Below, one piece after another: positions 1-54,175 of a stretch of 54,175 bases of DNA. The stretch comes from Caecitellus pseudoparvulus (Eukaryota; Protista; Bigyra: Bicosoecida): assembly GCA_965644315.1 (NCBI GenBank), contig CBFFRQ010000072.1:1-54175 (forward strand), read 5' to 3'. The number at the start of each line of letters is the position of its first letter. The stretch's first letter is position 1. Position numbers and translations under genes: made by a program. The notes beneath the pieces were generated by a model that was not told the origin of the DNA, made no database searches, and saw nothing but the letters and a program-made list of their open reading frames with translations.

Positions 1-354
1 GTGATGTCAGGCAGTGGTGGGGCAGCTCAGTGCCGGCTCCGTCAAGGGGGGGCGGATACTGAGTGCTTCGACCGGACGCAGAGCAATGTCAGGCATCACC
101 ATGCACACTTGCCTCCTGGAAAGGCACTCCAGTCCAGCTAGCCGCAAGCGCACGGGGCAAACTAGGCACTCGTTGGCTGACAATGGGCGGAGCAGACAAA
201 TGCGAAGCTGTGCCCGCTTGCAGCCGACAAGGTGCAGGCTGGCGTGAGGTGGGCCACGTCACGTCGGAAGAGCGTGACATGTTCAGCTCCTCGCCTGCAC
301 AAGCTGCAACAGCAAAGGGAAAAACAAGAACCACAGACAAAGTGCTCTGCATCG

Positions 355-1473
355 CTACTTAAATCGTGCGGCCCCTGGTTGGGCTGCGAGCTTGACGGCT
401 CGGCTTTGAGGACTGGGCGGCGGGAGGTGTGTCTTTCCGCCCTGGCCGGTGGCCCCCCGCCCCACCTCCGCCGCCTCGGCCGGCGCACCACCACTAAAGG
501 ACGTGCTCGCTGATACATGCATAGCAATGCCTGCTTTCGGCGAGAGTGACGAGGCGGGGGCCAAGGCCGCACTGGATGGCGTGCCGTGGAGCGGAGCCAA
601 GGTCAAGGCCGGCGCCGGGCTGTGCAGGCCCACCATCCCCAGGGGCTGCAGGTGCCCCCCCGGCTCGAGGCGGATGACACTGCCCGTGTCGCCCCCGCTG
701 CCAAAGCACTGCGCGCGGCTCTGCACGACGGCCGAGTCGAGTGAGTCAGAGGCCATGCTGACCTGCGCGCCGCTGGCAACGTGCGGGTCGAGCAGGGACG
801 ACATGCCCAAGGCGCTGGCTGGGAAGGAAGGCTTGTGACTGTGCAGAGAGGGTACACCCGTCAAGTTTGTCCCCTGCCCTGCCAGCATTGCGGGGCTGCA
901 CACCAGCGTTTCACCAGGTGCTTCGTGTCGACACGCCTCGGCATTGTCGCTGGCGGCGTCCCACGACGTGTCGTGCCAGCTGCTGGAGAAAGACATGGTG
1001 CCCTCGGAGCCCTTCCTGCCCAGTTGAAGGGACACGAGGCACGTGCCATCCTCAGCATCGGGCAGGGACGCGGCAGCGTCTGCGCGGAATGCCTCGCTGT
1101 GCTGCCCCGTGCCGGTGGCGGCAGGAGTGGTGGAGCCTTGACCCGGTGACGGCTGCGGGCCGCTGAGGGCCGAGGAGCCAGCCGAGGAAAGCGGCGCTTT
1201 AGGCGAGGTGGTGTGTCCACTGAGCACTGGCCACCGCAGCAGGGGCAGCGGCGCGCTGCCCAGGGGTGTGCCGTCCTTCTCGCCGCCCTCCTTGCCAACG
1301 CTGCTGCCTGCGCCGCTGCTCTGCATCGCTGCAAGCCCTGCCAGCGTGATGGGCCCGCCAGACCGACGCGCAGACCGTTGCATGGAGGTGCCGCTTTTGT
1401 CTCGCAGGACAATGGTGAGGCGCCCTGCCGGCGCGGCGGCGGCGGCGACGCTGGTGGCGGGAGGGACAGACAT
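355..1473 (-). CDS. hypothetical Ser/Ala/Gly-rich protein (probably the last exon of a spliced gene)
   Basis: 372-aa ORF with no recognisable domain. A GTATGT donor-like site at 1471-1476 (minus strand) suggests an upstream exon. Confidence 0.3.
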   Translation of the reverse strand: MSVPPATSVAAAAAPAGRLTIVLRDKSGTSMQRSARRSGGPITLAGLAAMQSSGAGSSVGKEGGEKDGTPLGSAPLPLLRWPVLSGHTTSPKAPLSSAGSSALSGPQPSPGQGSTTPAATGTGQHSEAFRADAAASLPDAEDGTCLVSLQLGRKGSEGTMSFSSSWHDTSWDAASDNAEACRHEAPGETLVCSPAMLAGQGTNLTGVPSLHSHKPSFPASALGMSSLLDPHVASGAQVSMASDSLDSAVVQSRAQCFGSGGDTGSVIRLEPGGHLQPLGMVGLHSPAPALTLAPLHGTPSSAALAPASSLSPKAGIAMHVSASTSFSGGAPAEAAEVGRGATGQGGKTHLPPPSPQSRAVKLAAQPGAARFK

Positions 1474-2236
1474 ACCTGGACGCCGTGAAACGCTTGCCTC
1501 GCTCGGCGGACTTTGCGCAGTCCTTGCGCAACGCGGTGCGTGCCTGGTGCGTGAGGCAGCAGGACCCGGTCATGGCCTGCCTCACCTTCTCCCTGCTGCA
1601 GCTCGGCATGCATGGTTTTGCGGCGCGGCGCGCCTGCAGGCGTGGGCCAAAGCGCACCCCCCCTCAGCCTGTGCGTCGAGGCACCCGGCGCTGCACGTCC
1701 AACCCACCCTGCATCACGCGCCAGGAGTCTTCCGGGATTCCAGAGCGAAGTACTTCATGCGCTGGCGCCCCGACGCTAGCATGTGGGCAATGAGGGTGAC
1801 AGTCGGGCCCGCCTGAGCGCCGCGCTGGCCTAGGCGTCGCCATCGACATGCATTGCCGCCTGTGGAAGTGCTGTGCGTGTGTCGCATACGGCCTGCGGAA
1901 AACGCACCCAGCACAGGAACGGGGGACAGGCGTGCCCCTGGCCGAATCCCGCACGCATCACCCCCAGCCAGAAGTCAGCATTGTCCAACCCAGCCATGGT
2001 GCATCGAGAAAGGGGACGGAGGCCCTTGCTTGGTGCGTCCAGCCCCACAAAGTTGCTACGTCACGGGGCACTAGTCAGTTGCGTGGAACGGCCACGAAGC
2101 CGGCACGCAGTGCCACTTGCTTCAATCGCGAGCACGGCAGAGGCCTGGGATCCCAGCCAGCACATGCAGGGGTCCGTTTTCCCTTGCTGTGCAGCGCTGC
2201 CGGCACTCCGGCCTGTCTGCGCACTCGCGTGGCGTT

Positions 2237-3373
2237 TCACTGGTCAGACACGTGGGACTTGAAGGCGGGCACGCCAGAGCCCCCTGCCGGCGTCACAGAC
2301 TGCCCAGGTGAAAACATTCCAACAGGGGCCCTGTCGGCCGTCCTAGCCCGGGGCGGCTGGGGGTCCTGGTGAGGCAGCAGGAAGCTTGGGTGCGGCGCCA
2401 TCGACGACAGCCGCACTGGCCCCCCGCCACCCTCCAGGACGGGCTTGGCCTGCACCTGCACAGGCCAGGCGAGGTTGGGGGGCACTTGGTGTGTCGCTAG
2501 GCGAACGGCCTCTGCACGAGGCGCCGGCAGCGGCGAGGAAACATCGTGTGCCCGCGGCAGGGGTGGCAGCTTGGCTGCACCCCCCCCCCTCGCAAGCGCC
2601 TGCCGCATGCCGGCACAGGCAGGTCGAGGACTCGTGCTGCCTGAGGTGGACCAGCTGCTCCGGGGAGGGCGCCGGGCGGGTTCCCCTGTGGAGGCGACGT
2701 CAGGTGACGTGACCTGCCGATGACACCACCAGGTGGCGCTGGTAAACCCCGCACCAGCCAGGCCGTTTGTTGGGGATAGGGCCGCCAGGTCGCTGGCGCC
2801 AGTCAGCTGGCGCTGGAACCAGAGCTGGCAATCAACAACTTGGGCTCCTTGGCTGTGCCTGCGCACGTGGCGGCGGCGGCGGCGCGGCCATTTCCCCGCC
2901 ACGCCCGCTTCCTCCAGCGGCGTGTCACTGCCACATCGCAGCGGCGTCAGCTCAGGCACGTGGGAGTCTGTGTAGGCTCGGTGTGCCGGCACACGCTCCA
3001 GTCCAGCGCCATCACACGAGCCTCCATGGGATGGGACACGACCAGGGAAGTGTAGGGAAGCGCAGCAATCATCGTCGTCGGCCAGCAGCGCCTCATGCGC
3101 CGCCATGTCGGCGTCTGGAGCTGGGCTGCTGCTTCGGCCGGTGCAGGAACGTGCTTCACTATGCTTGGCTGGTGCCGCAAGCTGCACCGGCTGGCTGCGA
3201 ACAGGCAGGCGAATGGGGGCCGCAGACGCCACCATCACGGGCGAGATGACCGCCACGTCGTCGCCAGAGGGGGAGGGTGGCTGCGAAAAAACAGGGCAGC
3301 ATCGGCAGAGTGCGCTAACGCCGCGTTCCCCTGCCGCTTGCGCGCTGGATCTGCAGGCGCCGCTCCGCCGCAC
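2237..3373 (-). CDS. hypothetical low-complexity protein
   Basis: 378-aa ORF, longest in the interval. No domain recognised and the start is uncertain. Confidence 0.3.
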   Translation of the reverse strand: MRRSGACRSSAQAAGERGVSALCRCCPVFSQPPSPSGDDVAVISPVMVASAAPIRLPVRSQPVQLAAPAKHSEARSCTGRSSSPAPDADMAAHEALLADDDDCCASLHFPGRVPSHGGSCDGAGLERVPAHRAYTDSHVPELTPLRCGSDTPLEEAGVAGKWPRRRRRHVRRHSQGAQVVDCQLWFQRQLTGASDLAALSPTNGLAGAGFTSATWWCHRQVTSPDVASTGEPARRPPRSSWSTSGSTSPRPACAGMRQALARGGGAAKLPPLPRAHDVSSPLPAPRAEAVRLATHQVPPNLAWPVQVQAKPVLEGGGGPVRLSSMAPHPSFLLPHQDPQPPRARTADRAPVGMFSPGQSVTPAGGSGVPAFKSHVSDQ

Positions 3374-4229
3374 TCACATCGTGATGGCTCATCCAGGACG
3401 CTGCTTGGGACAGTCGGATAGGGCCGGTGCTGTTCATGTCGGCGAAGCGCATTCTGCCGCACACGCAGCCGCTGACTGTGCGAGCAGAGGCTGCAGAACG
3501 ATGCAGCAGCAGCTGGCTGCACTCCTGCAAGCGACGCTGACGTCTGGCACGGGGATGTCGAATGCACAAGGGACGCCAGATTGCGCTGTTAAGATCGGAC
3601 CTTTAGCTTTTGTGGTTGAGGGTTTTGTGCGGCGCGGGAATGTGCACGGGCGGCAGGCAGAATCCGCGCTGCGGCAGAAGCGTTGGCGTGGTGCGCAAGG
3701 CCTTCACCATCCCAAGTTGCCAGCGCGCACACACCTGCCAGTCGTGCTGGCTGGTTCACAGGGGCACACTGGGCAGAGTGTGACTACGTTTCTTCATTGT
3801 ACCTAGCCCCAGCGTGCCAGCGAGCGCCTGAGCTGAGCCACCGCGAGGCTTGAGTCCAGCGCAGCAGAAGAAGCAGCTTCGTGAAAGCTGACCACAGGCG
3901 ACGCTTCTCCGGGCCGTGGCGCAACGCGTCCCGCGCCGCTGGAGGCAGCAGCGGGGCATTTGTGAGTCAAAAGCGTCGTCTTCCAGGCGGTCTGCGCGAG
4001 TGGGAGCGTGCGCTGAGCAGCCACAAGGCTTGTTCGCCTGGCGGCCCAGCGCGGTTGCAGAAGCCGGCCCCACCAGCGGTGTGATGCCGCACTAAGGCCC
4101 AGTCGGCAGCATGGGCACTTCACGGAATGCTCAAATCGTGTTCTTCTTTCCGCGTGCAGAGCCCGTTGTGGCATTTCTGCCGCGCTTCCGGCGCTGTGGC
4201 TGGGGCCTGAGTCGGCAGCCACCTTCCAC

Positions 4230-5670
4230 TCAGCCCTGGCTTTGGCTGCGCTGGTGGCGATTTCGACGCCGCCGGTGCCGCGACTTGGACGCACTTCTCG
4301 TCTCAGCCAGCAGCTGCGGTGACGCGGGCTTGTTCCACACGGCCATGGCCACCTCGGCACAGGCTGCGAGGTCTGCCAGACGTATGGGCGTGTCCACCCC
4401 CGGCCGAACCTGGCGCCCGCCGCCAGGCAACGGCTGTGCACTGAGCACTGCCAGGCGCAGGTCAGTGGGCGTGCCAGTGAGGACGACAGTGGCTCGAGTG
4501 GGGTCAGGCGGGGCGGGACCCTCCCCAGTCCACGGAACGCGGATGGGGGCGTGACTGGCGAGGTGCGCGGTGGAGGTGTGGGAGGGGGTCGTAGGGCGCG
4601 CGACAGGGGTGGCGGCCAGGGCTGAAGCCGCAGGCAGCGTGCTAGGAGCTGCCGCTGTGCCCCCCCAACTCGTGTCTAGAGTGGCAAAGGGCAAGCGCAC
4701 GGGCGCTGCTGGGGAGAGCAGTGCAGAGGGAAACCCGTGAGTCGGCATCGTTGAACCACTGCTCGCACCCCCCACAGACGCACGCTGGGCCCCTGGGCTG
4801 CTAGACGGAGAGAGGGGCAATGCCTGTTGTGGGTGCATGAGCAGGGGCGATGGGCTGGCGATGCCACGGGTCGTGCTTTGCGCTGTGAAGCTTGCTCGTC
4901 GTGGGCGTGCTTGCGGACTTCGAGGCAGCCCGGGCGGTTGTCGCCCCGCTGCGCTGGCGCTGACGGTGACGGTGGGCAGCAAACCCGCAGCGTCGGCGTC
5001 ATACACCTGGGGGGCGTGTGTTGGGGATGTGGGCATGCGCGGGGAGGCGGGGGCGCGAGATGCCAAGCCCTGGTCAGTGGCAGCTGCCAGCCCCCTCCCA
5101 CCTGCTGGGCCGGAGGTGCCCAGAGGCGGCTGCAGCGGGGATGTAGGCAGGTGGGGGGTGCCGGGAGCGGACATGACCCAGCCACCTGCATGCTGCTGCA
5201 GCCGCGGCGTGCCGGTGGCCTGGGGCGTGCCAGTCCCGTGGCTCCTGGGAGAGCTGGGCAAGGCTCGTGATGGGGATGGCGCCGCGTGGCTGTGCAGGCT
5301 GACGACGGGGGAGCTGGGCAGGGTGGGGCCTTGGGGCCCGCTGTGAGGGCTGCGCTGAGTAAAATGAACCTCCTGTGGCGAGCACCGGGCGCGTGCGCGT
5401 CGTGGGGCGTGCGCATGAGGACAGAATAAAGGCTGCGCCAGCGACGGCAGAAACGTACGAAGCGAGAGGAAGCAGGGGCGTTCAGTTCGCCTGCGTTTGA
5501 CCCTCGGCGGCCGCCAGGCAGCTGCAAAGCCATGCTGCGTGCAGAAGACGCCACCGTGCCCGTGTCTGCCGCCCTGCTGATGCCGGTGCTGGGGTCGCCG
5601 GGGAGGAAAGCCACGCTGGAGCGGCCGCTCATGCCGCTGCTTCCGCTGCTGCTGCCAGCGGCAGGAACGT
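4230..5670 (-). CDS. hypothetical Ser/Pro-rich protein, spliced (5' end not resolved)
   Basis: Intron 5373-5458 (GTACGT...CACAG, 86 bp) joins ...APASSRF to EVHFTQRSP... in frame. A further acceptor (TTCGCACAG) at about 5671 implies another upstream exon. Confidence 0.45.
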
Positions 5671-6113
5671 CTGTGCGAAGGAAAGCCGCTCAGGAGCGCT
5701 TGCACGGCGAGCGGCGAGCAGCGGGAGGCGACTGCCGCTTCAGAAGCCCGGTGTGTGTGTCGAGGGAACTTCTCGCGGGGCACCGCTGCTGTCAGTGGCT
5801 TTTGTAGAGCAGCGGGCGGCAGGAAGAGAGGCAGTGCGCTTGGCCGGGGGGAAACGCGTCGTGGTGAGGGGTGTCCAGGGGGGGTCAGGGGGTGCGGAGG
5901 AGGGTGCACGGCGGAGGGAGCGCGCACGTGGAGTGCCTTCCAAAGGTTTGGACTTGAGCAGAGGGAGGAAAGAGCATCGGTTTCTCGCAGTGCATTTTGC
6001 ACGCGGCTGGCGCGTACAGCGGGAGCACACATGGTGAGGCAGGGCAGGCAGAGACAAACAGTTGACACAGACACGGAGGACGAGGCAGGAAAACGCGTGA
6101 AGACAGAGCCTTC

Positions 6114-7138
6114 TCAGGGGTGCCCCTCTCGCCCCCTGCCCCGCTGCCGCTTGGCGCCCCTGCCCAGGAGGAAGTCTGCAGCTGCTCCCAGCACGCTGCG
6201 CCGGCGTGGTGCGTGCGCCGGGCTGGCAACTCCCGACACCATTTTTTCACGAGGGCCGGTGCTGTCGCCGCTGGCAGCAGCGGCAGCGTCAGCAATTGCC
6301 GGCAAGTCGCCTTGACTAGCTTCCCCAGAGGGCCTTCGTGGGTGCAGGCCTGGCAGCTTGGGCGGCGCGAGCAGCACAGGCGCTGCAGCGGCGGAAGGTG
6401 GTGGGAAGGTGTCACCTTGCACGGCGGCAGGCGCCGGCCGTCGCAGCTCTGGCAGCTGCACAGGGACGAACTGCCCCCGTGCCAGTGGCATGGCTTGCAC
6501 GGAACTGTCCAGCACGTCGAAGACGACGTTCGGCGTGGCAATTTCAGCCGACCCGGCGCTGTCCTGCGTCGACTCGCGCACCGTAGGCATACAGGATTGG
6601 CGGTATGGGCGCAGAGCAGCCAGCACGTCCCGCTCCCGGTCCTCTGGCGGCGGCGAAAAGGCGCCCTGCATCATGATGGCAGGTCCAGACGCTGCCCTGT
6701 CGCAATTTCCACCTCTAGGTGGTGTTTGGGTGGGGAAGGCCGCTGCCAAGGCGCTGGCAGGGCTGCGCGCTTCTGGGGAAGGCGCTGAAACGCGGCGTGC
6801 GCCTGCCATGCGAGGTGAGCGGGAGTTGCCCTGAGCCCAAGGGGACAGGCTCGCCGAACCAGGCGCCAGGGAGTGCAGCGGGTCTGCACTGGAGACGTCT
6901 GAGGACTGGTCGGTCCACTGCGCAGCGCAACGTGGGGTGCCAGGTGATGTGGGCGTGCGTCGAAATCCGCAGCGCCCACGCCGACGGTGCACTGGCTCAC
7001 CTCTGAGAAGCTGCTGCTGGAGTGGTCCGCCAGCGTGATGGGGGCGTAGCCCGGGGCCCGGTCCCCTGTCCCTGAAGGGGTGTGTGGGAACCGCCCCTTC
7101 GGAGACAGTGTGATAGTCAGCCCGTTCACACGAGCCAT
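6114..7138 (-). CDS. hypothetical protein, 2 exons (7001-7138, 6114-6917)
   Basis: ATG at 7138 (MARVNG...). Phase-0 intron 6918-7000 (GTGAGC...GCGCAG, 83 bp) joins ...SSFSE to WTDQSS... in frame with the 6114 ORF. Confidence 0.45.
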
Positions 7139-7739
7139 GGTGTTGCTGTGCTTGGGGCGGACGAAGGAAACGCTGCGCTTCACGGCAGCCGCGCACGGCA
7201 ATGAGTGAGAGTGCCAGGTGCTTAGTAGGGGCCTGCTTTATGTACTCGGTGGCACCGCTCGACAAGTGGTTTGTGGTTTGACCTGCGGTGTGCCTTTGGC
7301 CCGTGGCAGGTGCTCAAGCGTCACTCTGTCAGCTTGGGCCAGTGCACGCATCAGAGGGTGTCGAGGGTGCAGCCCAACTACGGCGGCGAGTTCCCGCCCT
7401 TACTGTGGACACGCGGCGAAAGGCAGCACATGGTACGCGTGAGAGAGTCAAGTTTCACCGCTGTGTTGCCCTTTTATCGCCAGGGAGCTGCTTTTCCAGC
7501 CCTGAGCGGCTGCGAAGCTGATGCTTGCGCTGACGTCTGCACCTCGCCGAGCCGTGCCTCTGTGGGCCCTACTTTCGGGGAATTGCCCGATACGCGGCAA
7601 GCTTGCCGCCGTCGCACAGATCGCACGCTCGACCGACAGAAAAGGGTCAGTTCGTCTATTGCCACTGCAGCAGAGTGCTCCCTGCACTTGACCCAACTGC
7701 GCAGGGAAAGCGAGGTGCCTGCGGGTGTCGGCCCGCACC

Positions 7740-7765
7740 GAAGTGAAGTGAAGTGAAGTTCACTT
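7740..7765. repeat. (GAAGT)4 pentamer followed by an inverted CACTT
   Basis: Directly visible as gaagtgaagtgaagtgaagttcactt, in the region between divergently transcribed genes. Confidence 0.6.
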
Positions 7766-8354
7766 GAAGGCACAGATCGCGCGTGGTGCCCTCGATGTTC
7801 ACAGCCCCGGACGGCAAGGGCCTGAGGTGCAGACTCCACACTGCTTTTCACCCCGGACACTCATCTGTTTCCACCATCCTGCCAGGATGCAGTGCTGGCG
7901 TGGGGCACTTCCTGTGGCAAGGCCGGCCGAGTACCCGCTCAAATTATGACAAGCAGCACCCTCTGACAAAAGACAGAACAGGCCTCGTTTGAGGGACACA
8001 AGCGCCCGCCTGGAGTGCCTGTGCTTTGCAAGCACGCCACCCTTTCTGGCGCTGCCGCTTGCACCCACCATACGCTGGACTTGCCGCGCGCAGCTTTGCT
8101 GAGCACACTAGCTTGACAGGTTCGGAAACGGGCGCAGGGCGTATCATGGAGTGTTGTAGTGTTTTGCGTGTTGCCCAGCGCGCCGATGCTGGGTTTGCGC
8201 CCCAAGCCGTGGCGCTGCACCCGGTGCGTGGCGTTTCATGTGTGGGAGTTTCACCTGCGCAACCTGCATGCAGTCACGCCTAGCGCTGGCATGTGTGCCA
8301 GGCGCGCCTTGACATCCACTGCACTTTGAATTTTCACTTTCCTTCCTCGCTCAG

Positions 8355-11300
8355 GGCGACGGCAGTCTGTTCCTGGCCCACGGGAACACGGTGGATCACG
8401 TAGACGCCGGCACTGGCGCTCGGCGCAGGCGGTTCGTCAGCCGCGTCGTCAGCGGCATCTGGCGCCTGGCCCTGGCCGCCAGCGACGGCGGCCAGCTCTT
8501 CCTCTGCATCATTGCGTCCAACGGCCAGTGTGAGCTGTGGGATGGCGTCCGCGGGGCGTTCCTCGCCGTGACCCAGCTGGGCGCCAGCCGCAGCTCCGCT
8601 GACACGCCAGCTCCCCTCAGCCAGGTGATAGGCAGCGCCGGCCACGCCCACCCCGTCCTGCTGGTGGCAAAGGGCGGCTCCGCCACCCTGGACGTCATCG
8701 GCCCCCACCGTGTCGCGGCGAATCCCGCGAGCTCAGGTCGCATGGCCCGCCTGCGCGCCCACACGACGTCCGCGTCTGCCGGCCACATCACCGCCGCATC
8801 AGTGCACCCGACGCTGCCCCTCGTGGCAGCTGGCACGTCAGACGGCATGGTGACGGTGTGGTTCGCCGCCTTTCTGCGGCAGGAGGTGGCGGGCGGCGAG
8901 CGTGACCCCCGCAACGTGCGGGCTGGACTCACCGCAGTGGAGTCACCCGCTGGGCCCACTGGCCGCTTTGAACCCCTGTTCGTGACCACACCCCTTGAGC
9001 AGTACCTGGCACACCCCAAGGCCCTGAAAGTGCACTGGGCCCAGCAGGGCGTACCGGGGACGGGGAGGGGGGGGAGTGGCCTGCGCGGGCCAGGGGGGGT
9101 GCCCAGCTCGGATGCACCCCCCCCCGCTGCCACCGCAGCCATCACAACGCTGCAGTGGCATCCCTCTCAGCCTGTGCTGGCAGGGGCGTGTGCGGGGGGG
9201 GCTCTGGGCGTGTGGGGCGTGGGTCTGCACGATGACGCGCACTTCACCCTGGCCGCCGCCCACATTGGCCCATGGCTGAGTCACCTGCCACCATGGGCCC
9301 ACCGCACGGCGGCCCTGGAAGCCACCCTGGACTCCTCACGCGCGTCGCCTGCCAAGGGAGCGGGGCGGGACCTCCCCCCCTGGGCGGTTGTTGGTGTCCC
9401 CGGTGACACCACCCAGCACTGTCCCGTCGCTCTCGCTTTCGGCACTGGCGGCGCAACAGGCGGCACCCTCACCATCGTCTCCGCCCCACCCATTTCCGCT
9501 CACGGCTTCGACTGCCTCATCGCTGCCTGTGGCACTGCGCTGCTGCGGGGGGGGGTCAGCGTGGGAGGCGCCACGGCGCTGCCTCGGCACCTGCTGCATC
9601 TGCTCGCGACCGGGCACCTGTCGGCATCTGCGACCAGCTGCTCCGACCCTGCTGCAGCCGCAGGGTGGGCGTCGGCGAGGGGTGATGAGGCGGAGCGGCC
9701 TTGCGTGCCGAACCTGCCGCGGCTGCCGGAAGTGCGGGCGTTTCTGCGAAACGCAGCAGCCGCGCTGAGCCACCTGCAGCCCCGCGCTGCCGTGCTGAGC
9801 ACGATGCATCCCTCCCTACCCCCCCTGCGAGCGGGCTTGCCACCCCCCCTGCCAGACATGCTGGCCACAGCGCTGGGGGAGGCTGTGGCGGTGGCGCTGC
9901 GGGCTGTGTCACTGGTGCAGCGGGACGGAACACTTGTGCCGGGGGCAGACGTGTCCCTGCCCGGCATGGGCTCGGCACGCGACCTGCCGACCGACCCGCG
10001 ACCCGGTGACGACCCAGTGGGAGGGGGTCGTTGGGGGGGTCGAGGGGGGGCCTATGGCCGGGCAGCTCTGCTCCGAGCCGCTGCCGCCTTGGCCCACCTC
10101 GCGGGGGACGGCGACACAGACAGTTCGGCACGTGCGACCAGCTTTGGCGACCCGCCTGGCGCCGGCTCCGCCTCCCCCCTCGCCTCCGCCGCCACTGGCG
10201 CCGCCATCCACAGCAAAGCCGCCTGGTTGGCTGCCAGCCGCAAACCGGCCCACCACGCACTGACGCTGCCTGCAGCGGCACGTCTGGCCCTGGCCGCGGG
10301 GGGCGCTGACTCCGGCCGAGTCAAGGGTGGGCCCACCGTGACTCCGCCCCCCGACCGTTGCTGGCGGGGGTGGAGCTGCGAGGAGCCCCCCGCCGTGGCG
10401 CGCGCCCAGTGGCTGCAGTGCAATGTGGGGGGGCACACCGCAGTGCTGGCATTTGCCGGGCAATTGCTCGTCCTGCGCCCCGCACCGTCCCTGCCCCTGC
10501 CCCTCCTCCGCCACCTGTGCCCCGCGCCCCCCCCCTCGCATGCCCTGCTGCCGCCCCCCCCCCCCACGCCGCGCCCTGCTCCAGTGGAGCTGTGTGACAC
10601 GACCACTCCGTTGACCGGCGCTGGTGGGCTGTTCTGCCACGCCCCCGTCGTCGCCCGCCCCGCCCCTCTGTCCACCGACGCCGTGTCAGGGGGCTGGTGG
10701 GCTGCTCTGCCCAGTCTGTGGCCGGCACCCCCCCCGCACACCCCCCCTGCCAGCACTCCCTGGCTGGAAGCTGCGGTGCAGTGCCTGCAGCGGTGTGGGG
10801 GGGGGGGCGGCGGCACCCCCCCTGTACACCCCTCGTCCGGCATCCCCGCCGCCCTGGCCGCAGTGTTGTCTGCCAGGGCGGGTGCACCGGGGCATTGGCA
10901 GGCAGTCCTCGACTCACGTGCCTTTATCGACGCAGTGGGTGCGCTGGTCGCTGGCGACCCCTCCCCCATCATGCCTGCTGGCACACCCTGGACACCGGAG
11001 CTGGTGAAGGGGGTGCTTGAAGGGGGGGCTGCTGACGTGCTGGGCGACAGCGAGTCGCCTTCCACGCTGTACATCCAAGCGCGATCTGTCCTGGCAGCAG
11101 ACACCACCGGGCGCCCGGTGTTCGGGCCTGTGTTCTCAGTGCACGCGCGCCCCGTGGGAGGGCGTGAGGGTCCCGCCCCCGGACAGCCCCCCCCCTCCTC
11201 CCCTCCCCGCCCTCAGGGCCCCCCTGCACCCGATGGAGGCAGTGTGGATGGCGATGAGGCGCTGGCCGGGACAGTGTGCAAGTCGCGCCACCTGGTGTGG

Positions 11301-14300
11301 CTGCCTCGCGTGGGTCCGCACGGACCAATCGTTCCGGTGGCGCTGCTACCAGCGCCAGGACACGGGCACCGCACACACCTGGTGCAATTCCGGTATGCTG
11401 GAATGGCGCCTGTAACCAGCTTGGGGGGGAGCGGGGGCGTGTTTCCATCTGCCGGGAAAGTGCTTGCGCGCGGGGCGCAGGTTGAGGGGGGGTCCATCCC
11501 TCCTCCACCCCCCCTCCCGGACGGCTCAGGCGTGCTGTCACACCACCCCTTGCAGGTGTGGTGTGTTCTGCTGCCACCCCCCCCTGACACCCCTGACGCC
11601 CCCTGGCGAGTGGGCCCCCTCTTGCATGCCACCAGCGTCGCCTGGGCTGGGCCCGATCGCATCGCAGTCTTGAATGGCGAGTCAACCGCTTGCGTGGAGG
11701 TGGCGTGCTGGGCGCTGCAACGCCAGGCAGAGGCGCTGGCAGCACAAGTGCCGACTGGCGTGGACCTGGCCGCACTGGGGGGAGTGACCCTCGTGCACCC
11801 GGGACGCGATGTGCTGCCGCCGCCGCCCGCATCTGCAGGGGGGCGACTCGAGATCGTGCCCCTGACTCTGCAGGCAGCAGGTGCGTGCGTGAGCACGCAG
11901 TCGATTGCATTGCGCCCAGAGCCACCAACACAGCACAGTGCAGACCTCGGCGCGGCGGTGGGGGTGGTGGAGGAGGGGGATGACCCATTCGCACTGCCTG
12001 GCGCTGGGGGCGGCGCACATGCCACATCAGCCGCCACCAGTACCTTCGGGGACGACCCTTTCGCCTCTCCAGCCCCCCCCTCGATAGGAGAGGCGCCCAG
12101 CAGCACATTTGGGGATGACCCCTTTGCGTCGCCTGCGCCAGCGGCCTCGCCAGGTGCGAACGTGACAGAGGCCGCTTCTGCTGCGAGCTCGAGCCCGGCT
12201 GGCCAACCCGAAAAGCAAAGTGAACAGGAAAGCCCTGAGACTGTCCAGGTGCAGACTGCATCCGGCATGGCGTGTCTCGGGGCAGGTGTGACCCTGGCCA
12301 CAAGTGCCTTGTCGCTGCACGCCACGCCGCTGACGCAAACAAACGGAGATGGCGCCGTGCTGCTGCTGGAAACCGCCCTTGTGCGGGCCGGACAGCTGCG
12401 ATCTCGACTGCAGTTTTCAGACGGCGTCTCACGCGCAGTGCACCCTGTCACACCAGCGACAGCAGTACAGTTGAATGCGCGTGTGCGCTGCAGTGTCAGT
12501 AGCGTTGCGGACTTGGCAGCTGTGGGCAGCCAAAAACGAGGCGCCGCATCCGTGCTGCACACGCCCGACACCACCACTGCAGCAGCCTCACAACCTGCCA
12601 CCCTTGCCTGGTTGAGTGCTTGTGCGGCAGCGGCGGGTGTTGCTCACGCTGGCCACTTGGTGCTGCCTGGGTCGCAGACAAAGCAAGGCAGCGATGCAGC
12701 ATCCGCGTCTGCACCTGCAGCTGCCCCTGCACAGCTGCCCCGTGCTGCGGACGGCTTTGACGATTTCTTTGGCTTGTCACCAGCGGAGACTGCGCCCTCC
12801 ACACCGGCGGAAGTACCTTCCGAGGCAGCTCTGGATGCGGATGAGGACCTGCTGGGCGGCTTGGGCTTCGTGTCCCCCCCTCCACAGCCAGATGAGGGGG
12901 GGGGCGTGGACGACATCTTTGCCCAATCCCCGCGCCCGGCCGCATCAGAGCCCACACGACACGACCTTGAATCGCACGCCAGCAGCCCCCCCCCTCCCAC
13001 ACTGGACCTGCTGCCGGGCGAACGCCTCGTCAGCACTTCCTGGAGCGACTGCTCAGCTGCCCCCTGCACACTGCAGGCCGCATTTGATGCTCTCTCGCCA
13101 CTGCTCTGCCTCGTCACGACACAACGCCTGCTGCTGTGTGCGCCAGATCTGACTGTCCTGGCATCCTGGCGGCAGCCCTGCCATGCGCCCACCTTTGCAG
13201 CGCACGAGGGAGGGGACTACGCACAGAGGCGTGATGCGTTTCGAAACGCAGCACTGGATGCCGCGCTGCCGACGACCGTGCGGCACCTCACCGCCGCACC
13301 GCCCCCCGGGGCAAGCATGTCCCCCTTGACACAGAGCTTGGGGCGGGGGGTGAGGCGTGTTCCGGATGCCACGTGGCAGGAACACGCCCCCCCTATCGTC
13401 GCTGCAGCTGGGCGCACAGTGGGCAGCGCAGTGCACACCGCCGGCGGCAGCCCCCTTCCCAGCCACGTCTCAAGCTTGGACGTCTCCAGCACAGCCTGGG
13501 CTGGCTCCGCTCTCCTCTTCACCACTGGCTCTGGCTTCTTGCATGCGCTACTGGTGGACGGCTCCCTGCACAGCATCGGCAGCCTGCCTGCAATGGGCGG
13601 TCCCGCAACTATTTCCCACGTGGGCCCCGATCGCATCGTCGTGTTCCAGAACACCCCCGCAGCAGGTGCACGGGAGGACTCCTCCGCCCTCGCGCAGCAA
13701 GTGACTCGTGCGTTTCACGCAGGCCCCACCCTGGCAGCTGGCGCAGCCGCCCACGGCGCCCTGCTGAAACGACCCCCGGCTCCTCTGGGCCCATCGACAC
13801 CCCTTCGGGCAGTGGGAGCGCTGCTCTACGAAGGCCATGCGTTGGCATGTGTGGTGCGTTACACCCACCCCCACGCCGCAGGGGGGGGCTCACTAGGCTC
13901 ACCCCCCTCCGGGCGCCATGCTGGGTTCAGGCCCGCGGTGGTGCCGGTTGCCGTGCTGCGCACTCTGGTGCGTTCAGGCAGCGCCGACCTTGCTGCATTG
14001 GCACTGGGCGGCGCGCTGGGCGAGCCGCCGTCCCCGCCCAGGTCGCCGTTCTTCAGGGGCAATGTGTACAAGCCGCCACCTGTGCCCGCCACGGGGCCTG
14101 ACGATGACGGCGGGGGGGGGGGGCTGGAGGGTGGTGCTGAGTGGGACGCCGCCCTGACGGTGTTCTTGACTCCAGACGGAACACCCGTGGCCGGCGCCAC
14201 GGCGCACCTCGCTCTTGCAGCGTGTGCGCTGCGGGCCTCCCTGGCCCCGACCGAGCCCCTGCGCGACGCGTTCCTGGTCGCTGCACTGCACCTCGCGCTG

Positions 14301-17018
14301 CGACCTGCCCCCCACCTCGCAGCGTTTCTGGTACAGGGCGTGCAGGCGCTGTCACAAGCGCTGCCAAGCTCGCACGCAGTGTCTGCGGCGGACGTTGCCG
14401 CTGCCTTGGAAACGCACCTCGTCATTCCTGTGGACGGCTTGAACCCCCTGCCGCTGCCAGGCTCGCCACTTGCGACCAGCCTGTCGCACATCGCTCGACT
14501 AGCCACGTCCCTGGGCTCGCCCCACGTCGGTCGGCTGGCTGCAGACCTGGCGGGGGACGCCGAGGCTGCAGTGGCTGCGACCTGGTCGAGTCTGCTGGTC
14601 GCACGTGACGACCAGCCGGCCCTGCCCCTGGCCCCCCTGCTCGCCCTGCACAAAGCAGGGCACCCAGCCCTACTGGCCAGCATCGTTGCCCAGGCCGTGG
14701 CCATCGCACAGGAGGGGGATGTGGAGGCAGCAGGGGCGGCGTTCACGACATCCCCCCTGCAGTGTGGCCCCGTCAGCGCCGCAGCCCGGACGGCTGCCCT
14801 GCTCGCGCTGCAGGGACTGGACCCTGTGGCCGAGGCCGCATCCCGTGTTCTGGCCACGGCACAGGCGGAACACGGCGCGACATACGGCTCCCTGGCGCCA
14901 CGCACGTACTCACTGGCGCCAGTCGACATCAGAGGCACATCAGATGGGCCCACTGCCCCCCCCTCCCTCCTGCCGCCCATCACATCCCCGCTGGACCCCC
15001 CCCTGCGAGCGAAGGCCCCCGGGCCGCTGCCTGGCGCTGACCTGCCCCAAGTAGCCTTTGGCACAGTGCAGGCAATTCTCGGCACAGCCAGCCCTCAAGA
15101 CCCCACCATTGCTGCAGCGGCACTGGGAGGGGAGGGCGACGGCGGCAGCGGAGACACGGCAGGCGGGACCGGCGACGCGGGGGCTGACATCCTCGCCAAG
15201 TACGGGCTGGGCACTGCGACCAAGCAGGTCGCAGAACCCGACGCCGACGCACCTGCCGACCCCTTCGTCGCTGCAGGCGTCACCCTGCCGCCCCTGCCCG
15301 ACCCACTCTCCTTCCGGGAGGAGGAGGCGGTTGCTGCGTACTGGCGCTTTGAGAACCGGGTTCTGGCCGATGCTGCTGCGGCCGCTGCGGCATCTGGCGG
15401 GGGCATGGGCCGCAGACGTCGCCGACGCCGCCGCAAGCGAGGGGGCGGTGACAGCGACGAGGAGGATGGTGGTGACGGCCTGCCCGCCAACCCCGCCAAG
15501 CTGGCCCCCCCCGCCATGGAGAAAGCCGTGACACTGGTGGCTGACCTTGCGTCGGGGGGGCACCACGGTGTGGTCCTGAGCTGGCCGACCGAGGACAGTG
15601 ACTCCACTGGGGCGTCCCCTGCTGGGGCCACTGCCTCTCCTGAAGCGCTCGTCAAGGCGAACGGAGAGCGCGCCCTGCTGGCGTGGTGCTCGCAGTGCGA
15701 CGCGCCGTTCGACTACGGCGACCCAGGCCGCGTCGCTGAGCCGCGCTGCCTGACTGTGTCAGGGCGAGGTGGCAGCCCAGGCACCAACCGCTTGCCGTGG
15801 GGTGGAGTCGTGCTGCCCAAGGACGAGGGCCAACTGCGAGGTGCGCACACTGCGCTGGTCGCACGTGCCGACGGTGCATTCACACCCCACGGCGCCTGGG
15901 CTGCTGGGCTCGCGGCTTGGCTTGGGCGGCAGCCCAGCGGTATTGGCGGGGCAATTTCCGGCGGTATCGTGCCCGTGCGGCGGTTCTCACGACTTGACAT
16001 CGGGCTGCGACCCTGGCACGCCTGCACCGGCAGCTGGTGTGTGGAGGCGTGGGTGTGGGTGGCACCTGGCGGCGGGACAGACTCCGCCCCGGAGTCAGCT
16101 GACGCCTCCCCCACCCACTCTGACTCAGAGGACGACGGCCCGGTCTTTGTCCCCCCATCGCCCATGGACAGGCCCAGTGTGCTGCTGGCCCGCCTGGAGC
16201 CTGAGGGGGGTGCCGTGCCCCCCTCCGCCACCTCCCTGGCCTGGGCGCTTAGCGTGACTGCGGATGGGCGCCTGGCGTTCCATGCGGGGGGTGGGCCCAG
16301 CACCCCGCCTGTCGCGTCAGAGGCAGGCAAGGTGCAGTGTCGAGTGTGGCACCACATCGCAGTGGCTGTGGATGCGACGCCCCAGGCGGTGCAGGCAGGT
16401 CGCACGGCACTGGAGCAGTGCGTGGCTGACGGTGCGCCCACCACGCCCACACTGCGCGGCACCTCCCCTGCCCTGACAGTCACGCTGGTGCTGGATGGGG
16501 AGTCTGTCGCCACCGGCACTGTGCCTGCCCACGCCCCCCTCACGCCCCTGACTGACGACACCCTGGCCCAAGCGGAGGCCGCTCGCCCCCCCCCGCCCAC
16601 TGCTGACGCAGAAACCGCCACCTTGCCACCCACACAGCCTGCTTGCGAAGTGGACGGGGGTGCGCTGCTGCTGTTGCCTAACGCAGTGGGCGTGCGTGCC
16701 ACTGAAGTGCGTGTGTGGAACGGGGCCCGTTCCCCCGATGACGTCGCCAGCGGCAAGGATTTCGCGCTGGACTGTGCCGAGCAAAGGGCCAAACTGACAG
16801 TGAACATCGCTACACCAGCAGCGCCCCAGGCAGCTCTGGGAGGACCCACTGCCTCCCTGAGCACTGCCAACACCGCAGCGGCGCTGCAACCGCCGAGTGG
16901 CAGCAGTGACGCGCCCCCCAAGCGCAGTGGAGGTCTCCGTGGACCTGGCGGCGGGGGGCTGCGTGGACCGGGCTCGCGCCGTGGCCGTCGCGGCCGTGGA
17001 GGTGCAGCCGCAGACTGA
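8355..17018 (+). CDS. large WD40 protein resembling the TSET/TPLATE-complex subunit TWD40-1 (TTRAY), with DPF motifs and a C-terminal LamG/ConA-like domain; 5' exon(s) unresolved
   Basis: WD40 blades HITAASVHPTLPLVAAGTSDGMVTVW and ITTLQWHPSQPVLAG. TWD40-1-like block LLPGERLVSTSW...VTTQRLLL...AWAGSALLFT...ALLVDG...GPDRIVV. LamG signature SWCVEAWV...WHHIAV...LVLDGE...EVRVWNGARS. An in-frame acceptor CTCAG ends at 8354. Confidence 0.7.
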   Translation, partial: GDGSLFLAHGNTVDHVDAGTGARRRRFVSRVVSGIWRLALAASDGGQLFLCIIASNGQCELWDGVRGAFLAVTQLGASRSSADTPAPLSQVIGSAGHAHPVLLVAKGGSATLDVIGPHRVAANPASSGRMARLRAHTTSASAGHITAASVHPTLPLVAAGTSDGMVTVWFAAFLRQEVAGGERDPRNVRAGLTAVESPAGPTGRFEPLFVTTPLEQYLAHPKALKVHWAQQGVPGTGRGGSGLRGPGGVPSSDAPPPAATAAITTLQWHPSQPVLAGACAGGALGVWGVGLHDDAHFTLAAAHIGPWLSHLPPWAHRTAALEATLDSSRASPAKGAGRDLPPWAVVGVPGDTTQHCPVALAFGTGGATGGTLTIVSAPPISAHGFDCLIAACGTALLRGGVSVGGATALPRHLLHLLATGHLSASATSCSDPAAAAGWASARGDEAERPCVPNLPRLPEVRAFLRNAAAALSHLQPRAAVLSTMHPSLPPLRAGLPPPLPDMLATALGEAVAVALRAVSLVQRDGTLVPGADVSLPGMGSARDLPTDPRPGDDPVGGGRWGGRGGAYGRAALLRAAAALAHLAGDGDTDSSARATSFGDPPGAGSASPLASAATGAAIHSKAAWLAASRKPAHHALTLPAAARLALAAGGADSGRVKGGPTVTPPPDRCWRGWSCEEPPAVARAQWLQCNVGGHTAVLAFAGQLLVLRPAPSLPLPLLRHLCPAPPPSHALLPPPPPTPRPAPVELCDTTTPLTGAGGLFCHAPVVARPAPLSTDAVSGGWWAALPSLWPAPPPHTPPASTPWLEAAVQCLQRCGGGGGGTPPVHPSSGIPAALAAVLSARAGAPGHWQAVLDSRAFIDAVGALVAGDPSPIMPAGTPWTPELVKGVLEGGAADVLGDSESPSTLYIQARSVLAADTTGRPVFGPVFSVHARPVGGREGPAPGQPPPSSPPRPQGPPAPDGGSVDGDEALAGTVCKSRHLVWLPRVGPHGPIVPVALLPAPGHGHRTHLVQFRYAGMAPVTSLGGSGGVFPSAGKVLARGAQVEGGSIPPPPPLPDGSGVLSHHPLQVWCVLLPPPPDTPDAPWRVGPLLHATSVAWAGPDRIAVLNGESTACVEVACWALQRQAEALAAQVPTGVDLAALGGVTLVHPGRDVLPPPPASAGGRLEIVPLTLQAAGACVSTQSIALRPEPPTQHSADLGAAVGVVEEGDDPFALPGAGGGAHATSAATSTFGDDPFASPAPPSIGEAPSSTFGDDPFASPAPAASPGANVTEAASAASSSPAGQPEKQSEQESPETVQVQTASGMACLGAGVTLATSALSLHATPLTQTNGDGAVLLLETALVRAGQLRSRLQFSDGVSRAVHPVTPATAVQLNARVRCSVSSVADLAAVGSQKRGAASVLHTPDTTTAAASQPATLAWLSACAAAAGVAHAGHLVLPGSQTKQGSDAASASAPAAAPAQLPRAADGFDDFFGLSPAETAPSTPAEVPSEAALDADEDLLGGLGFVSPPPQPDEGGGVDDIFAQSPRPAASEPTRHDLESHASSPPPPTLDLLPGERLVSTSWSDCSAAPCTLQAAFDALSPLLCLVTTQRLLLCAPDLTVLASWRQPCHAPTFAAHEGGDYAQRRDAFRNAALDAALPTTVRHLTAAPPPGASMSPLTQSLGRGVRRVPDATWQEHAPPIVAAAGRTVGSAVHTAGGSPLPSHVSSLDVSSTAWAGSALLFTTGSGFLHALLVDGSLHSIGSLPAMGGPATISHVGPDRIVVFQNTPAAGAREDSSALAQQVTRAFHAGPTLAAGAAAHGALLKRPPAPLGPSTPLRAVGALLYEGHALACVVRYTHPHAAGGGSLGSPPSGRHAGFRPAVVPVAVLRTLVRSGSADLAALALGGALGEPPSPPRSPFFRGNVYKPPPVPATGPDDDGGGGGLEGGAEWDAALTVFLTPDGTPVAGATAHLALAACALRASLAPTEPLRDAFLVAALHLALRPAPHLAAFLVQGVQALSQALPSSHAVSAADVAAALETHLVIPVDGLNPLPLPGSPLATSLSHIARLATSLGSPHVGRLAADLAGDAEAAVAATWSSLLVARDDQPALPLAPLLALHKAGHPALLASIVAQAVAIAQEGDVEAAGAAFTTSPLQCGPVSAAARTAALLALQGLDPVAEAASRVLATAQAEHGATYGSLAPRTYSLAPVDIRGTSDGPTAPPSLLPPITSPLDPPLRAKAPGPLPGADLPQVAFGTVQAILGTASPQDPTIAAAALGGEGDGGSGDTAGGTGDAGADILAKYGLGTATKQVAEPDADAPADPFVAAGVTLPPLPDPLSFREEEAVAAYWRFENRVLADAAAAAAASGGGMGRRRRRRRRKRGGGDSDEEDGGDGLPANPAKLAPPAMEKAVTLVADLASGGHHGVVLSWPTEDSDSTGASPAGATASPEALVKANGERALLAWCSQCDAPFDYGDPGRVAEPRCLTVSGRGGSPGTNRLPWGGVVLPKDEGQLRGAHTALVARADGAFTPHGAWAAGLAAWLGRQPSGIGGAISGGIVPVRRFSRLDIGLRPWHACTGSWCVEAWVWVAPGGGTDSAPESADASPTHSDSEDDGPVFVPPSPMDRPSVLLARLEPEGGAVPPSATSLAWALSVTADGRLAFHAGGGPSTPPVASEAGKVQCRVWHHIAVAVDATPQAVQAGRTALEQCVADGAPTTPTLRGTSPALTVTLVLDGESVATGTVPAHAPLTPLTDDTLAQAEAARPPPPTADAETATLPPTQPACEVDGGALLLLPNAVGVRATEVRVWNGARSPDDVASGKDFALDCAEQRAKLTVNIATPAAPQAALGGPTASLSTANTAAALQPPSGSSDAPPKRSGGLRGPGGGGLRGPGSRRGRRGRGGAAAD

Positions 17019-17119
17019 CGCTCCCTGCGGCCCCCCAAACGTGAATGCACACACAGCCCAGTTTTAGATTGCATGCACATGCTTGCATTGCGCTGGGAAT
17101 CTGATTCCACACTCCGACC

Positions 17120-19927
17120 TCAGCCCAGCACTCCCAGTGCCGCCTGCGTCACGCCAGCACCTGCCGTGACGAGAAACGCTGCCCCCACGTGGCGGGACTT
17201 CCAGTAGCTGTTGTGGGCGCGCGTCGCAGCGTACAGCTCACTGGAGCGGGCCAGGATGCCGCTGGGCTGCACCTCCACATCCACTGCGCCGCTGACGGCG
17301 CCTTGCAGTTGGCCGGCTGCCACGTGCAACCCTTCCAGAGCGGCTGCCGAGTGGGGCTGCTGCGCAGAGGTGCGACGGGGGGGCAGAGGCGGTGCTACGG
17401 CTGCACTAGGTTCACTGGATGGCACGCTCAGTGTCCCAGGAGGTTTCGTCCCGCTGCCGGCTGCGGCGACGGGGTGACTCCGGCCACAGCCACACCTCGC
17501 AGCGGTGTGCATGGCCATGGCCGCTTCGCGCACACGCTCATCCAGTTCGCCCACAGGCAGGGCAGGCGGCCCAGCACTGACACTGCCGTGCGGCATGACT
17601 CTGCCTTCCTCTAGCGCCTTCACACTCGCATCTGCCTGGTCCATGAGACGGCGGGCGAGGGTAGCAGCCTGCGCCTCGCCCTCAGCCACAAGCGCCTGCC
17701 GCACAGCGGCACCAACGTGCAACAGGGGGTTCAAGCGCTGTGCGACGGGGTCGCAGCTGTTGTACACATTCAACAGCCATGGCCGAGTGTCCTGTGCAGG
17801 CCCCACGCCCGGGTCCAGCGCTGGCGGGAGCCGGAACACGCGGGAAAGGGCTTCCGACACCGCCGCCGCGGAGAGTCCCCGCGCAGTGAGGAACAGTGAG
17901 ACAGGCGAGCCCATCAGCATCGTACCGGTGAGAGGGATGATGCTGGGGATACACGGCACGCCTTCGGAGGACCAGGCTACCCCAGGGATGGCCTGTGCAG
18001 CTGGCTGTGGTGCAGAGGTGGAGGCGGCCGCTGCCACCGCCGTCCCCTGCAGCAGGCTGTCGCCACACGACATGTCTACAGCCAGAACACCGCCCAGGGA
18101 GTGCCCCACCAGCGTCACTTGGCCTGGGCATGGCACATGCAGTGCACCCCGACTCCCCAACAATAGTGCTGGCCGCCCCAGCATGAACAGGCACCAGCTC
18201 CGTAGTAGCTGCGTGGCGGCGTGGCGGCGCAGCGCTCCCCCCACATGTGGGCTGGTGTACGTGGCAGCCGTAAAGCCTTGCCGGAACAGCATGGACCTCA
18301 GGCTGATCAAGGACTTGCTGGAAGTGATGAGGCCCAGTGCGCTCTGCTGCTCGGCGTTTGCGACCTGCTCCGTCACCTCGGCGTCCTCGCCATCGCTCGG
18401 AGTCAGGGGGGGCAAGTGCAGGTCCTTGCGACCGCTGTACCACGCCACGCCCACCCCCTCAAACCCAGAGCTGTGCACAGTGCACCTGCTCACAGCATCA
18501 GCCCCACCCGCCTTACCTTGTGCGACAGACGAGTCCAACCCCGCGGCGTGTGCCAGAGCGCTTGCGGCAGCTGTGGCCTGCTGGCTAGGACCAGCCCACA
18601 ACGGCAACTCTGCAGCGCACCCAGCTCGTTCCACGGCAATGGTGAAACGCGCACACTTGCGCCGCATGCCAGAGGATGAGTGGGCGCCTGTCCCGTGCAG
18701 TACCAGGGCCACTGTGCGGGGTGCGCCCAAGTGCAGGCGTACTAGACCGTCACCCGCTGCGTCCGCCCATTTCGCCAGTCGAAGGCGTGTCTCACCCGCC
18801 TCGGCACTGTCCACACCCCCGCTGGGCACGGTGCCACGCGAGAGGTGGTGTGCAGCACGGGCGAGTCCTTGCAGCAACGGCTCCCGCCTCTCCTGTGTCG
18901 CCCCACTGGGCACTTCGCACACGCCGAGCGCCAGCAACGCACTGCGACCTGCCTGCGTCAGGCACGCCGGTCGCACCCATGCCCGCCGTCGCACAGTGGC
19001 CTGCACTTCCCCCGTCACATTTGCCGCTGCCCGAGACACCGCCTTGCCAACAGCACGCGTCACGGACGAAAACAGCCCCCCCCCGCCGCCAGAGGCCCGC
19101 CGTGGGCGTGCGGAATCTGCTCCCGCCCCCTCTGCCCCCCCTGGCGTGTCGGCGGCGTACTCTCGGTCGGCACGTTTGCCGATGGCTGCCAGCTGTGGAG
19201 GCGTGGTCAGTGTGGCGGACCGGCTCCACCCAGTCTTCACATCTGGAGGTGCGGCAGAGCTGTGCGCATGGCGGTCCGAGGGGGGGATGTACCAAGCTGG
19301 AGGAGGGGGGTCGGACCCCCCCTCCCGCGGGACGCTGTGCAGCACCCCCCCTGTGCTCTCATCCAACCACTCTGACAGCGCTGGTGCTGGGCAGGGGGCG
19401 TTCCCGGGGGCCTCTGCACTCCAGTCGGCGGCGTACTCCCACCCCCCCCCCAGCCGGGTATGGGGGGCCCTCGCCACGCGCCAGGCACTGCCCGGGCACC
19501 ACTCCCACCACATGCAGCTACGCAGCGCATGTTGAACAGTCTCCGGAGCAGTAGCTTCCTTGATATCTGCAGTTTCCGCGGTGGTGGTGGTGACATAGAG
19601 TGGGAAGGTCGCAACCAAAACAGCGTTGCAAGATTCGTGCACTGCAAGGCAGTCGAGCAGGGGGAAGGGGCGAAGGATGCACTTACGTGCACCATGAGCT
19701 GCCACCATGCTCGTCAGAAGCAACGCGTGCAGCGGTTGCTCGGGGCTGGGCCCGCAGCCGTCAGGCGTGTCAGGGTTTGCCGTGCCGCAGCGAGCCAGGT
19801 GAGGCAGCGGCAGCTGCCGCAGCTCGTCACTGGCAAAAGGGGCCTCAACAAAGACGGGGCACCATTTCTTCAAGCTGGAGTTCCATTCCTCGTGCTCCCA
19901 CACTGTCACAGCTCCCACAATGTCCAT
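17120..19927 (-). CDS. DDHD-family phospholipase A1 with N-terminal dysferlin (DysF/peroxin)-like domain
   Basis: Lipase motifs VLHGTG, VGHSLGG, MLMGSPVSLFL, NVYNSCDPVAQRLNPL and AHNSYW. DysF-like motifs VWEHEEW, WEW...W, GGWEYA.DW and VRRRAWVR. First ATG at 19927. Confidence 0.75.
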   Translation of the reverse strand: MDIVGAVTVWEHEEWNSSLKKWCPVFVEAPFASDELRQLPLPHLARCGTANPDTPDGCGPSPEQPLHALLLTSMVAAHGARKCILRPFPLLDCLAVHESCNAVLVATFPLYVTTTTAETADIKEATAPETVQHALRSCMWWEWCPGSAWRVARAPHTRLGGGWEYAADWSAEAPGNAPCPAPALSEWLDESTGGVLHSVPREGGSDPPPPAWYIPPSDRHAHSSAAPPDVKTGWSRSATLTTPPQLAAIGKRADREYAADTPGGAEGAGADSARPRRASGGGGGLFSSVTRAVGKAVSRAAANVTGEVQATVRRRAWVRPACLTQAGRSALLALGVCEVPSGATQERREPLLQGLARAAHHLSRGTVPSGGVDSAEAGETRLRLAKWADAAGDGLVRLHLGAPRTVALVLHGTGAHSSSGMRRKCARFTIAVERAGCAAELPLWAGPSQQATAAASALAHAAGLDSSVAQGKAGGADAVSRCTVHSSGFEGVGVAWYSGRKDLHLPPLTPSDGEDAEVTEQVANAEQQSALGLITSSKSLISLRSMLFRQGFTAATYTSPHVGGALRRHAATQLLRSWCLFMLGRPALLLGSRGALHVPCPGQVTLVGHSLGGVLAVDMSCGDSLLQGTAVAAAASTSAPQPAAQAIPGVAWSSEGVPCIPSIIPLTGTMLMGSPVSLFLTARGLSAAAVSEALSRVFRLPPALDPGVGPAQDTRPWLLNVYNSCDPVAQRLNPLLHVGAAVRQALVAEGEAQAATLARRLMDQADASVKALEEGRVMPHGSVSAGPPALPVGELDERVREAAMAMHTAARCGCGRSHPVAAAGSGTKPPGTLSVPSSEPSAAVAPPLPPRRTSAQQPHSAAALEGLHVAAGQLQGAVSGAVDVEVQPSGILARSSELYAATRAHNSYWKSRHVGAAFLVTAGAGVTQAALGVLG

Positions 19928-21153
19928 GTGGTGACTGTCGCCCTGTTGTGGCAAATTCAGCGAAACGCCTGCGAAACGTCGATCGATTGATCGGGACCTA
20001 GGTGCGCGCAGTGAGCGCAGTCAGCATTTGGTGCAAAGCATTCACACAGATTTAGAAAGTTTTTGGATGGATTTTTGAAATGTACACAAGCTGACGTTTT
20101 CTCAGCAGATGAATCGAGGAGGATTTGAACCAGAGATCCGCACGTCGACTGGGGAATCAGGTTGCAGTATCAGGCACTTATCGCGCCTGGACGCACAGGG
20201 GGCGTCGGAAGTGAGTTTCGGGAGACGAGGGCGGAGGCTGGGCCCAGCAGTGGAGTCCTGCGCGCAGTGGCGTGAGGGAAGTGAAACCTCCTGCACCTCC
20301 ACCGAAGTCCAAGCGATTTTGCCGACAGCCGCTTGGCCGTCAGGCGTAGCCACGGGCATGACACCCAATTTGGGAGTTACGAATGCCTGCATGCGCGATT
20401 TCATTCCATGTGTGCCCTGCATCTTGCCCAGGGGAAGCTTTTGTGCCGAGCCAGGCTGCCGCACCTGGTTGCCGCACGCTGCCGCAAGGCCATGGGAATC
20501 TACAGGAACAGCGTGCCCTGCGAGCGACGTCTTCACGTCACGGTCAAAGGCAGAACGGCAATCGTGTGTACTGCTTCACTCTCGCCGTTTCCGGGCGAGA
20601 GTGTGGGTCTTCTTTGTGAGAGTCGCGACTCGTGACCCACGCATAGGTGCGGCGACCCCTGGGTCCAGCATGGAGACACTCGAGACCAGAAGAGGCAACA
20701 TCTGCTGTTGTTTTATGACACCAGTCAGTAACGAGTGAGGATGGGGCGCAGTGTGCGCAGCTTGGCCTGAGCCGAGCTTGACCGGCGCTGATGCGCAGCA
20801 CGTCGTTCACCCACGTCGCAGTTTGCCCCCCTGCGCTCACCTGGGGGACACACGATCGTCCACGTTGCCTGGGATCATGCGTTTTCACTTTTCAAGCTAA
20901 ATTGACACCATATCGTATCCAGTCCACCCTGCCATGGCACTTGGCGAGCCAGGAAACACCGGACCGTGAGAAACGCCTTGCTGGGTTTTCCCAGCGGCAG
21001 CCTCGACGCGCCTGCACCTGACGCCTTCGCGCACTCGCCTGCAGAAACCGGTTCAAGACAAACTACGCCCGAGTTGCAACCCCTCCGGAACCAACCCATA
21101 TCTCCTACAAGCACCTCTACTTGGCCTACCACGGCCTCGTGCAGCCAACAGCC

Positions 21154-24100
21154 ATGAGCAAGGCCAGGTTCGGCAGCTCTGCCTTCCTGGCCTGTGTCCT
21201 CGTTGCCCTGTTGGAAACCGGCGCTCCCTGCTCCACCAGCCCCGGCGGCTGCTCAGATAGCACCTCAGATGACAGCACAGGCCTGCAGGGCTTGCCGTAC
21301 ATTCACCAGGTGTACCGTGAAGACGACCCGTGCCCCGCTGGCTGGGTGCCGGCGCAGACGCACTGCCTTCGTGCAGTGCCCCCCACCCCCGGGTTCACAG
21401 CTGCTGCCGCTGCCGCGGCGTGCGCCGCCCTGCACGCCGATGCATACCCTTTCCCCATTGCTACATCTCAAGACCAGTCGGTGGTGACTGCCTTTGCCGA
21501 CCTGCAGCCCGGACAACGCGCGTGGATCGGGTGCGAGTTCGCAGGCGACATTTCCCTTCCCAACTACGGCAAGTTCTTCCTCGCCGACGGCAGCCCTGGC
21601 AAGGCCACCTTCTGGGATGCCGCCATCGGGCCGATTGACTTTGCCCCTGGTGCCCAGTGCTACCTGCAGGCGCCTGCCGAGGGGGGCAAGTGGGGCTTGG
21701 CGCCGGGCGGTGTGCCAGCGCCGGGCTTTGCCTACGGCGCCGTATGCGCGCTGGCAGCGAGGTCGAAGCACGTGGCGTCTGGCGCCGATGCCTGCGAGGC
21801 TGGCCTGGGCAGGGGGTGGAGGTACCTCAAAGACGCCTCTGACTCCACTGGGCAGTGCTTTGCGGCGCTGCCTGACGAGATGGACGCCAGCCAAGCTGGT
21901 GACGCGTGTGCCGCTGTGGGAGGCACTCTCGCAGGAGTCGGTGACAGCACACAGAACAACAAGCTTCGCCGCCTGGCCTGGCACCCACTGGAGAATGACG
22001 CTACCTTCACGTGGCTGGGCATTAGCCGGTCCACCACGGCTCTCCTGGGGCAGCCTGGTGTGTGTGGTTGGTGGGAGGAGCACGGTGACAGTGCAGCTGC
22101 ATTCGGGAACTGGGATCCAGCTGATCCGCACGGCACTACCTGCCTTGCGTCCCCCCTTCGCGCACGCATGATGCCAGACGGGACGTGGTCTCCAGCTTCC
22201 GACCTCACGTTGAATGGCCGGGCAGCTTGCCAGCTGAACGTCCTGGGTGACTTTCAGACGATGCTGAACTCCAACCCGCTGGGCCAGGCGGCGTTTGTGC
22301 CCCCCCGCCAAGCCGGTCCCCACGTCCTGGCCTCTGCTCCTGGCTCGTTGCTTGGTGGCTTGTTTGGCTCTACCATGTGCTCCCTGCAGGCCCTCAGCGG
22401 TGCCAAGATGCTGTTCTTTGTGCTCACTGCCCGCGACGGACAGGGCTGGGCACCAGGCTGGGAGGCGGAGGTAATCGACGGCTCGGGAGGGCGGACGACC
22501 CTGCAGCACCCCAAACACGGGTACTCGACGCAGCAGTTCAAGTGCTTTCGCCTGAGTATTTTTAACTGCCCTCGTCTCGAAGTGAGGGGCGGCTTGCCGG
22601 GGACCGGCGCGAACATTGTGGTGACGGTGTACTTCGCCGACAGCGGCACCAATAACGGGCGGCTCATCGCACACGCCGAGGGGGACGATGCAACAGCATA
22701 CTTTGCTCTCCCTGGCGCAACTGGCTGTGGTGCTTCTCCTGCACCTTCAGCCATGGTCACTCCCAGCGCGTCCCCATCTATCACGCCGAGCAATTCTGGC
22801 ACGCCGTCAGCCTCCACGTCAGCAGCTGTGACTGGCACGCCATCAGCCTCCACGTCAGCAGCTGTGACGGGCACGCCGTCAGCCTCCACGTCAGCAGCTG
22901 TGACGGGCACGCCGTCAGCCTCCACGTCAGCAGCTGTGACGGGCACGCCGTCAGCCTCCACGTCAGCAGCTGTGACGGGCACGCCATCAGCCTCCACGTC
23001 AGCAGCTGTGACGGGCACGCCGTCAGCCTCCACGTCAGCAGCTGTGACGGGCACGCCGTCAGCCTCCACGTCAGCAGCTGTGACGGGCACGCCGTCAGCC
23101 TCCACGTCAGCAGCTGTGACGGGCACGCCGTCAGCCTCCACGTCAGCAGCTGTGACGGGCACGCCGTCAGCCTCCACGTCAGCAGCTGTGACGGGCACGC
23201 CATCAGCCTCCACGTCAGCAGCTGTGACGGGCACGCCGTCAGCCTCCACGTCAGCAGCTGTGACGGGCACGCCGTCAGCCTCCACGTCAGCAGCTGTGAC
23301 GGGCACGCCGTCAGCCTCCACGTCAGCAGCTGTGACGGGCACGCCGTCAGCCTCCACGTCAGCAGCTGTGACGGGCACGCCGTCAGCCTCCACGTCAGCA
23401 GCTGTGACGGGCACGCCGTCAGCCTCCACGTCAGCAGCTGTGACGGGCACACCGTCAGCCTCCACGTCAGCAGCTGTGACGGGCACGCCATCGGCCTCAA
23501 CGTCAGCTGTAGCTACCAACACCCCCTTTCCAGCGTGGCCAGGCGGCCCGACAGCAAGCCCAGGCAGCAGCGCTGCTCCTCCAGGGACGCGTATTGGGCC
23601 ACTTCCAGGAAGATTCACTCCGGCTCCATCTCAAGCACCATCACCAGCCCTAGAGGGTGCGGGGAGCGATGACGGGCGAGACGAGGGTGTGGCAGGGGAC
23701 GACGAGGTGGTGGAGGAGGAGGGGCCTGGGCGGACCCGGACCGGTGGCGGGGATACGGACACATCGTGGGAGATTGGCGTCATTTCCAGCGTCTCCATCA
23801 CGGCATTCCTCATGCTGGCTGTCATGGCCGTGTGCTGCTGCAAGTGCTTCACCAAGCACCCCAAGGTGCGGCCAGCCCCCCTGCGCCGACGCGCCAGCTC
23901 GGCAAGCGATAAGATCGAAGTGTGCACTGACAGCGACTCAGACAAGCCGCCCAAACCCGCACCCGAGCTGCTGCCTCCCTCCACCATTCATGCGGCAGGC
24001 GTCGGCACAAAGTCGACCGAAGCCACGGTGGTGACGCTGGAAGACGCAGGCACCTGGGCACATCGCTCCGACATCACGACCCAGTCTCGCGGCCAAACAC

Positions 24101-24228
24101 TGTCTGACGTGGACGATGGCTGGCTGGAGCAGGCGTACGGTTTCGATTCTGACGATGACCCGTCGCTGCAGTTCACCGACATCATCATTGTGTCGCCAGC
24201 GAGCGCCCGCTCAGGCAAGTCGCAGTAG
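21154..24228 (+). CDS. type I membrane protein: signal peptide, two C-type lectin-like domains, Ser/Thr mucin stalk, TM helix, cytoplasmic tail
   Basis: Signal MSKARFGSSAFLACVLVALL. CTLD patterns CPAGW...C...AAAACAAL...AWIG and C...GW...QCF...DACAAVGGTLA...WLGI...FGNW. TM IGVISSVSITAFLMLAVMAV followed by CCCKC. Confidence 0.8.
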   Translation: MSKARFGSSAFLACVLVALLETGAPCSTSPGGCSDSTSDDSTGLQGLPYIHQVYREDDPCPAGWVPAQTHCLRAVPPTPGFTAAAAAAACAALHADAYPFPIATSQDQSVVTAFADLQPGQRAWIGCEFAGDISLPNYGKFFLADGSPGKATFWDAAIGPIDFAPGAQCYLQAPAEGGKWGLAPGGVPAPGFAYGAVCALAARSKHVASGADACEAGLGRGWRYLKDASDSTGQCFAALPDEMDASQAGDACAAVGGTLAGVGDSTQNNKLRRLAWHPLENDATFTWLGISRSTTALLGQPGVCGWWEEHGDSAAAFGNWDPADPHGTTCLASPLRARMMPDGTWSPASDLTLNGRAACQLNVLGDFQTMLNSNPLGQAAFVPPRQAGPHVLASAPGSLLGGLFGSTMCSLQALSGAKMLFFVLTARDGQGWAPGWEAEVIDGSGGRTTLQHPKHGYSTQQFKCFRLSIFNCPRLEVRGGLPGTGANIVVTVYFADSGTNNGRLIAHAEGDDATAYFALPGATGCGASPAPSAMVTPSASPSITPSNSGTPSASTSAAVTGTPSASTSAAVTGTPSASTSAAVTGTPSASTSAAVTGTPSASTSAAVTGTPSASTSAAVTGTPSASTSAAVTGTPSASTSAAVTGTPSASTSAAVTGTPSASTSAAVTGTPSASTSAAVTGTPSASTSAAVTGTPSASTSAAVTGTPSASTSAAVTGTPSASTSAAVTGTPSASTSAAVTGTPSASTSAAVTGTPSASTSAAVTGTPSASTSAAVTGTPSASTSAVATNTPFPAWPGGPTASPGSSAAPPGTRIGPLPGRFTPAPSQAPSPALEGAGSDDGRDEGVAGDDEVVEEEGPGRTRTGGGDTDTSWEIGVISSVSITAFLMLAVMAVCCCKCFTKHPKVRPAPLRRRASSASDKIEVCTDSDSDKPPKPAPELLPPSTIHAAGVGTKSTEATVVTLEDAGTWAHRSDITTQSRGQTLSDVDDGWLEQAYGFDSDDDPSLQFTDIIIVSPASARSGKSQ
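22798..23514 (+). repeat. 36-bp coding minisatellite, about 20 units encoding GTPSASTSAAVT
   Basis: 19 full units plus one degenerate unit. The full units differ only at synonymous positions (ccg/cca, acg/act/aca). Confidence 0.95.
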
Positions 24229-24285
24229 ACGACGCGCCGCGCTTAATTCACTGTCCATGCATTGCGGAACACTGCACACCCGACG

Positions 24286-26724
24286 TCACTGCATGGTGGC
24301 CATGAACTCCCGCACCTCCGCCAGCTCCCGCTGCCGCCTCGCGTCGTCCCACCCGATCGCGTCGCCCATGACACTCACCACTCGCTCAGCACACGCCTCC
24401 ACAGCCTTGGTGTCTGTGAACGCCAGGCGCGTGCGGCGCGCCACAAAGTCTACAGCCTTGCACGCCATCTCCTGCTCCACAGCGAACACGATCTCAGCTT
24501 GCAAGTACGGGTGGCGCGCCACGAGCCGGTGCGTCAACTTGTGGGGACCCTTGTCAGTGACGGCCATCTGAGCCACTTGCAGGGCCCGCGTGCCGTAGTT
24601 GTGCACGAGGTGGGTGGCGACGTCCTTGTCCATGCCAAACGTCTCGCGAAGGGTCACCTGTGTGGGGGGATGGGGGGGTGGCGGTAGGGACATGCGGACG
24701 GGCGGCAGAGAGGCACGGCGCTGGAACGTACCACGATGCGGTCGAACTTCTGGCTGGCGACGATGCCTTGGCGATCGGCACCCAGCAACTGCTTGTTCAG
24801 GGTGTCGCTGGGCTGCACCTTGCTGGCGACGAGGGGGAACTGGCGAGGTCGCGCCGCGACCTCGTCGATGGTGTCCTGGGCCATGGCACGGTAGGTGGTC
24901 CACTTGCCGCCCAAAATGCTGACCAGGCCCGAGTCAGACACCTCCACGCAGTGACTCCGCACGAAGTTGCTGGTGTTGCTGCCCTCCCCTGCGCCCTGCC
25001 GCGCCGCCGTCGCAGCTGCCGAGGCATCCTCCCCCGCCTCCGTCGCTGCCGCCACGGCTGCGCGGATGGAGTCAGTTTCCGCCTTCAGCGTGTCGGACGA
25101 CTTGACCAGGGGGCGCAGACCTGACCAGGTGGCCTTGACATCCCGCCGACTGACGTTTGTGGTCAGGTATCGATTGGCTTCCTTCAGGATGAACGAGACA
25201 TCCTCCTCACTGGCTTCCGGTGTCATGCTCAGCTCGGCAGGGCTGTCAGTGGTGCCGCACAGCGCGTGGCCCTCCCACGGCAGGAAGAACAGCACACGCC
25301 CGTCCTGGGTCTTGGGTACGATGAGTCCCATCTTGTCGGGGCAAAAGTGATCGGCCATCACCACGTGCACGCCAGCTGCCGGCACAATGGCCTCAGCCTG
25401 CGTCACGTCATCCATCAGCCGCACAGCATCGGCGAAGGGCCCTGTGGCATTGACCACCACGCGTGCCTTGACGTTCCACGTGGCGCCAGTGAGTGTGTCT
25501 TCCACCACGGCGCCCGTGATGCGCCCAGCGGAGTCCTTCACCAAATCCCGCAACCCGACGTAGTTCGCAGCAGTGGCGCCAGACTGCGCAGACGTCAACG
25601 CGATCATCAAATTCATGCGTGTGTCATTGTGCATGCCATCGTAGTACACCACAGCTCCTGCCAGCCCCTCAGACTTCAAATTCGGGAACGCGTACAAAGC
25701 CTCTTCCTGTGCAAGGCACACAGGTACTGCGTGAACCACTCTGCAACGCCGCACACCCACATCGCGCCGGGCAGGCAACGCACCTTGGACAGGTACCGAC
25801 TGGCCGGCAGCACACGCTTGGAGCCTGCGATGAGGTCGTACATCTTGGCGCCCAGCCACATGTACGGCAGCTCCAGCCAGGAGTACGTTGGGATCATAAT
25901 TGGCATGGCGTGGGCCATGTACGGCGCAGCGTGCAGCAGGTGAGCCCGCTCAGCCAGCGCCTCCCGCACAAGCTCGAATTGGGAGTAGTCTGGGGCGTGG
26001 ACGTGGATGGCGAGCGTGGCAAGCGTGGTGAATACAAATGCCGCCGGCACTTGAACCACTCACCTAGCTCCGTGAAGGCCTTCTCCAAATACCGCACGCC
26101 GCCGTGGATGAGCTTCGTGCTGCGGCCAGACGTGCCACTGCCCCAATCAGCCTGCTCGATTATGGCCACCGACAGTCCTCGGCTGGCAGCTGTGCAGGGG
26201 GGCAGGCGTGCGAGGTTGCCGGCTCAAACCAGACAAACGGGGACCAGGCCTTCAAGCCAAGCACGCACCCTCCAGAGCGACCCCAGCTCCAACACAGCCA
26301 CCTGTGACGAGCATTGCAAGTGTGACGTGGGGCCCGACCGTGCGCAGTCATGGCACCCGCAGGCACAGGCCCAAGGTGTGCCTACTTGCTCCGTGCGGAA
26401 ATTGCTAAACACGCACCACCCACGACCAGCACGTCATACTGCTCGCCAGACTTCAGCTTCTGGATCTGAGAGCGCCGCGACGGGCATGACCAAGGAATGA
26501 CCGACGTCCCGTCCTTGCACCTGCCAATGGGACAAAGCTGAGGTGTGCGCGGGGCACATTCTGAGGCCGGGCAGCGGGGTGTGCTGCAGCTCTGCGTACT
26601 TGATGGCTGAAGTGGAGTACTCCTGCCCACCCTCGTCAGTGGCCCGGAGAGGAGCGGTCCAGGTCAGTGTGGCTGCAGCCCCTGCCGTGGCGGCAGCGAG
26701 AATGCGAGCTGAAGACCCCAACAT
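24286..26724 (-). CDS. GPD2: mitochondrial FAD-dependent glycerol-3-phosphate dehydrogenase, 7 exons
   Basis: Exons 26600-26724, 26417-26520, 26269-26301, 26064-26189, 25784-25989, 24732-25706 and 24286-24657 join in frame through GT-AG introns. Motifs YDVLVVGGGCVGAGVALEA, SGTSGRSTKLIHGGVRYL, VVNATGPFAD, GGKWTTYR and ARRTRLAF. Confidence 0.93.
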
Positions 26725-27057
26725 GACGGCAGCCTTGGTTGGCAAGTCTGGGGTGCAGCGGAAAAAAGACAGCCCCGGGGCCAAATCGCTCCAAGGTGAA
26801 GCAGGCGAGGGAACTCAAAGAGGCCATGCGTGCATATTCATACGGTTCGCCTTGTGAGTATTGGTCACAGGACTTCTTTGCTGCGTAGGCCGCTTGCATG
26901 CTGGTGAAGCGGCAGCCGCGTTTCGGCAGAGTTTCGTGCCAAGCTTGCTTGAGAACTAATCGCGGTCTGCTCGAACCCGAATTGCACAGGGAATTAGGAA
27001 TCCCAAACCATCATTTGAGTAGCACGTTGCGCACCACTTGGACCACTTCATCACAGC

Positions 27058-28698
27058 ATGTCGACCCGGGCCCACCTGGAATCGCTGGCAGATGCCGTGC
27101 TGGGCGGAGGGGAGGAACATGAACATGGCGAGGCAGATGGCACCTCCGCCACGCTACGGGATGTGTCGGGCATGGAGGAGCTGGATGCACATGACATGCG
27201 CAGGGTGGGCAGCATGCGTGGTATGGATCCAGCGCTGCTGCAGGGCAAGTACCGGGGCAAGACCAGCAGTCGTGCGGAAATTGAAGAAGCACAGGGTCGG
27301 CGCCGACGCAGCACCTCCAAGACTGGCGCCAGGGCTGCTGCCAAGCTGGAACAGATGCAAGCAGCAGCTCTAGATCTGGATGCCGCTGGTGCGAGTGACA
27401 GTTCGGATGATGAGGAGCCAGGCAAAGCTGCAGCAGCAGCGGCTGCAGGTGGCGCTAGTCTGGTTGGCGCTGCGTCAGAAGTCACTGACGAGTTGGTGTT
27501 CCTGCAGGGCCAGCAAAAGGCCGCCATGCAGGCCATGAGCCGATCGTCCACCGCCTCCGCAGCGCAGGGCAAGGCTGCCAAGTCACAAGTGGCATTGTCT
27601 GATGCGTTGCTGGAGGGGCGCATTCACCTGCAGAGCGCTTTGGCGGCAGCGGCACGCCTGCCCGTCGCGGGGGCCCTCGGCGGAGCAAGTGCTGCGCAAA
27701 AGCTCATGGAAGCGCACCCAGGCCTGCCAAGTGCTGTGGCCACGGCGCGGGGCGCAGTGGCGGGGCTGCTGGGAGATCTGCTGGAGCTGCAGTCACTGCT
27801 GCTGCCTCGTGTTGGGGTGGTGGCGCAAGCGGTGGCAACGCAGCAGAGCGTGTCACCTGCTGCATTGGAGGGCGCGTCCACAGCAGCAGTGCAGGCAGGT
27901 GAGCCAGACGAGCAGGACGAGGCTGAGAGGCGCCTGTTCCCTGCTGCGTTGCAGGAGTCACTGGCGGAGTCACAGGCCAAGCGCCCCCGGCGTGATGCGT
28001 GCACTCCCCCACCTTCGCACCTTGACGATGCGTGGCGTGTTCTGGATGCATCCTGGAACGCCGCGTCGCCTTTCATGGGGGCGGTGCACAACGCAGCACA
28101 AGAGTCTGCCCAGCTGGGCGGCGGCGCAAAGCGGGGCTCGAAACGCAGCAGATCGGTGCTGCATGCCTCCCTAACGCAGCAGGTGGAGGGAGTCATGTCT
28201 GACCCAGCCCGTGTGGCCAGGCAAGCCCACCCCTCGGAATATGCTCAGGGCCTGCGGGCTCCGCTGTGCATGGCGCAGGCGGCGTCAGGCCTCAACGCAC
28301 CAGAATCAGAGCGGGCCGAAGCCACACAAGCTTGGCGTGAGGCGATCTACGATGATGGTACATTCTACCAGGCCCTGCTGAAGGACTTTGTGGCTGCGGC
28401 AGCCACACCAGCAGCTGGGGCCAAGGCCGGCGGCGAAACGCAGCAGGGCGGCATGGCTCTCACGGCAGGCCGCGGCGACACCGACGTGACTCAGTTGAAG
28501 GCCGGGTACAAGCGCGTAGTACGGGATGTGGACAGGCGCGCCTCCAAGGGGCGCAAGGTGCGGTACAAAGTGCACCCGAAACTGACAGGGTTCATGGCGC
28601 CCGAGCCGTTGGCGCCGAGCCTTGTTCCGGGTGGCGACGGAGAGCGTTTTACCGTGAACACGGATGTCCTTGTTCGGTCCCTCTTCCAGCGCCAGTGA
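27058..28698 (+). CDS. AATF: AATF/Bfr2 (TRAUB) ribosome biogenesis protein
   Basis: C-terminal TRAUB motifs IYDDGTFYQALLKDFV and VDRRASKGRKVRYKVHPKLTGFMAP. N-terminal motifs KYRGKTSSR and DALLEGRIHLQ. Confidence 0.9.
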   Translation: MSTRAHLESLADAVLGGGEEHEHGEADGTSATLRDVSGMEELDAHDMRRVGSMRGMDPALLQGKYRGKTSSRAEIEEAQGRRRRSTSKTGARAAAKLEQMQAAALDLDAAGASDSSDDEEPGKAAAAAAAGGASLVGAASEVTDELVFLQGQQKAAMQAMSRSSTASAAQGKAAKSQVALSDALLEGRIHLQSALAAAARLPVAGALGGASAAQKLMEAHPGLPSAVATARGAVAGLLGDLLELQSLLLPRVGVVAQAVATQQSVSPAALEGASTAAVQAGEPDEQDEAERRLFPAALQESLAESQAKRPRRDACTPPPSHLDDAWRVLDASWNAASPFMGAVHNAAQESAQLGGGAKRGSKRSRSVLHASLTQQVEGVMSDPARVARQAHPSEYAQGLRAPLCMAQAASGLNAPESERAEATQAWREAIYDDGTFYQALLKDFVAAAATPAAGAKAGGETQQGGMALTAGRGDTDVTQLKAGYKRVVRDVDRRASKGRKVRYKVHPKLTGFMAPEPLAPSLVPGGDGERFTVNTDVLVRSLFQRQ

Positions 28699-28731
28699 GG
28701 CGCGCACGCCCCCAATGCACGCTCCCTCCCA

Positions 28732-31700
28732 CTACCCATGCAAACCAATTGTGCTGTCCAGCGGCAGCGGAATCCCCTCCGCTTCCATTTGATCCAGCCG
28801 CCCCAACATGCGTGTGCGCCGTGCAGTGGCCTGCTTGTTCAGCGCCAACCCTGCAACTTTGTCCACACCGCCCAGGCGGTCCCAGAAACGCCCCCGCAAG
28901 TCACTCTCCTGTGGCGGTGCGTCCACATCAGGCACGTCGCCCAGCGCAGCCGTTAACGAAGCTCGTGCCGAGTCAGGGCGCACACCCAGCCGGGACAAGC
29001 AAGGCACTCGAAACGCATCACTGCTGCTCGGCGGCACCCGCGCAGATGTCGACCCGTGTGTGAAACTATGCGTTTCAGCATGACCAACATCCCGCACCCC
29101 ACTCCGGCGCAACTGTGCATGCTCGTCCCCTGCCCGCAGTGCCCGGGCTTCTTGCATGGCTTGCTTTGTCTCGGCTGACAGGCCAGCCATGGTGGCCGCC
29201 TGCACGGCGCGGAACTGCCGCGGGCGGCTGGTCGCGGATATTGACCCGGCTCCCCCGCCATGCACCCCGCTCAACGCACCACTGGCCTCGTACTGCGACG
29301 CCGCCTGGCCCAGCTGCCGCCGAGCAGAGTGCACTGTCGTGGCTGCTCCCAGCACCCGCCCCCACCGGTCCTGCAGTGACTCCACCTGCGACCGCAGTGG
29401 GCCCATGGCGCGCTGCGCCGCATCCCCCGCCGCATGTGTGAAGTCCACAGCGAGCTGCTGCCTGTGGTGAGCGGCTTGTGTCAGCGCCTTGAACGCCTGC
29501 ACACGCTGCATGGCGGAAGACAGGGCCTGGGCCGCGTCGCTGTCTGCTGCGTTTCCGGCGGGGGAACTGTGCAGCGCATCAGGCAGGAAACGCCCCCTAC
29601 TGGGCGACTGCGATGGCTTTGGTGAGGATTGCACGAAGTGGCCCCCACGCCTGCGCCGAGTCAGCCCCACTGGGGTAGCGGTATCTGACTGCAGCTGCTG
29701 CGTTGGCGGTGGTGGCGCCATTGTGGCCGAGGGTGACACCACATCCTGCGCGGCACTGTACAGTGACCCCAGCTCCCCGGACCCGGGCCGCCCGGAGCGC
29801 ACTGGCGCCTTGCTCCGCCGTCCTTGCTGATGACGCCTGCCTGAGCGTGGCTTTTGATTTTGAACCCCCTCCTGCCGCGCTGAGGTGACTCCGCTCCCAC
29901 GCGCTGACGCCACGCCTCTTGCTGCCGCAACGGACGGCGGGTCAGCGGCCTCTGCTGCTGACAGGAGGGACTGCTTGTAACTCGCCTCACGTCTGGCGTG
30001 AGCGGCGGCAGCAGCAGCCACGACATCCACTCGTACCTCACCTCCCATGAAGGGGGTTTCAGGCCCGCCCCGCCCGCCAGTGAGAGGAGTGGGGTCACCG
30101 TGGTGCCGCCTCGCTCCTTCGCCGCTTGCACCCCCCGAAGTATGCTGCGTGCTCTGTGCAGTGGATCGCGACGCGAGGGTGAGTGTTCTGCGTGTGGCCG
30201 GAACACTGTCTGTGCCCACCCCCTTGCCCGTCGTGGCTGTTGCCTGACTCCCCGCCAACGCCACAAACCCCGCATTCACCAACGCACCACCAGCACCTCT
30301 GCGTCCCACCGCAGCCGTACCCACCAGGCGCCCTGAGCGGGGACTGCGTTGTGCCAGCACCTCCTCCACCTGCTGCACACTGCCCAGTGGTACAACGTGC
30401 ACAGTTTGCAGGGGGGAGTCCGCCGAAGCTGCTTCGTGCGAGCGTTGAAACTCCAGCCGCGCAGCACCCTCCAGCGCAGAAAACGAGCCAGGGGCAGTCT
30501 TGGTCCACTTCTTTACAATGGAAGATGCCTGCCGGGGTCGTCTGCGACCTGCACCTCGGCGTTTCTTCGATGTCGGCTGCCCAATACTTCGTCGCAGCTT
30601 GGCCAGGCGGCTAGATGGGTCGCTTTGTTGGGCGGCCAGCGGCGCAGCAGAGTGCACTGACTCGCCCGAACTGGAGGAGGTGCGTCCAGATGCTCGGCTG
30701 TCCGGTGCGGCGCCGGGCGGGGTGGCGGTGTGTCGGCCTGGGACCAAAGAAGCCCCAGAGCGGAATTTGCCCCGCAGAGCTACCAAGTCATCGGCTGTCG
30801 TGGAGCCTGCCACGCCCTTGGGGGACTTGACGTGCGTGGAGATGTACTGCCCGGCAGCACTGTCGCCGAATTCTTCCGCGTCCAAATCGCCGTTGCGCCG
30901 GAGCCGCGGCACAAGCGGCAGTGACTCCAATTCGCTCAGCGCGGCCGCGAGCCTAGCCGGGTTCACCTGCTCCCTGTGCCCATCCGACTCCTGAGCACCG
31001 GGGCCCTCCCCCGCCACGAGACCTGCAACGTCGCTGTCAGTCACCGCGGCAATGTGCCGCGCCAGCTGCTCCGCCGTCGGGGTCGCATCCGCTCCCCGCA
31101 CAGCCGATGCATAGGTTGCCAGAGCGCTGGCTGACGGCGACGCCCCAGCCCGCAGCATGTTCCGCATGGCAGACCGTAGAATGTGCTTTGGAACACGCCG
31201 AGCCGCTGCAGAACTCATCGCCGCCGCCCGCCCCACGCGGGCCTGTCGTAGCTTGCGCGAGAGAGCGCTGCGCCGAGTGGTCGCAGCGACGGCATCCTTC
31301 GGCTTGGTTAGCCGATCCAGCACAAGTTCCCGGAGTTCACGGGGCTTCAGCGCCCCAGAGGCTTCTTTTTCGGATGCCTTCAAAGCCTGCAGCACTGCCT
31401 CCGGCAGCGCGGCCTTACCTTGCTTCCCAGCGACCGCCGAGTCCGCAACGGGCAGCGGTCCAATTTCCGCAGGGTTCCCATCGTCTCCTGCTCTCCCGCT
31501 CCGCGCAATGGCCACCTGGTCTGCCAGCCACTCCTCCCCATTCAGCCGCAGCAGTGCTTCTGCCCTGGAAGCCAGTCCCGGTGACAGCTGCAGGGCCGAG
31601 GCTGAGTGCCGTGCCGTGTCGAAGGATACAACGTTGGTGGCTCCTGCCGCAGCAGCTTCGGCCAGCAGACCCTCCAGCTGGGCTCTGCGGGCAGACAGCA

Positions 31701-31770
31701 TGCTAAGGGGGGCAGGGGCAGAGTCTTGGGCGCCATGTTCGCCCTCCTGAGCTGAGGGCTCCCCCGCCAT
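28732..31770 (-). CDS. hypothetical protein of about 1010 aa, partly coiled-coil and low complexity
   Basis: Long uninterrupted ORF with first ATG at 31770 (MAGEPS). It converges on AATF with a 33-bp gap. No domain recognised. Confidence 0.65.
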   Translation of the reverse strand: MAGEPSAQEGEHGAQDSAPAPLSMLSARRAQLEGLLAEAAAAGATNVVSFDTARHSASALQLSPGLASRAEALLRLNGEEWLADQVAIARSGRAGDDGNPAEIGPLPVADSAVAGKQGKAALPEAVLQALKASEKEASGALKPRELRELVLDRLTKPKDAVAATTRRSALSRKLRQARVGRAAAMSSAAARRVPKHILRSAMRNMLRAGASPSASALATYASAVRGADATPTAEQLARHIAAVTDSDVAGLVAGEGPGAQESDGHREQVNPARLAAALSELESLPLVPRLRRNGDLDAEEFGDSAAGQYISTHVKSPKGVAGSTTADDLVALRGKFRSGASLVPGRHTATPPGAAPDSRASGRTSSSSGESVHSAAPLAAQQSDPSSRLAKLRRSIGQPTSKKRRGAGRRRPRQASSIVKKWTKTAPGSFSALEGAARLEFQRSHEAASADSPLQTVHVVPLGSVQQVEEVLAQRSPRSGRLVGTAAVGRRGAGGALVNAGFVALAGSQATATTGKGVGTDSVPATRRTLTLASRSTAQSTQHTSGGASGEGARRHHGDPTPLTGGRGGPETPFMGGEVRVDVVAAAAAAHARREASYKQSLLSAAEAADPPSVAAARGVASARGSGVTSARQEGVQNQKPRSGRRHQQGRRSKAPVRSGRPGSGELGSLYSAAQDVVSPSATMAPPPPTQQLQSDTATPVGLTRRRRGGHFVQSSPKPSQSPSRGRFLPDALHSSPAGNAADSDAAQALSSAMQRVQAFKALTQAAHHRQQLAVDFTHAAGDAAQRAMGPLRSQVESLQDRWGRVLGAATTVHSARRQLGQAASQYEASGALSGVHGGGAGSISATSRPRQFRAVQAATMAGLSAETKQAMQEARALRAGDEHAQLRRSGVRDVGHAETHSFTHGSTSARVPPSSSDAFRVPCLSRLGVRPDSARASLTAALGDVPDVDAPPQESDLRGRFWDRLGGVDKVAGLALNKQATARRTRMLGRLDQMEAEGIPLPLDSTIGLHG

Positions 31771-32031
31771 GGCCCCTCCTGTGTGGTGAACTGTGGCGGT
31801 TTGCGATGCGTTTCGCTTCGTTTCAGAGCGCAGCCAGATCAAGCGACGTGAGAAGGGGCTTGGCCAACAGCACACCAGCAAGGGGCAAATAACGTCGAAA
31901 TTACCTTATGCCAAGCGGTTACGGTGCAGGCATCACAATTGTGTCTGGCTCCGCTCGGCCTGGGCGTCCAAGCATACGGTATGTGTGTAAGTTTACCATA
32001 TGCTGCATTGGCCTGTGCGGGAAGCCTGGAA

Positions 32032-34245
32032 TCAAATCAAGTCTCTCAAGCTCTCAAACTTGGCTGCTTGCTGCCGCACCCTGTCTGGGATCCTGCGATC
32101 CCCAGTCAGGCCCAGCAGCTCACGCACAACATCTTTGCGTCCTCTGCTGCAGGCCCACCCGAAGCCAGCCTCACGTCCACCCCGATCAGCCGCATGCACA
32201 TCCACTTCTCGCGCCCCAGTAAGGCCTAACAACTCACGCACGATGTCTGTGTGGCCCTTCTTGCATGCCTCTCGGAAGGCGGCCTCAGGTCCATCCCAAG
32301 CCGCCGCATGCACATCCACTGCCCGCGCACCAGTGAGGGCCAACAGCTCACGCACGACATCTGTGTGACTCCTGAAGCATGCCCAACGGAAGGCGGCTTC
32401 TGGCCCTGTACTGCTAAAAAGTGATCCCCCCGGCCCTATCCCTTCCGCATGTACATTCACTGCCTCATCCCCCGTCAAAGCAAGCAGCTCACGCACCCTC
32501 GCAAGATTACCATCTTTGCACGCATTCACGAATGCAGCAGTGTTCACCTCATTGAATGTCTCCAGCTCAGGAGCTGGGTTAGACTCTGAAGTCAGTGCTG
32601 CCGCAGCTTCGGCTGCCTGCGCCTGACCTGCTGCGTCAACTGCCTGCTCTCCATCAAGCACACACCGCACCGCACTTTCCACACGCGACAAGCTCTTCAC
32701 TCCAAACCTTCTTGCCTCACACGCCATCGCATATGCACCCATGCAACAACCACTCCCTCCCCGCGCCAACACCTCCAACGCGCTCGTCAATGCATGCTCA
32801 CCACCCTCGCCGCTGCCCACGAAGCTCGACACAGCGCCCGATCCGCCACCCAACGCACCACCTGACACACCAAGCACCTCGTGGAGCACACCCAACACAC
32901 CCTCACCATCACCGCTACCACCGTCAGAGCGACCTGTGCCCCACACATCGCCACATGCACTCAACACAACCTCACACCCACCCCTCTCCAATGCGCCCAC
33001 CAGATCACCCACACTGCCACTCTCCACACCAACCACCACGAAGCTCCCCACACCCACACAACTCAGTCTCACTCCACACGCCTCCGCCACAGCACACACA
33101 CCCAGCACCCTCAGAGCCACGCGCTGCTTCACATCCTGCCCAACATTGCCCCACGCTTCATCCTCCAGGAACACCCTCAGCGGCCACCCCGCCTCACAGT
33201 GAACCTGCACTGTGACACTGCTCCTCTCGCCAACCGGCTCATCGGCATGGCCACCTCCACAGATGTGCGCCAAAGCGAGCTTGTGTGATTTTTGTGCCAT
33301 CCGCGGAAGTCCATGCGCGATGCGAGCCGCTTCGCCACGCTTCACAGCGCCAACACTCGTGGCAAGGGCTGTCGCACCCGCCTCCACACTCCCTGCCCAC
33401 TGTTCCACATCCCCAACTCCACCCACATCCTCATCCACGATCTCACTCCGTCCACTGTACACACTCACGTCCTTGCCGTTCAGGCACTCTAAGCCCATCG
33501 GCAAGTCCAGCCCACCCACAGCCTTCACCTTACGACCACTCATGACCGGTACACACCCCAACAGCTCACGCAGCTCCTGCACCGCACTCGCAGCACACTC
33601 CAAGTGCTTCGCAGCACTCTCACTCCTCAGATCACCTGCCGCCTCGCCTCGCAGCCAACCAGCCTGCTGCCGCATGCCAGCAAGAGCCGCCTCTGTCGCA
33701 GCCACGCCATCCGCATCATGTGTGACAGGGTCACCCTCACCAGCCACATCCACATCCGCCCCCGTGAAGCCTTGCCACCATCGCGTCAGATCAGCCAGCG
33801 CACCCTCCACGTTCACGCCGCTCCGCACACTGCCCCAAGCACCCACGATGGCGCCCCACAGTGCGTCACCCTCCGGCACTGCATCGGCACTCACGCCAGA
33901 CGCCGCCTGGTGCAGCACATCCACCGCGGCGAAGCACCGGAACGACAGGTACTGCAGCGCAGCACACACACCACCTCGCTCACGCTGCCCCGCCAACAGC
34001 CCAGCCTGCTCCAACAGCGCACTCCCTGCATCACGCAGTGCAGCTTCAAGCTCCACCAGGCTCATGGTCGATGGGGCATCGCCTGCAGCAGGTGCTTCGC
34101 CCCGCCCAATGGCTGCCAGTCCTCGCAGTGCTGGTCCGTGGTCCATGACGCTGCCCGGCAAGCACTTCATCTTGCCAAAGCATGCCGCCACCACCTCAGC
34201 CTGTGTATCGTGGACGCTTGCAGTTGGCGCTGCAACGCCCTCCAT
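32032..34245 (-). CDS. helical N-terminus + putative pseudokinase + 4 ankyrin repeats (paralogue A)
   Basis: Ankyrin-like units such as EAAFRxACxxGHTDxVRELLxLTG. ATG at 34245 (MEGVAAP), whose position is conserved in paralogue C. The kinase-like middle region is inferred from motif spacing. Confidence 0.8.
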   Translation of the reverse strand: MEGVAAPTASVHDTQAEVVAACFGKMKCLPGSVMDHGPALRGLAAIGRGEAPAAGDAPSTMSLVELEAALRDAGSALLEQAGLLAGQRERGGVCAALQYLSFRCFAAVDVLHQAASGVSADAVPEGDALWGAIVGAWGSVRSGVNVEGALADLTRWWQGFTGADVDVAGEGDPVTHDADGVAATEAALAGMRQQAGWLRGEAAGDLRSESAAKHLECAASAVQELRELLGCVPVMSGRKVKAVGGLDLPMGLECLNGKDVSVYSGRSEIVDEDVGGVGDVEQWAGSVEAGATALATSVGAVKRGEAARIAHGLPRMAQKSHKLALAHICGGGHADEPVGERSSVTVQVHCEAGWPLRVFLEDEAWGNVGQDVKQRVALRVLGVCAVAEACGVRLSCVGVGSFVVVGVESGSVGDLVGALERGGCEVVLSACGDVWGTGRSDGGSGDGEGVLGVLHEVLGVSGGALGGGSGAVSSFVGSGEGGEHALTSALEVLARGGSGCCMGAYAMACEARRFGVKSLSRVESAVRCVLDGEQAVDAAGQAQAAEAAAALTSESNPAPELETFNEVNTAAFVNACKDGNLARVRELLALTGDEAVNVHAEGIGPGGSLFSSTGPEAAFRWACFRSHTDVVRELLALTGARAVDVHAAAWDGPEAAFREACKKGHTDIVRELLGLTGAREVDVHAADRGGREAGFGWACSRGRKDVVRELLGLTGDRRIPDRVRQQAAKFESLRDLI

Positions 34246-34960
34246 GGCCTGACTTGCTGCTGCTGCCTGAGGCGTTGGGGGGGGGCAGGGCGCTGTGTGC
34301 TTTGGTGTGTGCTTCATGCTCGGTCGCACGTGCCGGCGAAAGCGGAGCGCCATGCCTACACCAACGCCCACGCACCATGGGGATGGATGGCAGGGGGTCA
34401 AGTCAGGCGTAGCTGTGCTGTGAAGCTAGATCCTGTGGAGTTGAGTTAGCGGCTAGGTGTGCTGGTGCGGCAGGGGGGAGGCGTTGTCGTGGTGGGCGTG
34501 TGTGGAGCAACTTCCGCACTTGCATCGGTGCACGCTCACCTGTGGCGGCCAGGGCAGGAGACAAGACGCCAAGCACGATGATACGCATGTGTGCAGTGAT
34601 ACCACAGGTGGGCGTGGGAAATAGTTGAGGCGCAGTTTGATGCCAGGTAACATGATGGTGTCCGGCTCCGCTCGATTGGGTGTCCGGCTGAAAGGCCGAA
34701 GGTCCCCTTGAGCCGGACACCGGTGTGTGGGAACTGTCAAAAGGAAAGTTCTTTGACCCCCTCAAGGGTCTAAGTACTTGTCATCTTCTGTTCACCCCCC
34801 CAGCGTTTTGTGAGGGAGAACCATCTTGTAGGGTCAATACGACAGGATCCTTGTCAGTTCGGCCACATCCCCAAGGTGTTGGAGGTCTACCACAAAGCGT
34901 CCAGTATTGAAGACTACACGACACATGGTGGGGGCAATAGATCTTCCCTGGTGCCTGTAC

Positions 34961-36505
34961 GTAAGGGCGTGCAGGAGGCGCAGGCGAGTGACGCTGCCTC
35001 GGCAGCCATGCGGCACGCCCAGCACCTGGAGGGAGACGCCGCAGCGGATGACAGCGATGGCAATGGTGATGGGAGCGACGTGGAGGATGCCGCAGCGGTA
35101 GTGGGGGGCAGTCTGGCGTTGCTGGGTGCAGCGAGTGGGTCGGGGCAGACCAGTGCGCCTGACACTGCACGTGCCGTGCCGAGTGGAGTGGCGGGTGGCG
35201 GCGGGGAGCTGGAGGGCGATGACAGTGATGCCAGCGGTGACGGGGATGTGGATAGGTGGAGGCGTGTGGTGACGCCTGCCGTGGCTGCGCGGCGTGCGGC
35301 TCAGGCGCAGGCCCGCAAGGCTGCCGCAGCCCTGCCGTGGGACATGGCGTATTACGCCTGCACCCTCCTGCAGCGTCTGTGGGGGTACATCCCCGTGTGC
35401 TGAGCGAGGCAGTGGCAGTGGCGTTGGTGGTACGCCTGCCAGCGGCACGAAGCGGCGGCGCAAGGCAGGGAAGGCGCACGAGTCAGTCGCCACCACTGCT
35501 GTCACGCTGCACAGTGCGCTGTGGACGTCTCTGGATGCTCTGACCGACATCATGGTGTTCCCCCACGCGTGGGTGCGGGCAGCAGCAGCCAGGTGTCTGG
35601 GCGCCGTCCTGAACACCGTGGCAGTGGCGAGCGTGGGGAGCTGCCCCCCACCGCCTGGCGTGGCGTCGTGGCTGGCTGGGGATGAGCGCCTGTTCGCCCT
35701 AGCCCGGGCAGCCTGTGTGCAGCTGGCGGACGGGGCGCTGAGCAGGGAGCAGGGCACGGCTCTGGCGTCGGTGCTGCTGTTCACGACGATAGGGCTGTTC
35801 GCCACGACGCCGCCCAGCTCCCGCAACACAATCCCGCCCCACCTCGCCCAGCGCACGGCTCGCTTGGCCGGCAAGTCCACCCTGCTCGTGGGTGGCGTGG
35901 AGGTGCAGCGGGACAGCCCACTCTCCACACACACTGCCCAAGATGACGGTGGCAGTGCGCGGGACCCGCTGTTCTGGCTGCTGCAGCGCCTCAGCAACAC
36001 GGCAGTGCAGCAGGGCGGGCCGGCGGCCACCACGGCGCTGAACGTGTTCGGGGCCATGGCTGGGCACTTGCCGCAGGTGGACTCACAGCGTTACGTGGTA
36101 CCGGTGGCACGGGCAGTGTTCCGCACTGTGCAGGCGGCAGAGCACGTGGCCAGCGACCTCCGCCTGGCCAATGCGCCATCCTGGTCAGAGCAAGGCCAGC
36201 AGGCGGCCGCTGCGTCAGTGACAGGCGCCTTGGCGTCGGAGGTCATGGAGGCGGTGCAGACTGCCATGGGCGCAGATGTGTTCCTGACGGCGTACAACGG
36301 CGAGCGGCGGGCCAGGGCGGCGGCGAAGGAGCGGCGAGCAAAGCAGGTGGTGCAGGAGGCGGTGATGGACCCGGCAGCAGCTGCAGCACGTCGGAGCCAA
36401 AAGGCACAGGCGAAGAAGCGCCACGGGGCGAAGCGAATGGACAAGGTGAAGGTGCTGCGAGGCGGTAATGAGAGTAGCAGGAAGCGGGGGAGGGAAAAGG
36501 TGTGA
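34961..36505 (+). pseudogene. UTP20: 3' fragment of UTP20 (SSU processome component 20), frameshifted; copy 1
   Basis: WDMAYY...LQRL, IMVFPHAWVRAAAARCLG and the C-terminal VFLTAYN...EAVMDPAAAAARRSQKAQAKKR match the end of UTP20. Only about 500 aa of a more than 2000-aa protein is present, with frame changes near 35390-35430. The left boundary is approximate. Confidence 0.65.
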
Positions 36506-36685
36506 GAGGCGTTGGTTTGTAAAGGGGTGTGCAATGCAGGTATGAGAGCGAGAGGTGTGTGGGGATGGTATTGGAGTGTTGGTGTGCCGTGGTTTGGGGT
36601 GGTGTGGTGTGGCATGTGCTTGTGTGGAGGTGGGGTGGGTGTCAGGTTCACCACATGTTGCATTGGTCTGAGCTTGAACCTGGGG

Positions 36686-39600
36686 TCAAATGAAGTCGCT
36701 CAGGGTCTCACACTTTGCGGCTTCCTGTCGCACGCTGTCTGGGATCCTGCGGTCGCCAGTGAGGGCCAACAGCTCACGCACGATGTCTATATGACCATTG
36801 GCGCATGCCAACCGGAAGGCAGCCTCAGGTCCTTTCCCATGCGCATCCACACCCACCTCCCGCGCACCGGTGAGAGCTAGCAGCTCTCGCACAATGTCGA
36901 GGTGGCCATTGGCACATGCCTCTCGGAAGGCGGCATCGGGTACGTCAGCCGCAGCAAAACCATTGCCCACAGAAACCATTCCTGCCGCGTGCACATCCAC
37001 TGCCCGCCTTCCAGTGAGGGCCAACAACTCACGCACGACGTCTATATGACCATTTTTGCATGCCGCTCGGAAGGCAGCCTCACGATAAGGGCTTCTGCCA
37101 AAATGCCCAGGCATGACTCCATCCTCCGCGTGCACATCCACTGCCCGCGTTCCAGTGAGGGCCAACAACTCACGCACGACGTCTATGTGGCCATTCTCGC
37201 ATGCCGCTCGGAAGGCAGCCTCACGATAAGGGCTTCTGCCAAAATGCCCAAGTACAACCCTATCCCCCGCGTGCACATCCACTGCCCGCGTTCCAGTGAG
37301 GGCCAACAACTCACGCACGACGTCTATGTGGCCATTCTCGCATGCCACTCGGAAGGCAGCCTCAGGTTTACCCCTATCTGCCGCGTGCACATCCACTGCT
37401 CGCGCCCCAGTCAGACTCAGCAGCTCACGCACAACATCTGTATGACCCATTTTGCATGCCGCTCGGAAGGCGGCTTCAGGCCCGTCATCATCCCCCACGT
37501 GCACATCCACTGCTCGCGCCCCAGTCAGACTCAGCAGCTCACGCACAACATCTGTATGACCCATTTTGCATGCCGCTCGGAAGGCGGCCTCAGGGCAAGG
37601 TCTTGTGTCAGAAAACCCACATCTCACTTTAACTTCATCAACCGCGTGCACATCCACTTCCCGGTGCCCAGTCAGGCTCAACAGCTCACGCACGATGTCA
37701 GTGTGGCCATTGGCACATGCCCATCGGAAGGCGGCCTCAGGTCCATCCCAATCCGCCGCATGCACATTCACTTCCCGCGCCCCGGAGAGACCTAGCAGGT
37801 CACGCACGATGTCAGTGTGGCCATTGGCACATGCCCATCGGAAGGCGGCCTCAGGCCCATCCTCATCCGCCGCGTGCACATCCACTTCCCGGTGCCCAGT
37901 CAGGCTCAACAGCTCACGCACGATGTCTGTTTGGCCATTGGCACATGCCCATCGGAAGGCGGCCTCAGGCCCATCCCCATCCGCTGCATGCACATCCACC
38001 TCCCGCGCCCCAGTCAGGCCCAGCAGCTCATGCACGATGTCTGTGTGGCCATTCTCGCATGCCGCTCCGAAGGCGGCCTCAGGCCCATCCTCATCCGCTG
38101 TGTGCACATCCACCGCCTCATCCCCCGTCAATGCAAGCAGCTCACGCACCCTCGCAAGATTACCATCCTTGCACGCATTCACGAATGCAGCAGAGTTCGC
38201 CTCATTGAATGTCTCCAGCTCAGGGGTTGGCTCCGACTGTGCAGCCGGTGCTGCCGCAGCTTCGGCCTCCTGCGCCTCACCTGCCGCAGCAGCTGCCTGC
38301 TCTCCATCAAGCAAGCTCCGCACAGCACTCTCCACACCTGACAGACGCTCCGATCCCCCCCCCCTTCCTTCACACGCCATCGCATACGCACCCATGCAGC
38401 AACCACTCCCTCCCCTCCCCAACACCTCCAACACGCTCGTCAGAGCATGCTCACCACCTTCACCACTGCTCACGAAAAGTGACCCAACGCCCGATCCGCC
38501 ACCCAACACATCACCTGCCACACCAAGCACCTCGTGCAGCACACCCAACACACCCTCACCACCACGGCAGCCGCCATCAGAGCGACTTGTGCCCCACACA
38601 CCGCCACACGCACTCAACACAACCTCACACCCACCCCTCTCCAATGCGCCCACCAGATCCCCCACACTGCCACTCCCCACGCCAACCACCACAAAGCTCC
38701 CCACACCCACACCATCCAGACTCATCCCACACGCCTCCGCCACAGCACACGCCCCCAATACACTCACAGCCACGCGCTGCTTCACATCCAGACCAACATC
38801 GCCCCACGCTTCATCCTCCAGGAACACCCTCAGCGGCGATCCCACCTCACACTGCACCTGCACTGTCACACTGCTCCTCTCACCAATCGGCTCTTCACCG
38901 CGACCACCGCCACACAGATGAAGCAATGCTGCTCTGCGTGGAGTCTGTGCCAACCGCGGCAGGCCATGCGCGATGCGGGTCGCTTCAACACGCTTCACCG
39001 CGCCAACACTCGTGGCAAGGGCCGTTGCACCCGCATCCACACTCCCTGCCCACTGTTCCACATCCCCAGCTCCACCCACATCCTCATCCACGATCTCACT
39101 CCGTCCACTGTACACACTCACGTCCTTGCCGTTCAGGCACTCCAAGCCGCCCGACAAGTCCAACCCTTGCACAGCCCTCACCTTCCGACCACTCATGACC
39201 GGCCCACACCCCAACAGCCCACGCAGCTCCTCCACCGCACTCGCAGCACTCTCCAAGTGCTTCGCAGCACTCTCACTCCTCAGATCACCTGCCGCCTCGC
39301 CTCGCAGCCAACCAGCCTGCTGCCGCATGCCAGCCAGAGCCGCATCCATCGCTGCCTCACCACCAGCATCATGCGTGATGGAGCCACCCTCACCAGCCAC
39401 ATCCACATCCGCCCCCGTGAAGCCTTGCCACCATCGCGTCAGATCAGCCAGCGCACCCTCCACGTTCACGCCGCTCCGCACACTGCCCCAAGCACCCACA
39501 ATGGCGCCCCACAGTGCGTCACCCTCCGGCACTGCATCGGCACTCACGCCAGACGCCGCCTGGTGCAGCACATCCACCGCGGCGAAGCACCGGAACGACA

Positions 39601-39898
39601 GGTACTGCAGCGCAGCACACACACCACCTCGCTCACGCTGCCCCGCCAACAGCCCAGCCTGCTCCAACAGCGCACTCCCTGCATCACGCAGTGCAGCTTC
39701 AAGCTCCACCAGGCTCATGGTCGATGGGGCATCGCCTGCAGCAGGTGCTTCGCCCCGCCCAATGGCTGCCAGTCCTCGCAGTGCTGGTCCGTGGTCCATG
39801 ACGCTGCCCGGCAAGCACTTCATCTTGCCAAAGCATGCCGCCACCACCTCAGCCTGTGTATCGTGGACGCTTGCAGTTGGCGCTGCAACGCCCTCCAT
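36686..39898 (-). CDS. helical N-terminus + putative pseudokinase + 12 ankyrin repeats (paralogue B, an A/C chimera)
   Basis: Intact ORF from the ATG at 39898. The 5' part is identical to paralogue A and the 3' part is near-identical to paralogue C. Confidence 0.85.
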   Translation of the reverse strand: MEGVAAPTASVHDTQAEVVAACFGKMKCLPGSVMDHGPALRGLAAIGRGEAPAAGDAPSTMSLVELEAALRDAGSALLEQAGLLAGQRERGGVCAALQYLSFRCFAAVDVLHQAASGVSADAVPEGDALWGAIVGAWGSVRSGVNVEGALADLTRWWQGFTGADVDVAGEGGSITHDAGGEAAMDAALAGMRQQAGWLRGEAAGDLRSESAAKHLESAASAVEELRGLLGCGPVMSGRKVRAVQGLDLSGGLECLNGKDVSVYSGRSEIVDEDVGGAGDVEQWAGSVDAGATALATSVGAVKRVEATRIAHGLPRLAQTPRRAALLHLCGGGRGEEPIGERSSVTVQVQCEVGSPLRVFLEDEAWGDVGLDVKQRVAVSVLGACAVAEACGMSLDGVGVGSFVVVGVGSGSVGDLVGALERGGCEVVLSACGGVWGTSRSDGGCRGGEGVLGVLHEVLGVAGDVLGGGSGVGSLFVSSGEGGEHALTSVLEVLGRGGSGCCMGAYAMACEGRGGGSERLSGVESAVRSLLDGEQAAAAAGEAQEAEAAAAPAAQSEPTPELETFNEANSAAFVNACKDGNLARVRELLALTGDEAVDVHTADEDGPEAAFGAACENGHTDIVHELLGLTGAREVDVHAADGDGPEAAFRWACANGQTDIVRELLSLTGHREVDVHAADEDGPEAAFRWACANGHTDIVRDLLGLSGAREVNVHAADWDGPEAAFRWACANGHTDIVRELLSLTGHREVDVHAVDEVKVRCGFSDTRPCPEAAFRAACKMGHTDVVRELLSLTGARAVDVHVGDDDGPEAAFRAACKMGHTDVVRELLSLTGARAVDVHAADRGKPEAAFRVACENGHIDVVRELLALTGTRAVDVHAGDRVVLGHFGRSPYREAAFRAACENGHIDVVRELLALTGTRAVDVHAEDGVMPGHFGRSPYREAAFRAACKNGHIDVVRELLALTGRRAVDVHAAGMVSVGNGFAAADVPDAAFREACANGHLDIVRELLALTGAREVGVDAHGKGPEAAFRLACANGHIDIVRELLALTGDRRIPDSVRQEAAKCETLSDFI
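36740..38200 (-). repeat. coding array of 12 ankyrin repeats (about 38-aa/114-bp core, some with 9-11 aa loop inserts)
   Basis: Repeated EAAFRxACxNGHxDxVRELLxLTGxRxVDVH. The same array recurs at about 42390-43850. Confidence 0.9.
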
Positions 39899-40613
39899 GG
39901 CCTGACTTGCTGCTGCTGCCTGAGGCGTTGGGGGGGGGCAGGGCGCTGTGTGCTTTGGTGTGTGCTTCATGCTCGGTCGCACGTGCCGGCGAAAGCGGAG
40001 CGCCATGCCTACACCAACGCCCACGCACCATGGGGATGGATGGCAGGGGGTCAAGTCAGGCGTAGCTGTGCTGTGAAGCTAGATCCTGTGGAGTTGAGTT
40101 AGCGGCTAGGTGTGCTGGTGCGGCAGGGGGGAGGCGTTGTCGTGGTGGGCGTGTGTGGAGCAACTTCCGCACTTGCATCGGTGCACGCTCACCTGTGGCG
40201 GCCAGGGCAGGAGACAAGACGCCAAGCACGATGATACGCATGTGTGCAGTGATACCACAGGTGGGCGTGGGAAATAGTTGAGGCGCAGTTTGATGCCAGG
40301 TAACATGATGGTGTCCGGCTCCGCTCGATTGGGTGTCCGGCTGAAAGGCCGAAGGTCCCCTTGAGCCGGACACCGGTGTGTGGGAACTGTCAAAAGGAAA
40401 GTTCTTTGACCCCCTCAAGGGTCTAAGTACTTGTCATCTTCTGTTCACCCCCCCAGCGTTTTGTGAGGGAGAACCATCTTGTAGGGTCAATACGACAGGA
40501 TCCTTGTCAGTTCGGCCACATCCCCAAGGTGTTGGAGGTCTACCACAAAGCGTCCAGTATTGAAGACTACACGACACATGGTGGGGGCAATAGATCTTCC
40601 CTGGTGCCTGTAC

Positions 40614-42158
40614 GTAAGGGCGTGCAGGAGGCGCAGGCGAGTGACGCTGCCTCGGCAGCCATGCGGCACGCCCAGCACCTGGAGGGAGACGCCGCAGCGG
40701 ATGACAGCGATGGCAATGGTGATGGGAGCGACGTGGAGGATGCCGCAGCGGTAGTGGGGGGCAGTCTGGCGTTGCTGGGTGCAGCGAGTGGGTCGGGGCA
40801 GACCAGTGCGCCTGACACTGCACGTGCCGTGCCGAGTGGAGTGGCGGGTGGCGGCGGGGAGCTGGAGGGCGATGACAGTGATGCCAGCGGTGACGGGGAT
40901 GTGGATAGGTGGAGGCGTGTGGTGACGCCTGCCGTGGCTGCGCGGCGTGCGGCTCAGGCGCAGGCCCGCAAGGCTGCCGCAGCCCTGCCGTGGGACATGG
41001 CGTATTACGCCTGCACCCTCCTGCAGCGTCTGTGGGGGTACATCCCCGTGTGCTGAGCGAGGCAGTGGCAGTGGCGTTGGTGGTACGCCTGCCAGCGGCA
41101 CGAAGCGGCGGCGCAAGGCAGGGAAGGCGCACGAGTCAGTCGCCACCACTGCTGTCACGCTGCACAGTGCGCTGTGGACGTCTCTGGATGCTCTGACCGA
41201 CATCATGGTGTTCCCCCACGCGTGGGTGCGGGCAGCAGCAGCCAGGTGTCTGGGCGCCGTCCTGAACACCGTGGCAGTGGCGAGCGTGGGGAGCTGCCCC
41301 CCACCGCCTGGCGTGGCGTCGTGGCTGGCTGGGGATGAGCGCCTGTTCGCCCTAGCCCGGGCAGCCTGTGTGCAGCTGGCGGACGGGGCGCTGAGCAGGG
41401 AGCAGGGCACGGCTCTGGCGTCGGTGCTGCTGTTCACGACGATAGGGCTGTTCGCCACGACGCCGCCCAGCTCCCGCAACACAATCCCGCCCCACCTCGC
41501 CCAGCGCACGGCTCGCTTGGCCGGCAAGTCCACCCTGCTCGTGGGTGGCGTGGAGGTGCAGCGGGACAGCCCACTCTCCACACACACTGCCCAAGATGAC
41601 GGTGGCAGTGCGCGGGACCCGCTGTTCTGGCTGCTGCAGCGCCTCAGCAACACGGCAGTGCAGCAGGGCGGGCCGGCGGCCACCACGGCGCTGAACGTGT
41701 TCGGGGCCATGGCTGGGCACTTGCCGCAGGTGGACTCACAGCGTTACGTGGTACCGGTGGCACGGGCAGTGTTCCGCACTGTGCAGGCGGCAGAGCACGT
41801 GGCCAGCGACCTCCGCCTGGCCAATGCGCCATCCTGGTCAGAGCAAGGCCAGCAGGCGGCCGCTGCGTCAGTGACAGGCGCCTTGGCGTCGGAGGTCATG
41901 GAGGCGGTGCAGACTGCCATGGGCGCAGATGTGTTCCTGACGGCGTACAACGGCGAGCGGCGGGCCAGGGCGGCGGCGAAGGAGCGGCGAGCAAAGCAGG
42001 TGGTGCAGGAGGCGGTGATGGACCCGGCAGCAGCTGCAGCACGTCGGAGCCAAAAGGCACAGGCGAAGAAGCGCCACGGGGCGAAGCGAATGGACAAGGT
42101 GAAGGTGCTGCGAGGCGGTAATGAGAGTAGCAGGAAGCGGGGGAGGGAAAAGGTGTGA
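40614..42158 (+). pseudogene. UTP20: 3' fragment of UTP20, frameshifted; copy 2
   Basis: Identical to 34961-36505, shifted by 5653 bp. Confidence 0.65.
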
Positions 42159-42338
42159 GAGGCGTTGGTTTGTAAAGGGGTGTGCAATGCAGGTATGAGA
42201 GCGAGAGGTGTGTGGGGATGGTATTGGAGTGTTGGTGTGCCGTGGTTTGGGGTGGTGTGGTGTGGCATGTGCTTGTGTGGAGGTGGGGTGGGTGTCAGGT
42301 TCACCACATGTTGCATTGGTCTGAGCTTGAACCTGGGG

Positions 42339-45256
42339 TCAAATGAAGTCGCTCAGGGTCTCACACTTTGCGGCTTCCTGTCGCACGCTGTCTGGGATCC
42401 TGCGGTCGCCAGTGAGGGCCAACAGCTCACGCACGATGTCTATATGACCATTGGCGCATGCCAACCGGAAGGCAGCCTCAGGTCCTTTCCCATGCGCATC
42501 CACACCCACCTCCCGCGCACCGGTGAGAGCTAGCAGCTCTCGCACAATGTCGAGGTGGCCATTGGCACATGCCTCTCGGAAGGCGGCATCGGGTACGTCA
42601 GCCGCAGCAAAACCATTGCCCACAGAAACCATTCCTGCCGCGTGCACATCCACTGCCCGCCTTCCAGTGAGGGCCAACAACTCACGCACGACGTCTATAT
42701 GACCATTTTTGCATGCCGCTCGGAAGGCAGCCTCACGATAAGGGCTTCTGCCAAAATGCCCAGGCATGACTCCATCCTCCGCGTGCACATCCACTGCCCG
42801 CGTTCCAGTGAGGGCCAACAACTCACGCACGACGTCTATGTGGCCATTCTCGCATGCCGCTCGGAAGGCAGCCTCACGATAAGGGCTTCTGCCAAAATGC
42901 CCAAGTACAACCCTATCCCCCGCGTGCACATCCACTGCCCGCGTTCCAGTGAGGGCCAACAACTCACGCACGACGTCTATGTGGCCATTCTCGCATGCCA
43001 CTCGGAAGGCAGCCTCAGGTTTACCCCTATCTGCCGCGTGCACATCCACTGCTCGCGCCCCAGTCAGACTCAGCAGCTCACGCACAACATCTGTATGACC
43101 CATTTTGCATGCCGCTCGGAAGGCGGCTTCAGGCCCGTCATCATCCCCCACGTGCACATCCACTGCTCGCGCCCCAGTCAGACTCAGCAGCTCACGCACA
43201 ACATCTGTATGACCCATTTTGCATGCCGCTCGGAAGGCGGCCTCAGGGCAAGGTCTTGTGTCAGAAAACCCACATCTCACTTTAACTTCATCAACCGCGT
43301 GCACATCCACTTCCCGGTGCCCAGTCAGGCTCAACAGCTCACGCACGATGTCAGTGTGGCCATTGGCACATGCCCATCGGAAGGCGGCCTCAGGTCCATC
43401 CCAATCCGCCGCATGCACATTCACTTCCCGCGCCCCGGAGAGACCTAGCAGGTCACGCACGATGTCAGTGTGGCCATTGGCACATGCCCATCGGAAGGCG
43501 GCCTCAGGCCCATCCTCATCCGCCGCGTGCACATCCACTTCCCGGTGCCCAGTCAGGCTCAACAGCTCACGCACGATGTCTGTTTGGCCATTGGCACATG
43601 CCCATCGGAAGGCGGCCTCAGGCCCATCCCCATCCGCTGCATGCACATCCACCTCCCGCGCCCCAGTCAGGCCCAGCAGCTCATGCACGATGTCTGTGTG
43701 GCCATTCTCGCATGCCGCTCCGAAGGCGGCCTCAGGCCCATCCTCATCCGCTGTGTGCACATCCACCGCCTCATCCCCCGTCAATGCAAGCAGCTCACGC
43801 ACCCTCGCAAGATTACCATCCTTGCACGCATTCACGAATGCAGCAGAGTTCGCCTCATTGAATGTCTCCAGCTCAGGGGTTGGCTCCGACTGTGCAGCCG
43901 GTGCTGCCGCAGCTTCGGCCTCCTGCGCCTCACCTGCCGCAGCAGCTGCCTGCTCTCCATCAAGCAAGCTCCGCACAGCACTCTCCACACCTGACAGACG
44001 CTCCGATCCCCCCCCCCTTCCTTCACACGCCATCGCATACGCACCCATGCAGCAACCACTCCCTCCCCTCCCCAACACCTCCAACACGCTCGTCAGAGCA
44101 TGCTCACCACCTTCACCACTGCTCACGAAAAGTGACCCAACGCCCGATCCGCCACCCAACACATCACCTGCCACACCAAGCACCTCGTGCAGCACACCCA
44201 ACACACCCTCACCACCACGGCAGCCGCCATCAGAGCGACTTGTGCCCCACACACCGCCACACGCACTCAACACAACCTCACACCCACCCCCATCCAGTGC
44301 GCCCACCAGATCCCCCACACTGCCACTCCCCACGCCAACCACCACAAAGCTCCCCACACCCACACCATCCAGACTCATCCCACACGCCTCCGCCACAGCA
44401 CACGCCCCCAATACACTCACAGCCACGCGCTGCTTCACATCCAGACCAACATCGCCCCACGCTTCATCCTCCAGGAACACCCTCAGCGGCGATCCCACCT
44501 CACACTGCACCTGCACTGTCACACTGCTCCTCTCACCAATCGGCTCTTCACCGCGACCACCGCCACACAGATGAAGCAATGCTGCTCTGCGTGGAGTCTG
44601 TGCCAACCGCGGCAGGCCATGCGCGATGCGGGTCGCTTCAACACGCTTCACCGCGCCAACACTCGTGGCAAGGGCCGTTGCACCCGCATCCACACTCCCT
44701 GCCCACTGTTCCACATCCCCAGCTCCACCCACATCCTCATCCACGATCTCACTCCGTCCACTGTACACACTCACGTCCTTGCCGTTCAGGCACTCCAAGC
44801 CGCCCGACAAGTCCAACCCTTGCACAGCCCTCACCTTCCGACCACTCATGACCGGCCCACACCCCAACAGCCCACGCAGCTCCTCCACCGCACTCGCAGC
44901 ACTCTCCAAGTGCTTCGCAGCACTCTCACTCCTCAGATCACCTGCCGCCTCGCCTCGCAGCCAACCAGCCTGCTGCCGCATGCCAGCCAGAGCCGCATCC
45001 ATCGCTGCCTCACCACCAGCATCATGCGTGATGGAGCCACCCTCACCAGCCACATCCACATCCGCCCCCGTGAAGCCTTGCCACCATCGCGTCAGATCAG
45101 CCAGCGCACCCTCCACGTTCACGCCGCTCCGCACACTGCCCCAAGCACCCACAATGGCGCCCCACAGTGCGTCACCCTCCGGCACTGCATCGGCACTCAC
45201 GCCAGACGCCGCCTGATGCAGCACATCCACCGCGGCGAAGCACCGGAACGACAGGT
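42339..45256 (-). pseudogene. paralogue C, 3' part (pseudokinase-like region + 12 ankyrin repeats), cut off from its 5' end by the retrotransposon
   Basis: Homology to paralogue B stops exactly at the GGT at 45254-45256. The reading frame stays open into the element's B2/A2 repeats (ORF 42339-45467). Confidence 0.8.
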
Positions 45257-45405
45257 TCCCTCGTGTTGGTGCGTTGTGCGTGGCAATCGAAATGCATTGA
45301 ACTGGGCCCGCCTCGAGGCCGTCCCCTCCCCCCTCTATGCCAGCGGCCACCAGGGCTCGCTGCATCTCTTGGGGGAGGGGACGCCTCCTTGCGGCACCCG
45401 CCAAT
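45254..45405 (-). repeat. split direct repeat B2 (152 bp)
   Basis: Identical to 45592-45743. Confidence 0.95.
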
Positions 45406-45417
45406 CGAGAAAAAGAA

Positions 45418-45594
45418 AAAAAAAAGGAAAGAGAGTGACGAGGCCGGCTAATGACTGGTTTTGTCATGCCCGGTCCTGCCGTCGTCTACTCTGCGTTGGG
45501 GCGGCGGGGGACAATTGTGCCACTAGCGTGGGACTGCCCGCCGCCCCTCCTGCCGGGAAACATGGTTGCCGGCTGGGGTGCCGGCAACCTCGGT
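45418..45594 (-). repeat. split direct repeat A2 (about 177 bp)
   Basis: Identical to 50899-51075. The adjoining A-tract is longer here than in A1. Confidence 0.95.
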
Positions 45595-45743
45595 TCCCTC
45601 GTGTTGGTGCGTTGTGCGTGGCAATCGAAATGCATTGAACTGGGCCCGCCTCGAGGCCGTCCCCTCCCCCCTCTATGCCAGCGGCCACCAGGGCTCGCTG
45701 CATCTCTTGGGGGAGGGGACGCCTCCTTGCGGCACCCGCCAAT
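45592..45743 (-). repeat. split direct repeat B1 (152 bp)
   Basis: Identical to 45254-45405 and lies about 30 bp after the YR stop codon. Confidence 0.95.
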
Positions 45744-45774
45744 ACTTTTCAATGCTTGCTTCCTCCCCTGGGTG

Positions 45775-46644
45775 TCATGGCCTCGTGCCACAGCCTCGCC
45801 CCCTCCCCCCCTGGGTGTAGTATCGTGCCCGGGTGGGGGAGCCAGCCGCCCAGCCCGCCGCGTGCTCCACCAAGACGTCGGGGGCCCGGCCTGTCCAGAA
45901 CATATTGCCCCCGGGTCTCAGGTGGGCCAAGGACACGCCCGCTACAGCCTTCAGGATGCCTTGCAGGCTGAGCCACGCCCACCTTGGGAGCAGGCTTCCC
46001 CGCTTGTCCCGGGCCTGCTCCCGGAGGCGGTCGAAGGCCCCCGCCCACTCGGCCTGGCGCACCACCTGGATGTGGCGGTTTGCACTCAGGTGCGTTTTAT
46101 CCGTGACCCTGGCCTCCACCCACTGCAGGGGGCCCGCCCGCCCGAAGTGCAACTCCTCCCATCGCAGGCCCCGGAGCTCTCCCGGCCTGCACATGCCATG
46201 AAAGCCGATGTAGATAGCTGCGGCGGCAGTTGGGGCATGCCTCCCGAGGTGTGGCCCGTCCCATGCCCGCTTCATGGCCTCCATGACTTGTTCTTTGCTG
46301 ATAGGGCGGCGGTGTTGCTCCCCTCTCCCTCGGTGGAGCCGGCGGATTGCCCGGCAGATGCTGCCGACTGTGAGCCCCAGCGGGGCTAGCGACGGGATTG
46401 GCAGGCCCAGATACCTAAAACCACCGACCCATTGCGCCAGGATCTGCTTCGCCCGATGGGGGGCCCATCTGCCTGCGGCCACGCCGCCCGTTAAGATGCC
46501 CACCATGGTCCGCGCCCTGTCCCGGGGTGCTGGAGCGGCCCTGATCAGGCCAGCAACCGCGCGAACGTACTTGACCACCGTCCCCTTTGCCAGCCTATGT
46601 TGGTGAATCCTGCTGATCGGGGACGCGGGGATGGCCCTGATCAT
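45775..46644 (-). CDS. tyrosine recombinase of the retrotransposon
   Basis: N-terminal LAKGTVVKY, GFHGMCRPGEL (catalytic R), AHLRPGG, HAAGW and RARYY (Tyr nucleophile). Overlaps the end of the RT-RNase H ORF by 50 nt. Confidence 0.88.
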   Translation of the reverse strand: MIRAIPASPISRIHQHRLAKGTVVKYVRAVAGLIRAAPAPRDRARTMVGILTGGVAAGRWAPHRAKQILAQWVGGFRYLGLPIPSLAPLGLTVGSICRAIRRLHRGRGEQHRRPISKEQVMEAMKRAWDGPHLGRHAPTAAAAIYIGFHGMCRPGELRGLRWEELHFGRAGPLQWVEARVTDKTHLSANRHIQVVRQAEWAGAFDRLREQARDKRGSLLPRWAWLSLQGILKAVAGVSLAHLRPGGNMFWTGRAPDVLVEHAAGWAAGSPTRARYYTQGGRGRGCGTRP

Positions 46645-48808
46645 CTGCCAGAAGGTCTGCTTCCTTATCCAGAGTGTGTCTGTGCAGGGCGACGGAGAGT
46701 TGAGCTGAGTGAATCCACGCGGTGCCCGCCCCGGCCTTTCCCGACGGCCCTACGTCTAGGGACACATCATGCCACCGCTCAGCGGCGCTGCTTCCCCCTG
46801 CTGATACCTCCAGCTCGGCTGGTTGCCCTGGCGGGAGGCCGAGCGCTGCCGGTGTGCTGCTATCCACCCTTTCGGGGTGGCTGAGGGCGTCCGCCCGCCA
46901 ATTCAGGCTCCTCGGGATCCACCGAGGCGCCAAGTGGACGTCCAAAACGCGGGAAACCCGCTCGAGGACCCCGCAGACGCGCGTGAGTTCACGGCTGTGC
47001 TTGCTGTACCCTCGTCGCGCCAGCGCCACCGCTGCCTGGCTGTCCGCAGCTAGGCATAGCAGCAGCGGCCCCGGCTCGGGAAAAACATGCCGCGCCATTG
47101 CCATAGCCAAGGCGATTGCGTACAGCTCCAGCATCGTGGAGGCTCCCACGAGCTCCTCGCCCGGGGCTGTGCCGGGGATGCGCATGGACGCGTACCAAGC
47201 GGAGTCTGTGCGTTCTCCTGGCCCTGCCCACCTCGACACTGTTGCCCCCAGCCCGCCTTCCCCCGACGCGTCGCACGAGCCAAAGAGGGCGGCGCGCCAC
47301 CTGCTTGACAGTGGGGAGAGCGGGCGCATCGGGCCCGTCGATAACGGCCCACCGAGGGCCTCAAGGAGGGTCCGCAGGGCCCCGTGCGACGCCGGGGGGA
47401 CAGGCACGAGAGCGCCGGGGGGGCCGACGCGGTACTTGTGTGTGCGCATGGTGTCGTACAAGAGCGACAGCGTTTGTTTTGCGTGGGGCACCACGGCCGA
47501 CAGGCCGTGCAAGCGCCCTGTGACCGCGGCGAAAACGCGCTTGGGGATGGTGGAGCAAGCGCCGAGGCGATTAAGGACCGCGGCCAGCTGCCACCGCAGC
47601 TGAGTTCGTTTGGCTTGAGGACACTCAAGGTACACCCCACACGGGGCACACCTGACCACCATCCCCAAGTACTGAACGACGCGCTGTGGCCCTTGCGTCT
47701 TCTTGCGCGACACCCGGAAGCCCACGTCCTCGAACAGTTGAGTTATCTTGGGCACGATCGATGGCCGTGGCCCCAACGTAGCTCCCCCAAGCCCGACGTC
47801 GTCTACGTACACAACCACATGCCCTGCTGGGAACGCCGCTTCGATCTTGGCGCCCAGAAGTCCAGAAAAAAAGCAGAAAATGGCCCCGGCCGGGCTGTAC
47901 CCGAAGGCCATCCGAAGCATGCGGAAGGCTGGCCTGCCCTGGGCGAGCATGGTGAACAGTCCGGCGCCCGACGGAGCGATGGGGATGGCCGTGTACCCTG
48001 CTTCCACGTCCAGGACAACACAGTCCGAGTTCGGCGGGAGGCGCAGCGCCCAGCTCTCCAGCGTGGGGTAGTGGAATGGGGGGCTCACTGAGGCCTGGTT
48101 GACGGCTGCCAGATCGTACACCACCCGCTGCTTGGCCCGGAACAGGCGGCTCGGGCGGGCGGGCGCGCGGGAAGAGCTGGCGGCCTGCACCGCCTCGCCT
48201 GGGTTCGCAGCAGCCCACTGTCGCAGAGCTTCGTCGCTGACGCCCGGCTGGGGGGCCCATGTCGTGACAACGAAGGCAGAAGCGGCTGGCCCCCCATCTT
48301 TCGGTGCTGCTGCAGCTGCTGGGGGTGACCGGCTGCAGCACGCGCGCAGCCGCGAAGGCGTCATAGGCCGCTGCCACCGCCCGCTCGTCGTGCGGCTGCA
48401 GCACGTATGCCGAGGACGGGGATGCCGCTGCCGGGGGCGGCGGAACAGCAGCCAAGCGGGGTCCCACCCGCGCAGCGTGACCACGGTGAGCAGTCGCATG
48501 GCTGCGCACCGCTCAAGCTGCCGTAATCTGGAAGTGGTCTCGCCGCATGCGGGACACACGTCAGCGTGGGCCTCCTGGCAACCCCAGTATGAGACCACGG
48601 GGTGGGGGCCCCAGTCCAAGCCCCCACGCAAGATGTCCTCGAAGAGCCCCGGTGGAGTCCAACAACGGTCCCCATGCAGCTGCTGGACCATTGATTCGAT
48701 GAGCACGGCCATGGCGCGGTGGTCTGTCGAGAGCGGGGCGGCAGCCCTCCACTCCACGGGCACGGCCCGGTACCCCGTGGTCGCTCTCACCACCGCGCTC
48801 CGGCCCAC
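46595..48808 (-). CDS. reverse transcriptase + RNase H (DIRS/Ngaro type)
   Basis: RT motifs KQRVVYDL..VN, LDVEAGY, MAFGYSPA, VYVDDV and QYLG. RNase H motifs CDASGEGG, ELYAI, ADSQAAV and WIPRSLNWRADALS. Confidence 0.92.
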   Translation of the reverse strand: MGRSAVVRATTGYRAVPVEWRAAAPLSTDHRAMAVLIESMVQQLHGDRCWTPPGLFEDILRGGLDWGPHPVVSYWGCQEAHADVCPACGETTSRLRQLERCAAMRLLTVVTLRGWDPAWLLFRRPRQRHPRPRHTCCSRTTSGRWQRPMTPSRLRACCSRSPPAAAAAPKDGGPAASAFVVTTWAPQPGVSDEALRQWAAANPGEAVQAASSSRAPARPSRLFRAKQRVVYDLAAVNQASVSPPFHYPTLESWALRLPPNSDCVVLDVEAGYTAIPIAPSGAGLFTMLAQGRPAFRMLRMAFGYSPAGAIFCFFSGLLGAKIEAAFPAGHVVVYVDDVGLGGATLGPRPSIVPKITQLFEDVGFRVSRKKTQGPQRVVQYLGMVVRCAPCGVYLECPQAKRTQLRWQLAAVLNRLGACSTIPKRVFAAVTGRLHGLSAVVPHAKQTLSLLYDTMRTHKYRVGPPGALVPVPPASHGALRTLLEALGGPLSTGPMRPLSPLSSRWRAALFGSCDASGEGGLGATVSRWAGPGERTDSAWYASMRIPGTAPGEELVGASTMLELYAIALAMAMARHVFPEPGPLLLCLAADSQAAVALARRGYSKHSRELTRVCGVLERVSRVLDVHLAPRWIPRSLNWRADALSHPERVDSSTPAALGLPPGQPAELEVSAGGSSAAERWHDVSLDVGPSGKAGAGTAWIHSAQLSVALHRHTLDKEADLLADDQGHPRVPDQQDSPT

Positions 48809-48811
48809 CTC

Positions 48812-50230
48812 CTAGAGGCTGAGAGCTGCCTCCACCATGGCCGTGGTGACAGCGCGGGGCTGCATGCGCCGCTGGAAGTCACGTCCCTTGGATGCCACCT
48901 TCCGCTCCCACTGGCGCACCAGCATGGCCACTGCCTGCGCCTGGGTAAGTTCTGCGGGCTTACCTCCGACTGTGTGGGTCCGGCGCAGGTGGGCCACATG
49001 CTGGGCCAGGCGTGGGCAGGATGCCAGCGACCGGCGCCGCCGGTCGGATCCGACGCACCCGGGGCACCACACGAATGTGCTCGGGTCGTCCTGCCGGTAC
49101 AGCCCCGCGGGAGGGCCACGAGCGGGGGTTTGCGCCGGGCCGCCCCCCGCACCTGGCATCGGTGTGGCGGCGGCCCCGGCCGCCCATGCCTCGCGCGCCA
49201 GCGAGCTGGCCACCAGTGCTTGCCCCGTCGCCGACGCCATCATGACAATGGTGGCGTTAGTGCGGAACGTGGCCACCCAGGAGGCCCACGTCAGCTGGGC
49301 CCATCGCCTGCGCTGGCCTTCGGGCAACGCAGCGGCGGTCTGCGCCACGGCCCGCACTGCGATTGTGATCAGGAGTGCGCACGCCATGGCTCGGCACAGG
49401 CCCCGCTGGTCTGCCAGGGCGGGCACCTCGGACGCCCACTTCCACCAGAACGCTCGGAGGGAGCGGTGGAGGTCGTCGGAAGGCGCCGTCAGCAAGTCCC
49501 TGGTCATCGCAGCAAGCCACCAAGCGCCCCCACGGTTGCCCAGCATGTGGCATGCCGACAGGGCACCCGCCCCAGTTACTGCCACTAGATGGGTTGGGTC
49601 AACTGTAACTTCCACCCTCCCTTGCACCAGGCGTACAGCAGTCACTACGTCCATAGCGTCGTCCATCATGACCGACGCGGACGGCGGGGCTACCTCATCG
49701 CCGGGGGCTGTGAGCCAGGACGGGTCGCCGGGAGCGGGCACGCGGGGCGAGTGGGGGGGGAGCTGGCGGGACAGGAACGTACCTGACGGCACTGGGCCCG
49801 TTGCTGCGGGCACCTCTCGTGCAGCAGCCTCAGCCATCTCGACAGCCACCGTGGTCAAGGCGTCTGTGGTCCCCGCAGCGAAAACTGCCCCCAAGGCTGA
49901 CAGGCGGTCCCGGGCCACCGCCGACGAGGGGTGTGCGGTCGGCCCAATGACCCGCAGCGCGCCTACAGTGACCAGTACCTCGTCGGCTGGCGACGACCGA
50001 CCGCTGTTCTCCCCCATGTGACCGAAAACAGCCGACCCGCCTTCGGGGTGGACTGCCGGCGAGGCTCCGCCGCCCCACGGGGGAGGGGGGCTGCGGGCTA
50101 TAGGCCGCCCTGTGCCTCTTGGAGGCCGGGGGGTGACCCGGGGCCGCCGCACGGGGCTGTAACCGGGCGGCATCCGGTGTGGTGCCCGGGAAAACGGGAA
50201 AGAACGGGGCGCCGGCATCGTCGTCGCCAA
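48812..50230 (-). CDS. gag-like ORF2 of the retrotransposon with a Cys/His cluster
   Basis: 472-codon ORF lying upstream of and in frame with pol. It carries CPGC...C...H..H near the C-terminus. The gag assignment is by position only. Confidence 0.55.
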   Translation of the reverse strand: MATTMPAPRSFPFSRAPHRMPPGYSPVRRPRVTPRPPRGTGRPIARSPPPPWGGGASPAVHPEGGSAVFGHMGENSGRSSPADEVLVTVGALRVIGPTAHPSSAVARDRLSALGAVFAAGTTDALTTVAVEMAEAAAREVPAATGPVPSGTFLSRQLPPHSPRVPAPGDPSWLTAPGDEVAPPSASVMMDDAMDVVTAVRLVQGRVEVTVDPTHLVAVTGAGALSACHMLGNRGGAWWLAAMTRDLLTAPSDDLHRSLRAFWWKWASEVPALADQRGLCRAMACALLITIAVRAVAQTAAALPEGQRRRWAQLTWASWVATFRTNATIVMMASATGQALVASSLAREAWAAGAAATPMPGAGGGPAQTPARGPPAGLYRQDDPSTFVWCPGCVGSDRRRRSLASCPRLAQHVAHLRRTHTVGGKPAELTQAQAVAMLVRQWERKVASKGRDFQRRMQPRAVTTAMVEAALSL

Positions 50231-50894
50231 AGTCGTCGTCGCCCGCCAGCGCGGCCTCCAGGACCCGCTGCAAATGCATCACGATGTCGTCGGGGGTGAG
50301 GTCGGGGGGAATACCGTTGAGTCTGCACCATGCGGCGAAGCGCCGTGGAGGCCAAGCGGAGAGGGCGTACGGCGATGTCTCCTCCGTTGCCAAGCCCACG
50401 TAGAACTGCAGCTGCACGGCGACGTCCTCGCTCGGCACCGTCGCTCCCCTCTGCAGGAACCACGTAAGCACTGTGGCGGGATCTTGCGGGAGGTCGCCTG
50501 CGACTGCGTCCGGCTGGGTCGGGCGCGGGGGTAGGTGCGGGCCGTAGGGCGTGCCACTGCTCGCACCGCGCGGACGGGTTCGCTTCGTGCCGTGCCCCCG
50601 TGGTGAGCCGCCTGCGCGATGAGGGGCACCGTCAGCGGGGAGGCGGAAAGCTCTGCCCGCAATGAGGGATCGCATGCGATCTGCCCGGAATCCCTCGGGC
50701 ACCTCCCGGAGGCGCCAAGCGGCCTCCATCTTACCAAAATCCTCAGAATCCGCCCACTTCAGCCAGTACTCGAACTCCTGCTCCGTTATGAGCGCCTTGG
50801 CTTGCTTGGCGGAGTTGACAGACATCATTTTGTCGTGGATGTCCTCCCAGCTTCCGCCCTCCGTGTCGCTGGAAGCTGGATCATCCGATGCCAT
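49830..50894 (-). CDS. ORF1 of the retrotransposon (possibly the N-terminal half of gag, joined to ORF2 by a frameshift)
   Basis: The ATG (MASDDP) comes right after the U-tract of repeat A1. The sequence reads as globular for about 220 aa, then overlaps ORF2 in another frame. Confidence 0.55.
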   Translation of the reverse strand: MASDDPASSDTEGGSWEDIHDKMMSVNSAKQAKALITEQEFEYWLKWADSEDFGKMEAAWRLREVPEGFRADRMRSLIAGRAFRLPADGAPHRAGGSPRGHGTKRTRPRGASSGTPYGPHLPPRPTQPDAVAGDLPQDPATVLTWFLQRGATVPSEDVAVQLQFYVGLATEETSPYALSAWPPRRFAAWCRLNGIPPDLTPDDIVMHLQRVLEAALAGDDDFGDDDAGAPFFPVFPGTTPDAARLQPRAAAPGHPPASKRHRAAYSPQPPSPVGRRSLAGSPPRRRVGCFRSHGGEQRSVVASRRGTGHCRRAAGHWADRTPLVGGGPGPPVSLGGSFRCGDHRRLDHGGCRDG

Positions 50895-50898
50895 CTCG

Positions 50899-51075
50899 AA
50901 AAAAAAGGAAAGAGAGTGACGAGGCCGGCTAATGACTGGTTTTGTCATGCCCGGTCCTGCCGTCGTCTACTCTGCGTTGGGGCGGCGGGGGACAATTGTG
51001 CCACTAGCGTGGGACTGCCCGCCGCCCCTCCTGCCGGGAAACATGGTTGCCGGCTGGGGTGCCGGCAACCTCGGT
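50899..51075 (-). repeat. split direct repeat A1 (5' terminus of the element)
   Basis: Identical to A2 and ends at the GGT at 51073-51075, where host sequence resumes. Confidence 0.95.
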
Positions 51076-51370
51076 ACTCAAGCGCAGCACACACACCACC
51101 TCGCTCATGCTGCCCCGCCAACAGCCCAGCCTGCTCCAACAGCGCACTCCCTGCATCACGCAGTGCAGCTTCCAGCTCCACCAGGCTCATGGTCGATGGG
51201 GCATCGCCTGCAGCAGGTGCTTCGCCCCGCCCAATGGCTGCCAGTCCTCGCAGTGCTGGTCCGTGGTCCATGACGCTGCCCGGCAAGCACTTCATCTTGC
51301 CCAAGCATGCCGCCACCAAGTCAGCCTGTGTCTTGGAGAAGCTTGCTGTGGGTGCTGCGCTGCCGTCCAT
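51073..51370 (-). pseudogene. paralogue C, 5' part (about 99 codons)
   Basis: MDGSAAPTASFSKTQADLVAACLGKMKCLPGS...CAALEY is a diverged homologue of MEGVAAPTASVHDTQAEVVAACFGK...CAALQY. Upstream 51370-51793 is homologous to 34245-34674. Confidence 0.85.
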
Positions 51371-52509
51371 GGTTTGGCCTGTTGCTGCTGCCTGTGGTGT
51401 TGGGGAGGGGCAGGGCGCAGTGTGCTGTGGTGTGTGGGCGACACGCTCTGGCGCAAGTACTGGCGATAGCGGGGCGCCGTGCTCAAGCCCACGCACCATG
51501 ACGAGAAATGGCAGGGGGTCTGATTAGGCGTGGGTGTGCTATGTAGCTTGCTCCTGTGATGTGCAGGCAGTGGGCGCGTGTGTTGGGGTGCCGAGGAGGC
51601 GTTGTTGCAGTTAGTGTGTAAGGACGCAACTTCCGCACTTGCAACTGAGCACACCTACCTGTGGCGGCCAAAAATGAATACAAAGCGGCATGCACACTGA
51701 TGCGCAGATGTACAGTGACGTTACAGGCGTGTACGTGAAATAGTTGAGGTGCAGTTTGGGTGCAGGCAACGTGAAAGTGTCCGGCTCCGCTCGCCGCCTG
51801 CATCTCAATCGCGCTACAGAGTAGACAGGTCTCTTCTCCCAGGATTTGAAGCACGTTGAACTTTCTCATCAACGTCGTCCGGGCGCACTGCTTTGCCGCA
51901 CCCTCTGCCATGATGCAGTGGGAGGGGCGAGACTTGACCGAAGCCTTTTGTGGCAACTTCTTCTTCGCAGCCGAATCTGTTCACGTTCAAGAGGCTATTG
52001 TCGTGGAATTCAAGCCCCAAATGCAAAGCATTGAGTTGGTGCATAGATCATATTGTGGCAATTGACCTTGCTTGAAACCCAGCGCTGACAAGCTGAAGGA
52101 GGAAAGCCATCGCCTTGGACGTGGGCGGCAAGGAGGATGTCTCCTTGTAGAGAGCCCCCTCTACAATCGGGTGACCGGCATCTCAGCAAACACTGCACGG
52201 AACTAGTTTCCCGGACACCCATGAAATCCCAGACTGCGAGCACCAAGACCCCCTGGCACAGTGCTCGTCTTTTGCACAGGCGGGGCAGCGCGCTCGGCCA
52301 GAATCTGCGCCCAACACCGGGCGACGCGTCACCAGTGCCTGGACGAGCTTTTACGTCGACTTTGCCAGGAAAAGGGAGCTCAGACAGCATTTCTCTTCCC
52401 TTTGATACACTGTTCGTTTGCTTGGCACTTCTTTGCTCGCCGGCGGGCAGCTTGAGGACTGCGTTTGCGCTGGGAGTGTCTCAGCAAGTTCCGCACCACG
52501 CCGGCAAGC

Positions 52510-54175
52510 ATGCTGCTGTCTCGCAACAGGCCCACCGTGCTGCGGGTTGGTTCGCTGATCTTCCCACTCGCCGTGCTAGGCATAACATCGTACCTGTACT
52601 TTCATTATGCCCTCATGCACATTTGCGTGCCGCTGTTCTCTGGAACCGAGCCAGATGGCGCTGTGCTGCGGTACATCGTCGAGTTTCTGGCGCTGTCAGC
52701 CGTCGTGGGGGCGTTCCTGTGGGCCTTCGCCAAGACAGTCCTGACGCACGCGGGCGTACCGCCCACCTGGTACGCCCAGCTGTACACCCTGCCGCAGTGG
52801 CACGACATCTTCGTGGACAACGGCGCCCACATCAGCGCAGGGCAGGTGCAGCAGAGCGCTGGCGGCCGGGAACGCCTACTGGCTCTGGCAGGCATTCCAG
52901 TGGATGTCATGGACTCGCCAGATCTTGCTGCGGCGTATGCGCGCCGGCCCAACCAGCGCGCCCCCGCGGCGTCCGAGGCAGCTGTGTACGAAGGCGTGCG
53001 CTGGTGCGCTCACTGTAACGCACCAAAACCGCTGCGCGCACACCACTGCACGGCGATGGGTGAGTGCATCCTACGGTATGACCACTATTGCCCGTGGGTC
53101 GCGAATGCTGTGGGGTACTACAATTACAAGTACTTTGTCCTGTTCGTGACGTACGGCTGCATTGCGTCGGCGTGGGTGTCCCTGGGCTTCACACCGCTCA
53201 TGATGACGCGGCACAACCTGGGCGGGGGAGAAGTGCGTATTACGTGGGGCGCCTCCCTTGCCTGGGTCCTGGCACTTTCCTTCGCCGTGTCTCTGCTCAT
53301 TTTCTCCGTCATGCACTGGTGGTTCGTGCTGGTTGCCAACACGAGCGTGGAGGCTACCTTCCGCCGGGCCGGCAACCCCTACGACCACGGAGCCCGGAAC
53401 AACTTCAACCTCGTGTTCGGCGCTGTGCCTCGCCTGTGGCCGCTGTGTGAGACCACGCTGGACACCATTTTCGCGACGGCGGGGGGCACGTACTTGTACC
53501 AGCGATCCGTGCGCGATGTTTGGTCGGCAGCTGCGACAGCCCGTGCTGCTGCTCGACTACCCCCCTTGGAAGGCCATGGTGCAGCTGAACGGTGGGGGTT
53601 GGAGGAGCCAGCTGCCGATGCAGTGGATGGGTCGGTGTGGCGGTGGGGTGCAGGTGTGTTCACAGCTGACCCCACAGCTACCGGCACAGGCGGCGAAACT
53701 GCACAGGATGTGCCTGCGTCTGAGCAGGAGCGGGCAGGGTTGCTTGGGGGGGGGTCGGATGTGGAGGAGGGGGGGGGCGCTCAGCCACACGCAAGCGAGC
53801 TCGTGTGGCACGATGCCATGCAATTCGACCACCTCTGGTGGTGGTGGCGTGCGTGTGGGTACAACCCTGCCAACACCCTTGTCAAGACCACTCGGTATGG
53901 CCCCCTCGGACGCGGCACGAAGCTGCCGCCTGCAGTGCCTGAGTTTCTGCACCCGCGCATTTGGCAACGCCTTGCCGCAGGTGCACAGCGGGACGGAGAG
54001 GGCCACCTGCCCCGCCTTCCCAGTGAACAACTTCCGCCTGGACAAAGGGCTGTGCAGGTCGTGCAGTCTGCGGAGGCTGCAGCCGCTGCGAGGCGAGAGG
54101 CGCGCGCTGCGGCAGCTGCCAACGCAACAAAATCCGCTGCAGACTCAAACGCCACGCCACCCCAAGGCATGCGCC
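52510..54175 (+). CDS. DHHC-family palmitoyltransferase (DHYC variant), runs off the window
   Basis: Absent from the ORF track because it has no stop in the window. ATG at 52510, two TM helices, then RWCAHCNAPKPLRAHHCTAMGECILRYDHYCPWVANAVGYYNYKYFVLF, two more TMs, NTSVE and NPYDHGARNNFNLVFG. Confidence 0.92.
   Translation, partial: MLLSRNRPTVLRVGSLIFPLAVLGITSYLYFHYALMHICVPLFSGTEPDGAVLRYIVEFLALSAVVGAFLWAFAKTVLTHAGVPPTWYAQLYTLPQWHDIFVDNGAHISAGQVQQSAGGRERLLALAGIPVDVMDSPDLAAAYARRPNQRAPAASEAAVYEGVRWCAHCNAPKPLRAHHCTAMGECILRYDHYCPWVANAVGYYNYKYFVLFVTYGCIASAWVSLGFTPLMMTRHNLGGGEVRITWGASLAWVLALSFAVSLLIFSVMHWWFVLVANTSVEATFRRAGNPYDHGARNNFNLVFGAVPRLWPLCETTLDTIFATAGGTYLYQRSVRDVWSAAATARAAARLPPLEGHGAAERWGLEEPAADAVDGSVWRWGAGVFTADPTATGTGGETAQDVPASEQERAGLLGGGSDVEEGGGAQPHASELVWHDAMQFDHLWWWWRACGYNPANTLVKTTRYGPLGRGTKLPPAVPEFLHPRIWQRLAAGAQRDGEGHLPRLPSEQLPPGQRAVQVVQSAEAAAAARREARAAAAANATKSAADSNATPPQGMR

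Follow-up and report, generated by a model that had tools for sequence, protein, structure and literature searches.

A lineage-restricted family of helical-domain and pseudokinase proteins with exchangeable repeat tails, candidate recognition proteins, in the protist Caecitellus pseudoparvulus

Several proteins are known in which a kinase or pseudokinase fold is joined to ankyrin repeats, such as RIPK4/ANKK1, ILK, and Legionella AnkK. Each of these is encoded by one gene, and they are not known to have the helical domain that we describe below or a repeat face that is hypervariable; searches of PDB and Pfam with our module found no sequence similarity. RNase L has the same three parts as our proteins in one chain (an ankyrin sensor, a pseudokinase, and the helical KEN nuclease) but in the reverse order, and it is one conserved gene whose small ligand is fixed, whereas we found about 80 genes. 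MLKL has a four-helix N-terminal bundle and lacks the ankyrin or Sel1 tail that our proteins carry.

Finally, some fungal NLRs carry highly conserved ANK, TPR, or WD repeats (PMC4986451). Our family shares with them near-identical repeats that vary in number, apparent positive selection at some five sites in the inner helix and the hairpin, and an exchangeable type of repeat. (In a Podospora NLR, five such repeat positions are under selection; PMC4986451.) However, although the C-terminal repeats are internally conserved and seem to have a selected binding face, as in NLRs, there is no central NACHT or NB-ARC domain: Pfam scans of the proteins found no P-loop family, and a domain with a kinase-like fold stands in that place. 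Also, Pfam and fold searches matched the N-terminal domain to no known effector domain. The family resembles a fungal NLR repertoire but it is not an NLR, and by the test of the N-terminal bundle it is not an MLKL.

We lean towards viewing the family as a lineage-specific repertoire of intracellular recognition proteins, with an immune role suggested by its evolutionary pattern. The parts are of known kinds, but in the databases and literature that we searched we found neither their combination, nor the helical fold, nor such a repertoire. The initial annotation had not recognized the architecture as a described one, and we too found no description of ankyrin repeats with a pseudokinase or MLKL in Cafeteria, protists, or stramenopiles (subscription journals were thinly covered).

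The locus and the family

The window (the whole stretch of DNA analyzed, 54,175 nucleotides) carries three tandem paralogues, A, B, and C, on its minus strand. As first annotated, they have 4 or 12 ankyrin repeats (A 4, B 12, and C 12, including the N-cap repeat). Residues are numbered from Met 34245 of copy A, and protein analyses took the main exon from the second Met as the reference. The features are:

32032..34378, minus: paralogue A, intact frame; helical domain, pseudokinase, and 4 ankyrin repeats
32032-34266, minus: main exon of paralogue A (stop at 32032, in-exon Met at 34245)
34376-34378, minus: predicted one-codon exon of paralogue A (intron 34267-34375, 109 nt)
33556..34209, minus: N-terminal helical domain of copy A, residues 13-230; six helices plus a two-helix hairpin in the predicted structure
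32698..33555, minus: pseudokinase domain of copy A, residues 231-516
32035..32541, minus: ankyrin array of copy A, 4 repeats
34946..36505, plus: UTP20 3' fragment, in the duplicated unit of the young clade
36686..40031, minus: paralogue B, intact frame, apparent chimera (ORF 36686-39898; 12 ankyrin repeats at about 36689-38194)
39501..39562, no strand: A-to-C switch interval within copy B, attributed to unequal crossover of a 5,653-bp duplication
40599..42158, plus: second UTP20 3' fragment, identical to the copy at 34946..36505
42339..45253, minus: 3' piece of paralogue C, codon 99 onward; pseudokinase and 12 ankyrin repeats
45254..51075, minus: Ngaro-type tyrosine-recombinase retrotransposon, 5,822 bp, interrupting copy C at codon 98/99
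50899-51075, 45592-45743, 45418-45594, and 45254-45405: Ngaro repeats A1, B1, A2, and B2
46595-48808 and 45775-46644: Ngaro reverse transcriptase ORF and YR-like ORF
51076..51499, minus: 5' piece of paralogue C, codons 1-98 from Met 51370 (coding 51076-51370)
51497-51499, minus: predicted one-codon exon of paralogue C (intron 51392-51496)

The family extends well beyond these three genes. In the 30.6 Mb genome (about 65% GC), a 562-residue query has 77 matches and the kinase part has 80, a few of which are pieces of split genes, for a family of about 77-80 members. About 45 of them form a young clade with 74-87% identity, and the others range down to about 30%. The tails differ among members: ankyrin arrays range from a single repeat to more than 12, some tails combine ankyrin with numerous Sel1 repeats, others are coiled coils or proline-alanine repeats, and some members have no tail. 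In P0023, a distant module is joined to Sel1 repeats and there is no ankyrin; in another subfamily (P0017, L031:1-2157, and L033:4823-7000), a protein of 1,600 residues ends in the module, with no ankyrin tail, and the roughly 1,100 residues before the module match no Pfam family. As several divergent members have one degenerate repeat or none, not all members are sensors. A first look also found 1,369 candidates for arrays in which the family's 38-residue ankyrin repeat stands alone, in frames of 300-700 codons on many contigs, so the repeats diversify with or without the module.

A HMMER profile search of 1.84 billion representatives gave 19 strong matches, all from the family, plus the distant P0023. 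Eight metagenome proteins nest among the genome's own paralogues in a quick tree, and the metagenome sources of relatives are marine. So, at the sensitivity of HMMER, the family appears to be confined to one lineage. One family member is also filed under Symbiodinium sp. KB8, and the AATF that neighbors our locus (window 27058-28698) is 94% identical to a protein filed there (the proteins concerned are P0030 and P0016). These entries are probably contamination of that assembly, which also holds mavirus-like virophage genes (PMC10120064). Together with the Ngaro elements described below and the marine sources of the metagenomes, they suggest that the host is a stramenopile flagellate similar to Cafeteria.

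Other observations concern nearby genes and other repeats. In a deep-sea metagenome (L051:1-1411), the neighbor of a family gene joins faint ankyrin matches to a histone deacetylase domain. In the window, a 1,035-codon ORF (21121-24228) with a weak C-type lectin match contains a near-perfect 36-bp tandem repeat of about 20 copies (22796-23507), and a 2,875-codon ORF (8391-17018) has only a weak Laminin_G_3 match near its end.

The pseudokinase and helical domains

The predicted structure of the central domain is a bilobal kinase-like fold, with a five-strand N-lobe, alphaC, a hinge, and a helical C-lobe. The initial annotation had read five motifs by eye as following kinase subdomain order with every catalytic motif lost. 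All five are present in copy A, where they fall on the named elements and in the right order in a confident model. Pseudokinases are defined by the loss of the beta3 Lys, the HRD Asp, and the DFG Asp (PMC8141879). In our alignment of 51 sequences, the beta3 position (264) is never K, the catalytic position (396) is D in just three, and the DFG position (429) always holds S or G, where positions were assigned by secondary-structure order and not by residue-level superposition; as had been read, the strings HRD and DFG are absent. On the predicted fold, then, the central domain would be classed as a pseudokinase. The helical and pseudokinase module had no sequence match in Pfam or PDB, either as a single sequence or as a 51-sequence profile, and the feature search of the Atlas with the kinase part gave unnamed clusters and weak kinase/APH rows.

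The first 230 residues had been described as helical, and the predicted structure agrees. Modeled by itself, the helical domain has a pLDDT of 86, and the pTM is 0.83 for the whole module versus 0.66 for the helical part alone. We found no significant match for it in fold searches of PDB and BFVD and no usable match in the Atlas feature search. It also does not match KEN, in Pfam or among the fold matches listed, and it has no conserved His. It thus seems to be a confidently modeled domain without a known fold in the databases searched.

An executioner bundle of the MLKL, HeLo, or RPW8 type, which the initial annotation had suspected here, was not borne out: none is among the fold matches listed for the helical domain, and the domain does not match the four-helix bundle of MLKL. 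This bears on one alternative to a recognition repertoire, which is that each protein is an MLKL-like sensor, switch, and executioner in one chain. By analogy, a ligand would free the helical bundle, which would oligomerize and permeabilize membranes to kill the infected cell. Two hints favor it: for the kinase domain MLKL ranks first, with a score tied with many TK/TKL kinases, and MLKL appears in a weak row of the full-length Foldseek search (E 0.033, TM 0.21). Unlike MLKL, our proteins form a family of about 80 paralogues and lack the beta3 Lys. Furthermore, the helical domain is acidic (net −15) and without a hydrophobic N-terminal helix, its first 12 residues are unconserved (dN/dS about 1 across 24 young paralogues), and one subfamily has the module behind 1,100 residues. 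We consider this alternative unlikely.

Duplication, selection, and Ngaro insertions

The stretch 33848-39603 recurs at 39501-45256, a tandem duplication of 5,653 bp. The first 98 codons of copy B are identical to A, and after codon 98 it differs from C at 4 of 2,915 bases (99.9% identity). So, copy B appears to be chimeric, with its 5' end from A and the rest from C joined by unequal crossover, and its frame is intact where that of C is broken. An assembly artefact is unlikely because of the four differences in 2,915 nt, three of which match A. Separately, in the 3' piece of copy C, an in-frame ATG from the A2/B2 repeats of the inserted element opens a 1,042-codon ORF (window 42339-45467) that lacks the first 98 codons of the helical domain.

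In 20 of 22 paralogues, an ATG is followed directly by a GT donor, an intron of 97-111 nt, and an in-frame CAG acceptor that lies 21 bases before the second Met. Given this conserved pattern, the true start is probably a one-codon exon, and the protein would begin 8 residues earlier. (Besides the one-codon first exon and its ~105-nt intron, the 5' UTR has another conserved donor, about 165 nt upstream.)

The spread of the young clade can be traced by UTP20. The complete gene is a frame of 4,210 codons. On contig C43 (616151-619991), it and one family gene are arranged tail to tail, and about 35 decaying copies of the 3' end of UTP20 adjoin young-clade genes. This points to duplication at the DNA level, in units of about 5 kb, with the C43 locus as the probable founder, and the kept intron agrees with this. 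We saw no convincing Helitron-like end of the unit by eye.

A comparison of 24 young paralogues gives a dN/dS of 0.37 in the helical domain and of 0.32-0.35 in the kinase core. Neutral evolution, which had been named as evidence against a functional family, is not what we see: there is purifying selection on a large family. Neutral or dead repeats are likewise ruled out by dN/dS of 0.3-0.4 and open frames. The ankyrin repeats have five variable positions (6, 9, and 10 in the first helix and 35 and 36 in the hairpin), with 9-14 amino acids at each. The inner helix and the hairpin form the binding face of ankyrin repeats. Across 114 distinct 38-residue repeats, which are related by recombination and so are not independent, the variable five have pN of 0.555 versus pS of 0.289, where pN is somewhat inflated because the sites were chosen by entropy. 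The framework has pN of 0.073 versus pS of 0.273 (pN/pS about 0.27). By these measures, the binding face, with pN about twice pS at five repeat positions, seems to be under diversifying selection, and the variable ankyrin (and Sel1) tails evolve like sensors. As for expression, the evidence is weak: run X3, which the tool guessed to be RNA, has contigs on the gene bodies alone, ending at 34248, among them a 246-nt piece that differs once from copy A.

The contrast between face and core matters for another alternative, in which the proteins are decoys or inhibitors. The dead kinase would bait or block an invader's kinases or kinase-targeting effectors, the ankyrin tail would direct it to variable proteins, and it would have no signaling output of its own. 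Pseudokinases are often scaffolds or switches without catalysis (PMC8141879), and the pTM values suggest a rigid one-piece module. However, a bait should diversify, and here the variation is in the ankyrin face and the kinase part is conserved. A decoy would also leave the conserved helical domain unexplained, so we think it rather improbable.

The element in copy C has A repeats of 177 bp and B repeats of 152 bp, each pair 100% identical, in the order A1-ORFs-B1A2B2, which is the split-repeat layout of Ngaro in the available part of PMC8547959. Its reverse transcriptase matches RVT_1 in Pfam (E 1.7e-7); the ORF at 45775-46644 has HxxR and a late Tyr by eye, and no Pfam match. The empty site in A and B, both ends of the element, and the B1-A2 junction share ACC, as would be expected for recombinase-mediated integration. 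There are 27 near-identical copies in the genome (by coordinates, and some from one end only). Five interrupt family genes, at codons of about 45, 98, 101, and 428 and in one ankyrin array, and four more lie within 1 kb of family genes, so that 9 are in or near the family versus 0.5-0.7 expected by chance (P about 1e-8). Those outside the window are:

C21:14445-20271: Ngaro
C79:~7980-13800 and C79:16198-22021: Ngaro
C142:1942-7760 and C142:19945-25600: Ngaro
C158:3405, C22:47053, and C71:~55600-61429: further Ngaro

A single target codon is ruled out, as the insertion codons differ and both orientations occur. (One match that starts at residue 95, C21:24622, has no Ngaro element beside it.) Tolerance of insertions in redundant arrays explains the enrichment as well as targeting does. 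As described in the available part of PMC8547959, the Ngaro elements of Cafeteria burkhardae are alike in layout, length (about 6 kb), and ORFs (RT and YR-like), but they prefer virophage DNA, whereas here a host gene family is enriched; that part does not mention enrichment in this host gene family.

The young Ngaro insertions might suggest that the proteins do not defend against outside invaders but regulate the cell's own mobile elements, or that they form a within-species self/non-self or selfish system (recognition of mates or clones, or a toxin-antidote or drive-like conflict). Allorecognition in fungi is controlled by receptors whose repeats evolve in this way (PMC4986451; likewise the available part of PMC13449251). 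However, tolerant, redundant arrays are expected to show the same enrichment, and no partner gene is linked to the family, as the duplicated unit contains nothing besides the family gene and the decaying UTP20 fragment. We give this alternative little credence, slightly less than the decoy.

A candidate receptor repertoire

A last alternative, an atypical enzyme whose kinase fold has a re-built active site and modifies targets chosen by the ankyrin tail, could account for the strictly kept polar residues near the N-lobe and hinge (E305, R308, R315, Q318, H327, Q347, C350, E351, D362, and E388), but it is the least probable of these, because AMPylating and glutamylating kinase-like enzymes bind metal and phosphates via Lys, Asp, or Asn at the beta3, catalytic-loop, and DFG positions and none is conserved here.

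We return to the recognition repertoire. A module conserved under purifying selection is fused to interchangeable repeat tails, and its copies are made by DNA duplication and unequal crossover. The concave ankyrin face would bind variable, probably foreign, protein ligands (from a virus, bacterial prey, or a parasite), and binding would cluster or re-shape the receptors. The dead kinase may serve as a nucleotide-independent platform or switch that replaces the NACHT or NB-ARC switch of NLRs, and the helical domain, packed against it, might relay the signal via a fixed host partner and not by punching membranes. Of the one-chain sensor, switch, and effector first proposed, then, the kinase fold with its lost motifs, the helical N-terminus, and the sensor-like tails stand, but the MLKL-type executioner is not supported.

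How protists detect viruses is largely open, according to the available part of PMC10945749. A bolder and tentative version of our proposal, which we think may well be wrong, is that this stramenopile flagellate has an innate immune system of single-chain receptors in which a pseudokinase takes the place of the NOD switch. A naturally diversified library of ankyrin repeats would detect proteins of viruses or bacteria, and the helical domain, with its new fold, would set off defense or cell death. If true, this would be an independent route to the NLR-like design of sensor, switch, and output, in which a dead kinase does the switching. For Cafeteria-like flagellates, giant viruses and virophages are available in culture. 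The family supplies a confidently modeled helical domain without a known fold, and, if the host is Cafeteria-like, about 80 candidate receptor genes, each repeat having five known variable positions, that could be tested by infection.
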